Shown in pieces: positions 1 through 64,000 of a DNA stretch of 64,000 nucleotides; positions within the stretch are counted from its first letter, which is position 1; each line of letters starts with the position of its first letter. The notes beneath the pieces are model-generated. The model saw only the letters and a program-made list of their open reading frames with translations. It had not been told where the DNA came from and ran no database searches. This stretch comes from a virus (lineage: Duplodnaviria; Caudoviricetes). The translations under genes were made by a program, and so were the position numbers. Where the stretch lies: IMG/VR virus record IMGVR_UViG_3300025011_000016. One strand, written 5' to 3'.

Positions 1-1
1 G

Positions 2-757
2 TCCACTACTCAAAACAATGCACCTACTGAAATCCAAACTATAGCACAAGTGGATGAACCTAAAATTACCGAACCCGTACTAATTAGTGAGTTTTATTAT
101 GTTGATACTGATATCCTCAATGTACGTAGTGCACCGTCTATTGAATCCGAAAAGATTACTCAATATGTTAGAGATCAAAAACTTGAAGTTATTAATAAGT
201 CGGAAACATGGTATCAGACTAAGGATGGATTTATTCATTCTGACTACTTAATAACTATAAATAAATATAATGAAAACATTAAGAAGTACGTGATATCTAG
301 AGGATCGTTACCTTTAGATTTTATACGTTCCACAACTTTAGACATACGGACCCGATCAAATCTAACTATTAACGATTTAAGGTTATTACTTAAAGATACT
401 GAATTAGAAGGAATTGAGAAATCAATACTTGATGTTGAAGATAAATATAAGATTAATGGTTTCTTTACATTAGCAGTTGCTCGTTTAGAAAGTGGTAATG
501 GCACTTCACCTATTGCTAGAGATAAGAATAATTTATTCGGTATGAATGCCTTGGATGGTGACGCATATGCTTCTGCATATAGTTATAAATCAAAATCGGA
601 TTCAGTACATTCTTTTGGTAAAACCATAAAGACACGTTATATTGATAATGGGACTATATGTATATCTGAAATAAATCCTATATACTGTAGTAATTCCGAC
701 TGGGGAATTATAATAATTAAACTTATAAAGGAGGATTACGAACGTGTAAAAAGATAA
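2..757 (+). CDS. SH3b-domain glucosaminidase (cell-wall hydrolase), 5'-truncated by the window edge
   Basis: Frame is open from base 2. SH3b-like segment (LNVRSAPS...WY..KDGFIHSDYL) is followed by GH73/glucosaminidase motifs (LAVARLESGNG, NNLFGMNA). Confidence 0.8.
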   Translation, partial: STTQNNAPTEIQTIAQVDEPKITEPVLISEFYYVDTDILNVRSAPSIESEKITQYVRDQKLEVINKSETWYQTKDGFIHSDYLITINKYNENIKKYVISRGSLPLDFIRSTTLDIRTRSNLTINDLRLLLKDTELEGIEKSILDVEDKYKINGFFTLAVARLESGNGTSPIARDKNNLFGMNALDGDAYASAYSYKSKSDSVHSFGKTIKTRYIDNGTICISEINPIYCSNSDWGIIIIKLIKEDYERVKR

Positions 758-770
758 CGTTAATTTCAAT

Positions 771-780
771 TATATATTAT
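771..780 (+). promoter_or_regulatory. Putative early (virion RNAP-type) promoter motif TATATATTAT
   Basis: Same 10-mer recurs upstream of non-structural genes at 36542, 41839, 47122, 49600, 50286, 51052 and 52987. It resembles the phiKZ early consensus TATATTAC. Confidence 0.55.
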
Positions 781-846
781 TAAGACAGATAATATAAAGT
801 TATATTTCCCATAACAAAAGATTAATAAAAGTAGGAGGTTGTTGTA

Positions 847-1437
847 ATGAGTGTAAATCAAACTTTAAAGAAATCAAACAATTTACTCGAAACAAATGTC
901 GAGATCGATCCAGTTGGTGTTGTCTATAACATAACCGGGTCCGCAGTAGAGGAATTCCTATACAGCTATCTGGTAGATACATGTAAAATTGATCGTGTTT
1001 CAGGTGTACGGACTAATGTTGTCCGCGACGGATCAGCTCGTCCAGAAATGTCATTATACGTATTTATTGATGATAAGTCCAGGGATGTTAATACCGGAAT
1101 GCATAAAATTTCCTCGGCCCTTGCCAGTCGAATGGAAGAGGGAAATTATCAAATTTCCCCTGAGTTAAAAGAGGCAATGCAGCCTATTTGCAGAGATTTC
1201 AAGATCAACTCGAATCCAAGAGAACATGTCATTTACTTCAAATGTAGTATCTTCAAAGTTATCGGCATAATGTTTGCCGTCGATCCAAGAAGCCAAGCGA
1301 TTACAATTTCTGAAATCGCCCGGATTAAGAAACGGGATAGTATCTTAACTGTGATCAAAACAAACAAGTTCTTAGATCGGGAAGATTCTGGCGGCCTTGA
1401 TAAACTTCAAAATATTATTTCCCGTATCGAAGATTAA
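847..1437 (+). CDS. Hypothetical phage protein
   Basis: 196-aa ORF with strong RBS (AGGAGG) and a downstream terminator. Confidence 0.75.
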   Translation: MSVNQTLKKSNNLLETNVEIDPVGVVYNITGSAVEEFLYSYLVDTCKIDRVSGVRTNVVRDGSARPEMSLYVFIDDKSRDVNTGMHKISSALASRMEEGNYQISPELKEAMQPICRDFKINSNPREHVIYFKCSIFKVIGIMFAVDPRSQAITISEIARIKKRDSILTVIKTNKFLDREDSGGLDKLQNIISRIED

Positions 1438-1450
1438 TCGGATACTGAAT

Positions 1451-1480
1451 AAAAAGATATGTGGTAACACATATCTTTTT
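1451..1480 (+). terminator. Intrinsic terminator
   Basis: AAAAAGATATGTG-gtaa-CACATATCTTTTT hairpin followed by a T tract. Confidence 0.8.
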
Positions 1481-1505
1481 AATTTTTTTGTAGAGGGGAT
1501 TATGT

Positions 1506-1865
1506 ATGGCAAAGAAAGAAAAACCTGAAAAAATTAAATTTGAAATAGTTGAATTTATTGGATCTTTAAAAGAGAGTGATCAGCACGACTGGTGTAAACT
1601 GGTTGCGCGTATTGCCTGGAATGATAAACCACCATCCTTAGATATACGTAGTATGAATTTATCTGATCATAGAGCAGGTAAAGGTATTAGTTTAACTGAT
1701 GAAGAAGTCGACAAATTGATTGATTTATTATTAGAAAATGATTATGGATCATTGGAATTACTTGAGAAAGCTGTAGCTAAAAAGAGGAATCGGTTTACTA
1801 TAACTACAAATAATAATACATATCTTAATACAGATGAGAATTACGTGATCGAAATAAAACAATAG
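1506..1865 (+). CDS. YdbC/PC4-like ssDNA-binding protein
   Basis: IKFEIVEFIG...IAWNDKPPSLDIR...GKGISLTDEE matches the YdbC family pattern. Confidence 0.75.
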   Translation: MAKKEKPEKIKFEIVEFIGSLKESDQHDWCKLVARIAWNDKPPSLDIRSMNLSDHRAGKGISLTDEEVDKLIDLLLENDYGSLELLEKAVAKKRNRFTITTNNNTYLNTDENYVIEIKQ

Positions 1866-1871
1866 GGGCGG

Positions 1872-2972
1872 TTGGTGATTCCCTTGGATATTATCTTTAA
1901 TATGTTTAAAGTCAAATTTAAAAAGCTGGACGAATTAATGGATAAACATTGTTCTCATATTGGTAATACATCTAAGTTTAATATATTTATTAATCTAGAA
2001 TCAGTTATTAATAAGTTATCTAGTTCTAGTATAGATCAATATTTAAAAGTTAAAGAAGACAGATCGTTTGAGTTAATAAGCAATATAATTAATCTAGCTG
2101 CACATTATAGACTCTTCTTCACAAAGAATAAGGTATATTCAAAGGTTTATATTTATACAGGAAATCCATCTACTAAGCATTATAAAAATCATATAGTATT
2201 ACCTGAGTATAGATCTTATTATCAACATAAGTATTCAGGCGATCCAAATAATTTTGTATTAAATTCAGTATTAAACGAATCCATACCCTTCACTAAAATC
2301 ATATTAGAGTACGTGGAGGGTGTATATCTCATTCAAGGTGATGGTATAGAATCATCTCTCATACCTCACATAATAACGAAAGGTTCAGATGAGGAATATA
2401 TTAATTTCATTGTAACTACAGATAAGTACGATTATCAATATGCATGTAAAAACTTCTATATTATTAGACCAAAAAGAGATGATAGTTATGTTATCAGTAA
2501 AGAAAATCTTATTACTGAACTAAAACTTGAAAGTAAAATTGTTAATGATAAGAATATCAATGCTCAATATTATCCATTTATATTATCTATACTAGGAGAT
2601 AAATATCGATCGATTGAGAAATTAAAACGTATAGGTTTATCTACTATCATTAAGATGGTTAATAAAGCTATTAGTATTAATATAATTGGTAAAGATGTTT
2701 ATAACATTAATATTCTTTCAAATATAATAAAGGAAGAGTATAAACAATTACTACTCAATAATTACCAATGTATAGATCTAGATACCCAATTTCAATTATT
2801 AAATATAAAGGATTTATATACTATTACATCACAAGTGATTGATAAATTTGATAATGTATCATTAAAAAGGATAAATGATGAGTACTTTATTAACAACCCA
2901 TTATCTCTGATGGAATTAACAGCCGCTACTAAACTTATTACTAAACGAAGTAAAACAAATATATTTATATAA
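1872..2972 (+). CDS. FEN/T4 RNase H-like 5'-3' exonuclease-fold protein, divergent
   Basis: IVTTDKYDYQ resembles IVSGDKDLLQ; LSILGDKYRSIEKLKRIGLSTIIK resembles the H3TH motif. Confidence 0.5.
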   Translation: MVIPLDIIFNMFKVKFKKLDELMDKHCSHIGNTSKFNIFINLESVINKLSSSSIDQYLKVKEDRSFELISNIINLAAHYRLFFTKNKVYSKVYIYTGNPSTKHYKNHIVLPEYRSYYQHKYSGDPNNFVLNSVLNESIPFTKIILEYVEGVYLIQGDGIESSLIPHIITKGSDEEYINFIVTTDKYDYQYACKNFYIIRPKRDDSYVISKENLITELKLESKIVNDKNINAQYYPFILSILGDKYRSIEKLKRIGLSTIIKMVNKAISINIIGKDVYNINILSNIIKEEYKQLLLNNYQCIDLDTQFQLLNIKDLYTITSQVIDKFDNVSLKRINDEYFINNPLSLMELTAATKLITKRSKTNIFI

Positions 2973-2984
2973 GGAGTGATTTAA

Positions 2985-3218
2985 TTGCTATTGAGTAAGG
3001 TAAGTCTACCTAAACTAAAGGAACGTTCTCTTAAATTACATGATGATTTACTTTTCGATACAGGTTGGTTTAATTGCAGACGAATACGTAAAGAGTTGGC
3101 ACTGATAAGTGATGAAATTGATTATCAAGAGGGTCGTAAGCAATTTGCGAATAGACCTTATAGTAAACCAACTATGCTCAGAGCTGATGAGGTAGTCAAT
3201 TGCCCACCAAGAAAATAA
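2985..3218 (+). CDS. Small hypothetical protein
   Basis: 77-aa ORF with RBS AAGGAG and a TTG start. Confidence 0.5.
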   Translation: MLLSKVSLPKLKERSLKLHDDLLFDTGWFNCRRIRKELALISDEIDYQEGRKQFANRPYSKPTMLRADEVVNCPPRK

Positions 3219-3243
3219 TATATTTGAATGGAAGTGGATTATA

Positions 3244-3602
3244 ATGAATGAATTACATGATGTGGTTTTACTTGATCTAAATACAGACATTAGGTTTACT
3301 AAAGAATTAATTGATATTGCATTGGGTGCCGACCATATATCTGAATTAATGCGCTGTGGATCATGGTTTGGTGAACTCGGAATTGGAAACGACCCGTTGA
3401 TTATTGATAATAAGAGAATTGCTTTTAAGATTCTCAAATATTATTGGATTGGAAATATGCTATGGGCACTATTACTATTCTAAATACCCCTAGTGGTAAA
3501 ATCCTGAGTGATCTCTTTAATACGGTAAAATTTAAACCACAAGGATTTGATGATAAAAGATCCCCGAGAAAGATTCATATAACTAAATTTGTTGCATGTT
3601 AA
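3244..3602 (+). pseudogene. Frameshifted paralog of 3627..3992
   Basis: N-terminal part aligns with the downstream paralog (SWFGEL, IAFKI..YYWI). After a 1-nt deletion near 3463 another frame continues GTITILNTPSGKIL, matching GSIEILDTPKGKIL, to TAA at 3602. Confidence 0.65.
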
Positions 3603-3626
3603 TTTGAATGAAAGAGGTTTATTTTA

Positions 3627-3992
3627 ATGGCTAAAATTTATGAAGTTATATTACTTTATTTAAACAAAGATCATCAATTTACCAAAGAAGAAGTTGATAG
3701 AGAATTGAAAAGTAATATGCTTATTGTAGAAGCGATACAGCGTAATTCTTGGTTCGGTGAATTGATTTCTATAGGGGATGTGAAAGCCGATCCATTCTTA
3801 TGTAATTTCAGTAATATTGCATTTAAGATCATCCAGTATTATTGGATAGACAATATACTTGGCGGGTCTATTGAAATTTTAGATACTCCTAAGGGAAAGA
3901 TTCTTGAAGCTTGTATCAGTAAAGTACAATTTAAAATGAATGGTGTATTTAATACGGAACAATTTTTAATAACTCACTTTAATGCATATTAA
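3627..3992 (+). CDS. Hypothetical protein, tandem paralog family
   Basis: 121-aa ORF with RBS, paralogous to 3244..3602. Confidence 0.75.
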   Translation: MAKIYEVILLYLNKDHQFTKEEVDRELKSNMLIVEAIQRNSWFGELISIGDVKADPFLCNFSNIAFKIIQYYWIDNILGGSIEILDTPKGKILEACISKVQFKMNGVFNTEQFLITHFNAY

Positions 3993-3996
3993 TATA

Positions 3997-4030
3997 AATA
4001 AAGACTAAGCTTACATGCTTAGTCTTTATT
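3997..4030 (+). terminator. Intrinsic terminator
   Basis: 14-bp hairpin AATAAAGACTAAGC/GCTTAGTCTTTATT plus T run. Confidence 0.8.
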
Positions 4031-4087
4031 TTTTTTGTCTTAGTATACAAATATATAATAATAAATATAAAGGTGGATGATTTATAA

Positions 4088-5338
4088 ATGAATAATATGC
4101 CTACTGATATGAAGTTTTATAAATACATAGTAGAATCTTTTGTTATATTATTACCCGATGATCCAGTACCAATAGTTATAGAACCTAAACATATAACTGA
4201 TATTGCAATTGAACGTGATTATGATGATGATTACTATCCTATTATACGATTATCTACTATATTGACACCTACAGTATATTTTAATATATTAAAAAATAAA
4301 TTAGGTGTTAGGTTTAAACTAAGAATACAGAAGTTTATATATGATAAAAGTAATCAATTTCAATTTAAAACCGATGTGTTCAATAGAATATTTTCAGTTT
4401 ACTTAAATGAAGATACACCATTTATGAGTCAATCAACTTATGACGAAACTAAGAAGGTAGAGAAATCTGAGACTACTCCTAAAGATTTAAGTAATGAATT
4501 TACATTTTATTTATTTAATGAATGGGACCTTATTAATACAAGGCGTATAAACAATAAGATATTTTCTAATTGTAATATGACTGATGTTTTAACGCATATG
4601 CTCGGTATTAATCATTTCATCGAAGTTCTTATGACTCCATTAGACAATACTACTGTATATGAAGAAGTTATATTTCCTCCTCTACCATTCTTAGGAGGAT
4701 TATTGGCTTTAGAACAAGCATATGGATTTTATAAGAATGGATTATTATTATTCTTTGATGTTGAATGTACGTATTTTATTGATTTAAATGTTAAGTGTAC
4801 AGCATTTAGATTAGCTGAATATACACAAACTGTATTTAATATACGAGATTCTATCAGTAGTGATGTATTTACTCCAGGAAGTTATGTGGATGATATTAAT
4901 AAGAAATTTATTATAAATGTACTTCCTAATACTATACAAATGCATAGTCATTCAATTGTTACAGATCAGACTGAAGGTAATAATCTATTAATTATTAATC
5001 CAGAAACTGGTATTACAACTGACCTAAGAACAAATTCAACTGAACGTAAAGATGGGACATACAAAGTCATGGTCAATAAGAACAATAATGAATATTGTAA
5101 TTCTATGGCTAAATTACAAAGAAGTGAAAATAGTAAAATTATAACTCTCAGTATAGGAGATTTTGATACCGATGTAATTACACCAAATAAAGAGTTCTTA
5201 TTTGTATTTGAAAATCAAAAGATTAATACCGAATATGGTGGTAATTATCGTATTAGTAAAAATCATATTGTCTTTAATAAACAAGGTGAAGACTTTACTA
5301 TAAATGCTACATGTGAATTTAGAAAATATACAGAATAG
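4088..5338 (+). CDS. Putative virion structural protein (baseplate-hub-like, uncertain)
   Basis: 416-aa ORF with RBS, a near-consensus late motif (TACA-AATATA-TA at 4046-4057) and structural gene context. Confidence 0.55.
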   Translation: MNNMPTDMKFYKYIVESFVILLPDDPVPIVIEPKHITDIAIERDYDDDYYPIIRLSTILTPTVYFNILKNKLGVRFKLRIQKFIYDKSNQFQFKTDVFNRIFSVYLNEDTPFMSQSTYDETKKVEKSETTPKDLSNEFTFYLFNEWDLINTRRINNKIFSNCNMTDVLTHMLGINHFIEVLMTPLDNTTVYEEVIFPPLPFLGGLLALEQAYGFYKNGLLLFFDVECTYFIDLNVKCTAFRLAEYTQTVFNIRDSISSDVFTPGSYVDDINKKFIINVLPNTIQMHSHSIVTDQTEGNNLLIINPETGITTDLRTNSTERKDGTYKVMVNKNNNEYCNSMAKLQRSENSKIITLSIGDFDTDVITPNKEFLFVFENQKINTEYGGNYRISKNHIVFNKQGEDFTINATCEFRKYTE

Positions 5339-5361
5339 ATGAGATTAACTCTCATCTATTC
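5333..5361. terminator. Bidirectional terminator between convergent genes
   Basis: GAATAGATGAGA-ttaac-TCTCATCTATTC. Confidence 0.7.
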
Positions 5362-5373
5362 TCTTTTTAGTTT

Positions 5374-6516
5374 TTATTTAGTACCCATTGCTTTCTTAGT
5401 GCCTTTTTCATCAGGATCATTATCTACAGTTGAACCAGCTTCTTTAATTATAGCTTTTAATGCATTCATATAAGCTTTAAATCGCTCTTCTAAAACTGTC
5501 ATTAATGCAGATATAACTAATTGCTTAATCTGCATATTATTTTTAAGAAATATTAATTCAATAGTAGATAACCCATCATATTTTTGATTAACTTCATCTG
5601 TTTTCTTTTGTTCAGCATCAGATTTATTTACAATAGTGACTTCAGTATGATTAGTTTTTTTTGTCGTATCGGCAAGTTTCTTTGGTTCATCAGTAGTCTT
5701 TTCGGGCTGTTTAGGTTGATCGGCTTCAAGAAGGATAAAACTATCCAACTGAGCAATATCAGTTGAACTATAAAACGTATTTTCAACTAAACAGAAATTC
5801 TCTGATACTGGACGTGTCTTCAACACCTTTTCCACACGCTGAAATTCCTTTTCTGAAGCATCCATTAAAGCTTTAACCATGGGCTCGATGTCTTTCCCAT
5901 AATTAAAACAATAATTTTTAAATTCTATAACTTGGGTTTTTAATTTATCTCCTTCTAAGGCGATAGCTTCAACGCCTTTAGCATTACCACCACGATAATA
6001 GTTTTTCAATCCATTAGTCAAATCGTCATTAGCATCTAGATATTCACTATAAATATCCTTTTTGATTTCATCTAAATTCTTATATTTTTCTAGTGTTTGT
6101 TTATTAGACATAATCTTATCCGTTTGTTTCTGAATGGTGTATAAATCAGTTTTCAATCTATTTATTGGCATATTCCAAAAGGGTATCATTTGTATTTTAA
6201 GCTTACTATAATCAATTTTATCAAACTTATTAAAATTTGCATCCATCCAAGCTTTATTTGATTCAAACATAGATTTTGTTTTCTCCGAAAATATACCAAA
6301 GATTCTCTTAAAGAATTCAGCCAATTTTGCAAATACACCAGTAGTTTGATTACTAGCATTATTAGTAGCGACTTGGGCTTCTTCAAATAATACTTGATAA
6401 TTCTCTAATGTAGTAATAATAAAATTTGATTCATCTTCCATTCTATTAAAGATAGTTTCATTAAACTCTTTAGTTACAGTTAAATTATTCCTTAATACTA
6501 ATGCACAATAATCCAT
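5374..6516 (-). CDS. Internal head (phiKZ_IP-like) protein paralog 4
   Basis: Acidic N-terminal segment ending in xxE motifs, then an amphipathic helix (FAKLAEFFKRIF) shared with the three upstream paralogs. Confidence 0.6.
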   Translation of the reverse strand: MDYCALVLRNNLTVTKEFNETIFNRMEDESNFIITTLENYQVLFEEAQVATNNASNQTTGVFAKLAEFFKRIFGIFSEKTKSMFESNKAWMDANFNKFDKIDYSKLKIQMIPFWNMPINRLKTDLYTIQKQTDKIMSNKQTLEKYKNLDEIKKDIYSEYLDANDDLTNGLKNYYRGGNAKGVEAIALEGDKLKTQVIEFKNYCFNYGKDIEPMVKALMDASEKEFQRVEKVLKTRPVSENFCLVENTFYSSTDIAQLDSFILLEADQPKQPEKTTDEPKKLADTTKKTNHTEVTIVNKSDAEQKKTDEVNQKYDGLSTIELIFLKNNMQIKQLVISALMTVLEERFKAYMNALKAIIKEAGSTVDNDPDEKGTKKAMGTK

Positions 6517-7607
6517 TATGAATCACCTCTAATCGTTTCTATTTTCTTTTCAGGTCCACTAAATAGAGATTTACGAATAATCACTTTATATAACTTCATA
6601 CATTCTTTAATAGCATTAACCTTTTCAGTCATAACCGTTATACATATACTACCAATTTCTTTAGATTGAGTATATTTAAAATTAAAGAATGTATTAATAA
6701 CATCCATCTTCTGTAAATCATAATTATGTTCAACGGTATCATCTTTTGTTATTCCAGATGAATTGGAATTCATACTTATATGGTGCATACCTGTAACTTT
6801 AGTTGTATTTCGATAATAAGTTGATGCACTCTTTTCAAAGAAGTTTTTCATACTTTCAATGAGAGATATAACTCTATCTTTTTCTTTATTAGCATCGTTG
6901 AATGTCCTTTTTAAATTTGGATAATCATTAATAACTTTATCAAGATATGATTTATTAACAGTTATATCAATCTCATCTTTATCTACATTATTACGATAAG
7001 TTCTCTTAGTATGATCTAAGAATTCTTCAGATGTAATCTCACCATTAGCTCCAATTACTTTAGCTCTTACTTTATTCATAAAAGTTTCTGAAGTAAATTC
7101 TTCTCTTTCTTTAATAATATCAGCTTTCTTCATAGTATGAACTTTATCTAATTCACTATTGTAATCATTAATAACGTTAGTTACCTCATCCAATTTAGGA
7201 ATACTTGAACTAAATGTATACTCATATCCTTTAACTGTAAAGTCAGGTTTAAGATCACTAAACTTATCTTTATATTTAGTTAAGAATGAATCAAAATCTC
7301 CTATATAAGCATAGATAATCATAAATACGTTTTTCATGAATTCAATAAAACGATTTAATAAATTCTTAAAGAATTCAATAACAGAATGAATGAAATCACC
7401 CATTCCTTCAGTAAGAATATCAACATTCTGATCTTTTAATGCTAAATGAGTTACCTGAATATGATTTCTATTAATATCAAAATAATTTTCTTCTAATATT
7501 AAGAGAGTTTCTAAATGTGATTGAGTTACATCAAAATCTTCAATATAAGCTTTTGGTCTATTAGTTGTTACTTTTTTAGAAAATATATTTTCTAACATAT
7601 ATACCAC
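6516..7607 (-). CDS. Internal head (phiKZ_IP-like) protein paralog 3
   Basis: ILTEG|MGDFIHSVIEFFKNLL...KGYEYT pattern shared with its neighbours. Confidence 0.65.
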   Translation of the reverse strand: MVYMLENIFSKKVTTNRPKAYIEDFDVTQSHLETLLILEENYFDINRNHIQVTHLALKDQNVDILTEGMGDFIHSVIEFFKNLLNRFIEFMKNVFMIIYAYIGDFDSFLTKYKDKFSDLKPDFTVKGYEYTFSSSIPKLDEVTNVINDYNSELDKVHTMKKADIIKEREEFTSETFMNKVRAKVIGANGEITSEEFLDHTKRTYRNNVDKDEIDITVNKSYLDKVINDYPNLKRTFNDANKEKDRVISLIESMKNFFEKSASTYYRNTTKVTGMHHISMNSNSSGITKDDTVEHNYDLQKMDVINTFFNFKYTQSKEIGSICITVMTEKVNAIKECMKLYKVIIRKSLFSGPEKKIETIRGDS

Positions 7608-7626
7608 TCCTTTTATACATAATCAT

Positions 7627-7638
7627 TATTAATTTGTT
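7627..7638 (-). promoter_or_regulatory. Late promoter AACA-N6-TA
   Basis: AACA-AATTAA-TA on the minus strand ~20 nt upstream of the 7607 start. Confidence 0.65.
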
Positions 7639-7650
7639 TCAATAAATAAA

Positions 7651-7690
7651 AAAGTTATACTAGATGAATTAATTCATCTAGTATAACTTT
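7651..7690. terminator. Perfect 40-bp palindrome, probable terminator
   Basis: AAAGTTATACTAGATGAATT|AATTCATCTAGTATAACTTT. Confidence 0.7.
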
Positions 7691-7695
7691 TGGTA

Positions 7696-8769
7696 TTAGA
7701 GACTTCGTATAGCCGCTTCGAGGATGGAATTGGACGGGGTATAACCGTCAATACTGTTGAAAGAATCCTTAACAACCTTAAATCTTAAGAATGTTTTTAG
7801 AATCGATTGATAATCTCTCGCCTCTTCTTTATATGCATCAATTTCAACACGGGCGATAGTCGATACTAAAGTTATAGTAAATCGCATCATCTCACTCGAA
7901 TGCCCAACAAATGGTGCAATTTTTGAGTAATCGTCACCTTTAAATTTATTTGCAGCTTGATTAATTGCTGTGATTGAGCGGTTGATAAGAGTAGTCGCCT
8001 TTTTTTCCTTTTCAGTTATAACATTAATAGTCTTATCTTTATTTTTCAAAGAAGTCATCATCTCTTCTCTGGTAGGTCCATTAAATGATTCAAATTCTTG
8101 TTTTTCAGTTTCATTATTCCGACATGCCTTTTTGAGATTATCCTGGAACTCACTCAAAGATTCAGCACCTAGAACCTTGAGAAGCTCTTCTTTCGAATTT
8201 TCGGCGTTATACTCTGACTGAAGTGTATCTTTATGTTTGGTTAACGCATCTTGATGTGCTGAAGATGAGACAGCGTTTCCCTCAATATCTTTAGCATAAT
8301 CCTCATGCGCCTTTGCAATCTTCCCAAGCTTATCAGATACTGCACTCTGTGCACTTTCAATAGTGTATTTAAATCCTTTATATTTAAACCCCTTGGGGTT
8401 TTTGCCACGAATTTCAGTTTCAAATTTGGTAACAAACTCTTTACCTGAAGAAAATATGAGACTTAGAGCCCGGCGAACAACCTCATACCAAGATTTGAGT
8501 TTATCCATTAACGTTTTAAACATACTCTTTATCCGCGTCCACATGTCAGTGGCAAATCCTTCTAATAGAATATCTACCGTCGAGGTCCCTTCAAATACGG
8601 ATTCCTCCATCATAACATCCGAAATGTACATACCCGCCCGTATTTGATAAGATTCTTTCGCCGATTCTGTAATAATTAGATCATGACCTTCGGATGTTGG
8701 AATAGTATTAGGATAAATTATACTATCTTGACTGGATTGAATATTTTCCCGTTTACTGAAAATAGACAT
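7696..8769 (-). CDS. Internal head (phiKZ_IP-like) protein paralog 2
   Basis: ILLEG|FATDMWTRIKSMFK...SGKEF...GFKYKGFKYT, clearly similar to 8809..9864. Confidence 0.7.
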   Translation of the reverse strand: MSIFSKRENIQSSQDSIIYPNTIPTSEGHDLIITESAKESYQIRAGMYISDVMMEESVFEGTSTVDILLEGFATDMWTRIKSMFKTLMDKLKSWYEVVRRALSLIFSSGKEFVTKFETEIRGKNPKGFKYKGFKYTIESAQSAVSDKLGKIAKAHEDYAKDIEGNAVSSSAHQDALTKHKDTLQSEYNAENSKEELLKVLGAESLSEFQDNLKKACRNNETEKQEFESFNGPTREEMMTSLKNKDKTINVITEKEKKATTLINRSITAINQAANKFKGDDYSKIAPFVGHSSEMMRFTITLVSTIARVEIDAYKEEARDYQSILKTFLRFKVVKDSFNSIDGYTPSNSILEAAIRSL

Positions 8770-8808
8770 AACTTTATTTCCTCCTTCACTCTAGTTATAT
8801 TTATTTAA

Positions 8809-9864
8809 TTACGCTTCTTTTTTATAACGAAACGCGGCCATACATACAGCTTTATAATCATTATTACGAGCAAGAACTGCAGATTTCCAAGCCCCAAAAT
8901 ATTGAAGCGCGATAGTCTTTGCTTCACTAAAGGCGGACGAACGTTTTTGTGCTACAGCGACCATGTTATAATGCGCGGTACGAGTTGTATCAGCAATATC
9001 TTTTTTACCAGCATTAGTCTGATGCTCCCGTCCCATTTTATCAATTTTTGAAATTTCATCCTTAAATATTTTTTCACAATCTGCTTCAGCATCTTTTGCT
9101 TTCTTTGCTGCCGTTTCAGATTTAAGTGTATTGATAATGTCCCCAATATTGATAGGTTTCTCTTCTTTATCAGTTTCATCTTTGGCCCCATTGCGGAAAT
9201 GCCGATATAAGGCCTCAGTGTACTCATCTTTATCAAGATCATTTACACCACAATAAGTTCCTCTTAACTTGTTGAAAATTTCATCTTTAGTCTCATCAAA
9301 TTTCTCAATTTGAGATTCTATTTTCTCCCCACTGGTATAATTTAAAACAACAATGGCTGAGCTGGCAGTAGTTAAGAATGTGTTTGCCTTGTCACTACCG
9401 TCAATGTTTGTGTATTCAAACATCTTATATTTGAATCCACCAAGAGTTAAACCTCTCAGATCTTGTTCATGCTTAGTGGCAAAATCTTTGCCTGATTTAA
9501 ACATGTTGTCAAAAGCCCGAATGACTGAATTAAAAAACGCCCTGAGTTTACCAAGCATATTGGTAAAGAAAGCTTTAATACGCTCCCATACATTACCAGC
9601 CATACCCTCGGTGACGGAATTAAACTTCTCCATACGGGCATCGATTTCCAAAGCATCGGCTCCAGATTCTTGGAGGATTTTAACATCCTTCCGCATTTCC
9701 AAATCCTCCATGTCAAGCGCATGGATAGATTCAATAACTCCAAGTAGATCCTCATATCCTTCTTGTACGGCTAAAAGCTCGCCGTTGAATTCGGTATGAT
9801 AACCTTCATAAACAGGTATACTCACATCAGTATTTGTGGATGATTTTCTAGCGAAAATACTCAT
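8809..9864 (-). CDS. Internal head (phiKZ_IP-like) protein paralog 1
   Basis: SVTEG|MAGNVWERIKAFF...SGKDF...GFKYKMFEYT. Late promoter upstream and expression-type codon usage. Confidence 0.7.
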   Translation of the reverse strand: MSIFARKSSTNTDVSIPVYEGYHTEFNGELLAVQEGYEDLLGVIESIHALDMEDLEMRKDVKILQESGADALEIDARMEKFNSVTEGMAGNVWERIKAFFTNMLGKLRAFFNSVIRAFDNMFKSGKDFATKHEQDLRGLTLGGFKYKMFEYTNIDGSDKANTFLTTASSAIVVLNYTSGEKIESQIEKFDETKDEIFNKLRGTYCGVNDLDKDEYTEALYRHFRNGAKDETDKEEKPINIGDIINTLKSETAAKKAKDAEADCEKIFKDEISKIDKMGREHQTNAGKKDIADTTRTAHYNMVAVAQKRSSAFSEAKTIALQYFGAWKSAVLARNNDYKAVCMAAFRYKKEA

Positions 9865-9895
9865 ATTTTTAATCCACCTTTCTACATTATTTTTT

Positions 9896-9907
9896 TATAT
9901 TAATGTT
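9896..9907 (-). promoter_or_regulatory. Late promoter AACA-N6-TA
   Basis: AACA-TTAATA-TA on the minus strand upstream of 9864. Confidence 0.65.
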
Positions 9908-9938
9908 TAATGTTGTGATAATAAAATAGTCTACATTT

Positions 9939-10925
9939 TTACAGTAATTTGAATCCATTACCATCTGAAGATTCAGATTGGGTTGCCACATCATTAATTG
10001 TCCAACCACGATTTTCTTTATTGAGTTCATCCATAGATTTTGATTCACTTGTAGTATGATTAACTCGTATTTTATCTGATATAGATTGAAGTTGACGAAT
10101 AACTTCACTTTGCTTCTTAATAACAGCAGATTTCTTATTTGCTGGTAAAGCAGCAATACCAATACTATTCTTATTCAATTCAATAAAGGCCGCCTGTTGT
10201 TTTAAGTAATCGGACATTCTCATTCTCGAATGATAGAAATAAAAGATTAATTCTCTTATGATGGGCACTAATACTAATACGCCACCGATTATTAATGTAG
10301 GCACAATGATATCATCAATACCTATAACACTTTCTTTACCACTATTAATAACACCGTTAATGGCTTTTGAGAAATCACCCGATTTAACACAACCATTAAA
10401 CTTATCAAGATTTTGAATACATATCCAACCAGTTTGTTTAGTATTCTTAATAATAGTAAATTCAATTCTATCTGGTCGTTTAATGTAATCTACATATGAA
10501 GAGATAATAGAAGATATTGCCTCAACACATGCACAAACTAAAAGGTTATATTGGAGAATAATGAATTCTTTCTCAAGTTTAAATCCTTTTTCAAATGCAT
10601 CTCTATAAGCAGTAATATTAGATATGGATTTATCAACTATATCCAATTCGGATATAGTTATATTGGATTTAGTTGCAATATCCCTTAAAAGAGCAATACT
10701 ACTCATCATAGATTTGTAACCACTATATCTGGTGATATCACCAGCACTAATAGGGATATCTTCAAAATTAATATGGGATTTTTCTAATGCAGATTTATAT
10801 AGATTGGATATCATAGTATTATTAACTTGAGCCTGTTCGGATTCCATTAATCCATAAACTTTATTTCTATCAGCAAATGTCATAGCATTTTCAAGTAATA
10901 TAACCATCATTGGATTATTAATCAT
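9939..10925 (-). CDS. Putative virion structural protein
   Basis: 328-aa ORF with RBS GGAGG in the late head cluster; N-terminal LLEN/LMES processing-like motifs. Confidence 0.6.
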   Translation of the reverse strand: MINNPMMVILLENAMTFADRNKVYGLMESEQAQVNNTMISNLYKSALEKSHINFEDIPISAGDITRYSGYKSMMSSIALLRDIATKSNITISELDIVDKSISNITAYRDAFEKGFKLEKEFIILQYNLLVCACVEAISSIISSYVDYIKRPDRIEFTIIKNTKQTGWICIQNLDKFNGCVKSGDFSKAINGVINSGKESVIGIDDIIVPTLIIGGVLVLVPIIRELIFYFYHSRMRMSDYLKQQAAFIELNKNSIGIAALPANKKSAVIKKQSEVIRQLQSISDKIRVNHTTSESKSMDELNKENRGWTINDVATQSESSDGNGFKLL

Positions 10926-10934
10926 ATTAATACA

Positions 10935-10960
10935 CCTCCATTATTTTATAACATAAATTA
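10935..10960. repeat. 26-bp exact direct repeat, copy 1 (copy 2 at 11295-11320)
   Basis: CCTCCATTATTTTATAACATAAATTA flanks the HEXXH gene on both sides and includes a stop codon and an RBS on the minus strand. Confidence 0.9.
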
Positions 10961-11287
10961 ATTTTCTTTATTAATTGTAAAATTATATTCATACAATTCT
11001 ATTGCTCTATCGAATAACAGATTAAATGCTCCTTCCCATTCAACCCCATGCTCATCATTTGGTCTAGCAGTATGTGCTAATTCATGCGCTAAAATCTCAG
11101 GTAACGCTGAAAGTGGAATATCGGTTGATATATCAATTAACGGTGTGCTACCGTCGTCCGGAAAAGTTGTTCTTCCTGCTCCTTCTAAACCATCTATATA
11201 TTGAATATCTGCCAAAATTTCAGGAAATAATTCTTCAAACGCTTTTAATACAAAAGGTATTGGATCATTAATAATTTTTAATACCAT
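10958..11287 (-). CDS. Small zinc metallopeptidase-like (HEXXH) protein
   Basis: EILAHELAH followed by EHGVEW (SprT/WLM-like HEXXH...H.W). Confidence 0.65.
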   Translation of the reverse strand: MVLKIINDPIPFVLKAFEELFPEILADIQYIDGLEGAGRTTFPDDGSTPLIDISTDIPLSALPEILAHELAHTARPNDEHGVEWEGAFNLLFDRAIELYEYNFTINKEN

Positions 11288-11294
11288 ATTATAC

Positions 11295-11320
11295 CCTCCA
11301 TTATTTTATAACATAAATTA
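11295..11320. repeat. 26-bp exact direct repeat, copy 2
   Basis: Identical to 10935-10960. Confidence 0.9.
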
Positions 11321-12634
11321 CATCTTATTCATTAGTTTAAGAATTTCTTTAGTATCTGTCTTAGCAGAATTCTCTCTTTCTAATCCATTGAAGGTTACTG
11401 ATTGATAACTCTTTTGTCCATCAAATAAGAAATGGGCTATTTGTGTGGAACTATCCACGACAACAAAACCTAATAAGAAATATGTTTCCATGATCTTATC
11501 TACAAACATTGGATTCATTAGATCAAAACCATAATGAGTTTTAATAAATTCCACTTCTTGTGCTGAAACTACAATAGTCGTATTAGGTAAGATTTTATTT
11601 GGTAGAAATAATCTGTCCTTCATCTTGGCCATAAGCTTCTTACGTTTTAATGTTATCCACCAAGGAGATGCACCTTGACTTCTACTAACAACATCATCTT
11701 TTATTTCTTTAATATTAAATAAGAAGTCTTTAAAGAATTCTGTTTCACCAGTAGTCCATTTAATAAAGTTAAAGAACTTGTTATCATTGTTACAACCATT
11801 GATAAGATTAGTTATCATTTCATCAGAATTTATCGGATGCATAGTTGTTTTAACCCCAATGATAAAATCTTGATAACCGTGGTTTAATCCGTCATTGTCT
11901 ATTACATTAACTCGAATATGCAAAGTTGTAGGGACTAACTCATTGGATTTTTTTACATCATTATCCAACAATACTTTTTCATTCATCTTAACATCATTAT
12001 CTTTTGGTTTAGCTATACTTTGGTATTTTGATGGGGTATCTTTATCCAGATTTTCAGTTATAATTTGATTATGACGAGCTGACACTTCTGGATCTTTAAA
12101 GACATATAAATTATTTCTAGGATTAAATTTACTATTGACACTTTCCATGACAACATAATCTAAAATACTCATAAGTTGTTCATTATTACATTTTAGTACT
12201 TTAGTAGTTGATCCTTCACAAGTAATGGCTAATATATGCATATTTCCAGTTTCACTAACAAAACAATTATAGTTCTCAATAATATGAGCATCAACGGCAC
12301 TATTAGTAAGATCATTTCTATCAGTTTTAATATCAAGGTTCTGGTGAAATTTCTTTAAATACCCAGCAGCATCTATATCTGAATCGAGATTAAGCATAGG
12401 ACTCATTGTAAGAACAATCTGTGTGAAAGATGAATATTCACGTTCAAGTGCTTTAGATATAGTTTGTAAAGTATCTATATCCATAGATCTAGATACCAAT
12501 ACTGGAAATTGTAAAGTCCCTTCGGCACTACGTTTTGATATAGATGAATACTTTTTACTTTTAAAGTACTCTTCAGCAGTACCAACAACATTTATTGCTT
12601 TAATTGTATCGAGGACATCTCTTAATAATCCCAT
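11318..12634 (-). CDS. Putative virion structural protein
   Basis: 438-aa ORF with a late promoter at 12671-12682 in the head gene cluster. Confidence 0.65.
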   Translation of the reverse strand: MGLLRDVLDTIKAINVVGTAEEYFKSKKYSSISKRSAEGTLQFPVLVSRSMDIDTLQTISKALEREYSSFTQIVLTMSPMLNLDSDIDAAGYLKKFHQNLDIKTDRNDLTNSAVDAHIIENYNCFVSETGNMHILAITCEGSTTKVLKCNNEQLMSILDYVVMESVNSKFNPRNNLYVFKDPEVSARHNQIITENLDKDTPSKYQSIAKPKDNDVKMNEKVLLDNDVKKSNELVPTTLHIRVNVIDNDGLNHGYQDFIIGVKTTMHPINSDEMITNLINGCNNDNKFFNFIKWTTGETEFFKDFLFNIKEIKDDVVSRSQGASPWWITLKRKKLMAKMKDRLFLPNKILPNTTIVVSAQEVEFIKTHYGFDLMNPMFVDKIMETYFLLGFVVVDSSTQIAHFLFDGQKSYQSVTFNGLERENSAKTDTKEILKLMNKM

Positions 12635-12670
12635 TTAAGTTATCATCCCTTTCTAAACTATATTATATCT

Positions 12671-12682
12671 TATGGATATGTT
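12671..12682 (-). promoter_or_regulatory. Late promoter AACA-N6-TA
   Basis: AACA-TATCCA-TA on the minus strand upstream of 12634. Confidence 0.65.
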
Positions 12683-12719
12683 TTGAAAACAAAAAAAATA
12701 TTCATCCAACAATATACGA

Positions 12720-13034
12720 TTATCTAGATAAGTTTTTTAAATACTTTCTATGTTTTTCGTCATATCTTTCTTGTGCGGATAGTTTGCTTAATCGTAGATT
12801 ATTATCCTCCTTTCTTTTATTGAATCCATCTCGATCCGTTATTGTACTTCCGGCACTTATTATAAATGCGATAGTTTGTAATATACTCATAACTAAAACA
12901 TCCCCTCCAAATTTCTTTTTACGTCTTTGTAATTTAATTACAATCGACAACAACAACTTGTGAGGGAGAAGTTTTAATAATAAATATAAATACCATAATC
13001 GTAGTTGGATGAATATTATTTTGCTATTATGCAT
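12720..13034 (-). CDS. Small membrane protein (start uncertain)
   Basis: Two hydrophobic segments and a basic C-terminus. Confidence 0.45.
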   Translation of the reverse strand: MHNSKIIFIQLRLWYLYLLLKLLPHKLLLSIVIKLQRRKKKFGGDVLVMSILQTIAFIISAGSTITDRDGFNKRKEDNNLRLSKLSAQERYDEKHRKYLKNLSR

Positions 13035-13077
13035 ATATAATATATATACATACTTTCCATTAATTCTCCGTTAATAC

Positions 13078-13089
13078 AACAAATATATA
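13078..13089 (+). promoter_or_regulatory. Late promoter AACA-N6-TA
   Basis: AACA-AATATA-TA ~30 nt upstream of 13120. Confidence 0.65.
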
Positions 13090-13119
13090 ATAATCCTTAA
13101 AGAAGAAGGTGAAATACAT

Positions 13120-14577
13120 ATGTTACTTAGAGTAAGAATTACCCCTGCTATTGGTTTAAATGTGCGTGAAGGTCCTAGTACGTCATTCAATAAAGTATCA
13201 GCTTTATCTCAAGGGACTGAAGTGGTTGTAAATGATCAGGCGAGTGATGGGAGTAGAAAATGGTACAGACTTGATGATAATAATGGGGGTTGGTGGATTT
13301 GTGGAGATTATGTAGTAATTGTTGAAAATCTAGACCCGAATCAAGTGCCGACACAAACACCGCCAACTCCTCCAGCAACCCCACCGTCGACAACACCACC
13401 TATAGATACCGCAGTAACTCCACCTAAAGACTACGCTGCAATTCAGGCCGCTTTAATTGCAAGTGGAACTTTGCCTCCAGATAATGTATTTGGTAGTAAT
13501 CTTGATGTTACATCTATAGGTAAAAATAATGCTGAACAATTATCAGCTATAACCAATAGCTCAAATTTTCCACCTTTAGTATCAGTTAATAAAGGGGTTA
13601 ATATTTATAACTACTTCATGGATCATTCATTTATAGAGAATAATCTAAAGAAGGTAAGGAATAATCTAAATCTAATTGGAGATAAAGGGTTTAGTGATAT
13701 GAATCAAAAATTATTCACTGAATTTAATAAGTATAAAATTGCATTTCCAGATTATCATTTATCAAAGACATTTGCTTATGTATTCTTTACTCGACCTGAT
13801 CTAAATTTGATCGAATATCAGGGTGATGGTATTTATACATTATTACCTGATGTTGAAAAAGATCCTACGTATTATTACTTATCTAAAAATAATTCTAATA
13901 TATTATTATCATTAACCAGATACTTATCAGCAGATCATCCGTTCCACCCATTTTTATCTAATACGGCAACTTCTTTTGAAATAGCCGATGAGTATATAAA
14001 GACAATGGAACATGGTGAAACTTTTACTGGTTATAAAGTGATGTACGGTAAGAATAATATTGAATCAAAAACGGCTGGAACATTTAATGTTAACTTCATA
14101 GATGATCAAGAATTTTCTGTATATAAAACACATAAAGCATGGATTGATTATATATCTAAAGTTTACAGAGGGGAATTGAAAGCTAGTGATGAATACATTC
14201 ATAAAAAAATATTAGATTATGCGTGTTCAGCATACTATATACTTTGTGGTCCTGATGGTGAAAGTATATTGTTTTGGTCTAAATACTTCGGAGTGTTTCC
14301 AACGAATGCACCATCTAGCGTAACTAGTTGGACCAAAGGTAATCTGATGAAAATACCAGAGTATTCAACAACATTCGCATACGCGTTTAAAGAAGACTTC
14401 AGTCCTTTAACATTAGCTGAATTTAATATGAATAATACAGGATCATACTTATATAGAAAAGTATATGAGCCAACATTAGTGGGTACTGGGAAAACATTCA
14501 TGGGTGCACCATTTATTGAAACAAATATATCTAGAGGATCTAAGGCATATGAATTTAAACTTAAATTTAGGAATTAG
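13120..14577 (+). CDS. SH3b domain fused to a tail-tube-fold baseplate protein (T4 gp19/gp54-like)
   Basis: N-terminal SH3b (GLNVREGPSTSF...WY...WICGDYV), a Pro/Thr linker, then a tube-like domain (VFFTRPDLNL...F.VNFID...WIDYI...YFGVFPT). Confidence 0.6.
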   Translation: MLLRVRITPAIGLNVREGPSTSFNKVSALSQGTEVVVNDQASDGSRKWYRLDDNNGGWWICGDYVVIVENLDPNQVPTQTPPTPPATPPSTTPPIDTAVTPPKDYAAIQAALIASGTLPPDNVFGSNLDVTSIGKNNAEQLSAITNSSNFPPLVSVNKGVNIYNYFMDHSFIENNLKKVRNNLNLIGDKGFSDMNQKLFTEFNKYKIAFPDYHLSKTFAYVFFTRPDLNLIEYQGDGIYTLLPDVEKDPTYYYLSKNNSNILLSLTRYLSADHPFHPFLSNTATSFEIADEYIKTMEHGETFTGYKVMYGKNNIESKTAGTFNVNFIDDQEFSVYKTHKAWIDYISKVYRGELKASDEYIHKKILDYACSAYYILCGPDGESILFWSKYFGVFPTNAPSSVTSWTKGNLMKIPEYSTTFAYAFKEDFSPLTLAEFNMNNTGSYLYRKVYEPTLVGTGKTFMGAPFIETNISRGSKAYEFKLKFRN

Positions 14578-14592
14578 AGGTGATTAGTAATT

Positions 14593-15916
14593 ATGACTAT
14601 ACTACAAAAAGATTACAGTAGTAATTATTCAATAAAAGAATTAGCTATAAATGACATAGCTCCTAAATATTTTGATATGGTTGATATTAATCAATTAAAT
14701 ATTGGAATGTTTGGTTATAGTACAGAAATGATATCCAATACGACTGAAGATACATTTAATGCAGTTTCAATATTCTTGAAAGAAATGTTTCCTAATAAAG
14801 CTATATTACCAGAATCAATTTATAATTATGCATCATTATTTCAATTAGATAATTTATTTGCAACGCCTGCAAGTACGTATATGATGTTATTTATCAATGA
14901 GAAAGATATAGTTAATTTGGGGATAAATAAAGGTTCTTTCTATGAGTTTATATTAGATTCCGATCTAGTAATAGACATTGAAGATAAACGATTTATGTTG
15001 GATTATAATATAGTTATAACAGCCAAACCATATAAGACAGATTATATTTTTACAGCTCAATATAAATTAGATTTTACAAATTCATTGAGTGATGAAAATG
15101 GTCCGTATATATTAAAAGCTAAAAGAATAAATTATACTGGGAATAAATATTTAGGTTTATTTGTTAAGGTTAGACAATTAAGTAAAACATCTATAAGTGA
15201 ACAAGTATTCACTAATGATAAAATTAACTTTCCTACATTCTCACTTAATTTTGTAGATCAATTAGCAAATTTTGAAATATATTATAAGTCACCAGATTCA
15301 TCTGATTTTATTCAACTGAAAAAAAGAGTTGTCAATACACCGGCTATAGATACTCCATTCTGTTATTATACCGTTAAAAATCAAAATGAAATTGTTATCA
15401 GTTTCTCAACACTCAGTAAATACTTTCAACCAAAATTTAATTCGGAATTTAAAATAGACCTGTATACAACGACTGGAAGTGCTGGTAATTTTCCTGCATA
15501 TACAGGTACTGAAGTAAATGTTATTCCTAAATCTGAAATATATACGTATAATAATGGTATTGTCATATTTGCTATACCACAGTCTGATAGTGTAGGTGGG
15601 TCTGATTATTTAGACATTGAAGAATTAAGATCGATTGTAGTTGAAAAATTCTCTACTGTTGATTCATATACTAATGAGAATGATTTACAAGTATATTTCA
15701 CTAATTTTAAATATAGATATGGTAATGAGATATTATTTATAAAAAAAAGAGATGACGCATTTGAAAGATTATTTTCATCATTTGCGTTACTGAAAGATGA
15801 GAATAATGATATTTATCACACTAACACATTACATGCAATTATTATACCAAGTGAATTCGATACCATATATATTCAAAATAAGTTACTAGTTTTAAAACCA
15901 GGACATCTTTTTAGAT
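14593..15916 (+). CDS. Baseplate wedge protein (T4 gp6-like), exon 1
   Basis: Spliced to 17575..18917 it reads KPGHLFR-Y-KVDTNAVEL in frame (1324+1343 nt = 888 aa plus stop). The 5' splice site U15916 pairs with G15927 in P1 (AGAU/GUCU). Confidence 0.75.
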
Positions 15917-16216
15917 TCTAATATGAGTCTCGTTGCATAGTAATATGCAATTGCAACTACTTTAATTGCGGGAAACTCCTTATAGCTTAAACTGATATAA
16001 ATATAAACAAAGTTTAAGATTGGACAATCTGCAGCCAAAGATCTATTTATAGATTTAGGTTCAACGACTAGAACGTAAAGTTCGTAGGGCTCAAGTGAGT
16101 GGGTGAGAATCCCTTAAATCGAAATGGGTAGCCCCAGTATAACAACGTTATAATGGGTGAAGATATAGTCTGTGCTTTAAGGAAACTTAGAGAAATAACT
16201 TAACCGTAAGTCTTAC

Positions 16217-17530
16217 TAATTCATTCCTAATAAAATATTATTATGGGTATAACAAATAATATAAGAAAGGAGGTGAATAAAAAAAATGATTAAGACTTTT
16301 AAAACAAGAATACGACCGACTAAAGAACAAGAAGTATATTTAAATAAATGCTTTGGATATAGACGATTTATATATAATAATACCTTAGAGTATTTTAATA
16401 AGATCCTAGAATTCAATGGTAATATTATTGATAAGGATTTAAAGAAGTTCTTCGATAAATTTGATTTTATTACTCATATATATTCTAAGAAAGAAAAAGA
16501 ACCGGGATTTGAATGGACTAAAGAATATAATAAAACTGTAAAGAATGAAGTGGCTAGTGATTTTAATATAACTGTCAACAAGTTCTTTAAAGATATTAAA
16601 AATAAGAAACGGTGTAAACTTCATTTTAAAAGAAAGATCCATGGTAATGGATCATTCCGAATATACAATAAGAATAAAGGTAACGTTAAAATTATTGACA
16701 AAAACAAATTCTCTTTTATTATTAATAGAGAATATGGTCATATGTCATTGAAAACTTTTGAAGATATAAGTTTCTTATATCAATATGAAATAAAAACAAT
16801 GACTATTAGTATGAAGAATTTTAAATATTATGTATCATTTACATATGAGTTAGATGTCCCAAAGCATACTCATACGAAAAACATAGTGGGTGTAGATCTA
16901 GGAATACTTAATCCGGTAGTTTGTTTTGATGGAAAAGATATCATAAATCCTAAATTCCCAAAGGGAATTATTAAGAAACTAGAGAAGAAAACCGATAAAC
17001 TTTCAACGATAGTTTCTAAAAAGAAGTATGATAAGTACGATCCATCGAAAAACTATATAAAAGCGAGAACCAAGCTTAATGATATTTATATTAAAATAGT
17101 GAATATCAGAATGGATTATATTCAGAAGGTTTCAACCTTCTTAGCTAAGACTTATAGAAACGTAGTAGTCGATGAGTTTAGTTTTAAAGAATTACTTACA
17201 GAATCTGATGGTATTAAGCGTATTAATAGGGGTATTCATAGAGTTGGTGCCTTTACGTTTACACAAGTGTTAAAATATAAATGCTACTTTTACGGTAGCG
17301 AATATATTTTAGCGTTACCTAATACTACTAACACATGCTCTGAATGTAACCATAAACTTAAAACTAAGTTAAAGTTATCTCAAAGAATCTTTAATTGTCC
17401 AATATGCGGGCATATAGATGACAGAGATAATAATGCGGCTATTAATATTTATAAGTCGTTTAAAGGATCTTTATTAACTAACGTAAATAAAGATTTCGCC
17501 GTTGGTCGGACGGTTTAAAGAACCTTAAAC
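16217..17530 (+). mobile_element. IS200/IS605-family tnpB-only element inserted 3' of TTAC inside the intron
   Basis: Deleting 16217-17530 regenerates a perfect 17-bp inverted repeat, AATAACTTAACCGTAAG-T-CTTACGGTTAAGTTATT. No tnpA is present and there is no target duplication. Ends are ambiguous by ~2 nt. Confidence 0.7.
16286..17518 (+). CDS. tnpB: TnpB RNA-guided endonuclease
   Basis: N-terminal HTH (FKTRIRPTKEQ...FIYN), RuvC-I VGVDLG, RuvC-II variant VVVDEF, Zn ribbon CSEC/CPIC, RuvC-III DRDNNAAINI. Confidence 0.9.
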   Translation: MIKTFKTRIRPTKEQEVYLNKCFGYRRFIYNNTLEYFNKILEFNGNIIDKDLKKFFDKFDFITHIYSKKEKEPGFEWTKEYNKTVKNEVASDFNITVNKFFKDIKNKKRCKLHFKRKIHGNGSFRIYNKNKGNVKIIDKNKFSFIINREYGHMSLKTFEDISFLYQYEIKTMTISMKNFKYYVSFTYELDVPKHTHTKNIVGVDLGILNPVVCFDGKDIINPKFPKGIIKKLEKKTDKLSTIVSKKKYDKYDPSKNYIKARTKLNDIYIKIVNIRMDYIQKVSTFLAKTYRNVVVDEFSFKELLTESDGIKRINRGIHRVGAFTFTQVLKYKCYFYGSEYILALPNTTNTCSECNHKLKTKLKLSQRIFNCPICGHIDDRDNNAAINIYKSFKGSLLTNVNKDFAVGRTV

Positions 17531-17574
17531 GGTTAAGTTATTGTGGTATCTAACGAATACTACTAACACGACAG

Positions 17575-18917
17575 ATAAGGTAGATACCAATGCCGTTGAG
17601 TTAATTCCTATCCTGACTATTAAGGATGATATTGGTGTATTAACTGATGACTATATATTCACAAATTTATTTCTAGTTACAGTTAGTAAATCTCCAGGGA
17701 TTATTGGTTACTATATTAATTCAATTGATGATAAATTGTCTCTAGATTACGAGTATGTGAATTCAGATTCCATAGTACAATTCATATGTAATAACATCAA
17801 TATATATAGGAATGCAATTGCAGGTGAGGATGTATACAAGATTACAGTCGCATTAACTCCAACCTTAGATGACGGTGAAGTAATGGCAACTAAAGTTGCC
17901 AATATTATTACAGACTTAGGAATATTAAAGATAAAAATAATGGTGGAAGATAATGGAGTGGAGATTTGCTATTTAGATACAATAATGACAGATTTCGATG
18001 AATTAACGAATATATATACATTTGAAGCAACTTTGAGTACTACTGATTACATGACTTTCGACCAATATATGCAAGTTATGAATATTAATAATACTATCGA
18101 TGGGATTATTTTAGTCAATACTTTAATACCTATGTATAATTGTAAATTAAATGTTTATGCTTTCTATAAGTATAGTGAACTTGACGAAGAGGGAAATCTA
18201 TATAAAATACCCCATATATATGATCATATTGCTGAATTACAACCTTATACTTTAACAAATAAATATTCAACAGTAGATAAAAAAGTTAATTTCATAAGTC
18301 CTCTTAATATCTTAAGAAGTATGGTAAACTTCACATCCGCTAATAATGTTGATGGGTATGATGTTACCATCAGTGCAGTTCCATTTGTATCAGCACCTAT
18401 GATGAAAGATCCAATTAAGTATAATTCTTTTATGAAAACTATATTGATTCAGTATGAATATATGCAAAATGCATTATCTAAAGTCACTAATAATTATGGT
18501 ATAGATATGAAATTTTATAATACTTATGGGAGATCAAATAATTTTATTGCAGGTGATCTAGGGGTTCAACTAGATAATGTCAATACTAGAATATATATTA
18601 GAGTTAAACCTAGCGTTGGTTCAGATGTCGATGATTTAATTCTATCATTAAAAGTATTCATCAAGAAATTTATTGAAAGTATAAATGCTTTAGGTTCAAA
18701 TGGGATTTATATATCCAATTTAATTACTAGTGTAGAAACAAATTTTTCCACCGTTGAATATATGAGGTTTGGTAATCTTAATGATTACGATTCTTCGGTT
18801 CAAATAATAGAGAACCGAACTCCCGATATAACATCATTGTCTAAGATTGATAGACAAAATTATGTGCCTGAATATCTAACAATTAGTTTAGACGATATTA
18901 TTATTGATCTATTGTAG
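17575..18917 (+). CDS. Baseplate wedge protein, exon 2
   Basis: In-frame continuation after omega-G 17574. C-terminal part resembles gp6-like wedge proteins (MKFYNTYG...IK.FIESIN...LYISNL). Confidence 0.75.
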
Positions 18918-18922
18918 AATCA

Positions 18923-18934
18923 AACATTATACTA
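18923..18934 (+). promoter_or_regulatory. Late promoter AACA-N6-TA
   Basis: AACA-TTATAC-TA upstream of 18970. Confidence 0.65.
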
Positions 18935-18969
18935 ATTAAACGATAACGAGTGAAAGAGGCGATAATAAA

Positions 18970-20163
18970 ATGACAAATTTTCCTAAAACTAATAATGTTG
19001 TTGTTAAGCATAATACAGGAGTTAAAACTCTTAATGCCATTAATAATATGAGTATTGGTGCGGCATGTAAAGAAGCTTATATGAAGAGAGTGCTAGTTGA
19101 ACACTATGAAGACATAGATGCAAGTGCTATTCAATCTGAGAAAGAATATGAAAATAGACAGGCTGGGGGAAATATCGCCAGTCGACAAATACTAGAATCC
19201 CAATTATTCTATAAGAGTAATGATATTTACAGAAGTGGCAAAGAGATTTTATTCAAAGAAATTGTATTTGAACTGTTTAGAAAATCCTTGAATCTTGATG
19301 AAGAGTTCGTTCTTGAACATCTTGAGAATTTAAAACAAGTTTCAGATTCTTATATCGATAAGAATGGTGGTTTTAAACTTCTTGAAACTGCCAGTATGGA
19401 GAGTAAATTCCCATTATTGAAAAATATACAGTCTCTATGCGAAAGTGTTGCCAAGGAAGTTAGTAAGAAGAAGATGAAATTGGCACCACAAGTTAGCACA
19501 GCAAATCAATTAACATTTGAACTTAGTGAAGATGAGAAGAATGAATTTGATTATGAGAAAGATAAACTTGGTATGGATGAGTTGGCAGGTCTAGTCAAAC
19601 AAAAAGTACTAACTGTTATTCAAGATGAAAAAAGTCGGCAGAGTAAAGAAGATGATCTCATTACAGATATTGAAAATCAATTGAGGGATGATGATACTGT
19701 AACTGATCCTACATCTGCCCAAGAAGCATTTTCTAAAATTAGGATTAAACAAAATCCCGTTGAAGAGGTTACATTGTTTAGTGCTTTAATGCACCACTCT
19801 TATAAAGAGTTGTTAGAGAATACCGCCACTCAAGATTCTGATACCAATAATGCAGATGATAGGGAAGATAGAAATTATAAGGTTAATGTTGATGTGGATG
19901 ATATTAATGGTAGTAGTGACCTTGATCATTTAGATCATCAAAATAGACATTCTAATGAGTATGATTTATCTGGTGAGATCGGTGAATATCAACCTGATAA
20001 AAATACTTCATTCATCGACAGGGATGAATTTGAGATCGATATGGATATGGTCCTTGCTGAGGCATTAACTAAGTATACACTAATTGAATTATGTCATACC
20101 TTACAACTTGAAAAATACGATGCCAAATCTGTTAAAAAACTTTCTCAGAAATTACTACAATAA
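18970..20163 (+). CDS. Putative virion protein with processing-like xxE motifs
   Basis: 397-aa acidic ORF with a late promoter, RBS and downstream terminator. Confidence 0.6.
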   Translation: MTNFPKTNNVVVKHNTGVKTLNAINNMSIGAACKEAYMKRVLVEHYEDIDASAIQSEKEYENRQAGGNIASRQILESQLFYKSNDIYRSGKEILFKEIVFELFRKSLNLDEEFVLEHLENLKQVSDSYIDKNGGFKLLETASMESKFPLLKNIQSLCESVAKEVSKKKMKLAPQVSTANQLTFELSEDEKNEFDYEKDKLGMDELAGLVKQKVLTVIQDEKSRQSKEDDLITDIENQLRDDDTVTDPTSAQEAFSKIRIKQNPVEEVTLFSALMHHSYKELLENTATQDSDTNNADDREDRNYKVNVDVDDINGSSDLDHLDHQNRHSNEYDLSGEIGEYQPDKNTSFIDRDEFEIDMDMVLAEALTKYTLIELCHTLQLEKYDAKSVKKLSQKLLQ

Positions 20164-20165
20164 AA

Positions 20166-20216
20166 AAACGTATAATATGGAGGTAGCTTTTAAAGCTACC
20201 TCCATATTATACGTTT
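20166..20216. terminator. Bidirectional terminator
   Basis: 22-bp arms AAACGTATAATATGGAGGTAGC / GCTACCTCCATATTATACGTTT between convergent genes. Confidence 0.8.
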
Positions 20217-20530
20217 CGTTTAGGTCTTATGGTAAGTTCTCCATTACCAGATAATATTTTAAAAATAAAGTTAATATCAATAGTGGGTGGTATTAAATTC
20301 TTTAATAATTGTGTAATTTTATTTCTAATCTCAGTAATATCTTTTTTACGATCTATCTTGATAATCATCTCTTCAGAAGTAAAACTAAAGTTATATTCAC
20401 CAGTTATCTGACTTCCCAACCTAATTAAAATTGAAGTCGCATTAATTTTATTCTTCTTAATTTTTTTCAATTGATCATAGATATAATTATTGACCAATCT
20501 ATTCTCAACTATTTCTGCAATTTCCGACAT
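20207..20530 (-). CDS. Hypothetical protein
   Basis: 107-aa ORF with RBS GAGGTG. Confidence 0.6.
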   Translation of the reverse strand: MSEIAEIVENRLVNNYIYDQLKKIKKNKINATSILIRLGSQITGEYNFSFTSEEMIIKIDRKKDITEIRNKITQLLKNLIPPTIDINFIFKILSGNGELTIRPKRNV

Positions 20531-20599
20531 AGTGGAACACCTCTATTCTTTTATATAATTAATATATTGTATATAGGTAAATATAAAATAACTATTTTA

Positions 20600-21256
20600 T
20601 TATATAATAGAATCCCTTTCTATTATGTTATCAATACCCTCATTATATACTTTCCACGATTCAACTTTCTTCTTATTGAACTTGCAATCATACTTGTCCA
20701 TATATTCAATATGAATTTCTATTCGTGGTTTAAATGAATAAAATTTTCTTACCCTTCCATCTATTATGAGACAATCTTCAATCAATAAATGTTTCTGAAT
20801 CATATCTGAATAAGTCTTACCGGCGTTATCCCAGTCGGGTCTTGGGAGAGCGCATAATGTTTTTAGTTCAGCTAATATCTTTTCAACCTTAGACATATTA
20901 TCGGGCATTTTCATATACAGGTCACAATAAAATTTACATGGTGTGGTTATTAAATGATGTAAGTCCTTTGAACTATCCATAAAATCCTTAAATATATCAT
21001 TATAATTCTTGGCATCCTTCACATAAAAAACCCTTCTTCTACCTATTCTTGGGCGAGCCGTTGCCTGTGGAAAGAAGTAGAAAACAAAGTCTAATGATTC
21101 CCATTTTACTCTTTTTAATTTCATTAAAGCTTTTTTAAGATTGTCGATGTCTTTAGTCGATGGCTTTAATAAATTTAATATATATTTGAATCGTTCTGAA
21201 AAATCATTTGGTATGTGATCATATTTTTCTTGATATTCTTTAATCCTTCTCTTCAT
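20600..21256 (-). CDS. rusA: RusA-like Holliday junction resolvase
   Basis: RPDWDNAGKTYSD...IEDCLI...KFYSFKPRIEI matches the RusA PDxDN..K...D motif. Confidence 0.75.
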   Translation of the reverse strand: MKRRIKEYQEKYDHIPNDFSERFKYILNLLKPSTKDIDNLKKALMKLKRVKWESLDFVFYFFPQATARPRIGRRRVFYVKDAKNYNDIFKDFMDSSKDLHHLITTPCKFYCDLYMKMPDNMSKVEKILAELKTLCALPRPDWDNAGKTYSDMIQKHLLIEDCLIIDGRVRKFYSFKPRIEIHIEYMDKYDCKFNKKKVESWKVYNEGIDNIIERDSII

Positions 21257-21265
21257 ATTACACCT

Positions 21266-22993
21266 CTATATTCTAAATAACGGTTCAATTTTATTCCGAA
21301 TATTTTGTACAAATTCTTTATATATATTACCAGGTAGATCAATAGTTGAACCAAAGAATACTGAAAACATAGTTTCTAATCTGACCATAAAATTAGGTTT
21401 GGTTATGTCGATACCACATGATACTGCTAAGAATTCTATCAATCCCTGATTCTGAAAGAATAATTCTGGTTTACTAGTAGAGCTAATCATCAAATTACTA
21501 TACAAGTCCTTTATACCTATTTGAACTTTCATTTCAGTTGGTAAACCATCTACTGTCCAAGATTCACCATTACCACCTTTATCAATACTTATAGAATCTA
21601 TTATTCCCAATTCGCAGGAAAACCATCCTTTGGCAAATGCTTTTACTAAGAATGGTGCGGAATAACTATTTGCCCCAGTTTGTCTCGGCATAGCTAATCC
21701 TAATATATGCATTAATGGAACTAATATATTTAGATAAATACTTTCTTTATCACCATATGGAGATACTAAATTCATACTCACACTATATGATTTATTATAT
21801 GCGGAATCGCCCCATAATTCAGGGAATAGTATATTAGATCCAGTTAAAACTTTATCTGACATACCAAGTAATCTAGACCAGAATCCATCTCCTGAACTAT
21901 TAACCATTTTTTGAGATATTTCTTCTAAATTATTAGCGAATGATTGTTTAGCAACATCAATATTTTTAAGATTGGCTGTATTAGTTAAGAAAGATAATTC
22001 TTTAATTATTCCCTCAGTACTATCAAACATTCCTTCCATTTTTGATTGATGTGTATTATTATTTGATGATTCCGAGAATGATGTACTGGGTTCTACATAA
22101 AATTGCACGTATTTATATCTACCGAACATGAGATCATATATGTCAGTTTCAACTGTAGATACATCAAATAGTGATTTCTTCGGAGTATCTTTAGGCACAT
22201 AATCGCTTTTATACTTGTAATCACTCCAGTCGTAGTATTTATATGGTGCTCCATCACCAGGACCTTTTAAATCTCCAATCTGTAGATATAATGCACAAAC
22301 CCTACACATGAGATTGACATATTTCATGTATTCTGCGTAATCTGTCAGAAAATCAAAATATCTTATTTCTGATGTATTCCCAATTATCTTTAGTAATGAA
22401 TCTTGTGCTTCAGGTTCATCCGTAGTTTTACCTGTAAAAAAGGATGTTATTGCTGAACGGTCATCAGCAGATACATCTGGTAGATAATTAGGACGACCTG
22501 GAACAAAATATATTATAGGGGATTCAGCCACTATGTTCTCAAGATATTTTCGCCCTAGATCTAAAGAATCGTTTATTCTGAAATCAGTTTCTTTTGTAAA
22601 TTGAAATGGGCATCCGAATAGTCTGGTTGAAGCGTCGATCTTAACTTCATACTTTTTTGTTGCTGCATATAACATCTCTATTATTTTAGCATCAAGTCCT
22701 GGGCTAGTTCCAGTCGCTGGAGGTGTATCAGTTGAACCTGTAGATGGTGGTGATGTTGTGGGTGAAGTTAATGGTGGTACATCTGTACCAGGAACTTTTG
22801 TTGCATATGTTCCACATATCCACCCCCTACCATCTGTTAAACCATACCAAACAACTCCACCGACAATAACTAATTTATCAACGTTTACAACAGTTCCTTT
22901 TGGTATTGAACCACTGATTGGATAGTTAGTTCCAGCACCTTCTCTGAAATTTAAATCTGAAGAATTCGTTGTTATAGTTACATCATATGACAT
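21266..22993 (-). CDS. SH3b domain fused to a baseplate tube-cap-like (T4 gp48-like) protein
   Basis: N-terminal SH3b (LNFREGAGTNY...WYG...WICGTY), a Pro/Thr linker, then LVSPYG...SAPFLV...GIIDSISIDKG...GLPTEM.V.I.IKDLY. Confidence 0.6.
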   Translation of the reverse strand: MSYDVTITTNSSDLNFREGAGTNYPISGSIPKGTVVNVDKLVIVGGVVWYGLTDGRGWICGTYATKVPGTDVPPLTSPTTSPPSTGSTDTPPATGTSPGLDAKIIEMLYAATKKYEVKIDASTRLFGCPFQFTKETDFRINDSLDLGRKYLENIVAESPIIYFVPGRPNYLPDVSADDRSAITSFFTGKTTDEPEAQDSLLKIIGNTSEIRYFDFLTDYAEYMKYVNLMCRVCALYLQIGDLKGPGDGAPYKYYDWSDYKYKSDYVPKDTPKKSLFDVSTVETDIYDLMFGRYKYVQFYVEPSTSFSESSNNNTHQSKMEGMFDSTEGIIKELSFLTNTANLKNIDVAKQSFANNLEEISQKMVNSSGDGFWSRLLGMSDKVLTGSNILFPELWGDSAYNKSYSVSMNLVSPYGDKESIYLNILVPLMHILGLAMPRQTGANSYSAPFLVKAFAKGWFSCELGIIDSISIDKGGNGESWTVDGLPTEMKVQIGIKDLYSNLMISSTSKPELFFQNQGLIEFLAVSCGIDITKPNFMVRLETMFSVFFGSTIDLPGNIYKEFVQNIRNKIEPLFRI

Positions 22994-23016
22994 AATGAAA
23001 ACCTCCTTTAAATATA

Positions 23017-23057
23017 AAAACCATAGAGATAAGATATTAATCTTATCTCTATGTTTT
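23017..23057 (-). terminator. Terminator hairpin for the tape-measure gene, overlapping a late promoter (23044-23055)
   Basis: Arms AAAACCATAGAGATAAG / CTTATCTCTATGTTTT. The minus strand reads AACA-TAGAGA-TA. Confidence 0.65.
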
Positions 23058-23067
23058 ATATTAATTA

Positions 23068-26000
23068 TTAAGTTATTCTACCTCTAGCAATAGTTTTGGC
23101 CACTTCATAGTTTCTAGATTCTTTATCCTCTTTCTTAGTCCCCATTCCCATAAAAGGATTTATACTAGTACTAGTTTGTCCTGGAGCAATAATAATATTA
23201 TTTTGTGAAGTATTTCCAGATGTTGGAGGTTGATTATTTGATACATCAACTTGAATTTTCATATTTGAAAGACTACGTATACCATCAGTTGTATTACCAG
23301 TATTCGATGCTATTGATTGTAAGACATGTATAGCTTCAGATAATAACTCATCACTAAAGCTACCTGTATTTGATGCTTGTTGATTATTACTCATATATGA
23401 TCTTACTGCAGGAGAACTTCCTGATGAGAAACTTGGGAATGACAAATTATTCATAACTGTGCCGTTATCTGGATTAGATGTGAGTTTGCTTGTTATAGAG
23501 TCAGTTAATTCTCCGAAACCACCAGGTACATGTTGTGCCCCATATCCACCTTGTTCTGGGTCCCAATCAGATAAGTCTGAGTATAATCCAGACATCCTGC
23601 CTGAATATATGCCAGAATGTTTACCCCAATAACTCTTTGCTTTAAATTCATTATATAAATGATCAAATTCAGATTTACCAGTTTGAGATGTTTTTGAATA
23701 TGCTGACATAAATGGACTTATATTAGCAGGTCCAGTATTTGCAAAATCTCCTAAGAATACTATTGATCTAGGATCTGCTATTTTCTTAGGAACTACTCCA
23801 TATTTATATACTTGAGATAAATTTGTATCTCTAACATGATTCATAATCATGTCGTCTTCAACTTGTTTAGTAATACCATAATTGCTAGTTAAGAAATTTT
23901 GCAATCTAGTTTGTTCCGAATTAGACCAAGGAGAATTACTATTCCAATTAACTTTATTAGCAAAATAATTAGCTTCACTGTTACCAGGTAATTTTGCCGC
24001 CATATTTTGCATAAGTTGTTTAGCGTATCCACCTCTCCATTGTAAAGCTCCAATGGATGGTGATATAGATTGTCCTGTACTTCCATTTATGTCATTCTTA
24101 GCAAAAGTATAGTTTCCATTAGATTCATGCTTAATAGTTTCTTCAGCAGTTTTCTTCAATATAGCATCTTGTAAATTCTTTGGTATAAAATCAATACCTG
24201 CTGTACTAGATGGTGCTTGTATAGGTGAACCCGTATCATCAGTTCCCCAAGATAATTGATCATTTCTTCCAAAGAAGGCATTCTCAGTATATATACCCAT
24301 TAACTCACTCAATTTACTAAATAAATCTTCACCTGAAAATGGTCCTTCTTTTTTTGCAACAGATGGGCTAGAACTCGGTGTATCTGTACTTGGTGTAGGG
24401 ATAGGTCCACCACCATATTTAAAGCCCCATGCTTGTTTAGCCTCATTCATTACAGTGTTCATATTATATGAATGTGAATATTTTTCTCCTCTTGGGTCGT
24501 TAATCATAACCTTATTAGGACCATCATTACCAACAGCTACTACAAAATGTCCGGCTGAAGTAAATGGTGAATTTTCTGAAGCTGACGATCCGGGTCGAAT
24601 TCCAGATAATACTATAGGCACACCATTATCTAACCAATTTCTAACAGTTCCTTTATTTGAAGATGGATCGATCTGTGTTGTTTGCATACTAAACTTCTTT
24701 GCTATATCATTAAAATATCCCCAACTAGTTCCTTGATTCGTACTATACCCATCTTCTTGTGCGATCTTAGCCATTTGAACTGGAGTATATTGCTTACCAG
24801 TTAATTGAGATACAACCATCGCGGCTGATGTTGGCCCACAACCACGTTTTTCCATTGCTGGATTAGGTGAGTGTCCTTTTCCTGGACTATAATCATAAGG
24901 AACATTAGCCCAACGATCATCGGCTTGGGAATAATATGAGAAGTTATTAACAGTCGATGGGGCTTCTCCAAAACCACCATTAAATCCACCCATACCACCT
25001 CGACGAACATTAGATGTAGTATTGGTACTGAAGTTCGCATCTTTAAGCTCAAGATCGGCATTTCCATTGAAGAGGTTTACAACCGAATTCCAACCATTCT
25101 TTACTTTATCTCCAATTTTACCAAAAGTATTTTTCATACCATCAGCAATATTTTTAAAGAATGATTTTATTGGTGTAATAGCATCATCCACATATCCTGA
25201 GATAACAACCCAAGTATCTCTAAAAGCCTTAACTATAGGTTCTGTTTTCTCATTAATATCCTTTTTAATTCCGGCCACTTTTTCATCAACAATTGACGTC
25301 ATAACGGACCAAGTATCTCTAAATGACCCTGAAATCAAATCGACTTTTTCACCAACATCTTTTTTAATCTCAGCCACTTTTTCATCAACAATTGACGTCA
25401 TAACAGCCCAAGTATCTCTAAATGATCCAGTTATCGAATCTAGTTTTGTGCTCGTTTCAGTACTAATCTTTTCACTGGTCTTACCTAAATTAATACCTAA
25501 TGTATCTATAAAGTTATTTGCCGTAACTCCAATCCCATATATAGTTTTTGCAGTCTTTTCAGAATCTAGTATACCCAATGATGCACTTTCCAGCCCACCC
25601 GATATTCCTGAGGCTATTCTCATTCCAGTAGATATAGTTCCATTACCCGTAACATTGAGATTCTTTTTAACGGTATCGTTATTTATAAAATCACCAACTA
25701 TTGGCATATTATTGGCGACCCATTTAGTATTGTTAACAATACCATTGCCTACATAACTAGCTCCCTGAGAAATCTTCCCACCAACGTAACTAGCTCCATT
25801 TTTAATTCCACCGACAACTTTATCGGCAATAGTTGGATTTGTTAAGGCATTATATTCATCTGGAGTTAAATTTTTATTATTTTCGATATTATATTCTTCC
25901 AATTCCTTTTTAAAGGCACCTTGATTATTTTCTAATTTAATTCCTTTATCGTCACCAGCCCATGCTGCATATAAATAATTAGCAATCATTTCCAGAAAGC

Positions 26001-29000
26001 CTGTTCCTCCAGTTATTGATGAGGCTATCGTATTTCCTTGGGTAGCACTGACAAATACATCGTTTGCTATATTGATCAAGAAGAACCAACTAAAATTTAA
26101 CATCCCCTTCATAGCAGATGAAATACTCTTCATCATATAATCAGTCTGCTCTGGGTGTACTCTGAACAAATGAGACGCCTCAAACCACCCAGTTACAAGA
26201 CCATATGTTACCCAAGTAGCATCAAGTAAGCCTAATGTTGCTGCAGATCCTGCTAAACGAGCAGTACCAGCTAACCATTTAGGAAGTGTCTTTCCAAGAA
26301 CCTCTTTCGTGAATACCTTAGTTACAGTTGCGCTTATTGCCCCAAAACCTTTTTTAGCTTGTGGGCATTTCTCCCCAAGATATGCAAATAATTTTGACAT
26401 CATTTCTTGAATAGTTTTTTGAATTTTAGCTATCTGTGACCCTTTAACATCATTGGCCATTTTAGTCGAATCCTCTATAACAGCTAGACCGGATTCTTTT
26501 ACAACAGAAGAGGGTTTCCCTAATATTTTAGTCAATACTTTTTTACCTGTATTAACTATTGGATTTACTACTTTGGTGCCAGTTTTAATCATTTTACGCC
26601 CACCAGCTACCATAGGTTCCACAAGTTTCTTATTTAAAAGTCTGGTGCCATATACGAGTCCTTTACCAACATGCTCGGCAGTATCCATATCTGTTATCGG
26701 ATTACCATAGGTATCACTGTGATCACCATCGGTTGGGGAATCAGTTTTACCTATAAACCAATTAAATAACTTCTTTAAATATGGTAATGCCATTAATGCG
26801 GCTGTTGTGATTAAACCAGCCTTACCAAATATTCCTAACCAATCTGCTCGTTGGCCTTTAATAAGGCCAGCAATATTGCTTAATAAAGATACCTCTTGAA
26901 TCTGACTATTCTGAGTAAATTCTCTATCCTCTCTGGCTTGATTTTGAGCTATAGTAAAAGAAGCGGTTCTTCTGGATACTTGTTTCTGGTCAGCATTCAA
27001 CTCAGCTTCTTGTGCAGCTTCTTCAGCTCTGGCAGCATCCTCTTTATCTTCTTTAGTATCAAAAATATTCATTGCACCGAGCATTGAGTTTGTAATTTGA
27101 TCCATCCCATTAGATATAGAACGGAAGGGAAGTACTTTTCCTCTTGTTGATGAACCTGAGTTTGGAGATGGAGTGGTTGATACTAATCTAACTGGTAATG
27201 TATCCGATGAAACTATTCGTACTGGCATTGGAGTTAAATTCCCTGAATGGGTTACTCCATCAGTTCCTGTAGGAGCTAAAGTTCTTGCACTTCCATTAAT
27301 CTGCATTACCCTAACTTCTTTAACTAAATCTAAAGAACCCCCGGCTATAATAACCTCACTTTTCCACCCAGCCATTTTACCAATAGAACCAGCTAAGAAC
27401 TTAATAGGTGATGTTACAATTTCAAATAAACTATCACCAATAGAAAGTAATTTCTGACCTACTGATGTGACTACATTAAATGTGAAATCTGTTATAGCAC
27501 TTGCCGATTTAAACATAAAGTCAGTTACCATAGGAACCATTTTGAATAGTGCACCTACAGTACCAGATATAGCTTTACCAACAGCTTCACCAATACCTTT
27601 TGTTATCATACCTAAACCTTGTCCAACACCGAGAAGTATTTCTCCAAGGCCTTTACCGAAACCGATTAGTGAATGTGATACTAAACCTAATGTACCACTG
27701 AATAATTTAGCGACACCTTTTAATGATTCACCAATGGCAGGTCCCACAATCTTTAATGATTCAGCGACCGTTTGTAATGCAAATCCAACAGTTTTTACTA
27801 TAGCTAATGGTAATTTAACTAAAGCCAATAATGTTTCTTTACCAATATTTAATACTTCTTTACTAAAATTCCACATCCCCTTAGCTATATCGACAGGAAT
27901 TTTTACAATTGCTTTACCTACACTTACAATTGTAGTACCAAGAGTTGATAATTTATCTCCAACATATCTAATTGGTTTCATCAATAATTCTTTAGCTGTG
28001 TCAAAAGGTTTATATAAAGCTCTTTTTATTTTACCTAAGAAACCAATTCTATCCCTATTAGAACTACCGGATAGATCTTCATCTCCTATACCACTTTGTT
28101 GTTGTAATAATTTTCTTATTTTAAATACATTACTACCAACACCATCTAATTGACCTTTTACTTCTTGAGCAATAATCTTAATATCGCTGGCCATATCATT
28201 CATAATTTGAGGTTTAAATTCTAATGTAGACGTCTTACCAGATTTACTAACTTGAGGTGCTAAAGTAGTTGTATTTGTTTTATTTGAAGAATTATCCATT
28301 ATAGGAGTTGGTCCATTATCCTGTTGAGAGTTATTAATTGGTGGAACTAATTGAAGAGTGGGTCTTGATTGAGTTGGTCCACTTTGAGTTGTTGGTATAT
28401 TAGAACTTTTCGATTGCCTATAATCATCTAAACTAACAACGGGAAATGTAGACTTATTTGATTGATTTGGATTTGACATATTGTTAGCTTCAGCTATTCT
28501 AGTATTAGCCGATTCAATAGGATTTCCTTCACTACCATGAGTTCTATATACATCAACTATTACGTTACCATTTCTATCAAAATTATCATAATCGTTATCA
28601 GAACCAACACCACGTCTTCTATTAAGTTTATCCCACTTAGCATCCAATATAGCTTTCTTCTCATTATATTTAGCTGCAGTATCGGATGCTCGTTTAGCTT
28701 TAGCAATCTCTAATTCCTTAGCATAAGGTGCTCCTTCAGAACTATTCCTAGCATCTTCAATAGCTTGTCTATTGAATATACTGTCTTTAACTGAACCCCA
28801 GAAACCTCTTTTCTTACGATAAGCCGCAACACCTTGCTCTTTATGTCGAGCCATTAATCCTTCAGATAAACCTTCCATAGCTCTAAGTGGTGCTGACAAT
28901 AATGGCCCAAATATTCTACCAATACCATTAAGAAGTGTTGATAAGAAACTTTTCAAAGGTTTCATAACATTATCATTCATAAATTGTCCAAAAGGTTTAC

Positions 29001-32000
29001 CAACAAATTTCTCAAAGGAAGTCCCTAAGAATGTTTGAAAGTTTTTCCAACCCTGAACAAAAGTATCTTTTAAGCTCCTAATCATAAGAGTCATTTCATG
29101 TTTTAAAGGATCTATTGCATTTAAGAATGGATTAGCAATACTCTCCCCAAACCATTTTTGTATATTAAGGTTTATCTCTCCGAATTTTAATTTTAAAGGA
29201 GCTAATACTTCTAACTTTGTCCAGTTAATAAATTTCCCGAAAAGTCCTCCTTTTCTTAATTGTGTATCAGCATCGAATTCACCAAACAAAGCCTTTCTCC
29301 ATTTATCTGAAGATAATGCAATACCTGCGGCGGCACCTAATAATGCTCCACCAATAGGACCACCAGGTAATAGCATCGCACCCATTAAACCAAATTTACT
29401 TGTAATCATACCAAGTGCGGCTCCACCAGCCGCACCAGCTCCCATATTACCAAATAAATTTTTATTCTTTCCTTTTCTAAATTGACCAAATAATTTGTCT
29501 ACAACTCCACCTTGTCTTTTTCCATCAGCATCTTTCTCACCAAACATCGCCTTTTGAAAACGTTCGGATCGTACTAATAAAGATGTGCCAACCCCTAATA
29601 TAGCCCCACCGACAATTCCTCCAGGTAAGAAAAATGATGGTAATAAGCCGAAGCTAGTTAATAATGATTTAGCGGCTCCCATACTAGCTCCACCAATTAT
29701 ACCAACCTTATTCTTCTTTAAAAAATCAGTTGTTTTTTTACTAACAAAACCACCAATTCGAGTTCCATTAATATCCTTAGGACCAAACAACCAATTATTA
29801 AATCTATCTGATTGGGATAAGAATCCCATAGTAGTCGCGACTACAGCCCCACCAATAGGGCCACCTGGTAATAATAACGAGCCTAGTAAACCTAATTTAC
29901 CTCCAAATAATAAACCAGCAGTTCCACCTAATAAACCATAAGCTAATGACTTTGGTGCCTTCTTTTTAATATTTTTAAATAGTTCATCCATGACAATATG
30001 ATTCTGATTATCTTTACCACCAATTCGTTTTGGTCCAAACATAGCATCACTAAAGTTTTGGAAACCTTTACCAATACTACTAACAATTCCAGAAAAAACA
30101 CCTTTAGTATTATTAGTAGGATCATTAGTATCTTTCTTGCCAAATAAATATTCTTTTAAATTTCCTTTAAAGTCTTTAAACATCGATTTCAATTCACCGA
30201 AAACACTAGAATTATTATCTGAGAATTTATCACCAGCTCTATTAGTATAACCTTTACCAGTGAAATAATATTTAGCCCCATCCCAGATATCCATTAATGA
30301 ATTTGCAGTTTGGGAGAATACACCATTTTCTCTTGCCCCATTAGCTCCACCCGGATCTCCAAATAGATAATTGGCTAATTTAGAGAGTTTACCTTTAGCT
30401 GTATTAACCATTTCACTATTTTTCAATTTAGTTATAAATCCATCTTTTCCAAAGAGAGCATCTTTAATCGGGAGAAATATCTCTGTCTTCATCCATGTAG
30501 AAAATGTTTCAAATTTAGTTTTCATTAATGATAAAGTCTTAGAAAAAAATGAAGTGTTCTCATCAGTTCCTTGTTTACCAAACACCATTTCATACATGGT
30601 TAAATCTATCTTCTTAAATACACCTGATAATAATTTAACTGGTGCCTGAAATAAATCATTGACTTTCTCTCTAATCATATTATATCTTTCTTGAGCGTCA
30701 CCTTTAAAGAATTTACCTGCCCATTTGAATATATTATTACCTTGATTTGGTCCAGGAACTTTATCTCTTTCACTCACATATGTTCCAATTTGAGCTTGAA
30801 AATCTCCTTCTCCTAGACCCGAATCTGAAAGTGAATCTATTGTTCTTTGACCATGATTCATTCTCTGACCAATTTGAGTTTCAGTTGATGGTGTGATTGT
30901 ATTATTCTTTCGATTTCTTTCTTTTATAATATCTTCTCTTTGTTTCATTCTCTTTAATCCACTACTACTATGAGTCGGTGGAACGAATGGTGAAAGAGGA
31001 TCTGTATTAGTTGACTGATTTGGAAATACTATTATGCCTTTAAGTAATATTTTTTTAATATCACGTAAATAATCTAAACTGTTAAGATCATATGCATCGG
31101 ATGGCAATAACCCTCCGCCTTTTTTTAGTTTAAACTTACTTGGATCTTTAGTATCGCGAGTAAGATGACCATCTATTCCAGCTTCATTAAATATATTATT
31201 AGCATTATTCTTTAAAGGATTCTCCTCGGCATCCATCATGAATCTGTTTTGTTCTCTACGGGCATTAATTACGCCCATACCAAACATCTGTGATTGCATA
31301 TTCTTAGGTAGAGATAGAATCAATTGTCTAAAGAATTTCTGCTGATCCCCTTTAAATTTAAATACATCAGCTAGTTCATCAACGGCATTACCATTTTTAT
31401 CTTTAGTACTAGTTGGATTTACAAGATAATTAGATTTTGCAAGGTTTATAAAGAAACTATCTATATCTTTATAAAATTTATTACGTTCCACACCATCTTC
31501 AATATAAAATGAATTAGCTCTATCTTTTATTTCACTAATAGCATCACTAAATTGATTTAGAACAGTTCTTTCTTTCTGATCATCAAAATCTTTTTTCATT
31601 TGATAAACTGATCCAAATGTTCCCTTATCATAATCGAAACCCATCTCTTCTTTACCTGTTAAAGCAGAGAGTATTTTTCTTAAATATGTTGGTATAACAT
31701 CAGTTATTGATTTCTTAACATACCCATCAAAAGGAACTGGCCCTTTATTAAACTTAGACATATCTACAGATGATTTTGTTTTAACATTAGCTCCAAACAC
31801 CTGACCAAATAATTGCATTATAGGATTATCAGATTTATAAGCTAGTCTGTTAATTTTCATTAGCATGGCTGGGAAAAATCCCTGAAAGGACTTATCCATA
31901 TCTGTCATCGCTGACTTAAGCATATTTGGTATTAAAGCTGTAACTATTTTAGTTGAAATAAAACTTAAGGGTGAGGCCGCAAGGAATTTTAAAGTATCTT

Positions 32001-32898
32001 TATCCTGCAACATACTTTTTATTGGTGATAAAAACATATTAGAATCAATAGCATTTCCAACTTGTTTCCATACCATATTACCATAACCTTTAAGATTCAA
32101 ACCTCCTTTAGATAATAAAGCCATATCTAAAGGATCGTCTTTCCTCTTACCTGGTTCAGTAGGTTTAGGTGAAGACTTTTGAATCTCAAGTAAAGTATCT
32201 CCTAATACTTTTAGATTTTGTTCGTAATAGACTAAAGATGCTGATATATATTTTGTCATAGATTCACTCTGGAAGTTAACTAATAAAGCTAAGTTATTAT
32301 TAATCCCATTCAATCCCTGCATTATACCAGTACCTATTTTTTTATTAGATAATAATGTGGTGGTAGCTAATGATACACCTAAATCATTTGTTACCTGAGC
32401 TGTTGACAACATAGCTTGAGTTTGTCTATCTACAGCTTTAACCATGGGATTATTCTTATTTATATTACCTTCTATATTATTAATATGAATTGGTTGTTGC
32501 TTAGATGATGTATCATCGGATTCATCAAAGTTAAAATCACTCATTCCAAATTCATCGTCACCATCTTGGAATACCTTATCTTGACGATCCTTATTATATA
32601 TCTTACCTGATTTAATATCCTTCATAGCATTTTGTATTGATGATCTTGCTATATCAGCATATTCACTACCGATAATTTCATCAACGACACGTTTACCTTG
32701 AGATTTCATTCTGCGTAAATCTGTATATAATTCCTTTACAGTTTCTACATTAGATGTAGTGAAATCAATAGTTGCTGGCATCATTTCATTTACAAGATCC
32801 ATAGATGTATAGCCTAATGATTTACCAACATTTTTAAACCAAGACATTGCACTTGGAGTTTTAACTTTAACTGATCCTTTCTTACTTTTATCAATCAT
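23068..32898 (-). CDS. Giant tape-measure-like virion protein with C39-like peptidase and lysozyme-like C-terminal domains
   Basis: Likely start is ATG 32898 (RBS AAAGGAG, late promoter 32931-32942), not 33066. Long helical and Gly-zipper regions; YYSQADDRW...GCGPTSAAMV...GHFVV (C39-like, ~24940-24420); KHESNGNY...SIGALQW (lysozyme-like, ~24150-23620). Confidence 0.75.
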   Translation of the reverse strand: MIDKSKKGSVKVKTPSAMSWFKNVGKSLGYTSMDLVNEMMPATIDFTTSNVETVKELYTDLRRMKSQGKRVVDEIIGSEYADIARSSIQNAMKDIKSGKIYNKDRQDKVFQDGDDEFGMSDFNFDESDDTSSKQQPIHINNIEGNINKNNPMVKAVDRQTQAMLSTAQVTNDLGVSLATTTLLSNKKIGTGIMQGLNGINNNLALLVNFQSESMTKYISASLVYYEQNLKVLGDTLLEIQKSSPKPTEPGKRKDDPLDMALLSKGGLNLKGYGNMVWKQVGNAIDSNMFLSPIKSMLQDKDTLKFLAASPLSFISTKIVTALIPNMLKSAMTDMDKSFQGFFPAMLMKINRLAYKSDNPIMQLFGQVFGANVKTKSSVDMSKFNKGPVPFDGYVKKSITDVIPTYLRKILSALTGKEEMGFDYDKGTFGSVYQMKKDFDDQKERTVLNQFSDAISEIKDRANSFYIEDGVERNKFYKDIDSFFINLAKSNYLVNPTSTKDKNGNAVDELADVFKFKGDQQKFFRQLILSLPKNMQSQMFGMGVINARREQNRFMMDAEENPLKNNANNIFNEAGIDGHLTRDTKDPSKFKLKKGGGLLPSDAYDLNSLDYLRDIKKILLKGIIVFPNQSTNTDPLSPFVPPTHSSSGLKRMKQREDIIKERNRKNNTITPSTETQIGQRMNHGQRTIDSLSDSGLGEGDFQAQIGTYVSERDKVPGPNQGNNIFKWAGKFFKGDAQERYNMIREKVNDLFQAPVKLLSGVFKKIDLTMYEMVFGKQGTDENTSFFSKTLSLMKTKFETFSTWMKTEIFLPIKDALFGKDGFITKLKNSEMVNTAKGKLSKLANYLFGDPGGANGARENGVFSQTANSLMDIWDGAKYYFTGKGYTNRAGDKFSDNNSSVFGELKSMFKDFKGNLKEYLFGKKDTNDPTNNTKGVFSGIVSSIGKGFQNFSDAMFGPKRIGGKDNQNHIVMDELFKNIKKKAPKSLAYGLLGGTAGLLFGGKLGLLGSLLLPGGPIGGAVVATTMGFLSQSDRFNNWLFGPKDINGTRIGGFVSKKTTDFLKKNKVGIIGGASMGAAKSLLTSFGLLPSFFLPGGIVGGAILGVGTSLLVRSERFQKAMFGEKDADGKRQGGVVDKLFGQFRKGKNKNLFGNMGAGAAGGAALGMITSKFGLMGAMLLPGGPIGGALLGAAAGIALSSDKWRKALFGEFDADTQLRKGGLFGKFINWTKLEVLAPLKLKFGEINLNIQKWFGESIANPFLNAIDPLKHEMTLMIRSLKDTFVQGWKNFQTFLGTSFEKFVGKPFGQFMNDNVMKPLKSFLSTLLNGIGRIFGPLLSAPLRAMEGLSEGLMARHKEQGVAAYRKKRGFWGSVKDSIFNRQAIEDARNSSEGAPYAKELEIAKAKRASDTAAKYNEKKAILDAKWDKLNRRRGVGSDNDYDNFDRNGNVIVDVYRTHGSEGNPIESANTRIAEANNMSNPNQSNKSTFPVVSLDDYRQSKSSNIPTTQSGPTQSRPTLQLVPPINNSQQDNGPTPIMDNSSNKTNTTTLAPQVSKSGKTSTLEFKPQIMNDMASDIKIIAQEVKGQLDGVGSNVFKIRKLLQQQSGIGDEDLSGSSNRDRIGFLGKIKRALYKPFDTAKELLMKPIRYVGDKLSTLGTTIVSVGKAIVKIPVDIAKGMWNFSKEVLNIGKETLLALVKLPLAIVKTVGFALQTVAESLKIVGPAIGESLKGVAKLFSGTLGLVSHSLIGFGKGLGEILLGVGQGLGMITKGIGEAVGKAISGTVGALFKMVPMVTDFMFKSASAITDFTFNVVTSVGQKLLSIGDSLFEIVTSPIKFLAGSIGKMAGWKSEVIIAGGSLDLVKEVRVMQINGSARTLAPTGTDGVTHSGNLTPMPVRIVSSDTLPVRLVSTTPSPNSGSSTRGKVLPFRSISNGMDQITNSMLGAMNIFDTKEDKEDAARAEEAAQEAELNADQKQVSRRTASFTIAQNQAREDREFTQNSQIQEVSLLSNIAGLIKGQRADWLGIFGKAGLITTAALMALPYLKKLFNWFIGKTDSPTDGDHSDTYGNPITDMDTAEHVGKGLVYGTRLLNKKLVEPMVAGGRKMIKTGTKVVNPIVNTGKKVLTKILGKPSSVVKESGLAVIEDSTKMANDVKGSQIAKIQKTIQEMMSKLFAYLGEKCPQAKKGFGAISATVTKVFTKEVLGKTLPKWLAGTARLAGSAATLGLLDATWVTYGLVTGWFEASHLFRVHPEQTDYMMKSISSAMKGMLNFSWFFLINIANDVFVSATQGNTIASSITGGTGFLEMIANYLYAAWAGDDKGIKLENNQGAFKKELEEYNIENNKNLTPDEYNALTNPTIADKVVGGIKNGASYVGGKISQGASYVGNGIVNNTKWVANNMPIVGDFINNDTVKKNLNVTGNGTISTGMRIASGISGGLESASLGILDSEKTAKTIYGIGVTANNFIDTLGINLGKTSEKISTETSTKLDSITGSFRDTWAVMTSIVDEKVAEIKKDVGEKVDLISGSFRDTWSVMTSIVDEKVAGIKKDINEKTEPIVKAFRDTWVVISGYVDDAITPIKSFFKNIADGMKNTFGKIGDKVKNGWNSVVNLFNGNADLELKDANFSTNTTSNVRRGGMGGFNGGFGEAPSTVNNFSYYSQADDRWANVPYDYSPGKGHSPNPAMEKRGCGPTSAAMVVSQLTGKQYTPVQMAKIAQEDGYSTNQGTSWGYFNDIAKKFSMQTTQIDPSSNKGTVRNWLDNGVPIVLSGIRPGSSASENSPFTSAGHFVVAVGNDGPNKVMINDPRGEKYSHSYNMNTVMNEAKQAWGFKYGGGPIPTPSTDTPSSSPSVAKKEGPFSGEDLFSKLSELMGIYTENAFFGRNDQLSWGTDDTGSPIQAPSSTAGIDFIPKNLQDAILKKTAEETIKHESNGNYTFAKNDINGSTGQSISPSIGALQWRGGYAKQLMQNMAAKLPGNSEANYFANKVNWNSNSPWSNSEQTRLQNFLTSNYGITKQVEDDMIMNHVRDTNLSQVYKYGVVPKKIADPRSIVFLGDFANTGPANISPFMSAYSKTSQTGKSEFDHLYNEFKAKSYWGKHSGIYSGRMSGLYSDLSDWDPEQGGYGAQHVPGGFGELTDSITSKLTSNPDNGTVMNNLSFPSFSSGSSPAVRSYMSNNQQASNTGSFSDELLSEAIHVLQSIASNTGNTTDGIRSLSNMKIQVDVSNNQPPTSGNTSQNNIIIAPGQTSTSINPFMGMGTKKEDKESRNYEVAKTIARGRIT
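25190..25440 (-). repeat. 33-aa (99-nt) tandem repeat inside the tape-measure protein, ~3 copies
   Basis: SFRDTWxVMTSIVDEKVAxIKKD repeated; DNA copies start at 25274 and 25373. Confidence 0.8.
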
Positions 32899-32930
32899 AC
32901 TTTCATCTCCTTTCATAATACATATAGTCT

Positions 32931-32942
32931 TAGATAAATGTT
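32931..32942 (-). promoter_or_regulatory. Late promoter AACA-N6-TA
   Basis: AACA-TTTATC-TA ~33 nt upstream of ATG 32898. Confidence 0.65.
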
Positions 32943-32980
32943 TTACTATAAAAAAATAAGGTTTGTTAAAAAGACAAAAA

Positions 32981-33015
32981 AATATACAGAGCATCAAAAA
33001 GATGCTCTGTATATT
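32981..33015 (-). terminator. Intrinsic terminator
   Basis: AATATACAGAGCATC-aaaaa-GATGCTCTGTATATT, with a T run on the minus strand. Confidence 0.75.
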
Positions 33016-33028
33016 TAAATAGATTACA

Positions 33029-33334
33029 CTATTCACTAAATTCAAATTGTTTTGAATAACTGGCAACTAGACTAGCTATCATCATTTTATAACTTCTGAT
33101 GTGTGTAACAGTACCGGTACATTCAATTTGAAATGTATAAGTATCATCTACTCGCATCTGGCCAGATTTAACTTTAACCCGATGTTGTTTACCATGAGTT
33201 TGTATCCATGTGGTAACTAATTCAACATGTAAATCTTCAGATAACACAGCTCTCACGTTTAATGTCTTAGTAATAACCTCATCAATTTTCCTAATATGTC
33301 TCTGCGTATTTTTTTCTTCAACCAACATATACAT
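33029..33334 (-). CDS. Hypothetical protein
   Basis: 101-aa ORF in the minus-strand operon. Confidence 0.6.
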   Translation of the reverse strand: MYMLVEEKNTQRHIRKIDEVITKTLNVRAVLSEDLHVELVTTWIQTHGKQHRVKVKSGQMRVDDTYTFQIECTGTVTHIRSYKMMIASLVASYSKQFEFSE

Positions 33335-33338
33335 TCTG

Positions 33339-34652
33339 TTATCTACTCCCTTGTAAGTTTTTTGTCCATTCGTCTTGGGTTATCTCAGTATAATTACCAG
33401 TAGAATTAACAAGTACACGACCCACACCTATATGATTAGAATCGTTTGGGTTATAACTTGCCACTTCAAGAACCCCAAGTCCATGTGTTGATATATCCGC
33501 AAGTTTTATAATATGAATATCTACACCTGAAGTATGACGATAATATTTACCTATCTCAAAGCGTTCCGGTTGTTTGATATTAGGTAATTCATTCTCTGGA
33601 GTTGAGGGCTTCATACTGCCTTTATCAATACTAATAGAATCAATTATACCCATTTCACCAGGAAAGCATCTTTCTACAAATGCTTCGTCTCTCCGTTTGA
33701 AATCATTATCCGTGATAACAGATCCAGGCCTAGATCTAACCACGTCGCTCAGACAACTTGCATCAATATCGGTATCAGTAACTCGGTCCATTACGGGAAT
33801 GTTATTAACCCCATCACTTAACTCAGTTACGGCATAATTTGGGGTTTGAATAAATACATCCATTGCTTTACTCAAACACTCAAAAGCGTATTTAAGTTCG
33901 TTGAACTTCCCAGTGATCTTCAATTTATCAATACTACTATCCGATAATTCAAAATCTGGAAATACCGAGGTAATGTCCATTTCTAGAAGTTTACTCAGAT
34001 CCTTTTCTAGAGGATCTTTCTGGGATTTAGGAATTGAAGTACTAATACAATGATATTCTCGATGTTTTAAATCCAGGACACCGGCATTAGTCTTATCGCA
34101 TAAACCTTCCATGAATTCACAAAACTTCTTATCTATAAGAGGTATTAACTCATTCTCAACTTTTAATCGTTGGAGAGAATTAACATTAAAAAGTTCTATG
34201 ACCATAGATGGTCTACCCATCTGTATTTTCCCATTAAGATTATCTGGGGTTTGACACTCCTCCATATCATCAACACCATAGTGTTCACAATCTGAACCAA
34301 TACATCCCAATTCATCACACGGATCATCATCGTCATCGTCGGAGATAACATTGGTTAAAAATTCCCCGACCTCCAAAATTTGATCAAGATCCCACTCAAG
34401 ATACTTATCGGACATAATAGCCATAGCTTCATAGATCTTTTTATGCTTATTGTGTTCTGTCTCGGTTATTTCAACCCAACCTTCGGTATATGCCGGGTCG
34501 TCTTTACCAATCATAATCAAAGCTCCAGTGCCAGCTCTACAAAGAAGTTTTGCACCAAATGCTGTACTCTGAACTACCTCAACTGCTTTAGTCTCAATTC
34601 CGCTTTCATGTTGATAACATTTACCCACTTCAAAATTAGCCATGTTAAACAC
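33339..34652 (-). CDS. Mosaic hypothetical protein with a duplicated terminal domain
   Basis: N- and C-terminal domains are similar (FEVGKCYQHESG...WVEITETE vs FEIGKYYRHTSG...YTEITQDE); Asp/Cys-rich patch; RBS GAGGAG. Confidence 0.7.
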   Translation of the reverse strand: MFNMANFEVGKCYQHESGIETKAVEVVQSTAFGAKLLCRAGTGALIMIGKDDPAYTEGWVEITETEHNKHKKIYEAMAIMSDKYLEWDLDQILEVGEFLTNVISDDDDDDPCDELGCIGSDCEHYGVDDMEECQTPDNLNGKIQMGRPSMVIELFNVNSLQRLKVENELIPLIDKKFCEFMEGLCDKTNAGVLDLKHREYHCISTSIPKSQKDPLEKDLSKLLEMDITSVFPDFELSDSSIDKLKITGKFNELKYAFECLSKAMDVFIQTPNYAVTELSDGVNNIPVMDRVTDTDIDASCLSDVVRSRPGSVITDNDFKRRDEAFVERCFPGEMGIIDSISIDKGSMKPSTPENELPNIKQPERFEIGKYYRHTSGVDIHIIKLADISTHGLGVLEVASYNPNDSNHIGVGRVLVNSTGNYTEITQDEWTKNLQGSR

Positions 34653-34670
34653 ACTCTCCTCTTTCTCTAT

Positions 34671-35075
34671 TTACTTCATTAACTTATTAATATTAGTCCG
34701 CCCATTAGATGCCTTAGCACTGTAAACACATCCACAATTAAGACAGACTATACTAATAACGTCAAAAATTTCATTATGATTTTCTCTTTCAGTTCTGAAA
34801 TAACTTGCAGATTCTGAACCTGCTTTACAATCTGGACAATCATCACTTAACCTGGTATTTATGATAGAAATAATAGGTATAAGATTAGAATATCCAAGTA
34901 TGTGAATTGAATAATTGAATATCGGTATAGTAGTTAGGTTATATTTAGTAATGATTTTAGCCAGTTCAATCATCATGACGACCCGACTAAATTCACCTTT
35001 AGCATTAGCATGACGAATAATTAAATTATGAGCATTTAGTCTATCTTCATATGTTGGAAACTGATAATATGTCAT
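34671..35075 (-). CDS. Hypothetical protein with a C-terminal zinc ribbon
   Basis: CPDC...CLNCGC. Confidence 0.65.
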   Translation of the reverse strand: MTYYQFPTYEDRLNAHNLIIRHANAKGEFSRVVMMIELAKIITKYNLTTIPIFNYSIHILGYSNLIPIISIINTRLSDDCPDCKAGSESASYFRTERENHNEIFDVISIVCLNCGCVYSAKASNGRTNINKLMK

Positions 35076-35078
35076 ATA

Positions 35079-35246
35079 CTACATACCAGCTTTTAAATAT
35101 ATCAGTCCACATAATATCACGATAAGACTACCACCAATTGAGAAAGCCAATGCTGAAGTTGTACTTCTACGGATTTCCTCTTTAATGATATTTCGTTTTA
35201 CCAAAATTACCCCAGCAACTCCCAAGGCAATTAATCCACCTGTCAT
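35079..35246 (-). CDS. 55-aa two-helix membrane protein (not in the ORF track)
   Basis: MTGGLIALGVAGVILVKR...LAFSIGGSLIVILCGLIYLKAGM; RBS AGGGGG. Confidence 0.6.
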   Translation of the reverse strand: MTGGLIALGVAGVILVKRNIIKEEIRRSTTSALAFSIGGSLIVILCGLIYLKAGM

Positions 35247-35337
35247 AACAATTACCCCCTTTATTTAATATATCTGATAAATATCAGATAATACATACTA
35301 GGTGAAATACATAGTTAAGACCAAGTATTGAAAACGT

Positions 35338-35382
35338 CTAAACCCCACAGAGTATCTTTTATTGATACTCTGTGGGGTTTAG
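35338..35382 (-). terminator. Intrinsic terminator
   Basis: CTAAACCCCACAGAGTATC / GATACTCTGTGGGGTTTAG arms. Confidence 0.8.
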
Positions 35383-35392
35383 TTTTAATAAA

Positions 35393-35541
35393 TGTCGCCG
35401 AGTGGCAATGAACCATAATTAAGCTTTTGGTTGAAATGACGGCAGGTCATTATAAGTAACCAAAAAATGTATGCTGGTATGATTCGATAATCCCGACGGA
35501 GGACTAATTCCCAGGATTAATTCGTGCTCTCCTCGGCGGCA
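35393..35541 (-). ncRNA. Candidate structured RNA in the 3' region of the HU-like gene
   Basis: Closing stem GCCGCCGAG/CUCGGCGAC, internal helix UUUUGGUU/AACCAAAA and hairpin AAUGAC/GUCAUU. GC-richer than flanks, with no ORF. Confidence 0.35.
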
Positions 35542-35552
35542 AAGATAACTAA

Positions 35553-36095
35553 TTAAACGACGCGTTCTTTAAGCCACTTCGGGCACTTGCTGCGTTTTTC
35601 AAGCAGGCTATGGGCTTTCTTACTGACCTTAATGAGATCCTTAGTTTTGATATCACGGAATTCTCCAACCGAAGGGCCGAGATCTTTCAATGAGAGAGAG
35701 CCGATGAAATCTTCTTTCGGAATGAAATCGAACTTCTTGCCAGCCGCAATATACTGGAATACCAGCTCGGAACATACTTCGTAAAGGCCGTCAACATTAT
35801 GGATATCATATCCATCAACAACACGCTGAGCTTCTTGCTTGTCAACACCGAAGTCAACAAGGATAACCCGGAGCATATTCCGGAATTCTTTGATAGGTAG
35901 AACTTCCTTAGTAACCATAGCGCCATCTTTGGTGCCGACACTGTTAATAACGTAAGCTTCCTCGTTCAAAAACGCTGTAGCCAACTTATTGAAATCGGCC
36001 CGACTGAATGATTTTACCGGCTTGTTCTTTTTTGACATCGATACGTTTGCTTTGATCTCATCAAAGACTTCCTGAAATGTTTTGACTGTACTCAT
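35553..36095 (-). CDS. HU/IHF-like DNA-binding protein, extended
   Basis: C-terminal half aligns with the HU arm (GKKFDF...GSLSLK...FRDIKT...I.V...P.WLK); codon usage suggests high expression. Confidence 0.5.
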   Translation of the reverse strand: MSTVKTFQEVFDEIKANVSMSKKNKPVKSFSRADFNKLATAFLNEEAYVINSVGTKDGAMVTKEVLPIKEFRNMLRVILVDFGVDKQEAQRVVDGYDIHNVDGLYEVCSELVFQYIAAGKKFDFIPKEDFIGSLSLKDLGPSVGEFRDIKTKDLIKVSKKAHSLLEKRSKCPKWLKERVV

Positions 36096-36148
36096 GATAA
36101 CATTACCTCCTACTAATTTAATTAATAATAAGTTTAACGTGTAAGTTT

Positions 36149-36316
36149 TTACACGTTAATATTAATCACCATTTTACCATCAGTTTGTTCATCTTTGTCT
36201 TTATTCTTACCATGTTTCTTTTTACCCTTCTTCATGGCCACTTTATGACCTAAATTCTTAAGGGTATCAAATACATCATCTATAACAAATTCATCAATAT
36301 TTATTTTACTACCCAT
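36149..36316 (-). CDS. 55-aa basic protein (not in the ORF track)
   Basis: MGSKINIDEF...MKKGKKKHGKNK...; RBS AGGAGGTG; late promoter at 36333-36344. Confidence 0.6.
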   Translation of the reverse strand: MGSKINIDEFVIDDVFDTLKNLGHKVAMKKGKKKHGKNKDKDEQTDGKMVININV

Positions 36317-36332
36317 ATGCCTCACCTCCTCT

Positions 36333-36344
36333 TAAACATTTGTT
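36333..36344 (-). promoter_or_regulatory. Late promoter AACA-N6-TA
   Basis: AACA-AATGTT-TA on the minus strand. Confidence 0.6.
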
Positions 36345-36600
36345 ATGTAGTTAGTAGAATAATATATATTTATAATAGTATATTAATTTTATATGATCCT
36401 AAATTTAAATATGAATAAATAGTAATTTAAAACTATATATTTATATATTATAAAAGTGAAGACTATGCGAATATAAAAGAGGGAGATTCTGGCGGATATC
36501 CGCCAGCCCTATTCGCTTTTTGGATCATAATGATTTTGAATTATATATTATCTTATTAGTTAGAGTACATATTATAAAGAGAAAGAGGAGTGTGGTAATA

Positions 36601-37392
36601 ATGTTATTATTATTTAAAGAGAGTGAACGAGGTCTATTTTCTAAAATCAACAATCGGGGTAAAATCGTTAAACCGGCAACTAATTCAGGTATAACTAAAC
36701 CTGGCTATGCCTTAGTAGATAAACTAGATGAGAAGGAAAGGACTATTTTTGCATCCGGAAATAGTTTAGTTTTCGATCCATTACCTGTTATTGACGAGAA
36801 ATTTATCATAGAGACTTTTAAGTTCCATTCTCAGGGGCATATTGTAAATAAGATTCTTCTGGCTGATGGAATAACTGAGGCTATACGATTTACAGGGAAA
36901 TCCGAAGTTATTGGATTCGTTAATAATGAAATGTTAACCCTCGATTATACTGATGAATCTACTCAATATAAAGTAATCGGCGACATAACAGATCAATACG
37001 AAATCATCTATGATTCAATAGTTCCGTATCTGAATAACTACTACTATCAATCGGTTGATATTGATGACTTTAAGTTTACACTATCTAAACTTGCGCCCAG
37101 TATTATTCATTCCGACTATTCGATACTTATCCCCTGTAATATATATGGGGGACTGCATTATAGTATTGGAAAATGGATGTTTCCTGTTTGTATCGATTCA
37201 AACAAAGTTAATATCTTAGCATTGACTAATTTATCTGAAATTTTAAAAGAAATCAAAATTCATAATACTATGATCCTGAATACCTGGAAAAAGTATGGTT
37301 TCGATATATGTAATAAAAATATGCGTATATTTTCTGACATACTAAACCGGTTAAAAATACTCTCTGGAATTCAAGAATTAAAGGAGAAGTGA
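36601..37392 (+). CDS. Hypothetical protein
   Basis: ATG 36601 has RBS GAGGAG and an early motif at 36542-36551, so it is preferred over the TTG at 36520. Confidence 0.65.
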   Translation: MLLLFKESERGLFSKINNRGKIVKPATNSGITKPGYALVDKLDEKERTIFASGNSLVFDPLPVIDEKFIIETFKFHSQGHIVNKILLADGITEAIRFTGKSEVIGFVNNEMLTLDYTDESTQYKVIGDITDQYEIIYDSIVPYLNNYYYQSVDIDDFKFTLSKLAPSIIHSDYSILIPCNIYGGLHYSIGKWMFPVCIDSNKVNILALTNLSEILKEIKIHNTMILNTWKKYGFDICNKNMRIFSDILNRLKILSGIQELKEK

Positions 37393-37399
37393 TAATGAA

Positions 37400-37831
37400 A
37401 TGAAATTAATTAAATTTGTTAAAGAATGTACTCAAGAGGATGTAGTCAAATACTTCGTGGAACGAAACGATGGTAAATTTGACTATATTAAATGTAATGT
37501 ATCCAAAGAAGGAGTTGTAAAGAAAAGTAAATATCTTGCTGAAGGATTAAGCCAGTCTAGTGTTGGTATCGAAATAAGACACGGGCTTTTAAACCGAGGT
37601 TATACTGAAATTATATCAGCTAATATGACTGGTGATGCGTCGATGTTACTTGGACTATGTAATGTCCCTCATATTAATATGAAACCAGAATATTTCCTTC
37701 CTGAGGTGCTTATATCTTCTGTGAAAAAGAAATATACACCGGTTATTCATTTAACTTTACCTTCAAAAACGTTGGAGAAAAACTCTATACCATGTCATCC
37801 AAAAGAAATGAAAAATGAGGAGGATATTTAA
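37400..37831 (+). CDS. Hypothetical protein
   Basis: 143-aa ORF with RBS AAGGAG. Confidence 0.65.
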   Translation: MKLIKFVKECTQEDVVKYFVERNDGKFDYIKCNVSKEGVVKKSKYLAEGLSQSSVGIEIRHGLLNRGYTEIISANMTGDASMLLGLCNVPHINMKPEYFLPEVLISSVKKKYTPVIHLTLPSKTLEKNSIPCHPKEMKNEEDI

Positions 37832-38168
37832 AATGAAACTAATCCCAGCTTATGATTGGACTATTGTTGAAAATGTATTACTCGAAGAAGATGCCCGAAC
37901 TAATTATATAAAGAACACTACGGTTGCAACTAGTTTAAAAGAAGTTAGAAAAGTCTTAAAGAATTATTCAAGAAATAATATCTCAATGCATACTAGAGGA
38001 TTTATAGACCTCTATTTAGATAATATGTCGTTATTATCTAAAACCCAAATTGTTAATGATGGAAGTTACAGGAATTTCGTATTGGGTGTGCGGCCCGATA
38101 GAATTCAAGAAACTGGTTGCATTAAATCAGGATTTCCTATGTATAACTATCAAGAAGTATTAACCTAG
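37815..38168 (+). CDS. Hypothetical protein, paralog of 38339..38863, possibly frameshift-truncated
   Basis: Shares KLIPA and QI(V/C)NDGSY with the next gene; the +1 frame stays open to 38316. Confidence 0.55.
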   Translation: MRRIFKMKLIPAYDWTIVENVLLEEDARTNYIKNTTVATSLKEVRKVLKNYSRNNISMHTRGFIDLYLDNMSLLSKTQIVNDGSYRNFVLGVRPDRIQETGCIKSGFPMYNYQEVLT

Positions 38169-38338
38169 ATATCTTGCTAGTGCTGAAGTGATATTTCTAA
38201 ATTTAACGATGGAACGGTGGAGTGATATCTTACGAGATAAAGGTAGGGGTTGTAATAAGGCTTATCTATTTATGCTTCCAGAGGATAAGATTGCAGCCAT
38301 AATTAATTCTCGATAAAGAAAGGGGTGTTGGATACCAT

Positions 38339-38863
38339 ATGAAAAAGAAATTAATACCAGCCGTTTGTGAAACTAACTTATTCAAACGGCCATTTTCAGT
38401 TGAAGAACAAATTGATATTCAACGGAAAAATACCCGTAAATTCTCTAGGAGAGATACCGTGAAGATAATTCTATCATTTCTAGAACGTAATGTCATAACC
38501 GATATTGACAGAGAAATATTTAATAAAATTCTTGGGGATACTAAAATACTAGATAAGATTCAAATTTGTAATGATGGTTCATATCTTAATGGGAGAATTT
38601 ACTATAAATTGGATATTAACGGACCATCTAATAATAGTAACATTATTGTCGATGGGGACTATTGGTATCGATCATCTATACAACCGGATATAATTACTAA
38701 ACTCAATTTTATGAAAAATAACTTTGAAGTAATATATCTACAGTGTATAAGTCATTTTAGATCTTTCTTTGAACTCAGAATGCATGAATTCATTCCGTCA
38801 TGCCCAGATCATGAAATAATTACACATGTATCATTTGAACGTAACTATAAAAAGGTAACATAA
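38339..38863 (+). CDS. Hypothetical protein, paralog family
   Basis: 174-aa ORF with RBS GGGGTG. Confidence 0.7.
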   Translation: MKKKLIPAVCETNLFKRPFSVEEQIDIQRKNTRKFSRRDTVKIILSFLERNVITDIDREIFNKILGDTKILDKIQICNDGSYLNGRIYYKLDINGPSNNSNIIVDGDYWYRSSIQPDIITKLNFMKNNFEVIYLQCISHFRSFFELRMHEFIPSCPDHEIITHVSFERNYKKVT

Positions 38864-38870
38864 CCTTAAA

Positions 38871-38904
38871 AATAATAGACTAGCTTAATTGCTAGTCTAT
38901 TATT
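38871..38904. terminator. Bidirectional terminator
   Basis: AATAATAGACTAGC / GCTAGTCTATTATT between convergent genes. Confidence 0.8.
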
Positions 38905-38915
38905 TTTTTTAAAGT

Positions 38916-39300
38916 TTATCCACCATGATGAATATCGTCATAAACATCACCTGGAATTGTCAATATTTCATCAGGCATAATATCAGTAACAGCTATTAAA
39001 TCATCACCGACTAATTGACAATTTGGATTTTGATCATATTGAATATGCAAACCTAAATAATTTACCCAATGATTTACATATAAGGGACTTACTATTTCAC
39101 CAGAATTTATTTTTTTACTAGTATAGAATGTCATTTTCCCATCTTCATCCCATTTACTATATATTGAATTCGGAAGTGATTCTACACCAACACCTTCTTT
39201 GATAGGTTCCCATGGTTTATTAGTATAAATTTCTTGCAATTTTCTTTTTAATTCAATTAAGACTTTATTGCCAAACATGGTTAATAGAATACTAGGAGTC
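38916..39300 (-). CDS. RNA polymerase beta-like subunit, exon 7 (with SET-like tail)
   Basis: AT|G ACT CCT AGT junction gives ARMTPSILLTMFGNK; 385 nt. Confidence 0.8.
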
Positions 39301-39577
39301 CAATAATGTTAATAATATTCGTTAAATATTATAAAGGATAAAATCCTTTCTCTATCTTTCAATAGAAGTTCAGACTATTTCATCATCTCATTAGAGATGC
39401 TTCTTATTTTGATTCACACTTGTAAATCTAAGAACTCTACCGTTCTAGTCGTTGAACCTTATTCTTTTGTAAGAATATTGGCTGCGGATTGTCCAATCTA
39501 TATTAGTAAAGCCCTAAGAAGTTTCCCGCAATTAAAGAAGTTTGCATTATATATCACTATACAATGGGACGAATTCC
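39301..39577 (-). ncRNA. Group I intron 6 of the RNAP gene (277 nt, ORF-less)
   Basis: P1 GGAU/GUCC with the U.G splice pair; core motifs AATTGCGGGAAAC, AATCCGCAGC, GTTCAACGACTA, ATAGTC; omega-G 39301. Confidence 0.85.
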
Positions 39578-39711
39578 ATCCTCGCTAAAATTGAGCCCGG
39601 TGCTATGGTGGAACTTATTTCTTCATTAGGCCGAGATAAGGCGTATGGTTCAAAACCTTCCTCGACCACCTCCCCTATGATAGACTTGAGAGCGGTGAAA
39701 TAGACAATCTT
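39578..39711 (-). CDS. RNA polymerase beta-like subunit, exon 6 (134 nt; not in the ORF track)
   Basis: KIVYFTALKSIIGEVV...PGSILAR completes the GDK motif begun in exon 5. Confidence 0.8.
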
Positions 39712-40931
39712 CTTTATATTCATACATGTCCATAAGCATGTATAAGTTCACATATGGAACTTCCCTAAGTTTCCTTAGGATACTAGACTATATCTTCATC
39801 TCTTAATAAGGTAATTACTTCTTAGATAGAGATGCTTCTTATTTCGATTTAAGGGGATTTCACCCACCCATTTAGGCCCTACTCCTATTGTGTATTTCAA
39901 CACTAAAGGATAGTCGTTGAACGATATGTTGTAAGACATTCTTTATATATACCTTTATATAATTTACCCTGGTTTAATTTTTTTAACATATTTTTTAATT
40001 TTTTTGAATCATAATCAAATTTAGGTAATATATCTTTTATACGTATACCTTGAATCAACATATTACTCATCTCAATAATATCTTCTTTACTATAAGTTTT
40101 ATAATATATTTTATCATTATCCCATACATACAAATCACTTATAGCTCTCCAACTTTTTCTATGTTTAATTTCAGATAACATAGATAATATATTCGGTCTA
40201 TCTTCCCAATGAAATATATTAATTATTTTTGTTAAACTATATCCCAATACAAAGTATTTACATATTTGATGTACTTCATCGTTTGTAAAGAATGCTTTAA
40301 AGTGTCTGTCACAATTCTCATAAAGGTTATTCTTAGCGGCGTGTGCCTTATTTTCATTAGCAGTCACCCATTCTAAATTATCAACCCTATTATTTAATTT
40401 ATTACCATCTATATGATTAGCCTCTAACTCTTCTATAATATTATTGGGTAATGGATTAAAATGGATCAATACCAAACGTTGAACTGAAAATTTTTTGTAC
40501 TTCTTATTATCTACCTCTAAAGCAACACGACAATATCCTTTTTCATTACCGGGGTTATTAAATCCTAATATTTTATTTCGTTCAATGTTCTTTACCCTAC
40601 CATGATCACTAATCATATACTTAGGTTTGATATTTTTATACACTATATCTTTCCATTGCTCATGGTCAGTTACAATATTTATAAATAATTTCATAGAAAC
40701 ACCTCTTTAATTTTTATATTAGATATACGTTTAGCCATATATTATTAGTTATTTTTCTTACAACACATTCGCTGCGGATCATCCAATCTTTATCATTATT
40801 ACTTATACTAGGTTAATTACTCCCAGTCATTAATATAAAATTAATTAGTAGATAGAGCAATAAGGATATCCCCGCAATTAAAGAAGTTTTTTACTAATAT
40901 ATCACTATACTAGGGAGACAAACTGTATGTA
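39712..40931 (-). ncRNA. Group I intron 5 with an HNH homing endonuclease in P6a
   Basis: Perfect P1 GGAGAU/GUCUCC; core motifs present; P6a arms at 40756-40768 and 39924-39936 enclose the HEG; omega-G 39712. Confidence 0.85.
39903..40694 (-). CDS. NUMOD4-HNH homing endonuclease (I-HmuI-like)
   Basis: EQWKDI...YMISDHGRV (NUMOD4); NHIDGNKLNNRVDNLEWVTANEN (HNH); RBS GAGGTG. Confidence 0.9.
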   Translation of the reverse strand: MKLFINIVTDHEQWKDIVYKNIKPKYMISDHGRVKNIERNKILGFNNPGNEKGYCRVALEVDNKKYKKFSVQRLVLIHFNPLPNNIIEELEANHIDGNKLNNRVDNLEWVTANENKAHAAKNNLYENCDRHFKAFFTNDEVHQICKYFVLGYSLTKIINIFHWEDRPNILSMLSEIKHRKSWRAISDLYVWDNDKIYYKTYSKEDIIEMSNMLIQGIRIKDILPKFDYDSKKLKNMLKKLNQGKLYKGIYKECLTTYRSTTIL

Positions 40932-41657
40932 ATCTCCAATCCCGAGCACGTCATTATACTTAATATAAAATTCAAATAAAACTCCTTGGTCCACTACAGT
41001 ACCTTTAACTTTACCATCCTTAGATTCGATTTTTTTAGTGGGTTCGTTCATCATAATGCCACATTTATATATAGAATCCCCTTTATCATATTTATTGAGA
41101 ACATTTTTCTTCTTATTTATTCTAGTATAATAATCAGATACAATTTTTCTCAATGAGGGACTTAACTCTTCTAGTTCAACCGTAGTGTAGATCTTGATAT
41201 CTACAATCTCACCAGAATACTTAGTTTTAATAGGCGTTTTCCCTAATGATTTAATATCTTCTCGTAATTCCTTACCAATAGAATCTAAAAATTTATTTAA
41301 TGAGTTGTCATCAAAAGAAACTTCGAACCGGATAAGTTCATCTGAAACTTGAACTTTCTGCCCTATCTCAACCATATAGTCAACATTCGCATTTAAACCT
41401 AGAGCAACAGTTTTTTCCATAACAATGTCTGCCGCCATTTCTCTACCCAATTTCTTTGTTATAAAAGCAGAATCTTCAAAGGTAGAATATGTTGATAAAC
41501 ATGCAACTTTTTGTAATGATCCAATATTAAATCTATTACCAGTTATTTTACTATCAGTAAAGAATTTACTATCCGATGCAAGTATATCTTTTTGTTTAAA
41601 TTTTTGACCTTTAACTAGATTACATGTTAATTTATTTGATAGATAGAAACCCCCAGC
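40932..41657 (-). CDS. RNA polymerase beta-like subunit, exon 5
   Basis: AGGFYLSNKL...EDSAFIT...LGIGD; 726 nt; double-psi barrel region of beta. Confidence 0.85.
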
Positions 41658-41838
41658 CATTATATTCATATAGATTATAAACCTATACAGTTCTCAAATG
41701 AACTTCCCTAATGTTAATTAGGATACTAGACTATATCTTCATCTTATAAAGATGATCCCTATTTCGATATATAAATATATCTACGAGTTCTCACTCTAGT
41801 CGTTGAACCTGTCTTATAGTAATATAGAAGATTATAAG

Positions 41839-41848
41839 TATATATTAT
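41839..41848 (+). promoter_or_regulatory. Early-type promoter motif TATATATTAT inside intron 4, antisense to the RNAP gene
   Basis: Exact match to the motif found upstream of other non-structural genes. Confidence 0.55.
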
Positions 41849-41886
41849 ATTAATAGATAATAAAATAAAGGAGCCAAATAATTACT

Positions 41887-41949
41887 ATGTTCCACGTTAT
41901 TATATTCTTTATGTTGCTTCGTATTCTCAGTCGTTTAGGTAAAAAATAA
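41887..41949 (+). CDS. 20-aa hydrophobic peptide MFHVIIFFMLLRILSRLGKK (not in the ORF track)
   Basis: RBS AAAGGAG upstream; first ORF after the early motif. Confidence 0.4.
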   Translation: MFHVIIFFMLLRILSRLGKK

Positions 41950-41966
41950 TTAGGGAGTGTTTTACT

Positions 41967-42332
41967 ATGATTACACCAAAGGATATTTTAATGAACTTAA
42001 TTCAAACTGCACAAGACGATGAATTATTTCAAGAAAATGCCATTGAGTTAACCAACAGATTTTTCTATAATCGATTTCTTAGTGTCTTAAAACAATATAA
42101 CGGTGATGAGGCTAAGGCATATGACGCCTTCATCGTAAAAAAGAATCTATATCTCTTCAATTTATATATTGAGGAGTTCATTGATTTACAGCGTTCCACT
42201 TATCAATCTATGTATCCATCACAATGGACTGAGAATCCATATAATATGGTTTTACGTAAAGAACTCAGACAGATTCATCATTATCTATGTGCCGACCCAA
42301 GAATACTTGACATGCCATCATATCACGGATAA
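41967..42332 (+). CDS. Hypothetical 121-aa protein antisense within intron 4
   Basis: RBS AGGGAG, ATG start, normal composition, own terminator at ~42348-42377; no HNH, GIY-YIG or LAGLIDADG motif. Confidence 0.7.
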   Translation: MITPKDILMNLIQTAQDDELFQENAIELTNRFFYNRFLSVLKQYNGDEAKAYDAFIVKKNLYLFNLYIEEFIDLQRSTYQSMYPSQWTENPYNMVLRKELRQIHHYLCADPRILDMPSYHG

Positions 42333-42347
42333 TCTATTAATACTATA

Positions 42348-42377
42348 TGGGTGATTTTATATCACCTCTCTTTTTTT
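42348..42377 (+). terminator. Intrinsic terminator of the antisense cassette
   Basis: GGTGAT-tttat-ATCACC followed by TCTCTTTTTTT. Confidence 0.6.
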
Positions 42378-42492
42378 ACTATAAGACTTGGCTGCGGATT
42401 GTCCAATCTTTATTATATAAAGCTCTAAGGAGTTTCCCGACAATTAAAGGATATTCTTTATACATTCACACATATAAAGGGCATTTTAGTTT

Positions 42493-42724
42493 ACCATTTT
42501 TAACTACTTTAGTTGAAGTATCAATAGCTTGTATAGAATTGTCTTTATATCTAATAATAGTTAAACCATTAGCATCATTAACTTCTTCTACAATACCATC
42601 TTGTTTCGCCACAATAACGAAGTCATTTGATAAATGATATTGAATAACTTGTTCCGCACCATTAGATATTAAAACAGGTGATGATTTTACAATAGGTATG
42701 ATATGCTTCGATTGTTTACTGGCC
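42493..42724 (-). CDS. RNA polymerase beta-like subunit, exon 4
   Basis: (M)ASKQSKHIIP...TKVVKNG; 232 nt; corresponds to beta MQRQAVP region. Confidence 0.8.
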
Positions 42725-43012
42725 CTTTCATGCACATGAGTTATTAGCACATGCAGTTCTCTTACGAACTTCCCTAACTTTCATTAGGATAATAGACTAT
42801 ATCTTCGTCCTTTATTTTTTTTATATAAAGGAGTTTCTTATTTCGATACATAAAGTATCTACGAGTTCACACTCTAGTCGTTGAACCTTCCTCTTATAAA
42901 GAGACTTGGCTGCGGATTGTCCAATCTTTATCTTATAAAGCTCTAAGGAGTTTCCCGTCAATTAAAGAAATGACTTTAAATATATTACTATACTTATGCG
43001 ACAGTATTATTC
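42725..43012 (-). ncRNA. Group I intron 3 (288 nt, ORF-less)
   Basis: P1 GCGAU/GUCGC; core motifs present; omega-G 42725. Confidence 0.85.
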
Positions 43013-43032
43013 ATCGCAGTTCTTGTACTATC
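43013..43032 (-). CDS. RNA polymerase beta-like subunit, 20-nt micro-exon 3 (DSTRTA-M)
   Basis: GAT AGT ACA AGA ACT GCG AT, bounded by omega-G 43033 (7-bp P10) and the P1 of intron 3. Restores RDDSTRTAMASKQ, like beta HDDANRALMGANMQ. Confidence 0.8.
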
Positions 43033-43807
43033 CGTAACCATTCATGTTTCCATAAATGACAGACTATATCTTCATCTACATAGTTACATGTTTAGATGTC
43101 CTCCATTTCGGCTTATAAATAAACCTACGAGTTTACACTCTAGTCGTTGAACCTTTCTCTATAAAAAATAGTAATATCATACTCTGAATTTATATATCAT
43201 ATACTTGAATATAATAAAATAATGGAGTTGAATTGATATGATATGATAATAAATGATATCCATAATATAACAGACTTCGATCAGTATATAGAATTCTATA
43301 CTCAATTAACTAATACATATGGTAAACTAAATCATTATATCTCCAAAATATTTGAAAGGCGTGGAAATATCAGTATTGACCATCTACCAATTAAATCACA
43401 TAAACTTAAACTCGGTACTCTTTTATATCATGTATCCGAAACTAAATATGATTTTTTAAAATCATCATTTAAAAGTAGAGATGAATTTTTATACTCTGAA
43501 AATAGAATATATTTTACTACAGACATCGAATCATTAGAGCCACATTTTAAAAAGTATCGATATGTCTATATGTATGTAGTTACAGGTAATGAAAATACAT
43601 TTATCGACTATGAGTATAATAATAACAAATCATTCTATATATCTAATGATAAACCATTTGAAATTAAAGAGGTTCAACTTCTTTAATTTTTTTATAGAGA
43701 CTTGGCTGCGGATTGCCCAATCTTTATATTATAAAGCTCTAAGGGGTTCCCCGACAATTAAAAGGATTCTTATTATGTATTTCTACATAAAGGGACAATA
43801 GTAATTT
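43033..43807 (-). ncRNA. Group I intron 2 (775 nt) with an antisense ART-like gene in P6a
   Basis: P1 GGGAU/GUCCC; P10 of 7 bp; P9.0 GU/AC; P6a arms at 43157-43168 and 43688-43699. Confidence 0.85.
43243..43686 (+). CDS. ADP-ribosyltransferase-fold (Arr-like) protein, antisense within intron 2
   Basis: LLYHVS...NRIYFTT...YVYMYVVTG...FID...SFYISNDKPFEI parallels Arr FYHGT...NHIYFT...VYIVEPTG...D...SYRS..P. RBS TGGAG; early-like motif TATATATCAT at 43191-43200. Confidence 0.55.
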   Translation: MIINDIHNITDFDQYIEFYTQLTNTYGKLNHYISKIFERRGNISIDHLPIKSHKLKLGTLLYHVSETKYDFLKSSFKSRDEFLYSENRIYFTTDIESLEPHFKKYRYVYMYVVTGNENTFIDYEYNNNKSFYISNDKPFEIKEVQLL

Positions 43808-44091
43808 ATCCCGTGTTACACCCAATGGTGATAATAATTCAGCAGGAGAAAATAAATTTGAATCTTTTAATTTATCCAATTGATCATTCTTTATGTCAAT
43901 ATAACCCCTCGGACTAACTATATTAGGTTCTAATGTTAACTGTCTAACGATACCACAGTTTGCGTCGGGTGACGTTGATATTGCTATAATACCTAACATA
44001 GTTTCATCATACGCTCTCTTATCTTGGGTATAAGCGTTATCTTCGTTCATCCCACTAAATCCCTTTTGGGATATCACACGACCTTTTTCCA
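43808..44091 (-). CDS. RNA polymerase beta-like subunit, exon 2
   Basis: T|TG GAA AAA gives NPIVELEKGR...SPDANCGIVRQLT...GVTRD; 284 nt. Confidence 0.85.
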
Positions 44092-44374
44092 CAAATAGTT
44101 AACATTATTTGTTAGATAATGTAAAGATGTTATCTTTCTCTATTTTTCAATAGATGTTCAGACTATATCATCATCTCCATTGAGATGCTTCCCGTTTCAG
44201 TTTAAGGAATTAACTTCCACTCACTTGAGCCCTATAAGTTAGTCGTTGAACCTTATTCTATCATATAGAATATTGGATGCAGATTGTCCAATCTTTATAT
44301 TATAAAGCACTAAGGGGTTTCCTGCAATTAAAGAAGTTTGCATTATATATCACTACATAATGGAACTACGAAAA
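44092..44374 (-). ncRNA. Group I intron 1 (283 nt, ORF-less)
   Basis: P1 GAAU/GUUC; core motifs present; omega-G 44092. Confidence 0.85.
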
Positions 44375-47024
44375 ATTCAACTATGGGATTTAGTGTAGAA
44401 TAATCTTCAATCGTCTGACCCATTAATAATTCTTTAGTTACGTAATCCCTGGGAAGTGAAATACGGACTGGATTATTGTTGTTAGCAGTTGCTTTATACC
44501 TACTATACTGCTGAGCAATACCTTGATATAAAATTGCACTTACTACCTCATTGGAACGAATCCTATAAAGACTCATATCCTTTTCATTAATATATGAATT
44601 ATCAGATAATAAAGCATTGGCAAATAACATTAAACTTACAAAATCTGTAGGATAATTTAAGTCTTCTAGAACTTCTTTGGTGATTGGATCTATTAAAAAC
44701 TCATAAAAGTTATCAAAAGCGTTACCGATTATCTTAGTATTAAACATGGTATCAAATATTGTTAGATACGTTTCCTTATCATCAAAATCTGTATATTCGA
44801 ATGCTTTAGTAGGTACATCGACAAAGGCATTCATTAATAAAGAATTCTCAAAGGGATTCACATCATATACAAGATACCCATCTGAAAATTGAATTGAATT
44901 TTCATTATCAGCAAGTTTTGGTCGTTTATCAACAAATTGATGTTTGATATTGGCTTTCTTCAGCACTGAGGTTAAACCCTCTACATACCCTAATAATAAT
45001 ACTAATGGTACATTTTTTTTCATAATATACGCTCTTGTGTAAGAAAACTTTTTGCCAGCTTTAGTATCTTCAAATTCTTTGAATGCTTCACCTGAAGATA
45101 CTGACATTATAAAATCAACAATATCGAAATTACCCATACGTTGAGTACTATAGTTCATAATGATAGGACTACGAGGATTTATGAAAAATCCAATACAGAA
45201 CTCATCTTCTTTAAGTTTAGTTTTATATTTAACTAATAAATCATGAACTTCGTTTTGATCAAAATAGAACTCACAATTTGATATTTTAATATATGAGATA
45301 TATTTCGATAATTCATCATATTCCAATAGAGATTTGTACTTAGAGTTATTATTGGCATTATTACCATATTTGATAATTACACCAGATCTGGGTATAGATA
45401 TGACTTTCTTAAATCTTTCTATTTTGGATGAAACTTTGTTGCCATATCTCATAATAAAGATTTTTTTATAGTTACTACAAACCTGAACCTTATCGGGCCC
45501 AATCTTTATTACAGGTTTAGAGAACAATTGCTTATTGATAATCTTCTTATTACCATTTAGATATAAGAATTTATCATCAATAAACTTAGGCATATCAAAC
45601 TTTAATTTATGTCGGACTCTATTTGAATCTTCAAGTTCAACCGAAAAAGTCTCTCTGTAATTTAATTCATCAGAGCTATCTTCAACGTCTATCTTTCTAA
45701 CAAATACAGGAAGGCCCTTATCATTTAAACATGTTAATGTATTGGCAACATCAGCATGATACAGATTTTCATTATACGACTTTTCAAAGAAAGGATATTT
45801 AATTCCAGTCATATTTTTGTTAATAGTATTAACATTACTCGTCACATCAATTGACGGAATAAAAGATTCTTTTAATTTAATATTTCTGGCTTCATCTAAA
45901 GTCATTTTACCCAACATAATATTCTTTTGATTTTCTCTTAACTCAATATCTCTTTTTAATGACTGAGGAGTTCTACCAACTTTCTTTTCCTGATTAAGTG
46001 TATAGATTTCCTTTAATAACTTCTCGTCATTAACTAATACATTCTCCAATTTATCTTTTAATTCCTTTGTAGTTTGGGTTTTGGCTTCAGGTGAATTAAC
46101 TAACTCATCTATTCTAGAAGTAATAGCTTCCTGAAATTCTTCATCGTTATCTCCTTCAGAAACTTCTTCATCTTCATCTTGAGGATCATCTGGATGATTC
46201 CCAGTAAAACCGAATGTATATAAGAATTTACCCAGAAGATCATCTCTAATTTCTTGAACTTCAATTTGTCTATCTAGGTCTTTATCGTTATCGGTAATAT
46301 TCATATCAGGTGCAATCTTAATTAATTCTCTTCTTAATACCGTATAAGATTTATCATCACATAATGATGGATTGACTCGTATCATAGTATTTCCACCATA
46401 AATTAATATATTGATATCTCCAAGTTCTTGAAACTTCTTAAAGAACTTATGCATAGCATAATAGATAATAAATACAGGATTATTTAATACCATCTTTTGT
46501 TTCATTGACGCTCTAACATTCTTTACCCAACTATCGGCATCGATACATATAGTTTTAAGATTATACTCATCATATTTAGAATCCACCAATATAGACTTTA
46601 TTAAATCCATATAAGCTAATATCTTAACATTAAATTTTATCTTTACTCCATATTTAAAAAAGATCTCATTATATTTAGATAAATCCACATAAACATTCTT
46701 ACCATCAATACTATCTAACTGAGTCGGTGTATTAATAAATGATAATTTAGAATTTACTTCAGAATAGATTAACTGTCTCTCCTTATTAACTAATGATCTA
46801 TATGTTTTATTGAATAATTTACCTTTATATGATTGATCGATAAAATAATAATGGAATTTATTGTTATGATATATTAGAGGATTATTAATAAGGTTAATAG
46901 ATGATTGTAAAGTATTGTTATTGATAAGAACTAGGCTGTGTAATGTGGGTGTTTTGGGATTTACATCTAAAACCGTTTTCTGTTTATATAATTTTAGATG
47001 CGGTGTACTAGAAACACTATTCAA
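44375..47024 (-). CDS. Multisubunit RNA polymerase beta-like subunit, exon 1 (probably virion RNAP, phiKZ gp178-like; spliced length 1476 aa)
   Basis: Exon lengths 2650+284+20+232+726+134+385 = 4431 nt, one open frame with beta motifs. Late promoter and size suggest the virion enzyme. Confidence 0.8.
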
Positions 47025-47058
47025 ATTATATCACTCCTATCCCTAGATTTAATACTCT

Positions 47059-47070
47059 TATGTGATTGTT
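47059..47070 (-). promoter_or_regulatory. Late promoter AACA-N6-TA of the RNAP gene
   Basis: AACA-ATCACA-TA ~35 nt upstream of TTG 47024. Confidence 0.65.
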
Positions 47071-47169
47071 GATAAATCGTAAAATAATGATTGTAGAGTA
47101 GAAAGTAATAATGTTTACAACTATATATTATATACTAGTAAAGAAATAAAAATTAGGAGGAATTTATTA

Positions 47170-47907
47170 ATGACAGATTTAGAAATAGTGAAGATGAATC
47201 ACCTAAATATTTTAATTCTCCAGAATCCTCCCAGTAAAGAAGTTCAATTAGCAACTGTCAAAAAAAATGGCCTTATGATCAGATACATTGATGATCCAGA
47301 TAATGAAATCAAATTAGCTGCTGTAAGACAAAATTGTGAAGCTCTTAAGTATATTAAAAATCCCGATACTGAAGTGCAGTTATTAGCAGTAAAGTATGAT
47401 CCTACTGCTATTGAACAAATTATAGATCCAAGTAAACCGATCCAATGCGCTGCAGTTTCAGCCCATGGTCTTGCACTTCAGTATATTAAAGAACCAACTA
47501 GAATTATACAAAGTGTAGCGCTTAAACAAAATGGATATGCTATTAAGTTTATAGCTAGTCCGGATAAAGGTCTGCAATTAATAGCTGTTAATGAAAGTGG
47601 ATGTGCTATTAAATATATCAATAACCCTGATATTGATGTACAAATATTAGCATTGGAAAAAGATGGTGATGCTATCCAATTTATTAAAAACCCATCGAAA
47701 GATTTACAGTTAATAGCTGTAAAACAAAATCTTAGATCGCTTACATTAATTGATAATCCAGACTCTGAAGTTACAGAATATGTATTATTAGAATTAATGA
47801 AAGAAAGGGAAAGAATTACAAATGCTAATAATGTGAATCATAATAAACATATTAGTTGCAATCTCATATTAGACGTATCTACAGTGACTGATCTAAAGAA
47901 ACATTAA
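47170..47907 (+). CDS. DUF4116-like 22-aa repeat protein 1
   Basis: Repeats of [N/D]PxxEVQLxAVxxNGxAIxYIx; early motif at 47122; RBS AGGAGG. Confidence 0.8.
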   Translation: MTDLEIVKMNHLNILILQNPPSKEVQLATVKKNGLMIRYIDDPDNEIKLAAVRQNCEALKYIKNPDTEVQLLAVKYDPTAIEQIIDPSKPIQCAAVSAHGLALQYIKEPTRIIQSVALKQNGYAIKFIASPDKGLQLIAVNESGCAIKYINNPDIDVQILALEKDGDAIQFIKNPSKDLQLIAVKQNLRSLTLIDNPDSEVTEYVLLELMKERERITNANNVNHNKHISCNLILDVSTVTDLKKH

Positions 47908-47940
47908 ATAAAAGAATAAAATATTAGGAGGAATTTATTA

Positions 47941-48816
47941 ATGGAAAAATTAACAGATTTAGAAATGATGCAGAAAAATCCTTTAAATATCATGTTTATT
48001 GAGAATCCTAGTAAAGAGGTTCAATTAATTGCAGTCAATCATAATGGAAAATATATCCGGTTTATTAAAAACCCAGATAAGGATGTTCAACGCGCTGCTG
48101 TTATTGAAACTGGTCGTAATATTAAATTTATTATGAACCCAGATATTGAAGTCCAGTTAATCGCTATAAATCAATCTTGGGCTTATATTAAATTTATATC
48201 AGATCCACATGAGGAAATTCAACAAATCCTAGTCAAAATTAATCCTACCTATATCAGTTTAATAAAAAATCCAGCATTATCTGCACAATATCAAGTATTG
48301 AATCATTCCCCTAACGGGAAGTATTTTAAATATATCAATAATCCCGATGTAACAATTCAACTAGAGGCAGTTAAACGAAAAAGTCGCAATATCAAATATA
48401 TAGACAATCCCAGTGAGGAGGTTCAGTTAGTTGCTGTTACAAAGAGGCCAATTTCTATTAAATTTATTAAAGAACCGACTAAAGAGGTCCAATTAATCGC
48501 TGTGGTATATTATGGGCGTAACATTCAATATATCAAAAACCCCGATGAGGATATCCAGGAAGCTGCAGTTATATCAGATGCGCCAACTATTCAATTTATT
48601 AAAGATCCAAGTATAGAGATACAAGAAGTTGTAATTTCCATGAATGTTAGTTTTATTAGATATATTGAAAATCCAGATATGTGTATTCAACTGAAGGCTG
48701 TTGAAATTGATATTGATAATATTAAATATATTAATACTCCGCACTCAGAAGTATTAGAATATGTAAAACAAAAACTTCGTGATAAATTAAATGACGATAA
48801 AGGAAGTGTTAATTGA
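47941..48816 (+). CDS. DUF4116-like 22-aa repeat protein 2
   Basis: About 12 repeats. Confidence 0.8.
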   Translation: MEKLTDLEMMQKNPLNIMFIENPSKEVQLIAVNHNGKYIRFIKNPDKDVQRAAVIETGRNIKFIMNPDIEVQLIAINQSWAYIKFISDPHEEIQQILVKINPTYISLIKNPALSAQYQVLNHSPNGKYFKYINNPDVTIQLEAVKRKSRNIKYIDNPSEEVQLVAVTKRPISIKFIKEPTKEVQLIAVVYYGRNIQYIKNPDEDIQEAAVISDAPTIQFIKDPSIEIQEVVISMNVSFIRYIENPDMCIQLKAVEIDIDNIKYINTPHSEVLEYVKQKLRDKLNDDKGSVN

Positions 48817-49532
48817 TGACTGATTTAGAAATGGTGCAGAAGAATCCTTTAAACATTTTACTTATTAAAAACCCAACTAAGGAGATTCAAATGGTAGTCG
48901 TTACAAATGAGGGTAGTAATATTCAGTTTATTGAGAGTCCTGATAAAGATGTGCAAATAAAAGCATTATCTAGTAGTAAATTTGATAGTGACGATATAAT
49001 CAAATATATTAAAAATCCAGACATGGACGTGAAATCAACAGCAGTAAGTATTGACGGATTTGCTATCCAATATATTAAAGACCCGAGTGAAGAATTACAA
49101 TTACTTGCGGTCAAAGAAAATGCATACGCCCTTCAATTCATTAAAGATCCAAGTAAAAAGGTCCAGTTGGCTGCGGTGAGTAATGATGGGGATGTTATTG
49201 AATATATCAAAAACCCAGATAAGGATGTACAAATAGCCGCAGTACAAGAATCAGGTTATGCCATTCGATGGATCGTTCATCCTGATGATGACATTTGCGT
49301 TATGGCTCTACAACAAAATGGATTTGCCATCAGTTGCTTTGGGGAACCTTCAGATGCATTAAAACTTATTGCAGTTCAACAAGATGGCAATGTCATTCGA
49401 TGTATTGAAAATCCATCAGTTGAGATTCAAATGATCGCTGTAAAACAGAGTATTAATTTTATTACACATTTATTCAATCCCCATCCTGATGTATTAGAGT
49501 ATGTAAAACAAGAACTATTAAAGAATTTGTAA
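48813..49532 (+). CDS. DUF4116-like 22-aa repeat protein 3
   Basis: Repeats; ends HPDVLEYVKQELLKNL. Confidence 0.8.
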   Translation: MMTDLEMVQKNPLNILLIKNPTKEIQMVVVTNEGSNIQFIESPDKDVQIKALSSSKFDSDDIIKYIKNPDMDVKSTAVSIDGFAIQYIKDPSEELQLLAVKENAYALQFIKDPSKKVQLAAVSNDGDVIEYIKNPDKDVQIAAVQESGYAIRWIVHPDDDICVMALQQNGFAISCFGEPSDALKLIAVQQDGNVIRCIENPSVEIQMIAVKQSINFITHLFNPHPDVLEYVKQELLKNL

Positions 49533-49575
49533 TCTATGAAATAAAGAATATGATAATTCATACTCTTTATTTTTT
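49476..49575 (+). repeat. ~100-bp direct repeat (gene end plus terminator), copy 1; copy 2 at 50182-50281
   Basis: About 4 mismatches in 100 nt by manual alignment. Confidence 0.85.
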
Positions 49576-49647
49576 ATTAAATCTAATAATCTATTCAACT
49601 ATATATTATATATTAGTAAAGAAATAAAATTTAGGAGGAATTTATTA

Positions 49648-50238
49648 ATGGAAAAATTAACAGATTTAGAAATGGTGCAGAAGAATCCTTTAAACATTAT
49701 ACTTATTGAGAATCCAGATGTTGATGTGCAGTTAGCTACAGTAAATAAAGACGGGTTATTGTTACAATTTATCATCAACCCTAACCGTGAAGTCCAAGAG
49801 TGTGCTGTTAGAAATAACGGTGATGCAATTCAGTTTATTGCAGATCCTGATTTTGAAATGCAATTAATTGCTGTATATAGTAATTCTATGAGTATTCGCT
49901 TCATTAAAGATCCAAATATGCCTGTTCAAAGAGCGGCTATTATACATGGTGGAGGGGGCCGGGCTATTCAGTGTATTGAAAATCCAGAACCCCATATACA
50001 AATAATGGCATTCAAACAAGATAGCTATCAATTCAAATCCCCTTTTGAAGACGAATATAAAGAGATTATGAAATTTCGACGAGAATATTTTACAAATACC
50101 ATTAAAAATATCAAAGATCCACATCCAAAAGTTCAATTGTATTCCGTTGAGCATGATATCAACTCAATCAGATATATCAATAATCCCCATCCTGATGTAT
50201 TAGAGTACGTGAAACAAGAACTATTAAAGAATTTGTAA
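49648..50238 (+). CDS. DUF4116-like 22-aa repeat protein 4
   Basis: Repeats; 5' 44 nt (49631-49674) identical to 47924-47967. Confidence 0.8.
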   Translation: MEKLTDLEMVQKNPLNIILIENPDVDVQLATVNKDGLLLQFIINPNREVQECAVRNNGDAIQFIADPDFEMQLIAVYSNSMSIRFIKDPNMPVQRAAIIHGGGGRAIQCIENPEPHIQIMAFKQDSYQFKSPFEDEYKEIMKFRREYFTNTIKNIKDPHPKVQLYSVEHDINSIRYINNPHPDVLEYVKQELLKNL

Positions 50239-50324
50239 TCTATGAAATAAAGAATATGATAATTCGTATTCTTTATTTTTTTAAGTATATATTATATTAG
50301 TATATAGAAAGGGGATGTAATATA

Positions 50325-50507
50325 GTGGACGATGATGTGAAATTAATAATTGACGATTGTTTGTGCCAGCTACGTATTAAAAACCCAGGAATATTCATAT
50401 ATCTAAAAGATATTAATATTGAATGTGGCCATTTTAGTGTCCAGGTCGGTGATGAATTAGATCCACGAGATTATACATTTATGCAACAATGGGGTGATGT
50501 TAAATGA
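50325..50507 (+). CDS. Small hypothetical protein
   Basis: Early motif at 50286, RBS AAGGGG, GTG start, overlaps the next start codon. Confidence 0.5.
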   Translation: MDDDVKLIIDDCLCQLRIKNPGIFIYLKDINIECGHFSVQVGDELDPRDYTFMQQWGDVK

Positions 50508-50977
50508 CTGATCTGGAGCTTATAAAAATACACCCAATAAATATCCTATTAGTTGATAAGCCGGATATTACTTTACAAAAGGCGGCTATTCAAAAATATG
50601 CTGTCAGTATTCAATTTACTGACAATATTGATAGTGATATAAAATTAGCAGCACTATGGTATGACCATAGATCTAAATTCTTTGTGGGGTTTATTAAGGA
50701 TGGTAGCAATAAGACTCAGCTCTTCATATTTGAAATGGATGTCGATACAAATTTTTATCATATTATAGATCCACATAAAGATTTGGATTTAATACATATG
50801 AGCTCTAATGGATATAGTATGAATCATGTTAAAAATCCCAATAGGGATATATTACTAGGGTTTGTGAAAAACAAAGAATTGTCTATCCAAATTATTGAAG
50901 ACCCAGACGATGATGTTCAGATGGTAATTATACAACAAAATAGTTGGCTATTTGATGGGACGTTTAACTATAAATAA
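50504..50977 (+). CDS. Degenerate DUF4116-like repeat protein 5
   Basis: MTDLELIK.HPINI N-terminus with eroded repeats. Confidence 0.6.
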   Translation: MTDLELIKIHPINILLVDKPDITLQKAAIQKYAVSIQFTDNIDSDIKLAALWYDHRSKFFVGFIKDGSNKTQLFIFEMDVDTNFYHIIDPHKDLDLIHMSSNGYSMNHVKNPNRDILLGFVKNKELSIQIIEDPDDDVQMVIIQQNSWLFDGTFNYK

Positions 50978-51099
50978 TTAGTATCATTAAATAAAGAATA
51001 CATTAATTCGTATTCTTTATTTTTTTTGTAATATTTAATATTCTATTCAACTATATATTATAGATCAGTAAATACATAAATTATTTAGGGGGAATTGAG

Positions 51100-51651
51100 A
51101 TGACATCTGAGACTAATCAATTGATACGATCAACATTATCTTTAATAAAGGAGAATCCTTTATACATTAAACTTGTTAAAAATCCAAGTAGGAATTTGCA
51201 ATTAGCCGCAACACGGGAGTCTGGTTATATTATCCAGTATATTAAGAATCCAGATAAAGAAGTTCAACTTACTGTGGTCCGAAGAGATGGAAATGTAATT
51301 AAGTATATCCAAAACCCGGATAAGGATGTTCAAATTGTAGCTGTACGACAAAACGAATGTGCTATCCAATTTATTACCAATCCACACATAAAAGTTCAAC
51401 TTATTGCAGTTAAGGAAAATGGCCTTGTTATTAAGTATATCAAAGATCCAATCAGATCAGTTCAATTACTTGCTGTAAGACAAAATCCCGAAGCCATACA
51501 GTACATCAAAGATCCTGATAAAAGTATTCAGTTGATTGCTGTAAAGAGTCAGATTTCAACTATTAATATGATTGATAATCCAGATCCTGCCATATCAGAA
51601 TATGTTAGGCATGAATTAAAGAAATTGGATTATCATTCTGAAATAAATTAA
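51100..51651 (+). CDS. DUF4116-like 22-aa repeat protein 6
   Basis: Regular repeats; early motif at 51052. Confidence 0.8.
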   Translation: MTSETNQLIRSTLSLIKENPLYIKLVKNPSRNLQLAATRESGYIIQYIKNPDKEVQLTVVRRDGNVIKYIQNPDKDVQIVAVRQNECAIQFITNPHIKVQLIAVKENGLVIKYIKDPIRSVQLLAVRQNPEAIQYIKDPDKSIQLIAVKSQISTINMIDNPDPAISEYVRHELKKLDYHSEIN

Positions 51652-51665
51652 AGGGGTGTTTATAA

Positions 51666-52187
51666 ATGGATAGAAATAAATTTCGTTTCATAACATTTTT
51701 CAAAACATATAGGGTTGTAGAACTGGCAGATTTGGTCGCCACGAAAATTGAAAGGAGTGAGTCTTACTATATTCATAAAAGTAGACCTAGTTCTATACAT
51801 AAATCATATAGACCATCTACTATTATTACCAAGCAAGAATTTGAAGAGCTTTTATCCACAGCAAAATGTCCTATTATATTAAGTGATGAATACATTGATT
51901 TAGATATGGAAATAGATATTTATGATGGTATTATGGAAGAATCAATAGATTTACAAATGGTGCGATTAAATCCAGATATCATTAGAAGTATTGGAAATCC
52001 AAGTGAAGAGGTTCAATTAACTGCTGTGGAAAGTTTCGGTATGGTAATCAGATTTATTAAAACACCTAGTATTGATGTACAATTAGCGGCAATTAAAAAT
52101 TGTCCTTTCGCGTTATGTGTTATTGATAAACCTGATCCTAGTGTAGTAGAATACGCTAGAAGTGAATTAAAAAAGAGGGGATATTAA
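51666..52187 (+). CDS. Unknown N-terminal domain fused to ~3 DUF4116-like repeats (protein 7)
   Basis: Repeats start after residue ~95. Confidence 0.7.
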   Translation: MDRNKFRFITFFKTYRVVELADLVATKIERSESYYIHKSRPSSIHKSYRPSTIITKQEFEELLSTAKCPIILSDEYIDLDMEIDIYDGIMEESIDLQMVRLNPDIIRSIGNPSEEVQLTAVESFGMVIRFIKTPSIDVQLAAIKNCPFALCVIDKPDPSVVEYARSELKKRGY

Positions 52188-52219
52188 ATTCAAAATAAAT
52201 ATTTAGGAGGAATTTAAAG

Positions 52220-52933
52220 ATGAATAATACATTATTAGTAATCAAAGATCCTTTAAACATCTTAACCATTAAAGATCCGAGTGAAGAGGTTAAACTAGCT
52301 GCCGTAACCACAGCAGGTTATGTTATCCAGTTCATTGAAAATCCAAGTGTTAATCTCCAATTAAAAGTCGTACGGACAGATGGAAGACTTATTCGTTATA
52401 TCAATAATCCATGTAAAGAAGTTCAGATAGCTGCAGTTGAGCAGAATGGAGTAGCTATTCGTTACATACCAGACCCATGTGAAGAGGTTCAATTGGCGGC
52501 TGTACTTGAAGAAGGGACTTCTATTAAGTTCATTAAAAATCCTTCTATTCAGTTACAAACTATTGCTGTTCAACAGAATGGTTACGCCATTCGATATATT
52601 TCAGATCCAAGTAAAGAACTTCAACTTACTGCTGTAGAGCAAAGTGGTTGTGCTATTAAGTATATTAGACAACCTGCTAAAAATATCCAAATGGCTGCCG
52701 TAAAACAGGATGCACGAGCTATGGAGTTCATTAAAGTATTCAGTATGGAGGTAGCCATATTAGCTGTACAAAAGGATTGTTCTACTATTAAAAGATTTGC
52801 CCATCCTAGTAAAGAAGTGCAAATGGCTGCTGTTAAGACTGATATACATTGTATTAGATATATTATCAATCCTGATGCTGAGGTAATGGAATATGTAAAA
52901 CAACAGTTAAAACACTCTATAGTTTTCAGATAA
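52220..52933 (+). CDS. DUF4116-like 22-aa repeat protein 8
   Basis: About 10 regular repeats. Confidence 0.8.
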   Translation: MNNTLLVIKDPLNILTIKDPSEEVKLAAVTTAGYVIQFIENPSVNLQLKVVRTDGRLIRYINNPCKEVQIAAVEQNGVAIRYIPDPCEEVQLAAVLEEGTSIKFIKNPSIQLQTIAVQQNGYAIRYISDPSKELQLTAVEQSGCAIKYIRQPAKNIQMAAVKQDARAMEFIKVFSMEVAILAVQKDCSTIKRFAHPSKEVQMAAVKTDIHCIRYIINPDAEVMEYVKQQLKHSIVFR

Positions 52934-53016
52934 CTTAATTAACTAAAAGTAAGAATACGATAATTCGTATTCTTACTTTTTTTGTTTATATATTATAATA
53001 ATGTAATACATAAAAA

Positions 53017-53985
53017 ATGAAGGAGCTAACAAACAAAATGGAAGGCTATACCCGGAAAGATATTCCTTTAGAAAAATTAAATATGATCAACTCCATTATT
53101 AATCAAACGATTACATTGGAGAAACAAAGTGAACAAGCACAACTAGAATCAGTTTTAAACTGTGCCTGGGACATTAAATTTATGCATAATACCACAGAAA
53201 AAGTCCAATTGGCTGCCGTAAAACAAGATGGAATGTTATTGCAGTTTATTAAAGATCCGTCTGAAAAAGTTCAACTGACTGCTATCAAACAAAATGGACA
53301 GGCGATATGCTTTATTGAGCATCCGTCCGAATTATTACAAATGACAGCAGTTAAGAACTCTATTAAGGCTAAAGCGTTACAATATATTCACAATCCGCTA
53401 GAGGTAGTACAGATAACTGCTCTTAAACAAGATGGGAAGATGATACAGTTTATCAATAATCCATCTGAAGATGTACAATTAACAGCAGTAAGGGAAAATG
53501 GTACAGTAATTAAATATTTATTCAATCCATCGGAGCGAGTCCAACTAGCAGCTATTGAAAAAAATCCTATAGTTATAATGCATATTAAGAAACCTTTTAA
53601 AACAGTGATTCTTAAAGCATTAAATCTAGATTATAGTCTCATTAGGTGCATTGCTAATCCTAGTGAGGAAATTCAATTAGCTGCTGTTGATATATGCCCT
53701 GATGCAATTCGATATATCTATGATCCTAGTAGAAAGGTTATAGATTATACTAAGAGGCTTCTAGCTAAACAAATTGATTCCTCGGGTATATATATTAAAG
53801 AAAAACTTAGTGTACTAGTTAACTGTAGAAATAAAACTATTTATGTGATTGTCTTCAATGGTAATGGTAAAGTTAATTCTCTGTTATCCAAAAATGATAT
53901 ACTAACAAATGCTGAAGCTGATCAATATGTTAGTGAACTTAGAGAGAAATTCAATATAGCTAAAATTGAATATGACGCGGATTAA
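53017..53985 (+). CDS. DUF4116-like repeat protein 9 with a C-terminal extension
   Basis: Repeats plus a ~70-aa unique tail; early motif at 52987. Confidence 0.8.
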   Translation: MKELTNKMEGYTRKDIPLEKLNMINSIINQTITLEKQSEQAQLESVLNCAWDIKFMHNTTEKVQLAAVKQDGMLLQFIKDPSEKVQLTAIKQNGQAICFIEHPSELLQMTAVKNSIKAKALQYIHNPLEVVQITALKQDGKMIQFINNPSEDVQLTAVRENGTVIKYLFNPSERVQLAAIEKNPIVIMHIKKPFKTVILKALNLDYSLIRCIANPSEEIQLAAVDICPDAIRYIYDPSRKVIDYTKRLLAKQIDSSGIYIKEKLSVLVNCRNKTIYVIVFNGNGKVNSLLSKNDILTNAEADQYVSELREKFNIAKIEYDAD

Positions 53986-54041
53986 TTAAAAATAATAAAG
54001 GGTATTGAGGTATCCTTTATTTTTTTGTATTAATACAATTA

Positions 54042-54053
54042 AACATAGTAATA
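54042..54053 (+). promoter_or_regulatory. Late promoter AACA-N6-TA
   Basis: AACA-TAGTAA-TA upstream of 54082. Confidence 0.6.
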
Positions 54054-54081
54054 AAAACAAATATAAAGGAGTTGAATAGCT

Positions 54082-54552
54082 ATGGATAAATTCGTTAATT
54101 ATGGTGGTGTTAACCTTAAGGTAAAAGATAATGGTGATGGTACTTGGTCAGCACAAGCTGTATTAGATGGAACTGATGCTACTGGAGTAACTCAGGAATC
54201 TGGTGGTACTGGTTCAAGAGGTTGGTTATCTAGTATTTATAATGTTATGAAAGGTATACAAACTACTATTAATGCATTTATTGCAGGCAATACTGTTAAT
54301 GAAGTTAAACGATATACATTAGTAGCTAATACTGATACATTATTTACATTTTCAGGTGTATGTAAAAGATTTGATATTCTTAATGTTGGACCAGGTGATG
54401 CTTATTATGAGGTCGATGGGGTTGCATCTGTTAATGGTACAACAAGTACTTTATTACCTGCTGAAACAGGATATGGTATATCTATGCAGGGAACGACAAT
54501 CCATGTTATTTCTACAGGAACCCCAATTGTTCAAATTGTGGGGGTGAGATAA
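54082..54552 (+). CDS. Putative virion or tail-fibre-associated protein
   Basis: Late promoter; beta-rich 156 aa; abuts the next gene. Confidence 0.55.
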   Translation: MDKFVNYGGVNLKVKDNGDGTWSAQAVLDGTDATGVTQESGGTGSRGWLSSIYNVMKGIQTTINAFIAGNTVNEVKRYTLVANTDTLFTFSGVCKRFDILNVGPGDAYYEVDGVASVNGTTSTLLPAETGYGISMQGTTIHVISTGTPIVQIVGVR

Positions 54553-56577
54553 ATGGAAGGTTATTTTAAATTACCGGGTACTGTAAAAGCAGATCTTGCT
54601 GCGTATAAGGCAGAAACTACGGCACAGTTAGCTGATAAAGCACCGCAAATAGCATTAGATATTGAGAAGGCAAGGATTAATAATTTAGTCGCGGTCACCA
54701 ATGCTTCTTTTTACGAAAAATCTACAGCAGGGATAACTGGAGTATTATTAATAGTAGAGAGTGGAGCAACTACAGGACAAATTAATCTTGCAAGCGTTAC
54801 ACCAGTAGCGACAGGATATACAGCAGTAGCGGGTGATTATGTATTACTTGTTTATGGTGTAGCGAGTGGTAGTGCAGAATTAATAGATCTGAAAATTGGG
54901 GCCGATGGTATAACCTATGGAAGTGCAGGGGAAGCAGTCAGAGGGCAAATTGGTAAATTAAAGACAAATATTGGTGGTGAAAAAGATTGGACACACTTAA
55001 CGGGTGATTATGTATTACAAACTGTACCGGCAATAAGCGGTGCAAGATGGTCTGCTATGAATAGCGACCTTGGACATACATTAATTCTTTTAACCAGCCT
55101 ATTATACTACTATTACACAGAACCTATCGAAGTTAAGGCGGGAGATAAATTCCATATTCAGGTTACAGGTAGCAGGGCTGATTTGTACCATGTCATTTAC
55201 TTGGATGAAGATTCTATCTTCATTGGGGGGGAATGTTATGGTGACGGTGTATGGGATGTTGAAATTACTATACCAGAAAACTGTAAATACTTAGAATTCA
55301 ATATATTAGCAAATTTGTCTGTGTATAAGTACATTTATGACAGACTTGCAACCGAAAAGTATGTTGAAACAAATTGCGTTACATTTTCAGACAAGTCTTT
55401 AACATACCAAGACCCTGCTAATAGATGGAATGTAGGTACACAATCGGTTGTCGATGAAATGACAACTTATCTAAACAGTGTGAAATTTGATAAGGATACA
55501 TTTGATGTCCGCTATAAAATGACGACTAATTTTTCCCATGATTCCAAACTTGCGATTGATGCAGTAAATGGTTTAGCCTATTGCTGTATGCTTACTAATG
55601 ATGTTGGAACAGGAGATAGCCCAACGTATACAGACGCATATTCTATTTTGGAAATAATTGATTTGGATAGTTGGACATTACTTGGTAGGCATGATGCTGG
55701 TAAGTATGGGGATGCGGTTGGCGGTTTTACAATTATCTCAGGTGTTGGCGGTGCTACACCAATTATCATTGATGGGGATATAACAGTTACGTTTTGCGCG
55801 AAACTTAGTGACAACAAATGGTATATGTTGCGTAAAGTGTTTGATGTAGCAACTAGCACTTTCGGAGCTACTGCTATTTGCCAGTTTACTCACGAGGCGG
55901 CGACCTTTGATTTTACAACTGATAATATTAGCTTAAATGTATTCACGCTTCCAAGTGTAGACCACTTTCCTAATGTTGGGGCACAGGCGAGTAAACACAC
56001 TGATGGTTATTATTATTGTGGCTTACTGTTCAATAGTTTGATTCCAAACAGTATTTTGATCAGGACACTAGATTTCTTAACCTTTGAATATTGGCTTGAA
56101 CCTCAATTCGTTGATTCGCAAGCTAACTGGGAGGGTTCTTGCTTCTGCAAAGATGGTTATCTGTATTACGCATTAAGGCAAATTTCAAATAGCACAGAAC
56201 CATTCAATACTAAAATACTCTTATCTAAAATCAATCTTACGTCTAAGGCGATAGTGGAACAAATTAAGATTCAAGATGCTGGGTCAAAAGGATATTTTTT
56301 CACAGATGGTACTAATATTTATTTGGTTCATAGCACATGTGCAAGACAAAGAACTGAAATATTAAAAATAGACCCTTCCAATCTTGGTAATAGCAGTATC
56401 GTTGTTCAAGGAACGATGCAATCTGTCTATCCAAACATTGAAGCATACAATGGATATTATTACTTGCTTGGAACTGGAAATAGTTCGACTAGTGTATATC
56501 TTAGAAAATTTGACTTGTTGCCTTACGCAAATCTTGATATATCAAATAGAGTGGTAAGTTTATTTGATATTCAGTAG
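54553..56577 (+). CDS. Tail fibre / receptor-binding protein with a putative beta-propeller (sialidase-like) C-terminus
   Basis: N-terminal AETTAQLADK and GEAVRGQI tail-protein motifs; aromatic-rich propeller-like C-terminus. The composition shift begins near its 5' end. Confidence 0.5.
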   Translation: MEGYFKLPGTVKADLAAYKAETTAQLADKAPQIALDIEKARINNLVAVTNASFYEKSTAGITGVLLIVESGATTGQINLASVTPVATGYTAVAGDYVLLVYGVASGSAELIDLKIGADGITYGSAGEAVRGQIGKLKTNIGGEKDWTHLTGDYVLQTVPAISGARWSAMNSDLGHTLILLTSLLYYYYTEPIEVKAGDKFHIQVTGSRADLYHVIYLDEDSIFIGGECYGDGVWDVEITIPENCKYLEFNILANLSVYKYIYDRLATEKYVETNCVTFSDKSLTYQDPANRWNVGTQSVVDEMTTYLNSVKFDKDTFDVRYKMTTNFSHDSKLAIDAVNGLAYCCMLTNDVGTGDSPTYTDAYSILEIIDLDSWTLLGRHDAGKYGDAVGGFTIISGVGGATPIIIDGDITVTFCAKLSDNKWYMLRKVFDVATSTFGATAICQFTHEAATFDFTTDNISLNVFTLPSVDHFPNVGAQASKHTDGYYYCGLLFNSLIPNSILIRTLDFLTFEYWLEPQFVDSQANWEGSCFCKDGYLYYALRQISNSTEPFNTKILLSKINLTSKAIVEQIKIQDAGSKGYFFTDGTNIYLVHSTCARQRTEILKIDPSNLGNSSIVVQGTMQSVYPNIEAYNGYYYLLGTGNSSTSVYLRKFDLLPYANLDISNRVVSLFDIQ

Positions 56578-56616
56578 GTCGTAGTTGACGCAAACCCCGA
56601 CACAGAGAGGTGAAAA

Positions 56617-58434
56617 ATGGCACAACTAAAAATATTAAACCCCTCCCTCGAACCTTTGGCGATACTACTTAACGTAGTGTCGCCTTCTGTTTCCGAAGAA
56701 ATAAACCGCGAGTTCACGGCATCGTTTCAAACCATTATCGACGGCGACAAAAGCGACTACATCACCTATCAAAACATCGTCGAAATTGAAGGTAACTATT
56801 TTAACATCGTCTACACGAAAGACAACCACAACCCCGACGGCACACTGACAATCGACGGTGAGTGTGAGCATGTGAGTTATGATCTAATCGGCGACGAAAA
56901 CGACCCGGCAGACCCTATGATACATGAGTATTACGCAAATGTTGGCACCCCTACAGCGTTACTGACAACGTTGCTTTCCGGCACAGGCTTTACGGTAGGA
57001 CAAGTTGATTTTACTGCGCTGACAACTATCGCGATTAACGAAAAGGTTAACAAGCGGGGAATACTCATAACGCTGGCTGAACAGTTAGGCGGGGAACTAA
57101 AGTTCGACAAGTACGAAATATCCCTATTGTCGCGCAGGGGAGCGGATCGTGGGCTAGGATTTAGGTATCGTCGAAATCTAGCTAGTATGTCGCGGATCAC
57201 AGACAACCGTAACAAGGTTGATGGATTGCCTACCGTGACATACACCACGGATGTTGTCGAATTGGAGTTCGCTGAAGGGCATGGGACTGACGATCATTAC
57301 GAGTTGGGGGATACAGTTTATCTATTTGACGACCAGTTAGGCATTGCAAATGTGCCACTTAGAATTATCAAGGAGTCTCACAACCCTCAGCAACGTATGC
57401 AGGGAAACGTGACTATATCAAATCTCTCGGACGCATTCGTAAAGGATATACATGACACGGTGGCTGGGTTGCAACAGAGTACAGTGTATAAGGGAGCGTT
57501 GTACAACGGGGTAAGGATAAGTGCATACGATGGGTTCGTGGCGACTAGGACGGACAATAAAGTCAGGACGACACTCAATGCAACGAATGGAATTTCGGTA
57601 CAAAGTGGCGATGGTTTAGGTACGTGGGTAGACAGGTTTTACGTCGATATTGACGGCAACACTCGCCTGAAAAATGCTTTTATTGACATAACTAGTGGTG
57701 ACACATATATCCTGATTAGCCCGACTGAGGGGATCAGGATTACAAAGGATAGTGTCGATAAGTTTTCCTTAGACACCAATGGCAATGTGCAGCTAAAAGA
57801 CGCATCAATCAACATAACCAGTGATGGCACAAACATAATTATTAGCCCGGTCGAAGGGATTAAAATTACCAAGGACAGCGTCGATAAGTTCTATGTCGAT
57901 GTCAATGGAAATCTAACCTTTGACGGCAAGATGATGGTAACTGACTCAGGGAATACTTTGGCGGAAATATTCAAGGATACTAACGGAGGGATTCTAAATC
58001 TCTATGATTTGTCAGGAAACCTGAATGTAAAGATCGGAGTAGAATCAGGAGTTGCAGGGAATACAGGGGGAACGCTGGTCTTGTTTAAGGATGTTCCTCC
58101 CGGATCTGATCCAATCAATTTTAGAAGGGTAGAACTTGGCATTAGCAGTACGTTTGACTGTGGGGCTGCAAACTTTAGAGACACAAGCAACAAGGTTAGG
58201 GCTAGTATTCAAGCCGACTCTTCCGCTGGCCCGTATATCGGGATAAGGGATTCCGCAGAAGTAATGAAGAGTTATATTTCCGAGTTTTTTGGCAAAATAG
58301 ACAACGAATTAATTGCAACTAGGCCTTGGGTAGATATCCAAATAGCCGCCTACGACCTGGTTATAAAGGAATGGGTTGTAGAGCAAATAGCGGCTGTAAT
58401 ATTTACACACATTGAGGAATTCCACACACCATAA
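56617..58434 (+). CDS. Siphophage-type tail hub / prophage tail endopeptidase-family protein
   Basis: VSEEINREFT.SF...ECEHVSYDL...GGELKFDKYEISLL.RRGADRG..FRY.RNL; 42-aa internal repeat (DKFYVD.NGN...) x2.5. Confidence 0.7.
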   Translation: MAQLKILNPSLEPLAILLNVVSPSVSEEINREFTASFQTIIDGDKSDYITYQNIVEIEGNYFNIVYTKDNHNPDGTLTIDGECEHVSYDLIGDENDPADPMIHEYYANVGTPTALLTTLLSGTGFTVGQVDFTALTTIAINEKVNKRGILITLAEQLGGELKFDKYEISLLSRRGADRGLGFRYRRNLASMSRITDNRNKVDGLPTVTYTTDVVELEFAEGHGTDDHYELGDTVYLFDDQLGIANVPLRIIKESHNPQQRMQGNVTISNLSDAFVKDIHDTVAGLQQSTVYKGALYNGVRISAYDGFVATRTDNKVRTTLNATNGISVQSGDGLGTWVDRFYVDIDGNTRLKNAFIDITSGDTYILISPTEGIRITKDSVDKFSLDTNGNVQLKDASINITSDGTNIIISPVEGIKITKDSVDKFYVDVNGNLTFDGKMMVTDSGNTLAEIFKDTNGGILNLYDLSGNLNVKIGVESGVAGNTGGTLVLFKDVPPGSDPINFRRVELGISSTFDCGAANFRDTSNKVRASIQADSSAGPYIGIRDSAEVMKSYISEFFGKIDNELIATRPWVDIQIAAYDLVIKEWVVEQIAAVIFTHIEEFHTP

Positions 58435-58493
58435 GCCATAGGGCTTATTTTTTATGGGTAGCAATGAAAGGATGGCGAAAGGAAGGTGTGCTA

Positions 58494-58742
58494 ATGGAAC
58501 ATCAAGACGTACTTATGGACATCAGGGAACGCTTAGTTCGCGTGGAAACAAAGTTGGACAACCATAACGGCATCAGGGAAAGACTTGATGCCGCAGAGGA
58601 CAAGGCAATCGAAAACGAGTCTAGATCTAAATCGAATTGCCATCGAATCGACAAGCTAGAGGCTAACCTAACATGGCTCTGGCGCACAATTGCCGGGGCT
58701 GTTATTGTTGCTGGAATTGGGGCATTGGCTATTTTTAAGTAG
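58494..58742 (+). CDS. Hemolysin XhlA-family holin-associated protein
   Basis: IRERLVRVETKLD...HRIDKLE...WLWRTIAGAVI; ATG 58494 has an RBS. Confidence 0.75.
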   Translation: MEHQDVLMDIRERLVRVETKLDNHNGIRERLDAAEDKAIENESRSKSNCHRIDKLEANLTWLWRTIAGAVIVAGIGALAIFK

Positions 58743-58753
58743 GAGGAATTGGT

Positions 58754-59422
58754 TTGCCTAAGGTATACATTAGTCCAAGTACGCAGGAAATGAACCGAGG
58801 AGTATCGCCGTTTGGTACTGAAGAAGCGGAAACGAACAAGATTGCGGATGTGCTTATTCAGCTATTGAGCAACGATGGGAGATTTCAAGTAAAACGTAAT
58901 TCTACAGCTATGGACCCTTACCAATGTGCTGAAGACTCTAACAACTTCGGGGCTGATATTCATGTCGCAATCCATAGCAACGCCGGGGGCGGAGAGGGGA
59001 CGGAGGTTTTTGCCTATGGTGCAGGTTCAAACTCAGACCGATTAGCCAAGTGTCTTTACAGCAAGGTTGCGCCTCTTAGCCCGGGAAATGACCGAGGAGT
59101 GAAGTTTAACCCCAAGCTAATCGAGGTAGGAAACAGTGTCAACGCCACGTCCTGCTTAATCGAGCTGGCATTTCACGATGAAGCTAACGATGCAAGATGG
59201 TTGGTTAACGGGCGAGATTCAATTGCTATGGCTCTCTACCATGGGATTTGTGACTATTTTAGTTATGATTACATGGAGATTAAAGAAGCGTCTGAGGTTA
59301 AAAAAACCATTGCGCCTGACGATATTTACATAAGCGTAAGGGCGCAAAAACACTTGGCAGATCAGGCGATAAAGGATATTAACAAGCTGGGGTTTGCTGC
59401 CAAGATTCTTGAGTTGGCATAA
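58754..59422 (+). CDS. N-acetylmuramoyl-L-alanine amidase (Amidase_3) endolysin
   Basis: KVYISPS...E...ADIHVAIHSNA...GTEVF...CLIELAFHD...A; TTG start with RBS AGGAGG. Confidence 0.85.
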   Translation: MPKVYISPSTQEMNRGVSPFGTEEAETNKIADVLIQLLSNDGRFQVKRNSTAMDPYQCAEDSNNFGADIHVAIHSNAGGGEGTEVFAYGAGSNSDRLAKCLYSKVAPLSPGNDRGVKFNPKLIEVGNSVNATSCLIELAFHDEANDARWLVNGRDSIAMALYHGICDYFSYDYMEIKEASEVKKTIAPDDIYISVRAQKHLADQAIKDINKLGFAAKILELA

Positions 59423-59513
59423 ATCAAGGTAAACCATTGACCAGCCTATAATGCATGGTTTACCTAGGTAAACTTGTAAACTTTTAGTAAACCTTTTGAA
59501 AGGAGCGACAGCC

Positions 59514-59687
59514 ATGGAAAATAAAGCAACACTAATCGCGATCGGTGGGGTTGTTGTCATAGGGCTCGGAGTCTTGGCTCAATCTGTAATTACCGGGCAG
59601 GCCATGGACCCGGAGCTGATAAAGTTAATCGTAACTGGTCTTGTAGGATTTGCTAGTGGTGCGGCTGCGGTAAAGATAGCTGGTTAA
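59514..59687 (+). CDS. Small two-TM holin-like protein
   Basis: Two hydrophobic helices downstream of the endolysin; RBS AAGGAG before ATG 59514. Confidence 0.55.
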   Translation: MENKATLIAIGGVVVIGLGVLAQSVITGQAMDPELIKLIVTGLVGFASGAAAVKIAG

Positions 59688-59701
59688 ATAAGGACATAAC
59701 G

Positions 59702-59731
59702 AAAGCCCTCTCCGCCTTGGAGGGGGCTTTT
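59702..59731. terminator. Bidirectional terminator
   Basis: AAAGCCCTCTCC-gcct-TGGAGGGGGCTTT. Confidence 0.75.
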
Positions 59732-59737
59732 TGCATA

Positions 59738-59899
59738 TTAGAAATTGAACAACCTCCCCAACAACTTACCCAACAACCTACGTTCCACTCGTTTTACTAC
59801 AGTCTCGCGCTTAACCGCATTTACATCCCCCAGAACCTTAGCCAAACCATATAGGATGCCTCTGGTTTTTCCGATTGTTAGACCTTTTTTCTTAGCCAT
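59738..59899 (-). CDS. 53-aa basic protein (not in the ORF track)
   Basis: MAKKKGLTIGKTRGILYGLAKVLGDVNAVK...; RBS AAGGTG. Confidence 0.55.
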   Translation of the reverse strand: MAKKKGLTIGKTRGILYGLAKVLGDVNAVKRETVVKRVERRLLGKLLGRLFNF

Positions 59900-60272
59900 T
59901 TTTAATCACCTTCTTTCTGACATAATCACTCATGGTCACATTGCTTGCGACGGCCGCTTCTCGTATGGCCTCCCATTCTGCATCGGTGAATTTAATATGG
60001 CGACTGATGCGAGGATTTTTGGATTTCTTTCGCCCGGATCCTTCGCGTTTTCCACCATGCCTTGTATTTTCTACCCAAACACCGTCTTCGACAACGTAAT
60101 CATTCTGGGAATTAACCCCGAACGATTGACCTTCCTGAGACGGCCTGAAATCTTCGCCTTCAAGTAATTCGTTTTTTCCATCCCATTGAGCTGGTTTTCC
60201 GTCGACATAACCGATCGTGTAGCCGCCATCGTCAACCAGTTTCTCGCAGAACATCCAGGTTTCAAATCTCAT
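59892..60272 (-). CDS. Protein with a C-terminal ribbon-helix-helix (MobC-like)
   Basis: HGGKREGSGRK...IKFTDAEWEAIREAA...MSDYVR. Confidence 0.6.
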   Translation of the reverse strand: MRFETWMFCEKLVDDGGYTIGYVDGKPAQWDGKNELLEGEDFRPSQEGQSFGVNSQNDYVVEDGVWVENTRHGGKREGSGRKKSKNPRISRHIKFTDAEWEAIREAAVASNVTMSDYVRKKVIKNG

Positions 60273-60274
60273 AG

Positions 60275-60649
60275 TTATTTCTCCTTCCTTTCAACGTATT
60301 TCCAAAAATCATGATGAAGTTCCGGTTTTCCCTTGAAAACATGATTACAACTACCAACACCAAGGACTCCAACCCCGGTGTAGTATAAGGTGCATATACC
60401 GATAGGCCCCATAAAAGTAAAATACCTATCAACGTGAGATGAACCACCAAAATCTTTATGATTGCGTGATACGGCCTGATGCTGGACATCAACATCCACT
60501 ATATATTTGTTTCCGTTTTCATCAGTAATCTCGACGAACTGGTGACATCCAACGCGCTGGTAGTAACATTTCTCCATTCCGCTATACGCCATCCATACTA
60601 CCGGATGTTCACTAATGCCTGTTATTTTCATTTTTAAAACCTCTTTCAC
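60275..60649 (-). CDS. Hypothetical protein
   Basis: 124-aa ORF in the minus-strand operon; true start probably MKITG. Confidence 0.55.
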   Translation of the reverse strand: MKEVLKMKITGISEHPVVWMAYSGMEKCYYQRVGCHQFVEITDENGNKYIVDVDVQHQAVSRNHKDFGGSSHVDRYFTFMGPIGICTLYYTGVGVLGVGSCNHVFKGKPELHHDFWKYVERKEK

Positions 60650-60685
60650 GTGCCGGGTGTTGGCTCCCGGCTGGCCTTTGAGTTA

Positions 60686-61069
60686 CTAAACCAAGTACGC
60701 TTGAAAAACTCCTTGGAAGTTCTTCTCTGCTACAGTACGAGCTATCAGTTTGTGGTTTTTTCCTGCATCCGTTACAAACTTTACAGTTACGTTTCCTTTT
60801 TTCACTCCTGGGATAACTTCAGTGATGGTAGCATTCTCGTACGCTACGTTGAAGGCTTTAGTTGTTGCCGAAATTCTAGCTCCGACAACCGCATTTAATG
60901 AAGTTAATGGTGTTTTCACGGCTTTTACTCCTTTCTTCAGCGATGCCCACAATGTCCGAAGTGCCAACGCTAAACGAGCCACATAATCCCCAACCATTTG
61001 CTTTGCTATCTTGTGGGCCTCAACCATCATTTCACGTTTACTTAATTTGATCTTCGTCATTGCGTGCAA
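60686..61069 (-). CDS. Hypothetical phage protein
   Basis: LSKREMMVEAHKIAK N-terminal motif common in phage accessory proteins; RBS AGGGG. Confidence 0.6.
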   Translation of the reverse strand: MHAMTKIKLSKREMMVEAHKIAKQMVGDYVARLALALRTLWASLKKGVKAVKTPLTSLNAVVGARISATTKAFNVAYENATITEVIPGVKKGNVTVKFVTDAGKNHKLIARTVAEKNFQGVFQAYLV

Positions 61070-61158
61070 CCCCTTTCTTTATCTTGATATAAGTATACAC
61101 CTTAACCAAATATATGTCAACACTTTTTTCAAGATTTCCATAAAATTTTACAAAATAA

Positions 61159-61187
61159 AAAGCCCTCGGCTCATTCCGGGGGCTTTT
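61159..61187 (-). terminator. Intrinsic terminator
   Basis: AAAAGCCCTCGG-ctcat-TCCGGGGGCTTTT. Confidence 0.7.
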
Positions 61188-61194
61188 TGTGGTT

Positions 61195-61527
61195 TTACTT
61201 TAAACCAAACTGTGCCTTCGTGTTCAACTTATTATTCTGGAACATAACGTTCGCGTTAGCTCCAATGTCACCCTCTCCTTTGTATGTGTACATAACCGTG
61301 TGCAGAGCCCCTCCCTTTGTTCCTGACTCGGACACCACTTCCCCCGGCCCGCCGATGATACTGGTTGCATCCTCGTAACTCATGCCTGTTGCGAGTTGGC
61401 CGAATTCAGCCTTTGTCATGGTCGGCTTGTTACCTGTCGTGGACGGAGCGTCCCCCATCGCGCCGATTGCTACCCCTAAAACTACTAGACCGACTACTCC
61501 GATCAATGCCTTTTTAATAAATCCCAT
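61195..61527 (-). CDS. DUF3862-like membrane-anchored protein
   Basis: N-terminal TM helix; MTKAEFGQLATGMSYED...IIGGPG...NANVMFQNNKLNTKAQFGL. Confidence 0.7.
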   Translation of the reverse strand: MGFIKKALIGVVGLVVLGVAIGAMGDAPSTTGNKPTMTKAEFGQLATGMSYEDATSIIGGPGEVVSESGTKGGALHTVMYTYKGEGDIGANANVMFQNNKLNTKAQFGLK

Positions 61528-61850
61528 GCAAATCTCTCCCTCGTTTTTTAAATAATGTGATAATTATACCACTAAGACCCCTGCCTTTAAATAGTAACGT
61601 TCGGACATTTCGCATCCCCCACCTTCCCCTACTCAACTCATCCCTGCGCAAATGCCCCTTTTTGCACAATTTCAGAGGGCTTGAGGGAGGTTGGCCGAAC
61701 AATCGGCTATATCATGTTGCTATAACGTTCGCTTTACCTTGTATCCCTTCTTGCGCTCCTTGGGACGAAACATAGGTATAGCTTCATGATGCTCTGGCAG
61801 CATGAAAATAAATAAGAGTGGGCCGAAAACAATTGCTAAAGTAATCCATG

Positions 61851-62066
61851 TCATGTTGTCACCTTGTCGGACATTGCCAACTTTATCACAAGGGATCGCA
61901 ACCGGTCTGCTTCTTCCTTTAATCGTTCTGTCTCACCCAACAACTCCGAGCAAGCCAAGTTTACAGCCGCATTCCTGCTTATCCCGCAGCCCTTAGCGTA
62001 AGCGTCTAAATCTTTCAAGAGTGGGGCAGAGAAGTGAATTAGTGCGGGCTTCTTTTTCTTTTCCAT
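61851..62066 (-). CDS. CopG-like ribbon-helix-helix protein
   Basis: LIHFSAPLLKDLDAYAKGCGISRNAAVN. Confidence 0.6.
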   Translation of the reverse strand: MEKKKKPALIHFSAPLLKDLDAYAKGCGISRNAAVNLACSELLGETERLKEEADRLRSLVIKLAMSDKVTT

Positions 62067-62128
62067 GCAACAGCCTCCCTATATCAACATGATATATATT
62101 TATGAGGGTTCGCGGAAAATATGACTGT

Positions 62129-62671
62129 TTACTTGCCAAAGAATCTCCACCAGGGTTTCTTGTTGCGTTGTTGTTGTATTAACTTGATATCATTGAGCCT
62201 TTGTAATACCTCGTTATCTCTAAGCTCTGCGCTCCTGCGGCCATCCTCGTCCTTCTCGTGAAGCTTCGTGAATCCTTCTTTGAATTCCGCCCTTATGTCC
62301 TCAAGTTCATCTTGAAGTTGGAGTATAATACGATTCTGCTTGGCTAGTTCTTCAAGCAAGGTATGGCGAATACTATGCACTAAATCTTCCTGTTGCGTTG
62401 CCTCGGTGCTGTTGTCAGGGGATTGTGCTACCAAATCAGTAACAACCCCAAATCGTTTTTCTAGTACCTCTATAATTTGATCATGGTCTAACTTTTTGGT
62501 ATAAGATGTCTTAATAATGTTCAGGATTTCAATGGTTGAATCCCTCTCGAATTTAGTAGTTTTACCTTCCCCTTGGGTATTGAAGTAGGGTAGATAGGTA
62601 TCTTTGTAATAGCGACAAGTGCTTATATTTATGTCTGTCAATTCCGAGCATTGCTTGAGCGTGAGATACAC
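62129..62671 (-). CDS. MerR-type HTH / coiled-coil protein (DUF3967-like)
   Basis: LTLKQCSELTDINISTCRYY; coiled coil; C-terminal KKPWWRFF. Confidence 0.7.
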   Translation of the reverse strand: MYLTLKQCSELTDINISTCRYYKDTYLPYFNTQGEGKTTKFERDSTIEILNIIKTSYTKKLDHDQIIEVLEKRFGVVTDLVAQSPDNSTEATQQEDLVHSIRHTLLEELAKQNRIILQLQDELEDIRAEFKEGFTKLHEKDEDGRRSAELRDNEVLQRLNDIKLIQQQRNKKPWWRFFGK

Positions 62672-62691
62672 GACTTATACACACCCTTTCC

Positions 62692-62823
62692 TGTGGATAA
62701 CCACCATTGTATTATTAATAAGATCAACTCTTGTAATAGTATATTTTGTGGGGAAAGATTCTTTCGGGGTCCCCGCAAAGTTCTTTCGGGGAGGGGGAAA
62801 GATTCTTTCGGGGTTGTGGATAA
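62692..62823. promoter_or_regulatory. Putative replication origin: two DnaA boxes, an AT-rich tract and three iterons
   Basis: TGTGGATAA at 62692 and 62815; GGGGAAAGATTCTTTCGGGG at 62750 and 62794; variant AAAGTTCTTTCGGGG at 62777. Confidence 0.65.
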
Positions 62824-62826
62824 CTT

Positions 62827-63213
62827 TTATCTCTCCCGCATCATCATTTCATAGATGGTATTTGGGCTTATTAACCCCTCTTTTACAGATCGTTCAAGGT
62901 GTTCTGTCTCTTCGGAGCAGAGAAAATACATAACCTTCTCGTCGCCCGGTATTCCAGCCTTAACAATCCATATGTAGCCGTGTTCCTCTAGCCATCGCAT
63001 CCCGGCTGTGATGCTCGGCCTTGATAGCTTTGTTAGCTTCAGGAGTTGAGGCATAGCTAGATAATCGCCAATTTTTTCCCATCCCCAACACTTTCGTATA
63101 AGGATAAAATAGCACTTCATGGCAGCTAGGTTTGTTATTTTAGGCATGAGTTGATCAAAGACAACATTTGGCACTTCGGTAAAATTTTTCTTCGGGCGTG
63201 GCAATCTGAACAC
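62827..63213 (-). CDS. Replication initiator N-terminal wHTH (phage Rep/O-like)
   Basis: NFTEVPNVVFD...YFILIRKCWGW.K..D.LAMPQL.KLTKLSRPSI..G..WLEEHGYI. Confidence 0.65.
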   Translation of the reverse strand: MFRLPRPKKNFTEVPNVVFDQLMPKITNLAAMKCYFILIRKCWGWEKIGDYLAMPQLLKLTKLSRPSITAGMRWLEEHGYIWIVKAGIPGDEKVMYFLCSEETEHLERSVKEGLISPNTIYEMMMRER

Positions 63214-63390
63214 GACAAAAAACTCCTATCGAATTAATTTAGGAATGGACAGGAGCCGTGCCTATGCTTTATAATAAAACCACAGCACAAAACAACCTAT
63301 CCAGCAAACCCCTTGAGATCACTTTAGCAGGTGGAATCTCAGGGGGTTTTCCTATTTTGCTTTAATTCGACAGGTTAACACTTCAATCCT

Positions 63391-63621
63391 TCAAATCCAA
63401 AGAATAACATGAATAGCTACACCCACAACGTAAACACAGGCTAGAAGTTTGAGCGTCACATACAGTATTGGTTTTCTCTCAGAGAATGGTAATTTTTCGA
63501 CATGATGATTATTTATATATTCCTGCATATACTCCGGATCTACTAATACCAAATCTTTATCAACAACTACATACTTAAAGAATCCTCCCAAGTCCTTAGA
63601 AACAACCACACAGCAAAACAT
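63391..63621 (-). CDS. Small membrane protein
   Basis: C-terminal hydrophobic helix; start uncertain. Confidence 0.35.
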   Translation of the reverse strand: MFCCVVVSKDLGGFFKYVVVDKDLVLVDPEYMQEYINNHHVEKLPFSERKPILYVTLKLLACVYVVGVAIHVILWI

Positions 63622-63749
63622 CCTTTCTATATTGTAATTTATCTTATAATTTCGGCAAATACTTTTAAAATCCTCTAGAATTTTCCTTATCGAGCATAAA
63701 GTAAGCAGGTATTTGACTTAACAAATACCCGCTTATAATTTTATAGTTA

Positions 63750-64000
63750 TTATTTAGATTTCATCTTTTTTATAGTTTCTAAAAGATCGCGAAGGAAGAT
63801 CGGGTCAATTTGTTCATCGTGTAATTCGCGGGCCAGTATAGCATATGGCAAGCTTTCGCGTGTAGCGAAGAACTCGACAATATCTTCCGGAGGCTCATAG
63901 TCTGATATCTTTATCATTTCCTCGAAGCTCAAGGCGTTATCATCCATAAAGAACCATGTGTTGGTATTAAGAGCTTTGGCTAACTTTTCCAACGCTTCAG
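63750..64000 (-). CDS. XRE-type repressor C-terminal part (5' end outside the window)
   Basis: LEKLAKALNTNTWFFM is the end of an XRE HTH; the frame runs off the window edge. Confidence 0.55.
   Translation of the reverse strand, partial: EALEKLAKALNTNTWFFMDDNALSFEEMIKISDYEPPEDIVEFFATRESLPYAILARELHDEQIDPIFLRDLLETIKKMKSK

Follow-up and report, generated by a model that had tools for sequence, protein, structure and literature searches.

What is the mobile unit at a phage gene that is split by a group I intron with a tnpB gene inside it: a transposon nested in the intron, or the intron as a whole? The question is raised by positions 15917–17574 (+ strand) of the window, a stretch of 64,000 nucleotides of viral DNA (IMG/VR record IMGVR_UViG_3300025011_000016). 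The window has an AR9-like gene content and its own proteins lie on a contig of 272,509 nt, which bears out the earlier description of a jumbo phage; the source is a groundwater phage of about 272 kb. The interrupted virion-module gene consists of exon 1 (14593–15916, +), delimited from the open reading frame list and by tblastn against the single genes of AR9, PBS1, and phiR1-37, and exon 2 (17575–18917, +), likewise recovered by tblastn. Its two halves match profile positions 11–436 and 480–878 of PHROG 18960. The label "baseplate" given to it by the first-pass annotation has to be dropped: the family is without assigned function, and the gene merely stands among virion-protein genes. When 15916 is joined to 17575, a stop-free frame of 888 aa results, as had been proposed, whose product is colinear with AR9 g212 (904 aa) and phiR1-37 g207 and shows no indel at the junction. 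The codon formed there (T/AT) encodes a tyrosine that is conserved in both proteins. From these comparisons we infer that the intron is removed from the mRNA by splicing.

The limits of the mobile unit can be read from its other copies. At least five tnpB paralogs lie on the 272,509-nt contig, and two copies share one scaffold. Besides the window gene, the sites are the NAD-ligase, TerL, and RecD-like helicase genes and an intergenic position with one truncated copy; contig L010, in which assembly has fused the helicase and window copies into a chimera, was left out of the site count. In every copy the homology runs precisely up to the 3′ splice site (...CACGACAG); in the four full copies it also sets in precisely at the 5′ splice site, and none extends beyond either end. 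Mean pairwise identity among the paralogs accordingly rises from 0.35 to about 0.8–0.97 at 15917 and drops back at 17574. Even the intergenic copy, which has no ribozyme, still ends in ...CACGACAG, and all tnpB copies terminate in ACAG (GACAG). On their 5′ side the four full copies are flanked by TAGAT, TAGAT, ATGAT, and TTGAT, with no duplication seen, and excision reopens the host frame in each of the four genes. In Logan contigs, the depth over the 5′ region of tnpB is about 6–7 times that of the unique flanks. A Logan joint 16267>17467, considered as an ORF-less derivative, proved on closer inspection to come from a tnpB copy of greater divergence. All four full copies lie in essential genes.

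Sequence comparison thus identifies the whole intron, 15917–17574 (1,658 nt), as both the putatively spliced unit and the mobile unit, and as what has spread; it is therefore an IStron by definition. The objection that 44 nt of intron remain after the element, so that it could not be a canonical IStron, falls away with the four copies that run exactly from the 5′ splice site to the omega-G. The element is a member of a known hybrid mobile class and not a transposon freshly nested in an intron. More specifically, 15917–17574 is a tnpB-only IStron, similar to the IS200/IS605 group A, that is probably engaged in RNA-guided intron homing and retention.

The order of its parts is a group I ribozyme (P1–P9), tnpB within a 14-bp long-range stem, and a 44-nt 3′ domain that ends in the omega-G. 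The ribozyme core (15907–16192, +) is IA2-like with a P7.1/P7.2 insertion and closes with P9 (16175–16192, GAAA loop). It matches the full RF00028 model (positions 1–253) with 78.8 bits and an E value of 7e-20; a whole-window scan at the gathering threshold missed it, probably because of speed filters. Identity of the core to ORF-less introns at other places in the window is about 70%. In P1 (15913–15930), AGAU/UC (15913–15918) pairs with GAGUCU (15925–15930) around the loop UAAUAU, placing a U·G wobble at 15916. The pairing follows from the Rfam alignment and from exon/IGS covariation: across the paralogs, exon position −4 covaries with the 3′ strand of P1, as A:U twice and U:A twice. A possible P10 between the P1 loop UAAUAU and AUA of exon 2 would comprise only 3 bp. 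With a conserved core, a U·G at the 5′ splice site, a terminal G, and a gene restored by ligation, the 5′ part of the element is a group I ribozyme of the self-splicing, IA2-like kind whose catalysis is predicted; the core with P1 and omega-G 17574 had been recognized correctly from the start.

The arms of the long-range stem (P9.1, the inverted-repeat stem) at 16194–16207 and 17529–17542 (+) are perfect complements and are kept in the paralogs with one U·G wobble or one bulge. They flank the ORF, so the earlier placement of tnpB inside the loop of such a stem holds. Downstream follows the hairpin P9.2 (17543–17563, +; GTGGTAT, loop CTAACGA, ATACTAC), in which copy L003 has A:U in place of a G:C pair, a compensatory change, and one wobble elsewhere has given way to a regular pair. 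The tail TAACACGACAG (17564–17574, +), with the omega-G at 17574, is invariant in all five paralogs and unique flanks start directly after it; the metagenome joint search also found loose ends at 17574 in Logan contigs. A 14-nt direct repeat (17321–17334 = 17556–17569) is not kept in the paralogs and is probably due to chance.

The tnpB gene (16286–17518, +) encodes 410 aa and is the sole credible ORF of the element; the other ORFs of at least 50 aa are two of 66–67 aa on the minus strand inside it. All three Pfam domains (HTH_OrfB_IS605, OrfB_IS605, and Cas12f1-like TNB) score above their cut-offs, and the RuvC residues D204, E297, and D381 and the CxxC...CxxC zinc finger are intact. The best natural relative in the PDB is the ISDra2 TnpB (E 4e-23), while identity to any described relative is only about 27–35%. 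Among the five paralogs, dN/dS is 0.11–0.23 at dS 0.4–0.6, from which TnpB is judged to be under purifying selection. Neither tnpA nor a remnant of it occurs in the element, where tnpB starts only 69 nt after the repeat arm and no room is left for it; this confirms the reported lack of the gene. Upstream of tnpB, paralog alignments reveal a block kept in all copies (16250–16285, +) that includes the ribosome-binding site AAGGAGGTG and may hold an internal promoter; its motif is not over-represented in the window. An AACA in this region was considered as an AR9 late promoter (AACA-N6-T-A/G, PMC5449584) and discarded, the spacing being off by one base.

At the other end, a hyper-conserved block (17467–17574, +) overlaps both synonymous sites of tnpB and the 3′ domain of the intron. 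Its identity among the paralogs is 0.94–0.97, compared with about 0.85 in the ORF at a dS of about 0.5, and its fold is more stable than that of shuffled sequence (z = −3.3). This block is the candidate omegaRNA scaffold, and the first ~16 nt of exon 2 (17575–17590, +) are the candidate guide by analogy with published IStron and IS605 architecture (PMC10690162, PMC13565253). When the published omegaRNA pseudoknot was sought by eye, the loop GUCG was seen to be able to pair with CGAC of the tail, a pairing that finds no support in the sequence of the S. aureus phage element described below.

The closest counterparts are the group A elements CdISt1 and the CdiIStrons of Clostridioides difficile (Tourasse 2014, PMC4227781; Zedaveinyte 2023, PMC10690162). 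They likewise begin, at the 5′ end, with an IA2-type ribozyme and carry tnpB downstream of P9, within an inverted-repeat stem–loop; their ends coincide with the splice sites, a TTGAT-like pentanucleotide precedes the insertion, and P1 has a normal U·G; they are multi-copy, with many copies lacking tnpA, and their TnpB is ISDra2-like. They differ in residing in Firmicute or Fusobacterium chromosomes rather than in a large AR9-like phage, in ending with TCAG instead of ACAG, and in a repeat stem of 6–10 bp, compared with 14 AU-rich bp here. Unlike group A, the phage element shows no trace of tnpA, and its 3′ hairpin and tail are common to the phage's own ORF-less introns. Since many published IStrons also lack tnpA (PMC4227781), its absence is no bar to membership. 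Group A targets are TTGAT, ATTAT, and TTTAT, and tnpB-only copies spread (PMC4227781); TTGAT is the target or TAM of group A IStrons and of ISDra2 (PMC4227781, PMC10690162). In the CdiIStron, whose TAM is TTGAT, the omegaRNA scaffold consists of the intron's 3′ end and the guide is the 3′ exon (PMC10690162); the omegaRNA runs about 15 nt past the intron, and IStrons that carry tnpB alone imply homing of the intron (PMC13565253).

Among IStrons, only the CboIStrons of group B (IS607-type), which include those of the C. botulinum phages c-st and D-1873, have been dissected by experiment. Their scaffold at the intron's 3′ end, their guide in the 3′ exon, and the competition between splicing and guide formation probably have parallels here; a repeat stem around the ORF, long and AU-rich in their case, and a location in phage genomes are also shared. 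Unlike the present element, they belong to the serine-recombinase family, use a GG-ending target (TGGG TAM), have G instead of U at the 5′ splice site, and end in CGG. ISDra2 itself (IS200/IS605) offers the closest natural TnpB of solved structure, with TTGAT as TAM and target and the right-flank DNA as guide; it differs in being a bacterial chromosomal insertion sequence without a ribozyme and with tnpA.

The first-pass annotation had offered two mechanisms. The one in which the omegaRNA extends to the 3′ splice site is best supported by the comparison and by published IStron work, from which we infer the mechanism itself. It is the likeliest: the TAM would be approximately TAGAT, the last 5 nt of exon 1 (15912–15916, +; the last four lie in P1), recognized as candidate TAM and target motif from the flanks of the four full copies, and the guide would be the start of exon 2. 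Splicing of the intron from the mRNA would make the insertion cheap for the phage. Some transcripts would instead yield an omegaRNA, with 17467–17574 as scaffold and the first ~16 nt of exon 2 as guide, and the TnpB–omegaRNA complex would cut intron-less alleles at TAGAT followed by ATAAGGTAGATACC... (target TAGAT + ATAAGGTAGATACCAA), either in co-infecting relatives or following loss of the element. Recombinational repair would then copy the IStron into the cut allele, amounting to RNA-guided intron homing and retention. New genes may be reached by TnpA acting in trans, by reverse splicing, or by another route. A more speculative extension, offered tentatively, is that the IStron TnpBs of AR9-like jumbo phages serve as RNA-guided homing nucleases in phage–phage competition. 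Five to seven differently guided copies per genome would each be directed against the intron-less essential-gene allele of co-infecting relatives, and some 24 ORF-less sister introns would be decayed IStrons that spread, or still spread, in this manner.

Such RNA-guided homing of the whole intron has to be weighed against other readings. Intron mechanisms alone could have dispersed the copies, either by reverse splicing with GAGUC as internal guide sequence or with the help of homing endonucleases in trans. TnpB would then be a passenger that does not drive homing, having, for example, other targets or a part in modulating splicing at the 3′ splice-site region. The genome does contain a swarm of related ORF-less introns (depth over P7′–P9 about 24 times that of the flank), likewise preceded by GAT, and P1 complementarity would suffice for the common flank; because the ORF-less sister introns share it, GAT may reflect P1 pairing instead of a TAM. 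In one studied IStron, TnpB binding represses splicing (PMC10690162). A passenger role is nevertheless unlikely, given the strong purifying selection on five TnpB paralogs with intact catalytic residues, the hyper-conserved 3′ block that covers synonymous sites, and the cutting of the empty site by TnpB in characterized IStrons and IS605 elements (PMC10690162, PMC10055086). The same constraint bears on the idea of an immobile relic, an IStron fixed at its site with TnpB kept by recent activity or by a role recruited by the phage. The presence of the insertion in all assemblies of the phage and the age of the paralogs (dS 0.4–0.6) agree with fixation, but an unselected ORF would decay over such divergence, and the dN/dS of 0.11–0.23 together with the 3′ block points to continued function, making a relic very improbable.

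Still less probable is the other mechanism of the first-pass annotation, a separate IS200/IS605-type element (16217–17530) nested in P9.1 after TTAC, whose omegaRNA would end at 17530 with the guide GGTTAAGTTATTGTGG and whose TnpB would cut tnpB-less copies of the intron and home into them. Where the present intron has the tnpB-bearing stem, its ORF-less sisters have a short P9.1 hairpin, and they share P9.2, its loop, and the tail. At some past time a P9.1 loop probably did receive a tnpB module, and the shared hairpin and tail are as compatible with a tail of intron origin as with the right end of an insertion sequence. One sister intron ends in TCAG. The sequence does read ...TTAC/.../GGTT, and TTAC is the target of IS608. 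No copy, however, has ends at 16217 and 17530: all five paralogs reach 17574, even the intergenic copy without a ribozyme. The insertion right after TTAC also finds no support, as the motif is absent from three of five paralogs (TTAC, CTAA, TTAC, TTAA, TTAA); in about seven Logan contig variants, 16216 is A in four and TTAC is present in about three. Nowhere is the element less conserved than at the supposed left end (16217–16249). The perfect 17-bp repeat said to be regenerated on removal of 16217–17530 is real, but 14 of the 17 bp already pair without any deletion and the reconstruction adds just AAG/CTT around a 1-nt loop, so the evidence for the insertion point is far weaker than the figure implies. 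An inverted repeat around the ORF downstream of P9.x, followed by a 3′ tail, is moreover a feature of all IStrons (PMC4227781). Neither an empty P9.1 hairpin junction (0 matches in IMG/VR) nor a 16216>17531 joint (Logan contigs of four metagenome runs) was found. In reverse complement, the element's own left arm reads TTAC+GGTTAAGTTATT, the supposed target, so every copy would carry a TAM and a 12-nt seed match to itself on the minus strand, a self-targeting hazard. TnpB would also be left without a visible target, yet purifying selection acts on it.

Empty alleles and relatives were sought more widely. No intron-less allele of the host gene occurred in the sampled population, where all large contigs with the neighboring gene carry the split allele; the NAD-ligase, TerL, and helicase genes lie outside the window, so no empty sites can be read within it. 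The ORF-less form had no match in the JGI metagenomes, in which an invariant 22-mer recovered just one short contig, a copy of the intergenic, ribozyme-less type. No relatives of TnpB or of the host gene were found in IMG/VR, and no close DNA relative of the window in INPHARED. No RNA run contained the sequence.

IStrons are known from Firmicutes, Fusobacteria, and two C. botulinum prophage-like phages (IS607 type); the literature searched yielded nothing on jumbo-phage IStrons. The present locus adds a family of tnpB-only IStrons of the IS605 type, which occupies several essential genes in a large AR9-like phage. Phage introns with a homing endonuclease, such as T4 td/I-TevI, resemble this family in that an essential phage gene is interrupted by an IA2 intron with the ORF in one of its peripheral loops, and during mixed infection their nuclease is expected to cleave alleles that lack the intron. 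Here, in contrast, the nuclease would be RNA-guided, and its specificity would follow the flanking exon automatically rather than through protein evolution. Co-infection of phages is the classical setting of intron homing; these elements are therefore a natural system in which to test TnpB as a replacement of a protein homing endonuclease, an idea that is published but untested.

At least one cultured phage has a homologous element. The S. aureus jumbo phage Machias (MW349128) carries an unannotated IStron of 1,653 nt in gyrB, compared with 1,658 nt here, whose tnpB product is recorded as gp224 "transposase". It likewise comprises a compact group I core (43.7 bits), tnpB, a repeat stem of 13 bp that is analogous to the 14-bp repeat here and of different sequence, a hairpin, and a tail ...AACAAGACAG. 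The two TnpB proteins share just 31% identity; Machias has a reduced ribozyme core and a longer 3′ UTR (about 200 nt), which would place the scaffold outside the ORF, unlike here; the motif TCGCC..GGTC..CGG is common to this 3′ UTR and the 17467–17574 block. The element follows ...GGAT, and its excision restores the N-terminus of GyrB (VRHRSD/MYVG). For annotation, a "transposase" beside a split jumbo-phage gene can hide a missing exon, as it does with the unannotated first exon of Machias gyrB.

The group I core at 15907-16192 (plus strand) is a full-length match to the Rfam group I model (78.8 bits, E 7e-20). Joining the exons at 15916/17575 yields a stop-free product of 888 aa, whose two halves match PHROG 18960 (profile positions 11-436 and 480-878); in AR9, PBS1, phiR1-37, and related jumbo phages, they correspond to the N-terminal and C-terminal halves of one undivided gene. 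The alignment of the spliced product has no indel at the junction, the junction Tyr (T/AT) is conserved, and the U.G wobble at 15916 is set by P1 (AGAU/UC with GAGUCU). The intron, splice sites, and reading frame proposed in the first-pass annotation are thus borne out by the Rfam match and the colinear single-gene relatives. The neighbours of the host gene are virion genes; since PHROG 18960 has no assigned function, the name "baseplate" is unverified. An Rfam scan of the whole 64 kb at the gathering threshold did not list this intron, whereas a scan of the 1.9-kb region did, so in whole-window scans ORF-bearing introns easily escape notice.

The tnpB gene (16286-17518) encodes 410 aa with HTH_OrfB_IS605, OrfB_IS605, and Cas12f1-like TNB domains. 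Its closest natural relative with a solved structure is ISDra2 TnpB (E 4e-23), and the zinc finger and RuvC D/E/D residues are intact. A protein search returned four clusters of TnpBs, 85-98% identical and all from groundwater metagenomes; five cluster members lie on one 272,509-nt contig, among them P0071, identical to the window protein. With dN/dS of 0.11-0.23 at dS of 0.4-0.6 among five paralogs, TnpB is maintained by selection in every copy. In a copy within a helicase gene (L009/L017), a 1-nt deletion shortens the protein to 396 aa, with loss of about 14 C-terminal residues, and leaves the downstream RNA block untouched. The block 5′ of tnpB (16250-16275, TAACAAATAATATAAGAAAGGAGGTG) is kept throughout the copies, two of which have one or two substitutions in the ribosome-binding site; it holds AACA one base away from the AR9 late-promoter spacing.

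The paralogs carried by the 272,509-nt contig occur in genes for an NAD ligase (L003), the terminase large subunit (L006; weakly supported by PHROG for that exon, strongly for the upstream one), and a RecD-like helicase (L009/L017), and at an intergenic site (L015). When the four full copies are aligned, homology begins exactly at GAT/TC and stops exactly after ...CACGACAG, with a mean pairwise identity of ~0.35 outside the element and 0.67-0.97 inside, and excision at these ends also restores the open frames of the ligase, TerL, and helicase genes. Their 5′ flanks read TAGAT, TAGAT, ATGAT, and TTGAT, and the last base of the internal guide sequence covaries with exon position -4 (A:U twice, U:A twice). 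In Logan contigs from three runs, the 5′ region of tnpB has ~6-7x the depth of unique flanks, a qualitative figure, as depth is not copy number; in several contigs the element gives way to different flanks at exactly 17574. Metagenome assemblies are broken or mis-joined by the repeated IStrons, with L013, L014, and L021-L023 among the contigs ending inside the element. A 3,952-nt ENA contig (L010) was left uncounted as an assembly chimera, its 5′ half being the helicase copy and its 3′ half the window copy with exon 2.

Since the mobile unit begins and ends at the splice sites in the paralogs, the earlier statement that the element is not a canonical IStron, made because 44 nt of intron remain after it, is wrong. 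The IStrons described in the literature all have their IS part 3′ of P9.x, with an inverted-repeat stem-loop around the ORFs and then the 3′ terminus (PMC4227781), and the window element has this same layout. For group A IStrons the insertion point follows TTGAT, ATTAT, or TTTAT, and ORF A is often missing (PMC4227781). The competing proposal was an IS at 16217-17530 nested after TTAC in P9.1, taking its guide from the P9.1 flank, and it cited a perfect 17-bp repeat regenerated by removing that segment. The repeat is real (16194-16207 and 17529-17542, perfectly complementary over 14 bp), but it pairs with nothing deleted, and the deletion adds merely AAG/CTT around a one-base loop; the case for a precise insertion therefore rests on ~3 bp, not 17. 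In place of TTAC, three of the five paralogs carry CTAA, TTAA, and TTAA; four of about seven contig variants have A at position 16216; and conservation within the element is lowest over the proposed left end (16217-16249). Ends at 16217/17530 are present in no copy, and the intergenic one likewise continues to ...CACGACAG. By palindrome symmetry, the left arm of each element would itself carry the TAM and the first 12 guide bases, on its minus strand. An empty P9.1 hairpin, i.e., a tnpB-less junction, was found neither in IMG/VR nor in Logan contigs. The nested insertion is thus not supported.

The intergenic copy (L015 3400-4790) is ribozyme-less, with P1-P8 lost and no Rfam match. It lies on the same scaffold as the window copy, ~36 kb upstream, directly after a terminator-like hairpin. 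Homology begins at window 16163/16165, right after an internal AAGAT in the 3′ strand of P7, and the new flank ends in GTTAT; this left end may reflect pseudo-left-end cleavage by an IS605-type transposase, or chance (roughly 1 in 20).

ORF-less sister introns, at 39350-39603 and 44138-44384 (minus strand) and adjoining the ligase copy (L003, from 7201), have a short P9.1 hairpin of 5-6 bp where the element has tnpB, so tnpB does sit in a P9.1 loop. After it come the P9.2 hairpin of the element, with the loop CTAACGA or nearly so, and the tail TAACAC(T)CAG; the 44-nt tail thus belongs to the intron family as a whole. These sequences are compatible with either of two histories, the past entry of a tnpB module into an intron or the origin of the ORF-less introns as gutted IStrons. 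Loss of the ORF with only the repeat stem left is documented for BcISt1 (PMC4227781). The depth of P7′-P9, ~24x that of the flank, hints at about two dozen introns of this family in each genome. At 38900-47100 (minus strand), one or more genes are interrupted by many group I introns, ~70% identical to the IStron ribozyme; of eight RF00028 matches, three exceed the gathering score (39350-39603, 42772-43022, and 44138-44384) and five are weaker.

The other mechanism put forward in the first-pass annotation, an omegaRNA reaching the 3′ splice site, is the likeliest here by analogy. In the IStrons studied, the 3′ exon supplies the guide from its first nucleotides, and splicing excludes guide formation and vice versa (PMC10690162, PMC13521648, PMC13565253); the TAM of IS605-type CdiIStrons is TTGAT (PMC10690162). 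With a TAM of about TAGAT and the guide ATAAGGTAGATACC..., TnpB would cleave intron-less alleles, into which the element would then be copied by recombination. The GAT flank, however, is equally required by P1 and is also common to the ORF-less sisters. No intron-less allele of the host gene was seen in the sampled population, and an omegaRNA pseudoknot was not confirmed.

Among copies, the terminal 108 nt (17467-17574) show 94-97% identity, including synonymous sites at the 3′ end of tnpB, and fold better than shuffled sequence (z = -3.3). P9.2 shows one compensatory and one wobble-to-pair change across the paralogs. A local 5-bp hairpin at 17521-17538 (CUUAA-ACGG-UUAAG) can tie up part of the 3′ repeat arm and could toggle the RNA between its intron and guide-RNA folds. 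Segment 17521-17530 is a loose repeat of the 5′ arm, resembling the direct repeat described beside the 3′ inverted repeat of group B IStrons. An exact 14-nt direct repeat, AATACTACTAACAC, at 17321-17334 (inside tnpB) and 17556-17569 (intron tail), is not conserved in the paralogs.

By tblastn, TnpB relatives were located in 360 phage records; several of the copies are from S. aureus jumbo phages. Introns, but neither a transposase nor TnpB, are mentioned in the publication on those S. aureus phages, and a literature search brought up no account of jumbo-phage IStrons. The window IStron belongs to an established type of element that has no printed description from this group of hosts. In phage Machias (L027, MW349128), a compact group I core (43.7 bits, E 4e-10 for a short stretch, below the gathering score) lies ahead of gp224, the annotated "transposase". 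A 13-bp inverted repeat, unrelated in sequence to that of the window element, encloses this gene, and a hairpin and the end ...AACAAGACAG follow. The element sits after ...GGAT, and its excision fuses an unannotated first exon of 24 codons (2158-2229, MTSTYSGSNIKHLEGLEAVRHRSD) to gyrB (from 3883; VRHRSD/MYVG). The deposited gyrB CDS begins 12 codons into exon 2, its start misplaced because the IStron between the exons was read as a free-standing transposase gene.

Follow-up and report, generated by a model that had tools for sequence, protein, structure and literature searches.

Group I introns in the virion RNA polymerase beta gene of a giant phage carry putative antisense accessory units in their P6a loops

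The RNA polymerase beta gene and its six introns

The window, a 64,000-nt stretch of Caudoviricetes DNA (IMG/VR record IMGVR_UViG_3300025011_000016), contains on its minus strand (38916-47024) a gene for the beta subunit of a virion-type multisubunit RNA polymerase (RNAP), which is interrupted by six related group I introns and thus divided into seven exons (47024-44375, 44091-43808, 43032-43013, 42724-42493, 41657-40932, 39711-39578, and 39300-38916). The exons match the PHROG RNAP beta families phrog_14872, phrog_3148, and phrog_38251, and tblastn gave as the best match of the gene AR9 g189, an annotated virion RNAP subunit. In silico removal of the six introns yields a single beta frame of 1476 amino acids with no stops, which aligns, free of gaps at 6/6 junctions, with the beta subunits that Listeria phage LPJP1 and Staphylococcus phage SA1 encode in uninterrupted form. 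A late-type AACA-(6N)-TA motif and a ribosome-binding site (RBS) lie upstream of the gene, the motif being weak evidence of late expression because it is common.

Three of the introns were found complete on the minus strand by the Rfam model RF00028 (44384-44138, 43022-42772, and 39603-39350; 83-93 bits), and the other three were detected as split halves with sub-threshold scores. The R element GTTCAACGACTA occurs in exactly six copies on the minus strand of the beta gene, each with a Q element upstream, and all six introns align as one family in their 5' and 3' cores. The distances from Q to R are 24, 552, 22, 582, 848, and 23 nt for introns 1 to 6, respectively. The first-pass annotation, whose range of 39712-43807 runs from the last base of intron 5 to the first base of intron 2, had described introns 1, 3, and 6 as having a short empty P6a and introns 2, 4, and 5 as filled between Q and R, and both descriptions hold. 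All six introns lie on the minus strand. The empty ones are intron 1 (44092-44374; Rfam 85 bits), where the junction LNPIVE/LEKG restores collinearity, intron 3 (42725-43012; 83 bits; junction DSTRTA-M/ASKQSKH), and intron 6 (39301-39577; 93 bits; junction ILAR-M/TPSILL). The P1 pairings of introns 2, 3, and 5, read from the sequence, are GGGAU/GUCCC, UGCGAU/GUCGCA, and GGAGAU/GUCUCC, respectively.

Each of the three long inserts is shut by an inverted repeat that prolongs P6a into a stem of 12-13 bp. Intron 2 (43033-43807; Rfam halves 43813-43655 and 43210-43040; junction VTRD/DSTRTA), whose core aligns with those of the other five, has arms at 43156-43168 and 43688-43700 that are 13 nt long, 100% complementary, and separated by 519 nt containing the cargo; this stem begins with GUCUCU, as does the empty P6a hairpin of intron 3. 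The cargo of intron 4 (41658-42492; Rfam halves 42442-42364 and 41837-41706; junction VVKNG/AGGFY), placed by core alignment with the family, is enclosed by arms at 41811-41831 and 42367-42387 with a perfect 12 bp at the base. In intron 5 (39712-40931; Rfam half 39948-39763; junction GIGD/KIVYF), which also has an enlarged P5 region, the 13-nt arms at 39924-39936 and 40756-40768 are 92% complementary. From these junctions and cores, the cargo-bearing introns 2 and 4 would be spliced out of the beta pre-mRNA.

Contents of the filled loops

The open reading frame (ORF) in intron 5 (39903-40694, minus strand, 263 aa) is in the sense orientation and encodes, as had been proposed, an HNH homing endonuclease, with matches to Pfam HNH_3 (35.3 bits) and NUMOD4 (33.5 bits), both above the cut-offs, and to phrog_59 (E 7e-35). 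Its 3' end traverses the P6a arm and the R element. Introns 2 and 4 had been said to hold unrelated antisense non-nuclease units, and this is borne out by an ADP-ribosyltransferase (ART) fold with homologs for the former and a free-standing homolog for the latter.

ORF147 of intron 2 (43243-43686, plus strand) is antisense to the intron and has eight relatives among 1.84 billion representatives (best 40% identity, E 8e-19), across which the columns of its conserved motifs GTxLxH, NRIYF, and DxE are invariant over the full length. It has no Pfam or PHROG match. Its AF2 model (pLDDT 83.8) retrieved the ART fold in nearly all of the top 50 VIA-align matches (Z 7.1-3.3), with KptA/Tpt1 on top in the Swiss-Prot AFDB search and Arr/RES/ART-PolyVal in the Atlas search, at scores that are moderate (Foldseek E 0.02 or higher; structural Z 7.1 or lower). 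The modeled fold suggests that ORF147 is probably an NAD+-using ADP-ribosyltransferase or a KptA-like enzyme, perhaps with a role in host take-over or counter-defense. Upstream of it lies a putative early-promoter-like motif, TATATATCAT (43191-43200, plus strand), followed by 6 nt and a G, and the RBS is poorly spaced (GGAG, 15 nt upstream). At the end of the ORF, an AT-rich hairpin followed by a T-run (43661-43694, plus strand; inverted repeat 43661-43674/43676-43689, 93% complementary) may be a weak terminator. The closest relative of ORF147, P0004 of another jumbo phage, forms a free-standing unit in the order terminator, AAATATATATTAT, RBS, ORF, terminator. This unit is on a 209-kb contig, 2.3 kb downstream of an RNAP beta gene that has no interruptions.

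The antisense unit of intron 4 begins with the early-promoter motif AAGTATATATTAT (41836-41848, plus strand), which has 12/13 matches to the AR9 early consensus. It continues on the same strand with a 20-codon hydrophobic/basic small ORF found by reading the sequence (41887-41949; AAGGAG RBS) and with ORF121 (41967-42332; GGGAG RBS 9 nt upstream). The unit is closed by an intrinsic-terminator-like hairpin, GGGTGAT..ATCACCT with a T-run, from the promoter/terminator scan (42349-42376, plus strand), which sits just inside the P6a arm. ORF121 is predicted to be an all-helical protein (AF2 model, pLDDT 66) and returned no fold match and no family match, including in Pfam and PHROGs. It has a homolog, P0002, with 63% identity over 90% of the length in another genomic context, where P0002 is free-standing: it is the last in an array of co-directional genes, has a terminator of its own, and has no intron RNA in its vicinity.

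The exact motif TATATATTAT occurs 11 times in the window vs. 2.7 expected, a count reached in 0/100 shuffles, and 10 of the 11 sites, including the one at 41839 ahead of the intron 4 unit, are followed about 20-60 nt downstream by an RBS and start codon. The intron 2 motif differs from it by one mismatch, and another copy of this TATATATCAT variant, at 62098 (minus strand), is likewise followed by an RBS and ATG. The AR9 early consensus, AAATATATATTAT-(6N)-G, has been mapped experimentally and is recognized by the virion RNAP (PMC5312081). The window motif equals this consensus, and the annotated early promoters of AR9 share the same 13-mer, so the motifs ahead of the intron 2 and intron 4 units are predicted to act as early promoters; that the promoter specificity carries over from AR9 is itself inferred, as the RNAPs of the two phages share only about 30% identity.

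Similar arrangements in BpSp and in known systems

The first-pass annotation had asked whether antisense cargo is found only here, and it is not: the cultured Bacillus phage vB_BpuM-BpSp (KT895374) repeats the layout in three P6a loops and two host genes. Its gp249, gp247, and gp190 are each antisense between R and Q, within introns of the genes for the virion RNAP beta subunit and the prohead protease, and each has TATATATTAT or AATATATTAT beside R together with an RBS; gp249 and gp247 also have a terminator beside Q. The shared order is therefore antisense R, early motif, RBS, ORF, terminator (not in every case), antisense Q. The BpSp units differ from ours in their proteins, except for a weak BLASTP similarity between gp190 and ORF121 (E 0.008), both of which are intron-borne, and in their insertion sites. 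No relatives or domains were detectable for gp249, gp247, or gp190, so these proteins could yet be novel nucleases. The BpSp record annotates its proteins as hypothetical, and neither the introns nor the arrangement is annotated. Overall, in the five P6a loops without recognized nuclease cargo (two here and three in BpSp) the orientation is antisense in 5/5, and the nuclease-type cargos checked (the intron 5 HNH gene, AR9 g190, and a TnpB gene at 16286-17518) are all sense.

P6a is a cargo site both here and in BpSp, but it is not the sole one. BpSp gp246, homologous to the AR9 pre-early gene g169, which has an annotated early promoter, is antisense in a different loop, between R and S. In addition, a seventh intron of the same family in our window (core ~15925-16200) has the TnpB gene located 3' of P9. 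The first-pass annotation had proposed to look for intron sites that carry different cargos in different phages; no such site was found, and the insertion sites here are offset by at least 5 nt from the BpSp and AR9 sites.

IStrons are group I introns fused to an IS200/605-type element with TnpB. They resemble the present case in combining a group I intron with a mobile gene other than a homing endonuclease gene (HEG), and the TnpB intron of the window is one of them; however, in an IStron the transposon module is sense-oriented and occupies the 3' end, whereas in introns 2 and 4 antisense units of promoter, gene, and terminator occupy P6a. Tailed-phage morons are promoter-gene-terminator units inserted between essential genes, and are likewise self-contained accessory transcription units that relatives lack; one such intergenic unit is the relative of ORF147 in L018. 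By contrast with classical morons in intergenic gaps, the units here are within an essential gene, where removal of the surrounding intron by splicing would make them tolerable.

A self-promoted early gene within an intron of the late beta gene is already known. In AR9, a group I intron interrupting the late gene g189 contains the HNH endonuclease gene g190 with its own early promoter, which provides an experimental precedent (Lavysh et al., 2017, PMC5312081). The two phages have orthologous host genes, introns of one family, and an insert between the 5' core and R (P6a), but g190 is a sense homing endonuclease gene, unlike the two antisense non-nuclease cargos with terminator-like ends described here. 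In the T4 td intron (I-TevI) and other phage IA2 introns, sense homing endonuclease ORFs are looped out of P6a, with the end of the ORF overlapping the P6a/P7 core as in intron 5 (PMC3073962). No antisense non-nuclease unit was found among the described ORFs of phage IA2 introns, nor was a published description of such units in P6a loops found in the literature. The I-DirII ORF, in a group I intron of Didymium nuclear rDNA, is antisense and expressed from a promoter of its own; it is a eukaryotic Pol II unit whose product is a homing endonuclease, rather than an accessory gene (PMC3073962).

P6a as a permissive site, and other readings

We consider it likely that the P6a loop is a permissive site for self-contained antisense early units, with the host gene still being spliced. 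The same loop holds either an HNH gene or genes that run backward, and BpSp is alike, which marks the loop as a parking place for accessory genes. The 12-13 bp closing stem would keep a long P6a insert away from the ribozyme core, so that an essential late gene, that of the virion RNAP beta subunit, would remain spliceable. The loops of introns 2 and 4 would then hold moron-like early units on the opposite strand, each with a promoter motif, an RBS, one or more ORFs, and a terminator-like hairpin, and the cargo would be ordinary phage accessory genes. The injected virion RNAP may transcribe these units early from their own promoters, and late transcription of the beta gene would proceed on the other strand and thereby avoid a collision with them. 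The antisense orientation might also spare the pre-mRNA and the folding of the ribozyme from the terminator and the translation of the unit.

A less probable reading, although one that deserves attention, is that the cargo spreads by riding with the intron, as the first-pass annotation had suggested. A trans-acting endonuclease, either the intron 5 HNH protein or a paralog, would cut intron-less alleles, and repair in co-infecting phages would copy the intron with its cargo or co-convert neighboring introns. Introns 2, 4, and 5 lie within 4 kb of one gene, a plausible co-conversion distance from an HNH cut, and the repeated layout in BpSp would fit such spread. The intron family is also multi-copy, with a core depth 7-10 times the baseline in metagenome contigs, but the metagenome copies are all ~100% identical, so that no polymorphism can be read from them. 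Further against it, introns 2 and 4 encode no endonuclease, the closest relatives of ORF147 and ORF121 are free-standing outside introns, the insertion sites are not identical to those of BpSp or AR9, and a search for a second phage with the same intron and the same cargo found none.

We regard it as distinctly improbable that the antisense units act on behalf of the intron or the host gene, whether through early antisense transcription that silences premature beta expression or through proteins that assist splicing or homing as cofactors. The five loops agree in their antisense orientation, the weak intron 2 terminator may let the transcript enter exon 2 antisense, and the two intron-borne proteins ORF121 and gp190 are weakly similar, all of which would suit such a role. 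However, the intron 4 unit, gp249, and gp247 have good terminators before the loop exit, the homologs of ORF147 and ORF121 are free-standing genes outside any intron, and the same late gene in AR9 needs no such unit. To our knowledge, an ART-fold enzyme is not known as a splicing or homing factor.

Finally, that the plus-strand ORFs are decayed or unrecognized homing endonuclease genes, or arose by chance in AT-rich DNA, is very improbable: the missing Pfam and PHROG matches, the lack of an assignable fold for ORF121 and the BpSp proteins, and the antisense precedent of I-DirII (PMC3073962) are outweighed by the promoter, RBS, and terminator features of both ORFs, by the conservation of ORF121 in another context, and by the relatives, motifs, and confident model of ORF147, with an ART rather than a nuclease fold, which largely refute this reading for ORF147. 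ORF147 and ORF121 are real genes, and neither has the appearance of a nuclease remnant. The first-pass idea of P6a cargo was to fall if antisense genes of this kind were confined to one phage or if every insert were an HEG remnant; the layout in BpSp and the character of these two genes contradict both.

The RNAP beta gene and its group I introns

The minus-strand gene pieces at 38916-47024 match PHROG jumbo-phage RNAP beta families; the top tblastn match is AR9 g189, the virion RNAP beta subunit, and identity to the beta proteins of AR9, PBS1, Bacillus phage BpSp, Listeria phage LPJP1, and Staphylococcus phage SA1 is only ~30%. Exon-intron borders were placed by using the uninterrupted beta genes of LPJP1 and SA1 as rulers, together with P1 pairings and the terminal G read in the sequence, and the ruler alignment gave seven minus-strand exons (47024-44375, 44091-43808, 43032-43013, 42724-42493, 41657-40932, 39711-39578, and 39300-38916). 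Joined in silico, the exons form a stop-free frame of 1476 amino acids that is gap-free against LPJP1 and SA1 at all six junctions. Exon 3 (43013-43032, minus strand), a micro-exon of 20 nt flanked by introns 2 and 3, encodes DSTRTA(M), the beta active-site motif DxxRxxM, and has to accommodate both the 3′ splice site of intron 2 and the P1 of intron 3. A 25-nt alternative for exon 3 (LRIVQELR) was rejected, as the 20-nt version (DSTRTA-M) aligns without gaps. AR9 and BpSp also have mini-exons of ~50 nt in the DxxRxxM motif, at sites that differ from those of the window. The bounds of the range singled out in the first-pass annotation (39712-43807) coincide exactly with the final base of intron 5 and the opening base of intron 2. 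A late-type AACA-(6N)-TA motif lies upstream of the beta gene, a motif too common to weigh much. The spliced protein has ~95 additional C-terminal residues (38916-39210, minus strand) compared with LPJP1 and SA1, for which Pfam and PHROG searches returned no family match.

Against the Rfam RF00028 covariance model (cut-off 50 bits), introns 1, 3, and 6 scored 85, 83, and 93 bits as complete matches, while introns 2, 4, and 5 each matched as two halves of 27-37 bits because an insert splits the model. The cores of all six introns align together as one family; six minus-strand copies of the R element GTTCAACGACTA are present in the beta gene, each with a Q element upstream, P1 helices with a U.G pair at the 5′ splice site can be read for introns 1-6, and every intron ends in G. 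By core match, splice-site features, and frame restoration, the six elements are group I introns and are predicted to self-splice.

The first-pass annotation had placed the inserts of introns 2, 4, and 5 at a single position between Q and R, with introns 1, 3, and 6 empty, and spacing and closing helices bear this out. Introns 1, 3, and 6 have 24, 22, and 23 nt from Q to R; in introns 2, 4, and 5 this spacing widens to 552, 582, and 848 nt, respectively, and each long insert is shut by a 12-13 bp helix that prolongs the P6a hairpin of the empty introns (GUCUCU, for instance, starts the P6a stem in intron 2 as in intron 3). This closing stem would keep the ribozyme core intact, so that the P6a loop could tolerate long inserts.

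The cargo of intron 5 is a sense ORF with matches to PF13392 (HNH_3; 35.3 bits, cut-off 24.8), PF07463 (NUMOD4; 33.5 bits, cut-off 23.4), and phrog_59 (E 7e-35), and its HNH motif and NUMOD DNA-binding module mark it as an HNH homing endonuclease. The end of this ORF passes through the P6a arm and R, as it does in the ORFs of classical phage introns (PMC3073962). Pfam and PHROG searches of introns 2 and 4 found no transposase, which sets them apart from IStrons; TnpB is present only in a separate intron, at 15.9-17.6 kb.

On the plus strand, this family has a seventh member at 15917-17574, an intron with its P/Q/R/S core at ~15925-16200, between ORFs 14593-15921 and 17541-18917; it was missed by the Rfam search even at E<=1. 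Its cargo is a sense TnpB gene (16286-17518; Pfam OrfB_IS605, Cas12f1-like_TNB, and HTH_OrfB_IS605) 3′ of P9, an IStron-like arrangement. In metagenome contigs, the intron-core bins (39350-44384) are 7-10x as deep as the exons beside them and have numerous joints to other contexts, which fits the presence of dozens of intron-family copies in the phage or the sample.

Putative early units on the antisense strand of introns 2 and 4

The inserts of introns 2 and 4 each hold a plus-strand gene, antisense to the beta gene, behind a motif resembling the early promoter of AR9. Lavysh et al. mapped 41 AR9 early promoters with the consensus AAATATATATTAT-(6N)-G, which are active without new protein synthesis and hence are used by the injected virion RNAP (PMC5312081). 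The annotated early promoters of AR9 likewise read AAATATATATTAT. In the window, the 10-mer TATATATTAT occurs 11 times compared with 2.7 expected, a count reached in none of 100 shuffles, and 10 of the 11 sites, including the copy in intron 4, lie ~20-60 nt upstream of an RBS and start codon. The intron 2 variant TATATATCAT is also found ahead of the gene at 62098. As judged from the motifs, the units of introns 2 and 4 have putative AR9-type early promoters, the consensus being that of AR9, to which the window RNAP beta is ~30% identical.

A run of exact TATATATTAT copies was also observed at 47119-53000 on the plus strand (47122, 49600, 50286, 51052, and 52987), each before the RBS and ATG of a plus-strand gene, the first of which encodes a DUF4116 repeat domain; these genes probably form an array of early genes that diverges from the late beta gene.

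In intron 4, the promoter motif AAGTATATATTAT (41836-41848, plus strand; 12 of 13 consensus matches, with G at 7N) is followed on the same strand by a 20-codon ORF with an RBS (41887-41949), ORF121 with an RBS (41967-42332), and a terminator-like hairpin with a T-run (42349-42376). With a promoter motif and a terminator of its own, inside a gene that is uninterrupted in LPJP1, SA1, and another AR9-like phage (209-kb JGI contig L018), the intron 4 unit corresponds to a moron. ORF121 has one relative outside the window phage, at 63% identity. This relative closes an array of co-directional genes, with a strong terminator after it and no intron RNA nearby; ORF121 is therefore a real gene that is free-standing elsewhere. 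Its model has a helical fold, with no match in BFVD and with Atlas matches below the useful range. In tblastn searches of the INPHARED phages, neither ORF121 nor ORF147, the cargo of intron 2, had a match.

In intron 2, TATATATCAT followed by 6N and G (43191-43200, plus strand) precedes ORF147 (43243-43686, plus strand), whose RBS is weakly spaced and which is followed by an AT-rich hairpin and T-run. Eight relatives emerged from an exhaustive phmmer search, with 40% identity (E 8e-19) for the best of them. The GTxLxH, NRIYF, and DxE motifs are invariant in the family, and H63, Y90, and E124 in these motifs, invariant in seven members, occur in the order of an H-Y-E triad, a candidate active site as read from the alignment. 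A confident AF2 model built on the family alignment (pLDDT 83.8) was compared exhaustively with VIA-align, and nearly all of the top 50 matches have the ART fold, with moderate scores (Z 7.1-3.3), including AvrPphF (7.1), Tpt1 (6.0), CopC (5.5), Tne2 (5.3), KptA (5.2), diphtheria toxin (5.0), and Arr (4.5), as well as RES, DarT, and ParT. Foldseek against the Swiss-Prot AFDB placed KptA first (prob 0.93), and Atlas returned Arr, RES, and ART-PolyVal. Foldseek against the PDB gave no significant match (E 0.13 or higher), and a profile search of PDB sequences gave insignificant barnase and START matches only. The model points to an ART-fold protein, the activity of which is predicted only. Pfam searches of all seven family members gave no match; as no curated ART sequence family was matched, ORF147 is filed as ART-fold rather than as Arr, Tpt1, or another named family. 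It and its relatives make up a small, uncharacterized group of phage proteins with the ART fold, which may be active at an early stage of infection.

The closest relative of ORF147 (P0004, on L018) forms a free-standing unit consisting of a terminator, an exact AAATATATATTAT, an RBS, the ORF, and a terminator, 2.3 kb downstream of the uninterrupted RNAP beta gene. In the L018 stretches 1-3657 and 5880-6540, which include this beta gene, several exact AR9-type early promoters were observed, one of them ahead of the ORF147 homolog.

Recurrence in BpSp and cargo orientation

The first-pass annotation had proposed the P6a loop as an interchangeable cargo bay, an idea that would lose its force if antisense cargo occurred in this phage only or if all inserts were endonuclease remnants. 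Neither is the case: BpSp repeats the antisense layout, ORF147 belongs to an ART-fold family, and ORF121 has a free-standing relative.

In BpSp (KT895374), the annotation breaks the orthologous gene into separate pieces with "hypothetical proteins" in between, and we identified five introns from Rfam matches and their Q, R, and S elements. Two of the intervening genes, gp249 and gp247, are antisense between R and Q, with TATATATTAT or AATATATTAT adjoining R, an RBS, and a terminator adjoining Q. In the prohead protease gene, another antisense gene, gp190, occupies the R-to-Q stretch of an intron, with an early motif and RBS. In the beta gene, gp246, likewise antisense, sits between R and S, in a second loop. 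The AR9 homolog of gp246 is g169, a pre-early gene that stands free and has an annotated early promoter. No recognizable family was found for the BpSp cargo proteins. Over KT895374.1 184000-196400 and 135500-141500, the BpSp record lists no introns and gives the exons of beta (gp250, gp248, and gp245) and of the prohead protease (gp191, gp189, and gp188) as separate genes.

Orientation is uniform, with non-nuclease cargo antisense in 5/5 loops and nuclease-type cargo sense in 3/3. The inserts of introns 2 and 4 would act as moron-like early units, and their antisense orientation seems best explained in three ways: a terminator in the sense direction would cut the pre-mRNA short, a sense ORF, if translated, would interfere with ribozyme folding, and early versus late timing would keep the two directions of transcription apart.

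Spread, novelty, and implications

It had also been suggested that cargo could hitch-hike with intron homing, for which we found no support. Introns 2 and 4 have no nuclease of their own, relatives of both cargo genes are free-standing, and no second phage with the same intron and the same cargo was found. Different cargo at an identical intron site was sought in BpSp and AR9 and did not emerge, as the sites differ by at least 5 nt, with offsets from 5 nt (intron 1 vs. BpSp intron A) to ~12 nt (intron 4 vs. the last BpSp/AR9 intron). A megablast search of the 8.3-kb locus against the INPHARED phages returned no match, and IMG/VR scans with the beta exon and both cargo alignments yielded nothing useful. 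The window comes from an uncultured jumbo phage, identical copies are present in groundwater metagenomes on contigs reaching 272 kb, and other metagenome copies are ~100% identical to it. DNA contigs of four groundwater and sediment runs contained the same phage only, plus joints from other intron-core copies, and no cargo-less or intron-less allele.

A broader and rather unlikely reading is that AR9-like intron swarms are a gene-shuffling platform, in which peripheral loops, P6a above all, take up early-gene cassettes with promoters of their own, always antisense, and intron recombination and endonuclease-driven co-conversion spread take-over and counter-defense genes among loci and co-infecting phages, because dozens of near-identical intron cores sit in essential genes. 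If true, the selfish intron would turn into a carrier, and selection acting on the essential gene could not purge it.

In bacteria and phages, the ORFs of group I introns are regarded as homing endonucleases or, where the intron is an IStron, as transposases. Related known cases include P6a ORFs, AR9 g190, IStrons, morons, and the antisense I-DirII. [quoted passage not shown] In agreement with the first-pass annotation, the literature searched contained no account of phage group I introns with antisense non-nuclease transcription units as cargo. In the window, P6a holds complete, backward-facing, putatively early units of ordinary accessory genes inside an essential late gene, and a cultured phage, BpSp, repeats the layout. 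This layout accounts for the split RNAP gene and "hypothetical proteins" of BpSp, unexplained in its record, and indicates how a densely packed phage genome can add genes without opening an intergenic gap. It also raises the question of whether introns are purely selfish or able to carry adaptive cargo, for which BpSp on Bacillus pumilus offers a testable system.

Elsewhere in the window, G+C rises from ~30% to ~45% at 56000-64000, where 56617-58434 encodes a prophage-tail endopeptidase-like protein and 58754-59422 an Amidase_3 lysin; the genes of this region may have been acquired from a host.

Follow-up and report, generated by a model that had tools for sequence, protein, structure and literature searches.

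An intron in a phage RNA polymerase gene was found to hold what looked like a complete gene with its own promoter and terminator on the opposite strand. This raised the question of what such a unit encodes and how it can share a locus with the gene around it. It was studied in a stretch of viral DNA of 64,000 nucleotides, which is called the window here. The source was an uncultured jumbo phage of groundwater metagenomes that is distantly AR9-like, and contigs carrying the 121-aa protein of the unit reached 272 kb. The window was AT-rich, with a GC content of about 30%. A search of GenBank phages for DNA nearly identical to the window found none, and a scan of IMG/VR found no relatives. An 893-aa ORF on the minus strand (44343-47024) showed approximately 30% amino acid identity to the virion-RNAP beta subunit of the Bacillus phages AR9 and PBS1 and their relatives. 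The coding sequence of this beta gene was split by six group I introns. Rfam gave three complete and several split group I introns on the minus strand between 39350 and 44384, and nhmmer with profiles of the intron halves found six copies in the beta gene and a seventh elsewhere in the window.

The unit was located in intron 4, which has a length of 835 nt. The limits of this intron were set by tblastn of the beta protein of the intron-less Listeria phage LPJP1 onto the window. The 5' exon ended with ...AAU GGU at 42493 (...VVKNG), the 3' exon started from GCU at 41657 (AGGFYL...), and the last base of the intron was the G at 41658. Predicted splicing at this NG|A junction would give NG|AGGF, which aligned with ...NSGGGF of intron-less LPJP1, so that a conserved beta motif and the reading frame were restored. 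Group I introns are characterized by a P3-P9 core with the Q and R elements and P7, by a 5' exon U paired to G in P1, and by a terminal intron G. In intron 4, the 5' exon end ...GGU can pair with GCCCUUU (P1). RF00028 matched in two halves, 42364-42442 (P3 to P6) and 41706-41837 (P6 to P9), with 26.6 and 26.9 bits. Both were under the gathering score of 50 because an insert of 553 nt splits the match (one half corresponds to model positions 60-138). Intron 4 is somewhat longer than its Rfam core. The halves aligned to sister introns that scored 83-93 bits. With a catalytic core, matching exon and intron ends and a frame that predicted splicing would keep intact, intron 4 is a group I intron.

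The first-pass annotation had placed the unit between two 12-bp arms of the P6a helix and all of its elements on the strand opposite to the intron. Both points held when the sequence was read directly, as the elements of the cassette lay on the plus strand and the RF00028 halves on the minus strand. The arms GTCTTATAGTAA and TTACTATAAGAC formed a perfect 12-bp inverted repeat, and they paired in the minimum-free-energy fold of the full-length intron. Covariation was also observed, with one double change of U:A to C:G between intron 4 and the orthologous introns of L025 and L028 (L-numbers denote loci or contigs of related phages). Since the arms form the P6a helix, the 553 nt between them are an insert in the loop L6a. 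In the sister introns, P6a was short and empty. The coordinates are collected in the table.

Table. Features of intron 4 and its cassette in the window, with two ORFs of the related contig L024.
Feature	Position	Strand	Basis or remarks
Group I intron 4, virion-RNAP beta	41658..42492	-	835 nt; LPJP1 tblastn, RF00028 halves, nhmmer
P6a 3' strand in RNA, UUACUAUAAGAC (arm GTCTTATAGTAA)	41811..41822	-	direct reading, whole-intron MFE fold, covariation
Putative early (virion-RNAP type) promoter core TATATATTAT	41839..41848	+	enrichment, AR9 consensus, conservation
20-aa ORF	41887..41949	+	AAGGAG 41868-41873, 13-nt spacer; lineage-specific, coding doubtful
121-aa gene	41967..42332	+	GGGAG 41953-41957, 9-nt spacer, ATG 41967
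Predicted intrinsic terminator	42349..42377	+	7-bp hairpin and U-run ending at the P6a base
P6a 5' strand in RNA, GUCUUAUAGUAA (arm TTACTATAAGAC)	42376..42387	-	direct reading, whole-intron MFE fold, covariation
L024, NUMOD4-matching ORF	1590-2345	-	
L024, cassette ORF (upstream beta intron)	2986-3330	+	

The exact promoter motif that had been described between the arms was recovered as TATATATTAT. The window contained 11 copies of it where 2.7 were expected, and none of 100 shuffles reached this number. Every one of these copies faced a downstream ORF of its own strand, with a Shine-Dalgarno sequence following at 20-35 nt, and several came after the terminator of the preceding gene. The early promoter of AR9, AAATATATATTAT-(6N)-G(+1), was defined by dRNA-seq and primer extension and is served by the injected virion polymerase without protein synthesis (PMC5312081). 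The motif of the window was the exact 10-nt core of this promoter, with a purine at +7/+8, and transcription was predicted to start at the purine 41855/41856. Two deviations from the AR9 consensus were found: the upstream bases were AAG instead of AAA, and the +1 base was A, with G one base later. The AR9 polymerase is reportedly sensitive to single deviations at some promoter positions (PMC5312081). By analogy, the cassette probably carries an AR9-type early promoter, an assignment that is well founded but indirect. Three further early promoters, at 47122, 49600 and 51052 (+), preceded paralogous genes whose leaders were nearly identical. In each case the distance to the ATG was exactly 48 nt, as it is for the 20-aa ORF.

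A terminator of hairpin-T type had been proposed at the other end of the cassette, and it was present. The hairpin 42349-42367, with three GC pairs in a 7-bp stem, was followed by CTCTTTTTTT and had a free energy of -8.4 kcal/mol. On the strand of the gene, the stem was followed by the U-run CUCUUUUUUU, as in intrinsic terminators of the hairpin-U type, and analogues were found in four other cassettes. Because there is no U-run after the hairpin on the intron strand, the terminator is one-directional, and late transcription should therefore pass it.

The 121-aa ORF and its ribosome-binding site were found where the first reading had put them, and the ORF belonged to a conserved family. An exhaustive search of cluster representatives gave 17 family representatives at E<=1e-3. 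The closest relative was P0002, with 63% identity to the protein of the window (P0001). R36, D53, E69 and R101 were invariant across the family, which shared the block KQYN.DE.KAYDEF...YIEE. The dN/dS value was 0.19 between the 121-aa protein and P0002, and it was 0.16-0.23 among three intron-borne copies with unsaturated dS. The 121-aa gene is real and under purifying selection. An AlphaFold2 model on the family alignment (pLDDT 87.5, pTM 0.79) consisted of four long and two short helices without strands, and the protein was mildly acidic, with 16 D/E versus 12 K/R. The homology and structure search that had been proposed as a check thus gave a conserved family and an all-helical model, but it did not give a known family or fold.

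Profile searches of Pfam, PHROG, PADLOC and PDB sequences with P0001 gave no match. Across the family members, Pfam showed no shared family, and every match at E<=1 was confined to a single member. Only a chance match (E 0.03) was obtained by tblastn against phages. The fold search gave no match at E<=0.001 in PDB and BFVD and none better than E 1 in the AFDB clusters. In the wide VIA search, the top Z was 8.6 (CV_1783, YqeY N-domain and bromodomain-like bundles), a range that helical bundles reach by chance, and the role of a binder rather than an enzyme is therefore a weak proposal. In Atlas and AFDB, a weak resemblance (TM 0.35-0.40 by query) to the SAM-like core-binding domains of integrases, which bind DNA, is only a lead. 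The product is a real protein of an unnamed phage family, with an all-alpha fold as predicted by the model.

Two enzyme classes were considered as candidates. The catalytic folds of HNH, GIY-YIG, LAGLIDADG and PD-(D/E)xK nucleases contain beta strands. The motifs of the known homing endonuclease families (HNH, GIY-YIG, LAGLIDADG, His-Cys, PD-(D/E)xK and EDxHD) were absent, and there was no nuclease among the structural matches in PDB, BFVD, AFDB, VIA and Atlas. A predicted model and absent matches speak less strongly against a nuclease of a new type. The case that would have undone the first reading, a degenerate fragment of a homing endonuclease, was not borne out, as the protein had no Pfam, PHROG or PADLOC family and a confident all-helical model. 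HEPN RNases carry an Rx4-6H motif where their last core helix begins. In the 121-aa family, only about half of the members had an H at +4 from R101 (Rx3H), whereas the others had N, Q or L in its place, and the HEPN class was rejected on this motif. Neither the profile searches nor the fold searches gave a HEPN family or structure.

The cassette was found in other phages as well. On contigs of 99.6 kb and 250 kb (L025/L011 and L028/L014), the L6a of the orthologous NG|A intron held a homologue of approximately 45% identity in antisense orientation, with the exact TATATATTAT and a hairpin-U terminator abutting the P6a arm. The order R element, P6a arm, TATATATTAT, gene, hairpin-U, P6a arm and Q element was the same in these two and in L024 and L027. 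The exact promoter core was kept in the cassettes of L017, L024, L025, L027 and L028. The terminators of L024, L025, L027 and L028 had the same position and a different sequence. Promoter and gene thus recurred in five other intron-borne copies, which strengthened the earlier claim of a self-contained antisense unit of early type in the P6a loop.

On the 233 kb contig L024, the cassette with the same P6a arms was located in a different beta intron, which falls between LPJP1 residues 1034 and 1043. The L6a of its NG|A intron held a sense ORF matching NUMOD4 that was 33% identical to the NUMOD4/HNH endonuclease of the window. The intron core flanking the L024 cassette belonged to a different paralogue, and a swap of the cassette via the conserved Q/R flanks was therefore suggested. 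Comparison of L024 with the window suggests that cargo may be exchanged between sister introns. In L027 (2381-5309), two members of the intron family interrupted a gene for a family-B DNA polymerase near motif A. One of these introns carried the cassette and was nearly identical to the RNAP NG|A intron of L025 except in P1, and the whole intron has apparently moved together with the cassette. L017, from an unrelated data set, had a divergent intron, of which the 3' half with P7 and R elements was present together with the promoter, a homologue of 142 aa and a further ORF. This second ORF of L017, with 76 aa (896-1126, +), overlapped the family member and had no Pfam match. Rfam gave nothing at E<=0.05 on L024, L027, L017 and L029, and intron halves were found in L024 and L027 by nhmmer with the intron-half profiles. 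Related phages share the cassette at several intron sites, namely two in RNAP beta, one in DNA polymerase and one in the divergent intron.

Other members of the family were free-standing. The distant members L018, L019, L029 and L030 lay in ordinary arrays of small genes without an intron signal. The gene for P0002 closed an early operon that is syntenic with window 37165-38165. It faced the 3' end of the RNAP gene in convergent orientation, a few kb from the position of the window's copy. Maximum-likelihood analysis grouped P0002 with the intron-borne copies in one clade (90/84) and placed it as sister to the protein of the window (99/95). The tree, with only a midpoint root, would fit one capture and one escape. 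In the free-standing homologue L001, a good Shine-Dalgarno sequence was followed by an ATG at 2121 (region 2076-2130) that was one base out of frame relative to the conserved protein. The called start was a TTG without a Shine-Dalgarno sequence, and an assembly error or an unusual start is possible.

In an alternative reading, the 121-aa protein would serve the movement of the intron or cassette. It would be all-helical and of a type not described before, either a homing nuclease or a DNA-binding protein that directs recombination, and it would explain the cassette at three different intron sites. Its distribution is homing-like, with copies in L6a of RNAP beta introns (two sites) and of DNA polymerase introns and with free-standing copies. 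In L024, the equivalent loops of two sister introns hold the cassette in one case and the NUMOD4-matching, HNH-related ORF in the other. The invariant charged residues and the faint likeness to integrase core-binding domains, seen in two libraries, point in the same direction. However, none of the 18 members showed a motif of nucleases or matched a nuclease family, and the confident model lacked the beta strands of the HNH, GIY-YIG, LAGLIDADG and PD-(D/E)xK folds. The mild acidity of the protein also speaks against it. All sampled copies were intact and under purifying selection, with no cycling through decay. Movement can also be explained without the 121-aa protein, by HNH endonucleases in sister introns and by the homology of the conserved intron cores. 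A mobility role is therefore unlikely, although it is the alternative that survives best. So far, L6a has been seen to hold the 121-aa antisense cassette, sense HNH nucleases or, in intron 2, another antisense cassette that is unrelated to the first. In a broader and equally doubtful proposal, accessory genes would travel in the intron family, whose L6a would be a site for exchangeable cargo, and the 121-aa protein would be an all-helical mobility or competition factor that helps to colonise essential genes. If true, such a factor would be a new class of intron-associated protein beside homing endonucleases and maturases.

The 20-aa ORF that precedes the main gene had been read as the first gene of a mini-operon and, as a speculation, as a small membrane-active peptide. 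The ORF and its ribosome-binding site AAGGAG were located as described; the function proposed for them was not supported. In every homologous cassette, the main gene started 45-51 nt after the promoter, and there is therefore no room for a peptide there. The window had about 80 extra nt, and the ORF was confined to this phage and to this phage-specific insert. It was absent from all other cassettes and from the free-standing relatives, and a similarity search with the ORF and the segment of about 80 nt found nothing. The ancestral position of the Shine-Dalgarno sequence now lies 13 nt before the 20-aa ORF. Probably, the ORF is a by-product of the 80-nt insertion downstream of the ancestral ribosome-binding site, as the comparison of cassettes suggests, and it may be translated. 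As a type I toxin-like membrane peptide, it was rejected, being unconserved and having a hydrophobic run of only about 8-12 residues, broken by R12 and below a standard membrane span.

A related explanation is that the two ORFs form a toxin or exclusion module, in which the hydrophobic, basic 20-aa peptide is the membrane effector and the 121-aa protein its partner or regulator. Short ATG ORFs were common in the window, at 1.2 per kb per strand, and a Shine-Dalgarno-like word was found upstream of only 7 of 158, so that an AAGGAG at 13 nt is in favor of a module. The ATG at 48 nt from the promoter start, as in three other early genes, and the stop codon 17 nt before the next ATG also fit. However, the Shine-Dalgarno sequence occupies the ancestral position of the main gene and is therefore not independent evidence. 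Eight other contigs of the same phage were 100% identical over the cassette, and selection on the ORF is therefore unreadable from polymorphism. With a peptide that has no counterpart in any homologous cassette or free-standing relative, no similarity anywhere and a short hydrophobic run, a two-component module is quite improbable. Least probable of all is that the functional product is an antisense RNA or the act of transcription, tuning late RNAP splicing or expression around an incidental ORF, because this explains the conserved promoter and terminator positions and an early transcript that would be complementary over its full length to the L6a loop of the late precursor, for approximately 520 nt, but not the strong purifying selection on the protein, the homologues that are ordinary free-standing genes without an intron, or the terminator that confines the RNA to a loop dispensable for catalysis, which is short and empty in sister introns.

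The reading that we prefer, and regard as likely, is that an early accessory gene is carried as cargo, in opposite orientation, in L6a of an intron in the late virion-RNAP beta gene. The anatomy of the cassette, its conservation, the purifying selection, the fold class and the several intron sites are established here. Early transcription of the cassette would follow by analogy with AR9, and we infer splicing of intron 4, termination, the start site and the timing alike. Early in infection, the injected virion RNA polymerase would read TATATATTAT in the loop and start near 41855, giving an mRNA of approximately 520 nt. The hairpin-U terminator would end this mRNA precisely at the P6a base, and no RNA antisense to the ribozyme core or the exons would therefore be made. 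Translation would give the acidic helical-bundle protein of 121 aa. Its role is most likely the binding of a macromolecule in host take-over, anti-defence or phage competition, rather than that of a nuclease, although this proposal is weak. Late in infection, the host gene would be transcribed through the cassette, the 12-bp P6a helix would close off the 553-nt insert, and the ribozyme would fold. Splicing would then join ...NG|AGGF..., and the cassette, lying within the P6a loop, would therefore leave the late mRNA together with the intron. The early and late timing would separate the two convergent transcriptions. The cassette is probably an old passenger of the intron family that moves with the whole intron into new genes and is swapped between sister introns via the conserved flanks.

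Known systems share single features of this arrangement. The annotation of AR9 gives g189 as a join of six pieces, and one of its introns contains the HNH gene g190 with an early promoter of its own. By dRNA-seq, g190 was shown to be early, whereas g189 is late (PMC5312081). The likeness to the window includes a homologous beta subunit (approximately 30% amino acid identity), several group I introns and an intron-internal early promoter of the same consensus. In contrast, the product of g190 is an HNH homing endonuclease, and g190 and g189 share one strand, whereas the cassette of the window is antisense, belongs to no family of nucleases, ends in a terminator of its own and is found again in several introns. 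In T4, intron ORFs lie in peripheral group I loops and have their own middle or late promoters in a host unit of another temporal class (PMC2988022). They differ in that they are sense-strand GIY-YIG and HNH nucleases controlled by RNA hairpins and autorepression, and the order is reversed, with an early host and late cargo.

Antisense cargo is known from eukaryotes. The gene for I-DirII lies antisense in a group I intron of Didymium nuclear rDNA and has its own promoter (PMC3073962), and antisense HEGs were described in L2066 introns (PMC9548176). I-DirII resembles the window as an antisense intron-borne gene with its own promoter, but it is eukaryotic, with a Pol II promoter, a spliceosomal intron, poly(A) and a His-Cys homing endonuclease as cargo. 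The hexacoral mitochondrial ND5-717 intron holds ND1/ND3 and more in P8, with one transcribed antisense ORF (PMC6545197). Here, too, a group I intron loop houses ordinary genes other than endonucleases. The difference is that this intron is organellar, uses the P8 site and carries mostly sense housekeeping genes without a dedicated cassette of promoter and terminator. PhiPA3 gp210 is an intron endonuclease that nicks the vRNAP gene of a rival and benefits its phage, and is thus not purely selfish (PMC11620839; reviewed in PMC12908238). It is likewise phage-beneficial cargo in an intron of a jumbo-phage RNAP subunit; unlike gp210, the protein of the window gave no indication of nuclease activity.

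In the reviews PMC3984707 and PMC12908238, the cargo described for phage group I introns consists of homing endonucleases only. The words antisense, opposite and orientation were absent from the 2014 review of bacterial group I introns. Promoters of another class within introns (T4, AR9), antisense HEGs (rDNA) and non-nuclease cargo (mitochondria) are already known separately. The combination of a phage, an antisense gene under selection that is not a nuclease, a promoter and a terminator belonging to that gene, and repeated occurrence in different introns and genes was not found in these two reviews. These results suggested that phage introns may ferry ordinary accessory genes. Introns could be safe insertion sites, and perhaps vehicles, for such genes, because the cargo is spliced from the host message and imprecise deletion is impossible. 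The early and late programmes would let convergent genes share one locus. For the annotation of jumbo phages, antisense genes are to be expected inside the introns of polymerase genes.

Bacillus phage vB_BpuM-BpSp, a cultured relative, gives an example of this. The group I introns of its homologous beta gene hold the opposite-strand ORFs gp246, gp247 and gp249, two of which lie in an intron at the same NG|G-type site. They differ from the cassette in that the proteins, which had no Pfam match, are unrelated to the 121-aa protein; kinship was rejected for gp249, with an hhalign probability of 2.9%. In the record, such genes are filed as unexplained small genes between 'split' polymerase genes. 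The three ORFs (L020, 6849-7169, 9009-9347 and 9406-10326, minus strand) are called 'hypothetical' and lie antisense in the introns, and the GenBank record lists the exons as separate genes with the introns unmentioned.

Two other copies of the intron family in the window were also observed. Intron 2 of the beta gene, which is split, contained a second antisense ORF of 147 aa (43243-43686, +). This ORF had no Pfam match and no exact TATATATTAT upstream, and its kinship with the 121-aa protein was rejected, as a comparison showed no relation. The seventh intron copy was located at 15926-16194 (+) between two long ORFs and scored under the Rfam gathering score. It was directly followed by a gene for a 410-aa TnpB/OrfB_IS605 (Cas12f-like) protein at 16286-17515 (+).

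Follow-up and report, generated by a model that had tools for sequence, protein, structure and literature searches.

In the td intron of phage T4, the P6a loop carries the gene for I-TevI, a homing endonuclease of the GIY-YIG type that is encoded on the sense strand and makes the intron mobile. The locus described here is similar to td in that it combines a group IA intron, an essential phage gene and a protein gene in the stem-closed terminal loop of P6a; it differs from td, where the I-TevI gene lies on the sense strand, encodes a nuclease and has a role in mobility. In phage AR9, the late gene g189 contains an intron that harbours gene g190, and g190 is transcribed from an active early promoter of its own, as determined by dRNA-seq (PMC5312081). 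AR9 g189 is the same host gene as that considered here, namely the N-terminal part of the virion RNA polymerase (RNAP) beta subunit (~30% amino acid identity), and it also contains group I introns, being joined from six pieces. Likewise, g190 is an intron-borne gene in a late gene with an early promoter of the same consensus. In contrast to the gene described below, which is antisense, has an ADP-ribosyltransferase (ART)-like fold and lacks a nuclease domain, g190 encodes a sense-strand HNH homing endonuclease.

Opposite-strand genes in phage introns have also been described. In the capsid-gene intron of mycobacteriophage LittleE, gp14 is encoded on the opposite strand, and splicing of this intron has been verified by RT-PCR (PMC3706429). 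LittleE therefore shares with the present locus an opposite-strand ORF in a phage self-splicing intron (splicing is established by RT-PCR there and predicted here), whereas gp14 is a LAGLIDADG/HNH-type homing endonuclease and the two loci also differ in host gene, in phage group and in intron family. The cultured relative Bacillus phage vB_BpuM-BpSp (KT895374) has antisense ORFs in introns of the homologous gene (gp249 in one intron, gp246 and gp247 in another), all of which are annotated as hypothetical proteins only, and it has a micro-exon between two introns in the same motif region. The BpSp ORFs differ in being unrelated to the 147-aa and 121-aa proteins described below, with no Pfam family, and the BpSp introns interrupt the gene at positions a few codons from those here. 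Precedents thus exist for parts of the arrangement (AR9 g190, LittleE gp14). An earlier sequence-only reading of the locus had treated the antisense layout as exceptional, which LittleE and BpSp argue against; what is new is the non-nuclease, ART-like cargo. A literature search of incomplete coverage revealed no published case of non-nuclease antisense cargo in a phage group I intron.

The DNA analyzed here (the window) is a 64,000-nt stretch from the virus record IMGVR_UViG_3300025011_000016, the source of which is an AR9/PBS1-like jumbo phage from groundwater metagenomes. The virion-RNAP beta gene of this phage lies on the minus strand and is interrupted by six group I introns. The features of intron 2 and its surroundings are as follows.

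43808..44091, minus strand: exon 2, 284 nt, ending in ...GVTRD, assigned by homology to AR9, BpSp and Machias
43033..43807, minus strand: group I intron 2 of the virion-RNAP beta gene, 775 nt, assigned from split RF00028 matches, P1 and the terminal G
43013..43032, minus strand: micro-exon, 20 nt, encoding DSTRTA(M), the beta-subunit DxxRxxM motif, assigned from the splicing model and the AR9 alignment
42725..43012, minus strand: intron 3, an ORF-less paralogue used for comparison, 82.8 bits with RF00028
43688..43699, minus strand: P6a 5' arm CUCUAUAAAAAA, complement of 43157-43168
43157..43168, minus strand: P6a 3' arm UUUUUUAUAGAG, complement of 43688-43699
43169..43687, plus strand: antisense gene cassette, the 519-nt insert in the P6a loop

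Intron 2 of this late-type gene is a group IA-like intron that is predicted to be self-splicing. The Rfam model RF00028 matches its two halves on the minus strand, one on each side of the 147-aa ORF (43813-43655, 28.7 bits, E 5e-4; 43210-43040, 30.3 bits, E 1.7e-4). Both half-matches stay under the 50-bit gathering score solely because the model is split by the 519-nt insert, and three ORF-less intron paralogues exceed this threshold. The 5' splice site follows U43808, with the P1 pairing GGGAU/GUCCC providing the U-G wobble, and the last base of the intron is G43033. The micro-exon (43032..43013) also provides the P1 strand UGCGAU for the next intron. When exon 2, the micro-exon and exon 4 are joined in silico, the product reads ...SPAELLSPLGVTRD/DSTRTAM/ASKQSKH (slashes mark the joints), and its alignment with the contiguous AR9 exon ...GPAELLNSFTARHADPPRVGMQTTQQKH is free of gaps. 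The DSTRTAM of the spliced frame aligns with AR9 DPPRVGM, restoring the DxxRxxM motif, and the exon model is an open frame of 1476 aa. Alternative models with a twintron and a micro-exon of 15 or 9 nt were rejected, as AR9 homology favours the 20-nt exon.

The P6a arms (43699-43688 and 43168-43157) form a perfect 12-bp complement. The 519-nt insert between them is missing from the paralogous intron 43012..42725, where P6a is a short hairpin, and intron 2 without the insert is 70% identical to this ORF-less neighbor, intron 3, with a nearly identical core. The sequence-only reading had placed a plus-strand 147-aa ORF antisense between the P6a arms of a minus-strand intron; this placement, and its coordinates for the ORF, the intron and the arms, are all confirmed. 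Within and around the ORF, the cassette contains the following features.

43191..43207, plus strand: AR9-type early-promoter-like element TATATATCAT-N6-G, with G43207 as the predicted start site
43224..43227, plus strand: Shine-Dalgarno (SD) GGAG, read from the sequence
43238..43246, plus strand: mini-ORF of two codons, ATG ATA TGA, also read from the sequence, the stop of which overlaps the ORF start (ATGA)
43243..43686, plus strand: ORF of 147 aa with a predicted ART fold and invariant H63, Y90, D122 and E124
43262..43287, plus strand: 26-nt segment near the 5' end of the ORF that is deleted in the population variant L010
43660..43694, plus strand: terminator-like AT-rich hairpin and U-run, overlapping the stop codon

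Judged from these signals, the insert is a complete transcription unit comprising an early-type promoter, an SD, an ORF and a terminator-like hairpin. The AR9 early promoter consensus, AAATATATATTAT-(6N)-G, was established by dRNA-seq and primer extension, and AR9 vRNAP reportedly tolerates even single promoter deviations poorly (PMC5312081). The early-type motif pointed out in the sequence-only reading corresponds to this consensus with one mismatch: in TATATATCAT-atactt-G (43191-43207), nine of the ten core bases and the N6-G match, while the upstream AAA of the consensus reads AAT-T. The exact consensus TATATATTAT is present in 11 copies versus 2.7 expected, a count reached by none of 100 shuffles, and most of these copies are located a few tens of nt 5' of an SD and start codon. 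With one mismatch allowed, the 10-mer is not enriched (33 found versus 32 expected). The motif, A-rich leader and SD of the cassette follow a layout seen in other genes on the plus strand of the window, five other genes have the same arrangement of leader and SD, and the C variant of the promoter is also found upstream of an SD and ORF at 62066. A sigma-70 promoter scan yielded 19 sites versus 21.7 in shuffles; as these sites are no commoner than in shuffles, host-type promoters are not indicated.

The SD is 10 nt from the mini-ORF start (ATG 43238) and 15 nt from the ORF start (ATG 43243). The spacing is thus better for the mini-ORF, which possibly functions as a coupling or competing start. 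Downstream, a 14-bp AT-rich hairpin (43660-43690; dG -11.7 kcal/mol, z -2.9) is followed by a U-run, and the initial statement that no terminator is evident was wrong. A hairpin at 50244-50283 is similar in style.

Other introns of the gene also carry cargo. In intron 5, a paralogue, an HNH/NUMOD4 gene occupies the same loop. Intron 4 is a sister intron 800 nt from intron 2 with a different antisense cassette.

41658..42492, minus strand: intron 4, with the second antisense cassette in its P6a loop and a promoter at 41839
41888-41950, plus strand (antisense to the intron): 20-aa peptide
41967-42332, plus strand (antisense to the intron): ORF121
42349-42377, plus strand (antisense to the intron): terminator

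Six homologs of the 147-aa ORF were identified (P0002-P0007, E 8e-19 to 2.7e-5). All are free-standing genes in ordinary arrays of phage-like contigs, none is found in an intron, and exact AR9-type early promoters precede P0002 and P0003. The family alignment (A1), made up of the 147-aa protein and its homologs (seven members), contains 15 invariant residues, including H63, Y90, D122 and E124, all of which are kept by the 147-aa protein. Searches of Pfam, PHROGs, NCBIfam and PADLOC identified no family for the ORF or for its homologs, a tblastn search of 50,697 phage records identified no relative of the ORF, and a pattern search of viral, metagenome and genome contigs returned pattern matches with no confirmed relatives. 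These comparisons indicate that the ORF is a real gene of a small, previously unnamed jumbo-phage family that is free-standing elsewhere. The intact ORF is present on 17 contigs from several samples, all from one phage population. The L010 deletion allele can restart at ATG 43254 to give 135 aa, with 132 of the 147 codons still open; the presence of this 26-nt deletion in one variant suggests that part of the population can do without the gene or is losing it. Reads from four DNA runs provided contig fragments only, together with intron-paralogue joints having sides of <30-40 nt, which do not establish a cargo-less allele.

The 147-aa protein is predicted to adopt a split beta-sheet ADP-ribosyltransferase fold with a conserved H...Y...D/E pattern. 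The AF2 model built with the family alignment has a pLDDT of 83.8 and a pTM of 0.73, while single-sequence AF2 gave a pLDDT of 37. In wide and second-look VIA-align searches of the PDB, nearly all matches listed are ART-superfamily chains with Z scores of 3.3-7.1, which are middling by the tool's own scale. The best structural matches among those listed are HopF/AvrPphF (AvrPphF, Z 7.1) followed by Tpt1/KptA (Z 6.0-6.1), and the matches listed also include CopC (Z 5.5), the NADases Tne2 and Tse6 (Z 5.3-5.5; Tne2, 5.3), diphtheria toxin (Z 5.0), Arr (Z 4.5) and DarT (Z 3.3). As the scores of the ART families are all within ~1-2 Z units, the ranking among them is uninformative. Foldseek searches of the PDB, BFVD and AFDB gave no match at E <= 0.01, with higher probabilities only on ART entries, and Foldseek matches in Swiss-Prot are mostly Tpt1, all at E > 0.01. 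The ART-like fold proposed in the sequence-only reading is thus supported by AF2 and VIA-align.

Results from an ESM-Atlas feature search place 55 of 100 matches in Arr clusters (score 0.93). Once Arr is left out, the search recovers clusters of PARP-like, Tox-ART-HYD1 and exotoxin A proteins, as well as a DarT-named cluster. By these language-model features, the H-Y-D/E clade (Arr, PARP, Tox-ART-HYD1) is indicated. H63, Y90, D122 and E124 sit on predicted strands in the right order for H-Y-[E/D], with their three-dimensional positions and a candidate equivalence to known triads only interpolated from the aligned ranges. The ranges aligned with Arr (model 57-147 versus chain 12-113) fit H63/Y90/D122 at the Arr H-Y-D, again by interpolation only.

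No significant sequence or profile match was found between the 147-aa protein and the named ART families. The protein had at first been considered closest to Arr; as a statement of family membership this does not hold, since by sequence the protein is not a member of the Arr family. Neither the ORF nor its homologs match PF12120 (Arr) at E <= 1, and phmmer and hmmsearch of PDB sequences matched no Arr chain. Alignment of the family by hhalign with five Arr sequences from plasmid records (A5, fetched by a 22-aa probe at 100% identity) gave a probability of 0.45% over 9 columns, in which only NRIYFTT/HIYFSA is paired. The EPTG, DPN and FPGNPT motifs that are invariant in A5 are absent from A1, so that the Arr hallmark EPTG...DPN...FPGNPT is not found in the phage protein, which also has an extra ~50-aa N-terminal helix and beta-hairpin. 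Similar to the phage protein, Arr (PDB 9iaf) is a minimal ART of ~140 aa; the two align over 85 residues with 14% identity and share the motif order xxYH, IYF[ST] and an acidic residue after a Y-x-Y-x-V...G strand-turn, and Arr is the commonest named family in the ESM-Atlas search. Rifamycin is implausible as a substrate for a phage with its own RNAPs.

Other known families were also compared. Phage T4 Alt, ModA and ModB are ARTs that have host RNAP and other proteins as their substrates. Their likeness to the 147-aa protein, as phage ARTs acting at or near the start of infection, is a functional analogy only; they fall in the R-S-E clade, exceed the 147-aa protein in size and are encoded outside introns, and no sequence or specific structural link to the 147-aa protein was found. 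T4 Alt is mentioned in the AR9 study (PMC5312081). Consistent with the absence of nuclease motifs noted in the sequence-only reading, no homing endonuclease domain (HNH, GIY-YIG, LAGLIDADG, PD-(D/E)xK, His-Cys box) was detected in the cargo by Pfam, PHROG or NCBIfam, while the HNH ORF of intron 5 was detected as a positive control in the same Pfam run. The phmmer and profile searches of PDB sequences gave chance-level matches only (troponin T, barnase motif). Barnase or another microbial RNase was rejected, since the match is at the motif level only (E 0.3-1), the catalytic His is missing, the family lacks conservation at the positions matched to His102 and Arg87, and the fold search contains no barnase.

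The reading that we favor, with moderate confidence, is that the early antisense cassette in the P6a loop of intron 2 encodes a host-directed ART-fold protein. Counting against it are the promoter, which is off at one conserved position, the 15-nt distance from SD to ATG with the mini-ORF at the better spacing, the 26-nt deletion allele, the middling structural Z scores, the Foldseek E values of >0.01 and the lack of a significant sequence or profile match to a named ART family. The same cassette and fold could instead, in what we consider an unlikely alternative, provide an enzyme that acts on nucleic acids or NAD and is not a protein-modifying ART. It would be a Tpt1/KptA- or DarT-like enzyme that ADP-ribosylates the ends or bases of RNA/DNA, or an NAD glycohydrolase of the Tne2/Tse6/TNT type. 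Tpt1/KptA is the best-represented structural match among those listed (Z 4.8-6.1) and stands near the top; it is two-lobed, with an N-terminal lobe followed by the ART lobe, and the KptA alignment covers residues 1-145, N-terminal lobe included. The scores of Tne2, Tse6 and DarT, and the DarT-named cluster, are also consistent with such an enzyme. However, the catalytic tetrad of Tpt1 is Arg-His-Arg-Arg, with three of these residues in the N-terminal lobe, and it has no counterpart among the invariant residues of the phage family: residues 1-57 contain no invariant Arg or His, and the sole invariant Arg is R88. The family motifs fit the H-Y-D/E pattern and not that of Tpt1, Pfam gave no match to PTS_2-RNA (PF01885, Tpt1/KptA), DarT or TNT, and the closeness of the structural scores deprives the family ranking of weight.

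The deviations in the expression signals would also fit a decaying passenger, a former early gene that recombined into the loop, where insertions are neutral, and that is now weak or silent with no role. A single mismatch in a promoter class reported to be mismatch-sensitive (PMC5312081), the suboptimal SD spacing with its competing mini-ORF and the frameshifting deletion allele all agree with this, but the intact ORF on 17 contigs from several samples, the retention of 15 of 15 family-invariant residues and the whole promoter, SD, ORF and terminator layout make it improbable. Moreover, another SD and ORF lie behind the same C-variant promoter, and even the deletion allele remains largely open from another ATG. 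Still further from our expectation, and in our judgment highly improbable, is an unconventional mobility or maintenance factor that replaces the homing endonuclease of the intron. The cassette does occupy the loop equivalent to the HNH/NUMOD4 site of intron 5, and intron 2 itself encodes no nuclease; against this, no search revealed a nuclease domain or fold, the homologs are all free-standing in ordinary gene arrays, and the barnase motif match, weak at E 0.3 and without the catalytic His, was not recovered by the fold search.

On the favored reading, the injected virion RNAP would transcribe the cassette within minutes of infection, prior to, and in the opposite direction from, the late RNAP-beta pre-mRNA. 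The candidate ART protein would then bind NAD+ and ADP-ribosylate a host macromolecule, resulting in host shut-off or counter-defence. The intron loop would serve only as a selectively neutral parking place: it is proposed that, because splicing removes the insert, the essential gene is never disrupted, and the antisense orientation would keep the translation signals of the cargo off the sense pre-mRNA.

A more far-reaching proposal, which joins P6a cargo bays, antisense gating of the late mRNA and a new host-marking enzyme, is improbable as a whole. According to this proposal, the P6a loops of an expanding intron family in AR9-like jumbo phages would be a dedicated landing site for early cassettes, as exemplified by introns 2 and 4 of the present gene and the introns of BpSp, and early antisense transcription across the intron would control whether the late virion-RNAP beta mRNA is spliced or expressed. 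As for the ART-fold protein, it would be a novel enzyme of the H-Y-D/E type with a target specific to the host. Candidates for this target are the thymine-containing DNA of the host, the marking of which would spare a phage with dU-DNA, and host RNAP, which the phage does not need.

Phage group I introns are usually regarded as vehicles for homing endonucleases, and the intron described here carries a complete, self-promoted accessory gene instead. Its cargo is a candidate NAD-dependent modifier from an uncharacterized jumbo-phage early-gene family, located backwards in the usual loop of the nuclease. The locus also offers a small natural system in which to study convergent transcription of early and late genes alongside ribozyme folding. 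If the gene is expressed, it would represent a new small ART family, with a ~90-aa core and a 50-aa N-terminal lobe, that is open to biochemistry. Such cargo would escape gene callers and intron databases limited to sense-strand nucleases, and the intron loops of essential genes may be safe harbours for host-takeover or counter-defence genes.

The 147-aa ORF (43243–43686, plus strand) lies in AT-rich phage DNA, within intron 2 of a large minus-strand gene. The 880-aa product of this gene's N-terminal exon shares about 30% identity with the virion-RNAP beta subunits of the Bacillus phages AR9, PBS1 and BpSp, and also to those of staphylococcal and Listeria jumbo phages. The window sequence also turns up in several assemblies of groundwater metagenomes and on a JGI contig of 241,705 bp. 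The annotation of the AR9 homolog g189 joins six pieces, with the HNH gene g190 in one intron (AR9 record), and the BpSp record (KT895374) lists each RNAP exon as a gene of its own. Relaxing the Rfam thresholds added three minus-strand group I introns, each split by an insert, to those complete at the gathering score.

Group I introns identified with Rfam
44384-44138, minus strand: complete intron, gathering score
43022-42772, minus strand: complete intron, gathering score
39603-39350, minus strand: complete intron, gathering score
43813-43655 and 43210-43040, minus strand: split intron around the 147-aa ORF, relaxed thresholds

The exon model tested (47024-44375, 44091-43808, 43032-43013, 42724-42493) places a G at the end of every intron and a U at the end of every upstream exon, and the reading frame is open across 1476 aa. 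The 5' splice site falls directly after U43808, with P1 formed by GGGAU paired with GUCCC. The junction peptide ...SPAELLSPLGVTRD/DSTRTAM/ASKQSKH aligns without gaps to one contiguous AR9 exon, ...GPAELLNSFTARHADPPRVGMQTTQQKH, and to Machias ...KHADSPRIGM. Based on the exon-end bases, the open frame and the ungapped alignment, intron 2 spans 43807-43033, identical to the boundaries in the sequence-only reading; the P6a arms named there (43699-43688 and 43168-43157) pair over 12 bp without a mismatch. Without its 519-nt insert (43169-43687), intron 2 shares 70% identity with the adjacent ORF-less intron 43012-42725, and the two hardly differ in the P3-P7 core.

Two group I introns, both complete, flank a 20-nt micro-exon (43013-43032, minus strand) that codes for DSTRTA(M), the DxxRxxM motif conserved in beta subunits. 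In BpSp a similar micro-exon lies a few codons off, which marks the DxxRxxM region as an intron hotspot. In two groundwater runs, contig word-depth is ~4-9x higher over intron cores (39350-39603, 39763-39948, 41706-41837, 42865-43155 and 44138-44384) than over exons, which suggests many paralogous copies of the intron family in the phage or community.

Read on the plus strand, the insert is laid out like the ordinary gene units of this phage. At 43191 (plus strand) stands a promoter-like element, TATATATCAT, with a G after a six-base gap. The early-type motif reported upstream of the ORF fits, with one mismatch, the early-promoter consensus of AR9, AAATATATATTAT-(6N)-G, which was derived from dRNA-seq and primer extension and assigned to the injected virion RNAP (PMC5312081). 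Exact copies of the core TATATATTAT number 11 in the window versus 2.7 expected.

Exact copies of TATATATTAT
771, 36442, 36542, 41839, 47122, 49600, 50286, 51052, 52987: plus strand
13046, 36368: minus strand

The majority of these copies sit some tens of nt 5' of an SD and start codon, with A-rich leaders of a similar kind. At 62066, the C variant seen in the cassette likewise stands ahead of an SD and a 71-aa ORF. TATATATTAT was found too in two unrelated metagenomic contigs (L003 and L007). Given the exact core in this distant groundwater relative and in those contigs, virion-RNAP promoter specificity seems to be conserved well beyond cultured Takahashivirus.

The SD GGAG (43224-43227) stands 15 nt from the ATG of the 147-aa ORF. 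A mini-ORF of two codons, ATG ATA TGA (43238-43246), has the canonical 10-nt SD spacing, overlaps the start of the longer ORF as ATGA, and could couple or throttle its translation. While no terminator had been evident to the sequence-only reading, a 14-bp AT-rich hairpin (43660-43690; dG -11.7, z -2.9) encloses the stop codon and precedes a U-run, matching the style of the other hairpin and U-run at 50244-50283. This terminator-like element is weak, and readthrough is possible. An early unit nested in an intron of this late gene has direct experimental precedent, as AR9 g190, which sits in an intron of the late gene g189, is reported to be served by an active early promoter of its own (PMC5312081); however, g190 is sense-strand and the cassette here is antisense.

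Searched exhaustively with phmmer, 1.8 billion representatives yielded six homologs (E 8e-19 to 2.7e-5, 31-40% identity); two more matches were left out as low-complexity. The seven-sequence alignment of the ORF and these homologs contains 15 invariant positions: M1, G58, T59, L61, H63, L72, D80, Y84, R88, I89, Y90, F91, G115, D122 and E124. All homologs are free-standing genes, two of them in contigs of 209 and 250 kb. Exact AR9-type early promoters lie 5' of two homologs (P0002 and P0003), supporting an early-gene family of AR9-like phages.

AlphaFold gave a pLDDT of 37 from the single sequence and 83.8 (pTM 0.73) with the seven-sequence alignment. In the model, residues 1-49 form an N-terminal helix and a beta-hairpin, and a beta-rich core comes after them. 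Foldseek returned no match at E <= 0.01, its high-probability entries being Tpt1/KptA, Tne2, TNT and ART-PolyVal-like proteins. The Foldseek-independent VIA-align search of 48,161 PDB representatives listed ART-superfamily chains almost throughout.

VIA-align matches to the predicted model (all Z values in the tool's own 'middling' range)
AvrPphF/HopF: Z 7.1
Tpt1: Z 6.0
CopC: Z 5.5
Tne2: Z 5.3
TccC3: Z 5.0
Diphtheria toxin: Z 5.0
Scabin: Z 4.8
Arr: Z 4.5

RES, ParT, MbcT, DarT, pertussis toxin, iota/C2/Vip2 and AcrIF11 were also listed, and a second-look structure search gave the same picture. Since single scores are all middling, the ART-fold call rests on the homogeneity of the list. Independently, an ESM-Atlas feature search returned Arr clusters in 55/100 matches (score 0.93) and, once Arr was excluded, viral PARP-like, DarT-named, Tox-ART-HYD1, exotoxin A and ART-PolyVal clusters, all within the H-Y-E/D clade. 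H63 (predicted strand 60-65), Y90 (83-92) and D122/E124 (119-121 and after) follow the order expected for this clade.

The closeness to Arr that had been seen by eye does not extend to family membership, which fails every sequence test. Aligning the family with five Arr sequences from plasmid records (hhalign) gave a probability of 0.45%, pairing only NRIYFTT/HIYFSA, and the Arr hallmarks EPTG, DPN and FPGNPT are missing from the family. The catalytic tetrad of Tpt1 is likewise missing from the family alignment, and a motif resembling barnase (E 0.3) has neither the catalytic residues nor fold-search backing. As modeled, the 147-aa protein represents a new family, so far without a name, of the ART fold; it probably belongs to the H-Y-D/E clade, and its enzymatic chemistry is putative.

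A rival to host modification is a same-fold enzyme that acts on nucleic acid or NAD. Alternatively, the ORF may be a decaying, poorly expressed passenger, in keeping with the promoter mismatch, the SD spacing and a deletion allele. This allele, from one population variant (metagenome scaffold L010, 3380-3540), lacks 26 nt (43262-43287), which shifts the frame at the 5' end of the ORF; a 135-aa ORF is kept from an alternative ATG at 43254, far from the SD. A non-canonical mobility factor is the least likely explanation.

Antisense intron cargo recurs in this gene and in one relative. Intron 4 (42492-41658, minus strand) carries an antisense unit in its own P6a loop.

Features of the intron-4 cassette
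41839-42377, plus strand: whole cassette
41839, plus strand: exact early motif TATATATTAT
41888-41950, plus strand: 20-aa hydrophobic/basic peptide with SD
41967-42332, plus strand: ORF121 (121 aa) with SD
42349-42377, plus strand: GC hairpin and T8 terminator

ORF121 matched no known family; its homolog (P0011, 63% identical) is free-standing. The only nuclease among the six introns is an HNH_3/NUMOD4 homing endonuclease gene (Pfam) in intron 5 (39903-40694, minus strand, sense to the RNAP gene), and, in contrast to AR9 g190, it showed no AR9-type early motif upstream. BpSp, a cultured relative, has antisense gp249 and gp246/247 in group I introns of the homologous gene (8726-9379 and about 10900-12437 in KT895374); these three products are sequence-unrelated to the ORFs here and annotated only as hypothetical. 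The separate parts of the arrangement have published precedents, namely antisense intron ORFs (LittleE gp14, PMC3706429; Didymium S956-2, PMC3679873) and, in AR9 g190, an intron gene with its own early promoter. A literature search of incomplete coverage found no phage group I intron described with an ART-like, non-nuclease gene as its cargo, and such cargo appears to be the new part.

For the preferred reading, a host-modifying enzyme, the cassette would be transcribed early by the injected virion RNAP, and the 17-kDa protein would draw on NAD+ to alter a host component as the phage takes over. In the late phase, the minus strand would be transcribed and the intron, with its cargo, spliced from the RNAP-beta mRNA; the temporal separation of early and late transcription would limit head-on conflict. 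Antisense placement of the cargo would leave the ribozyme of the sense pre-mRNA free of a ribosome-loaded ORF.
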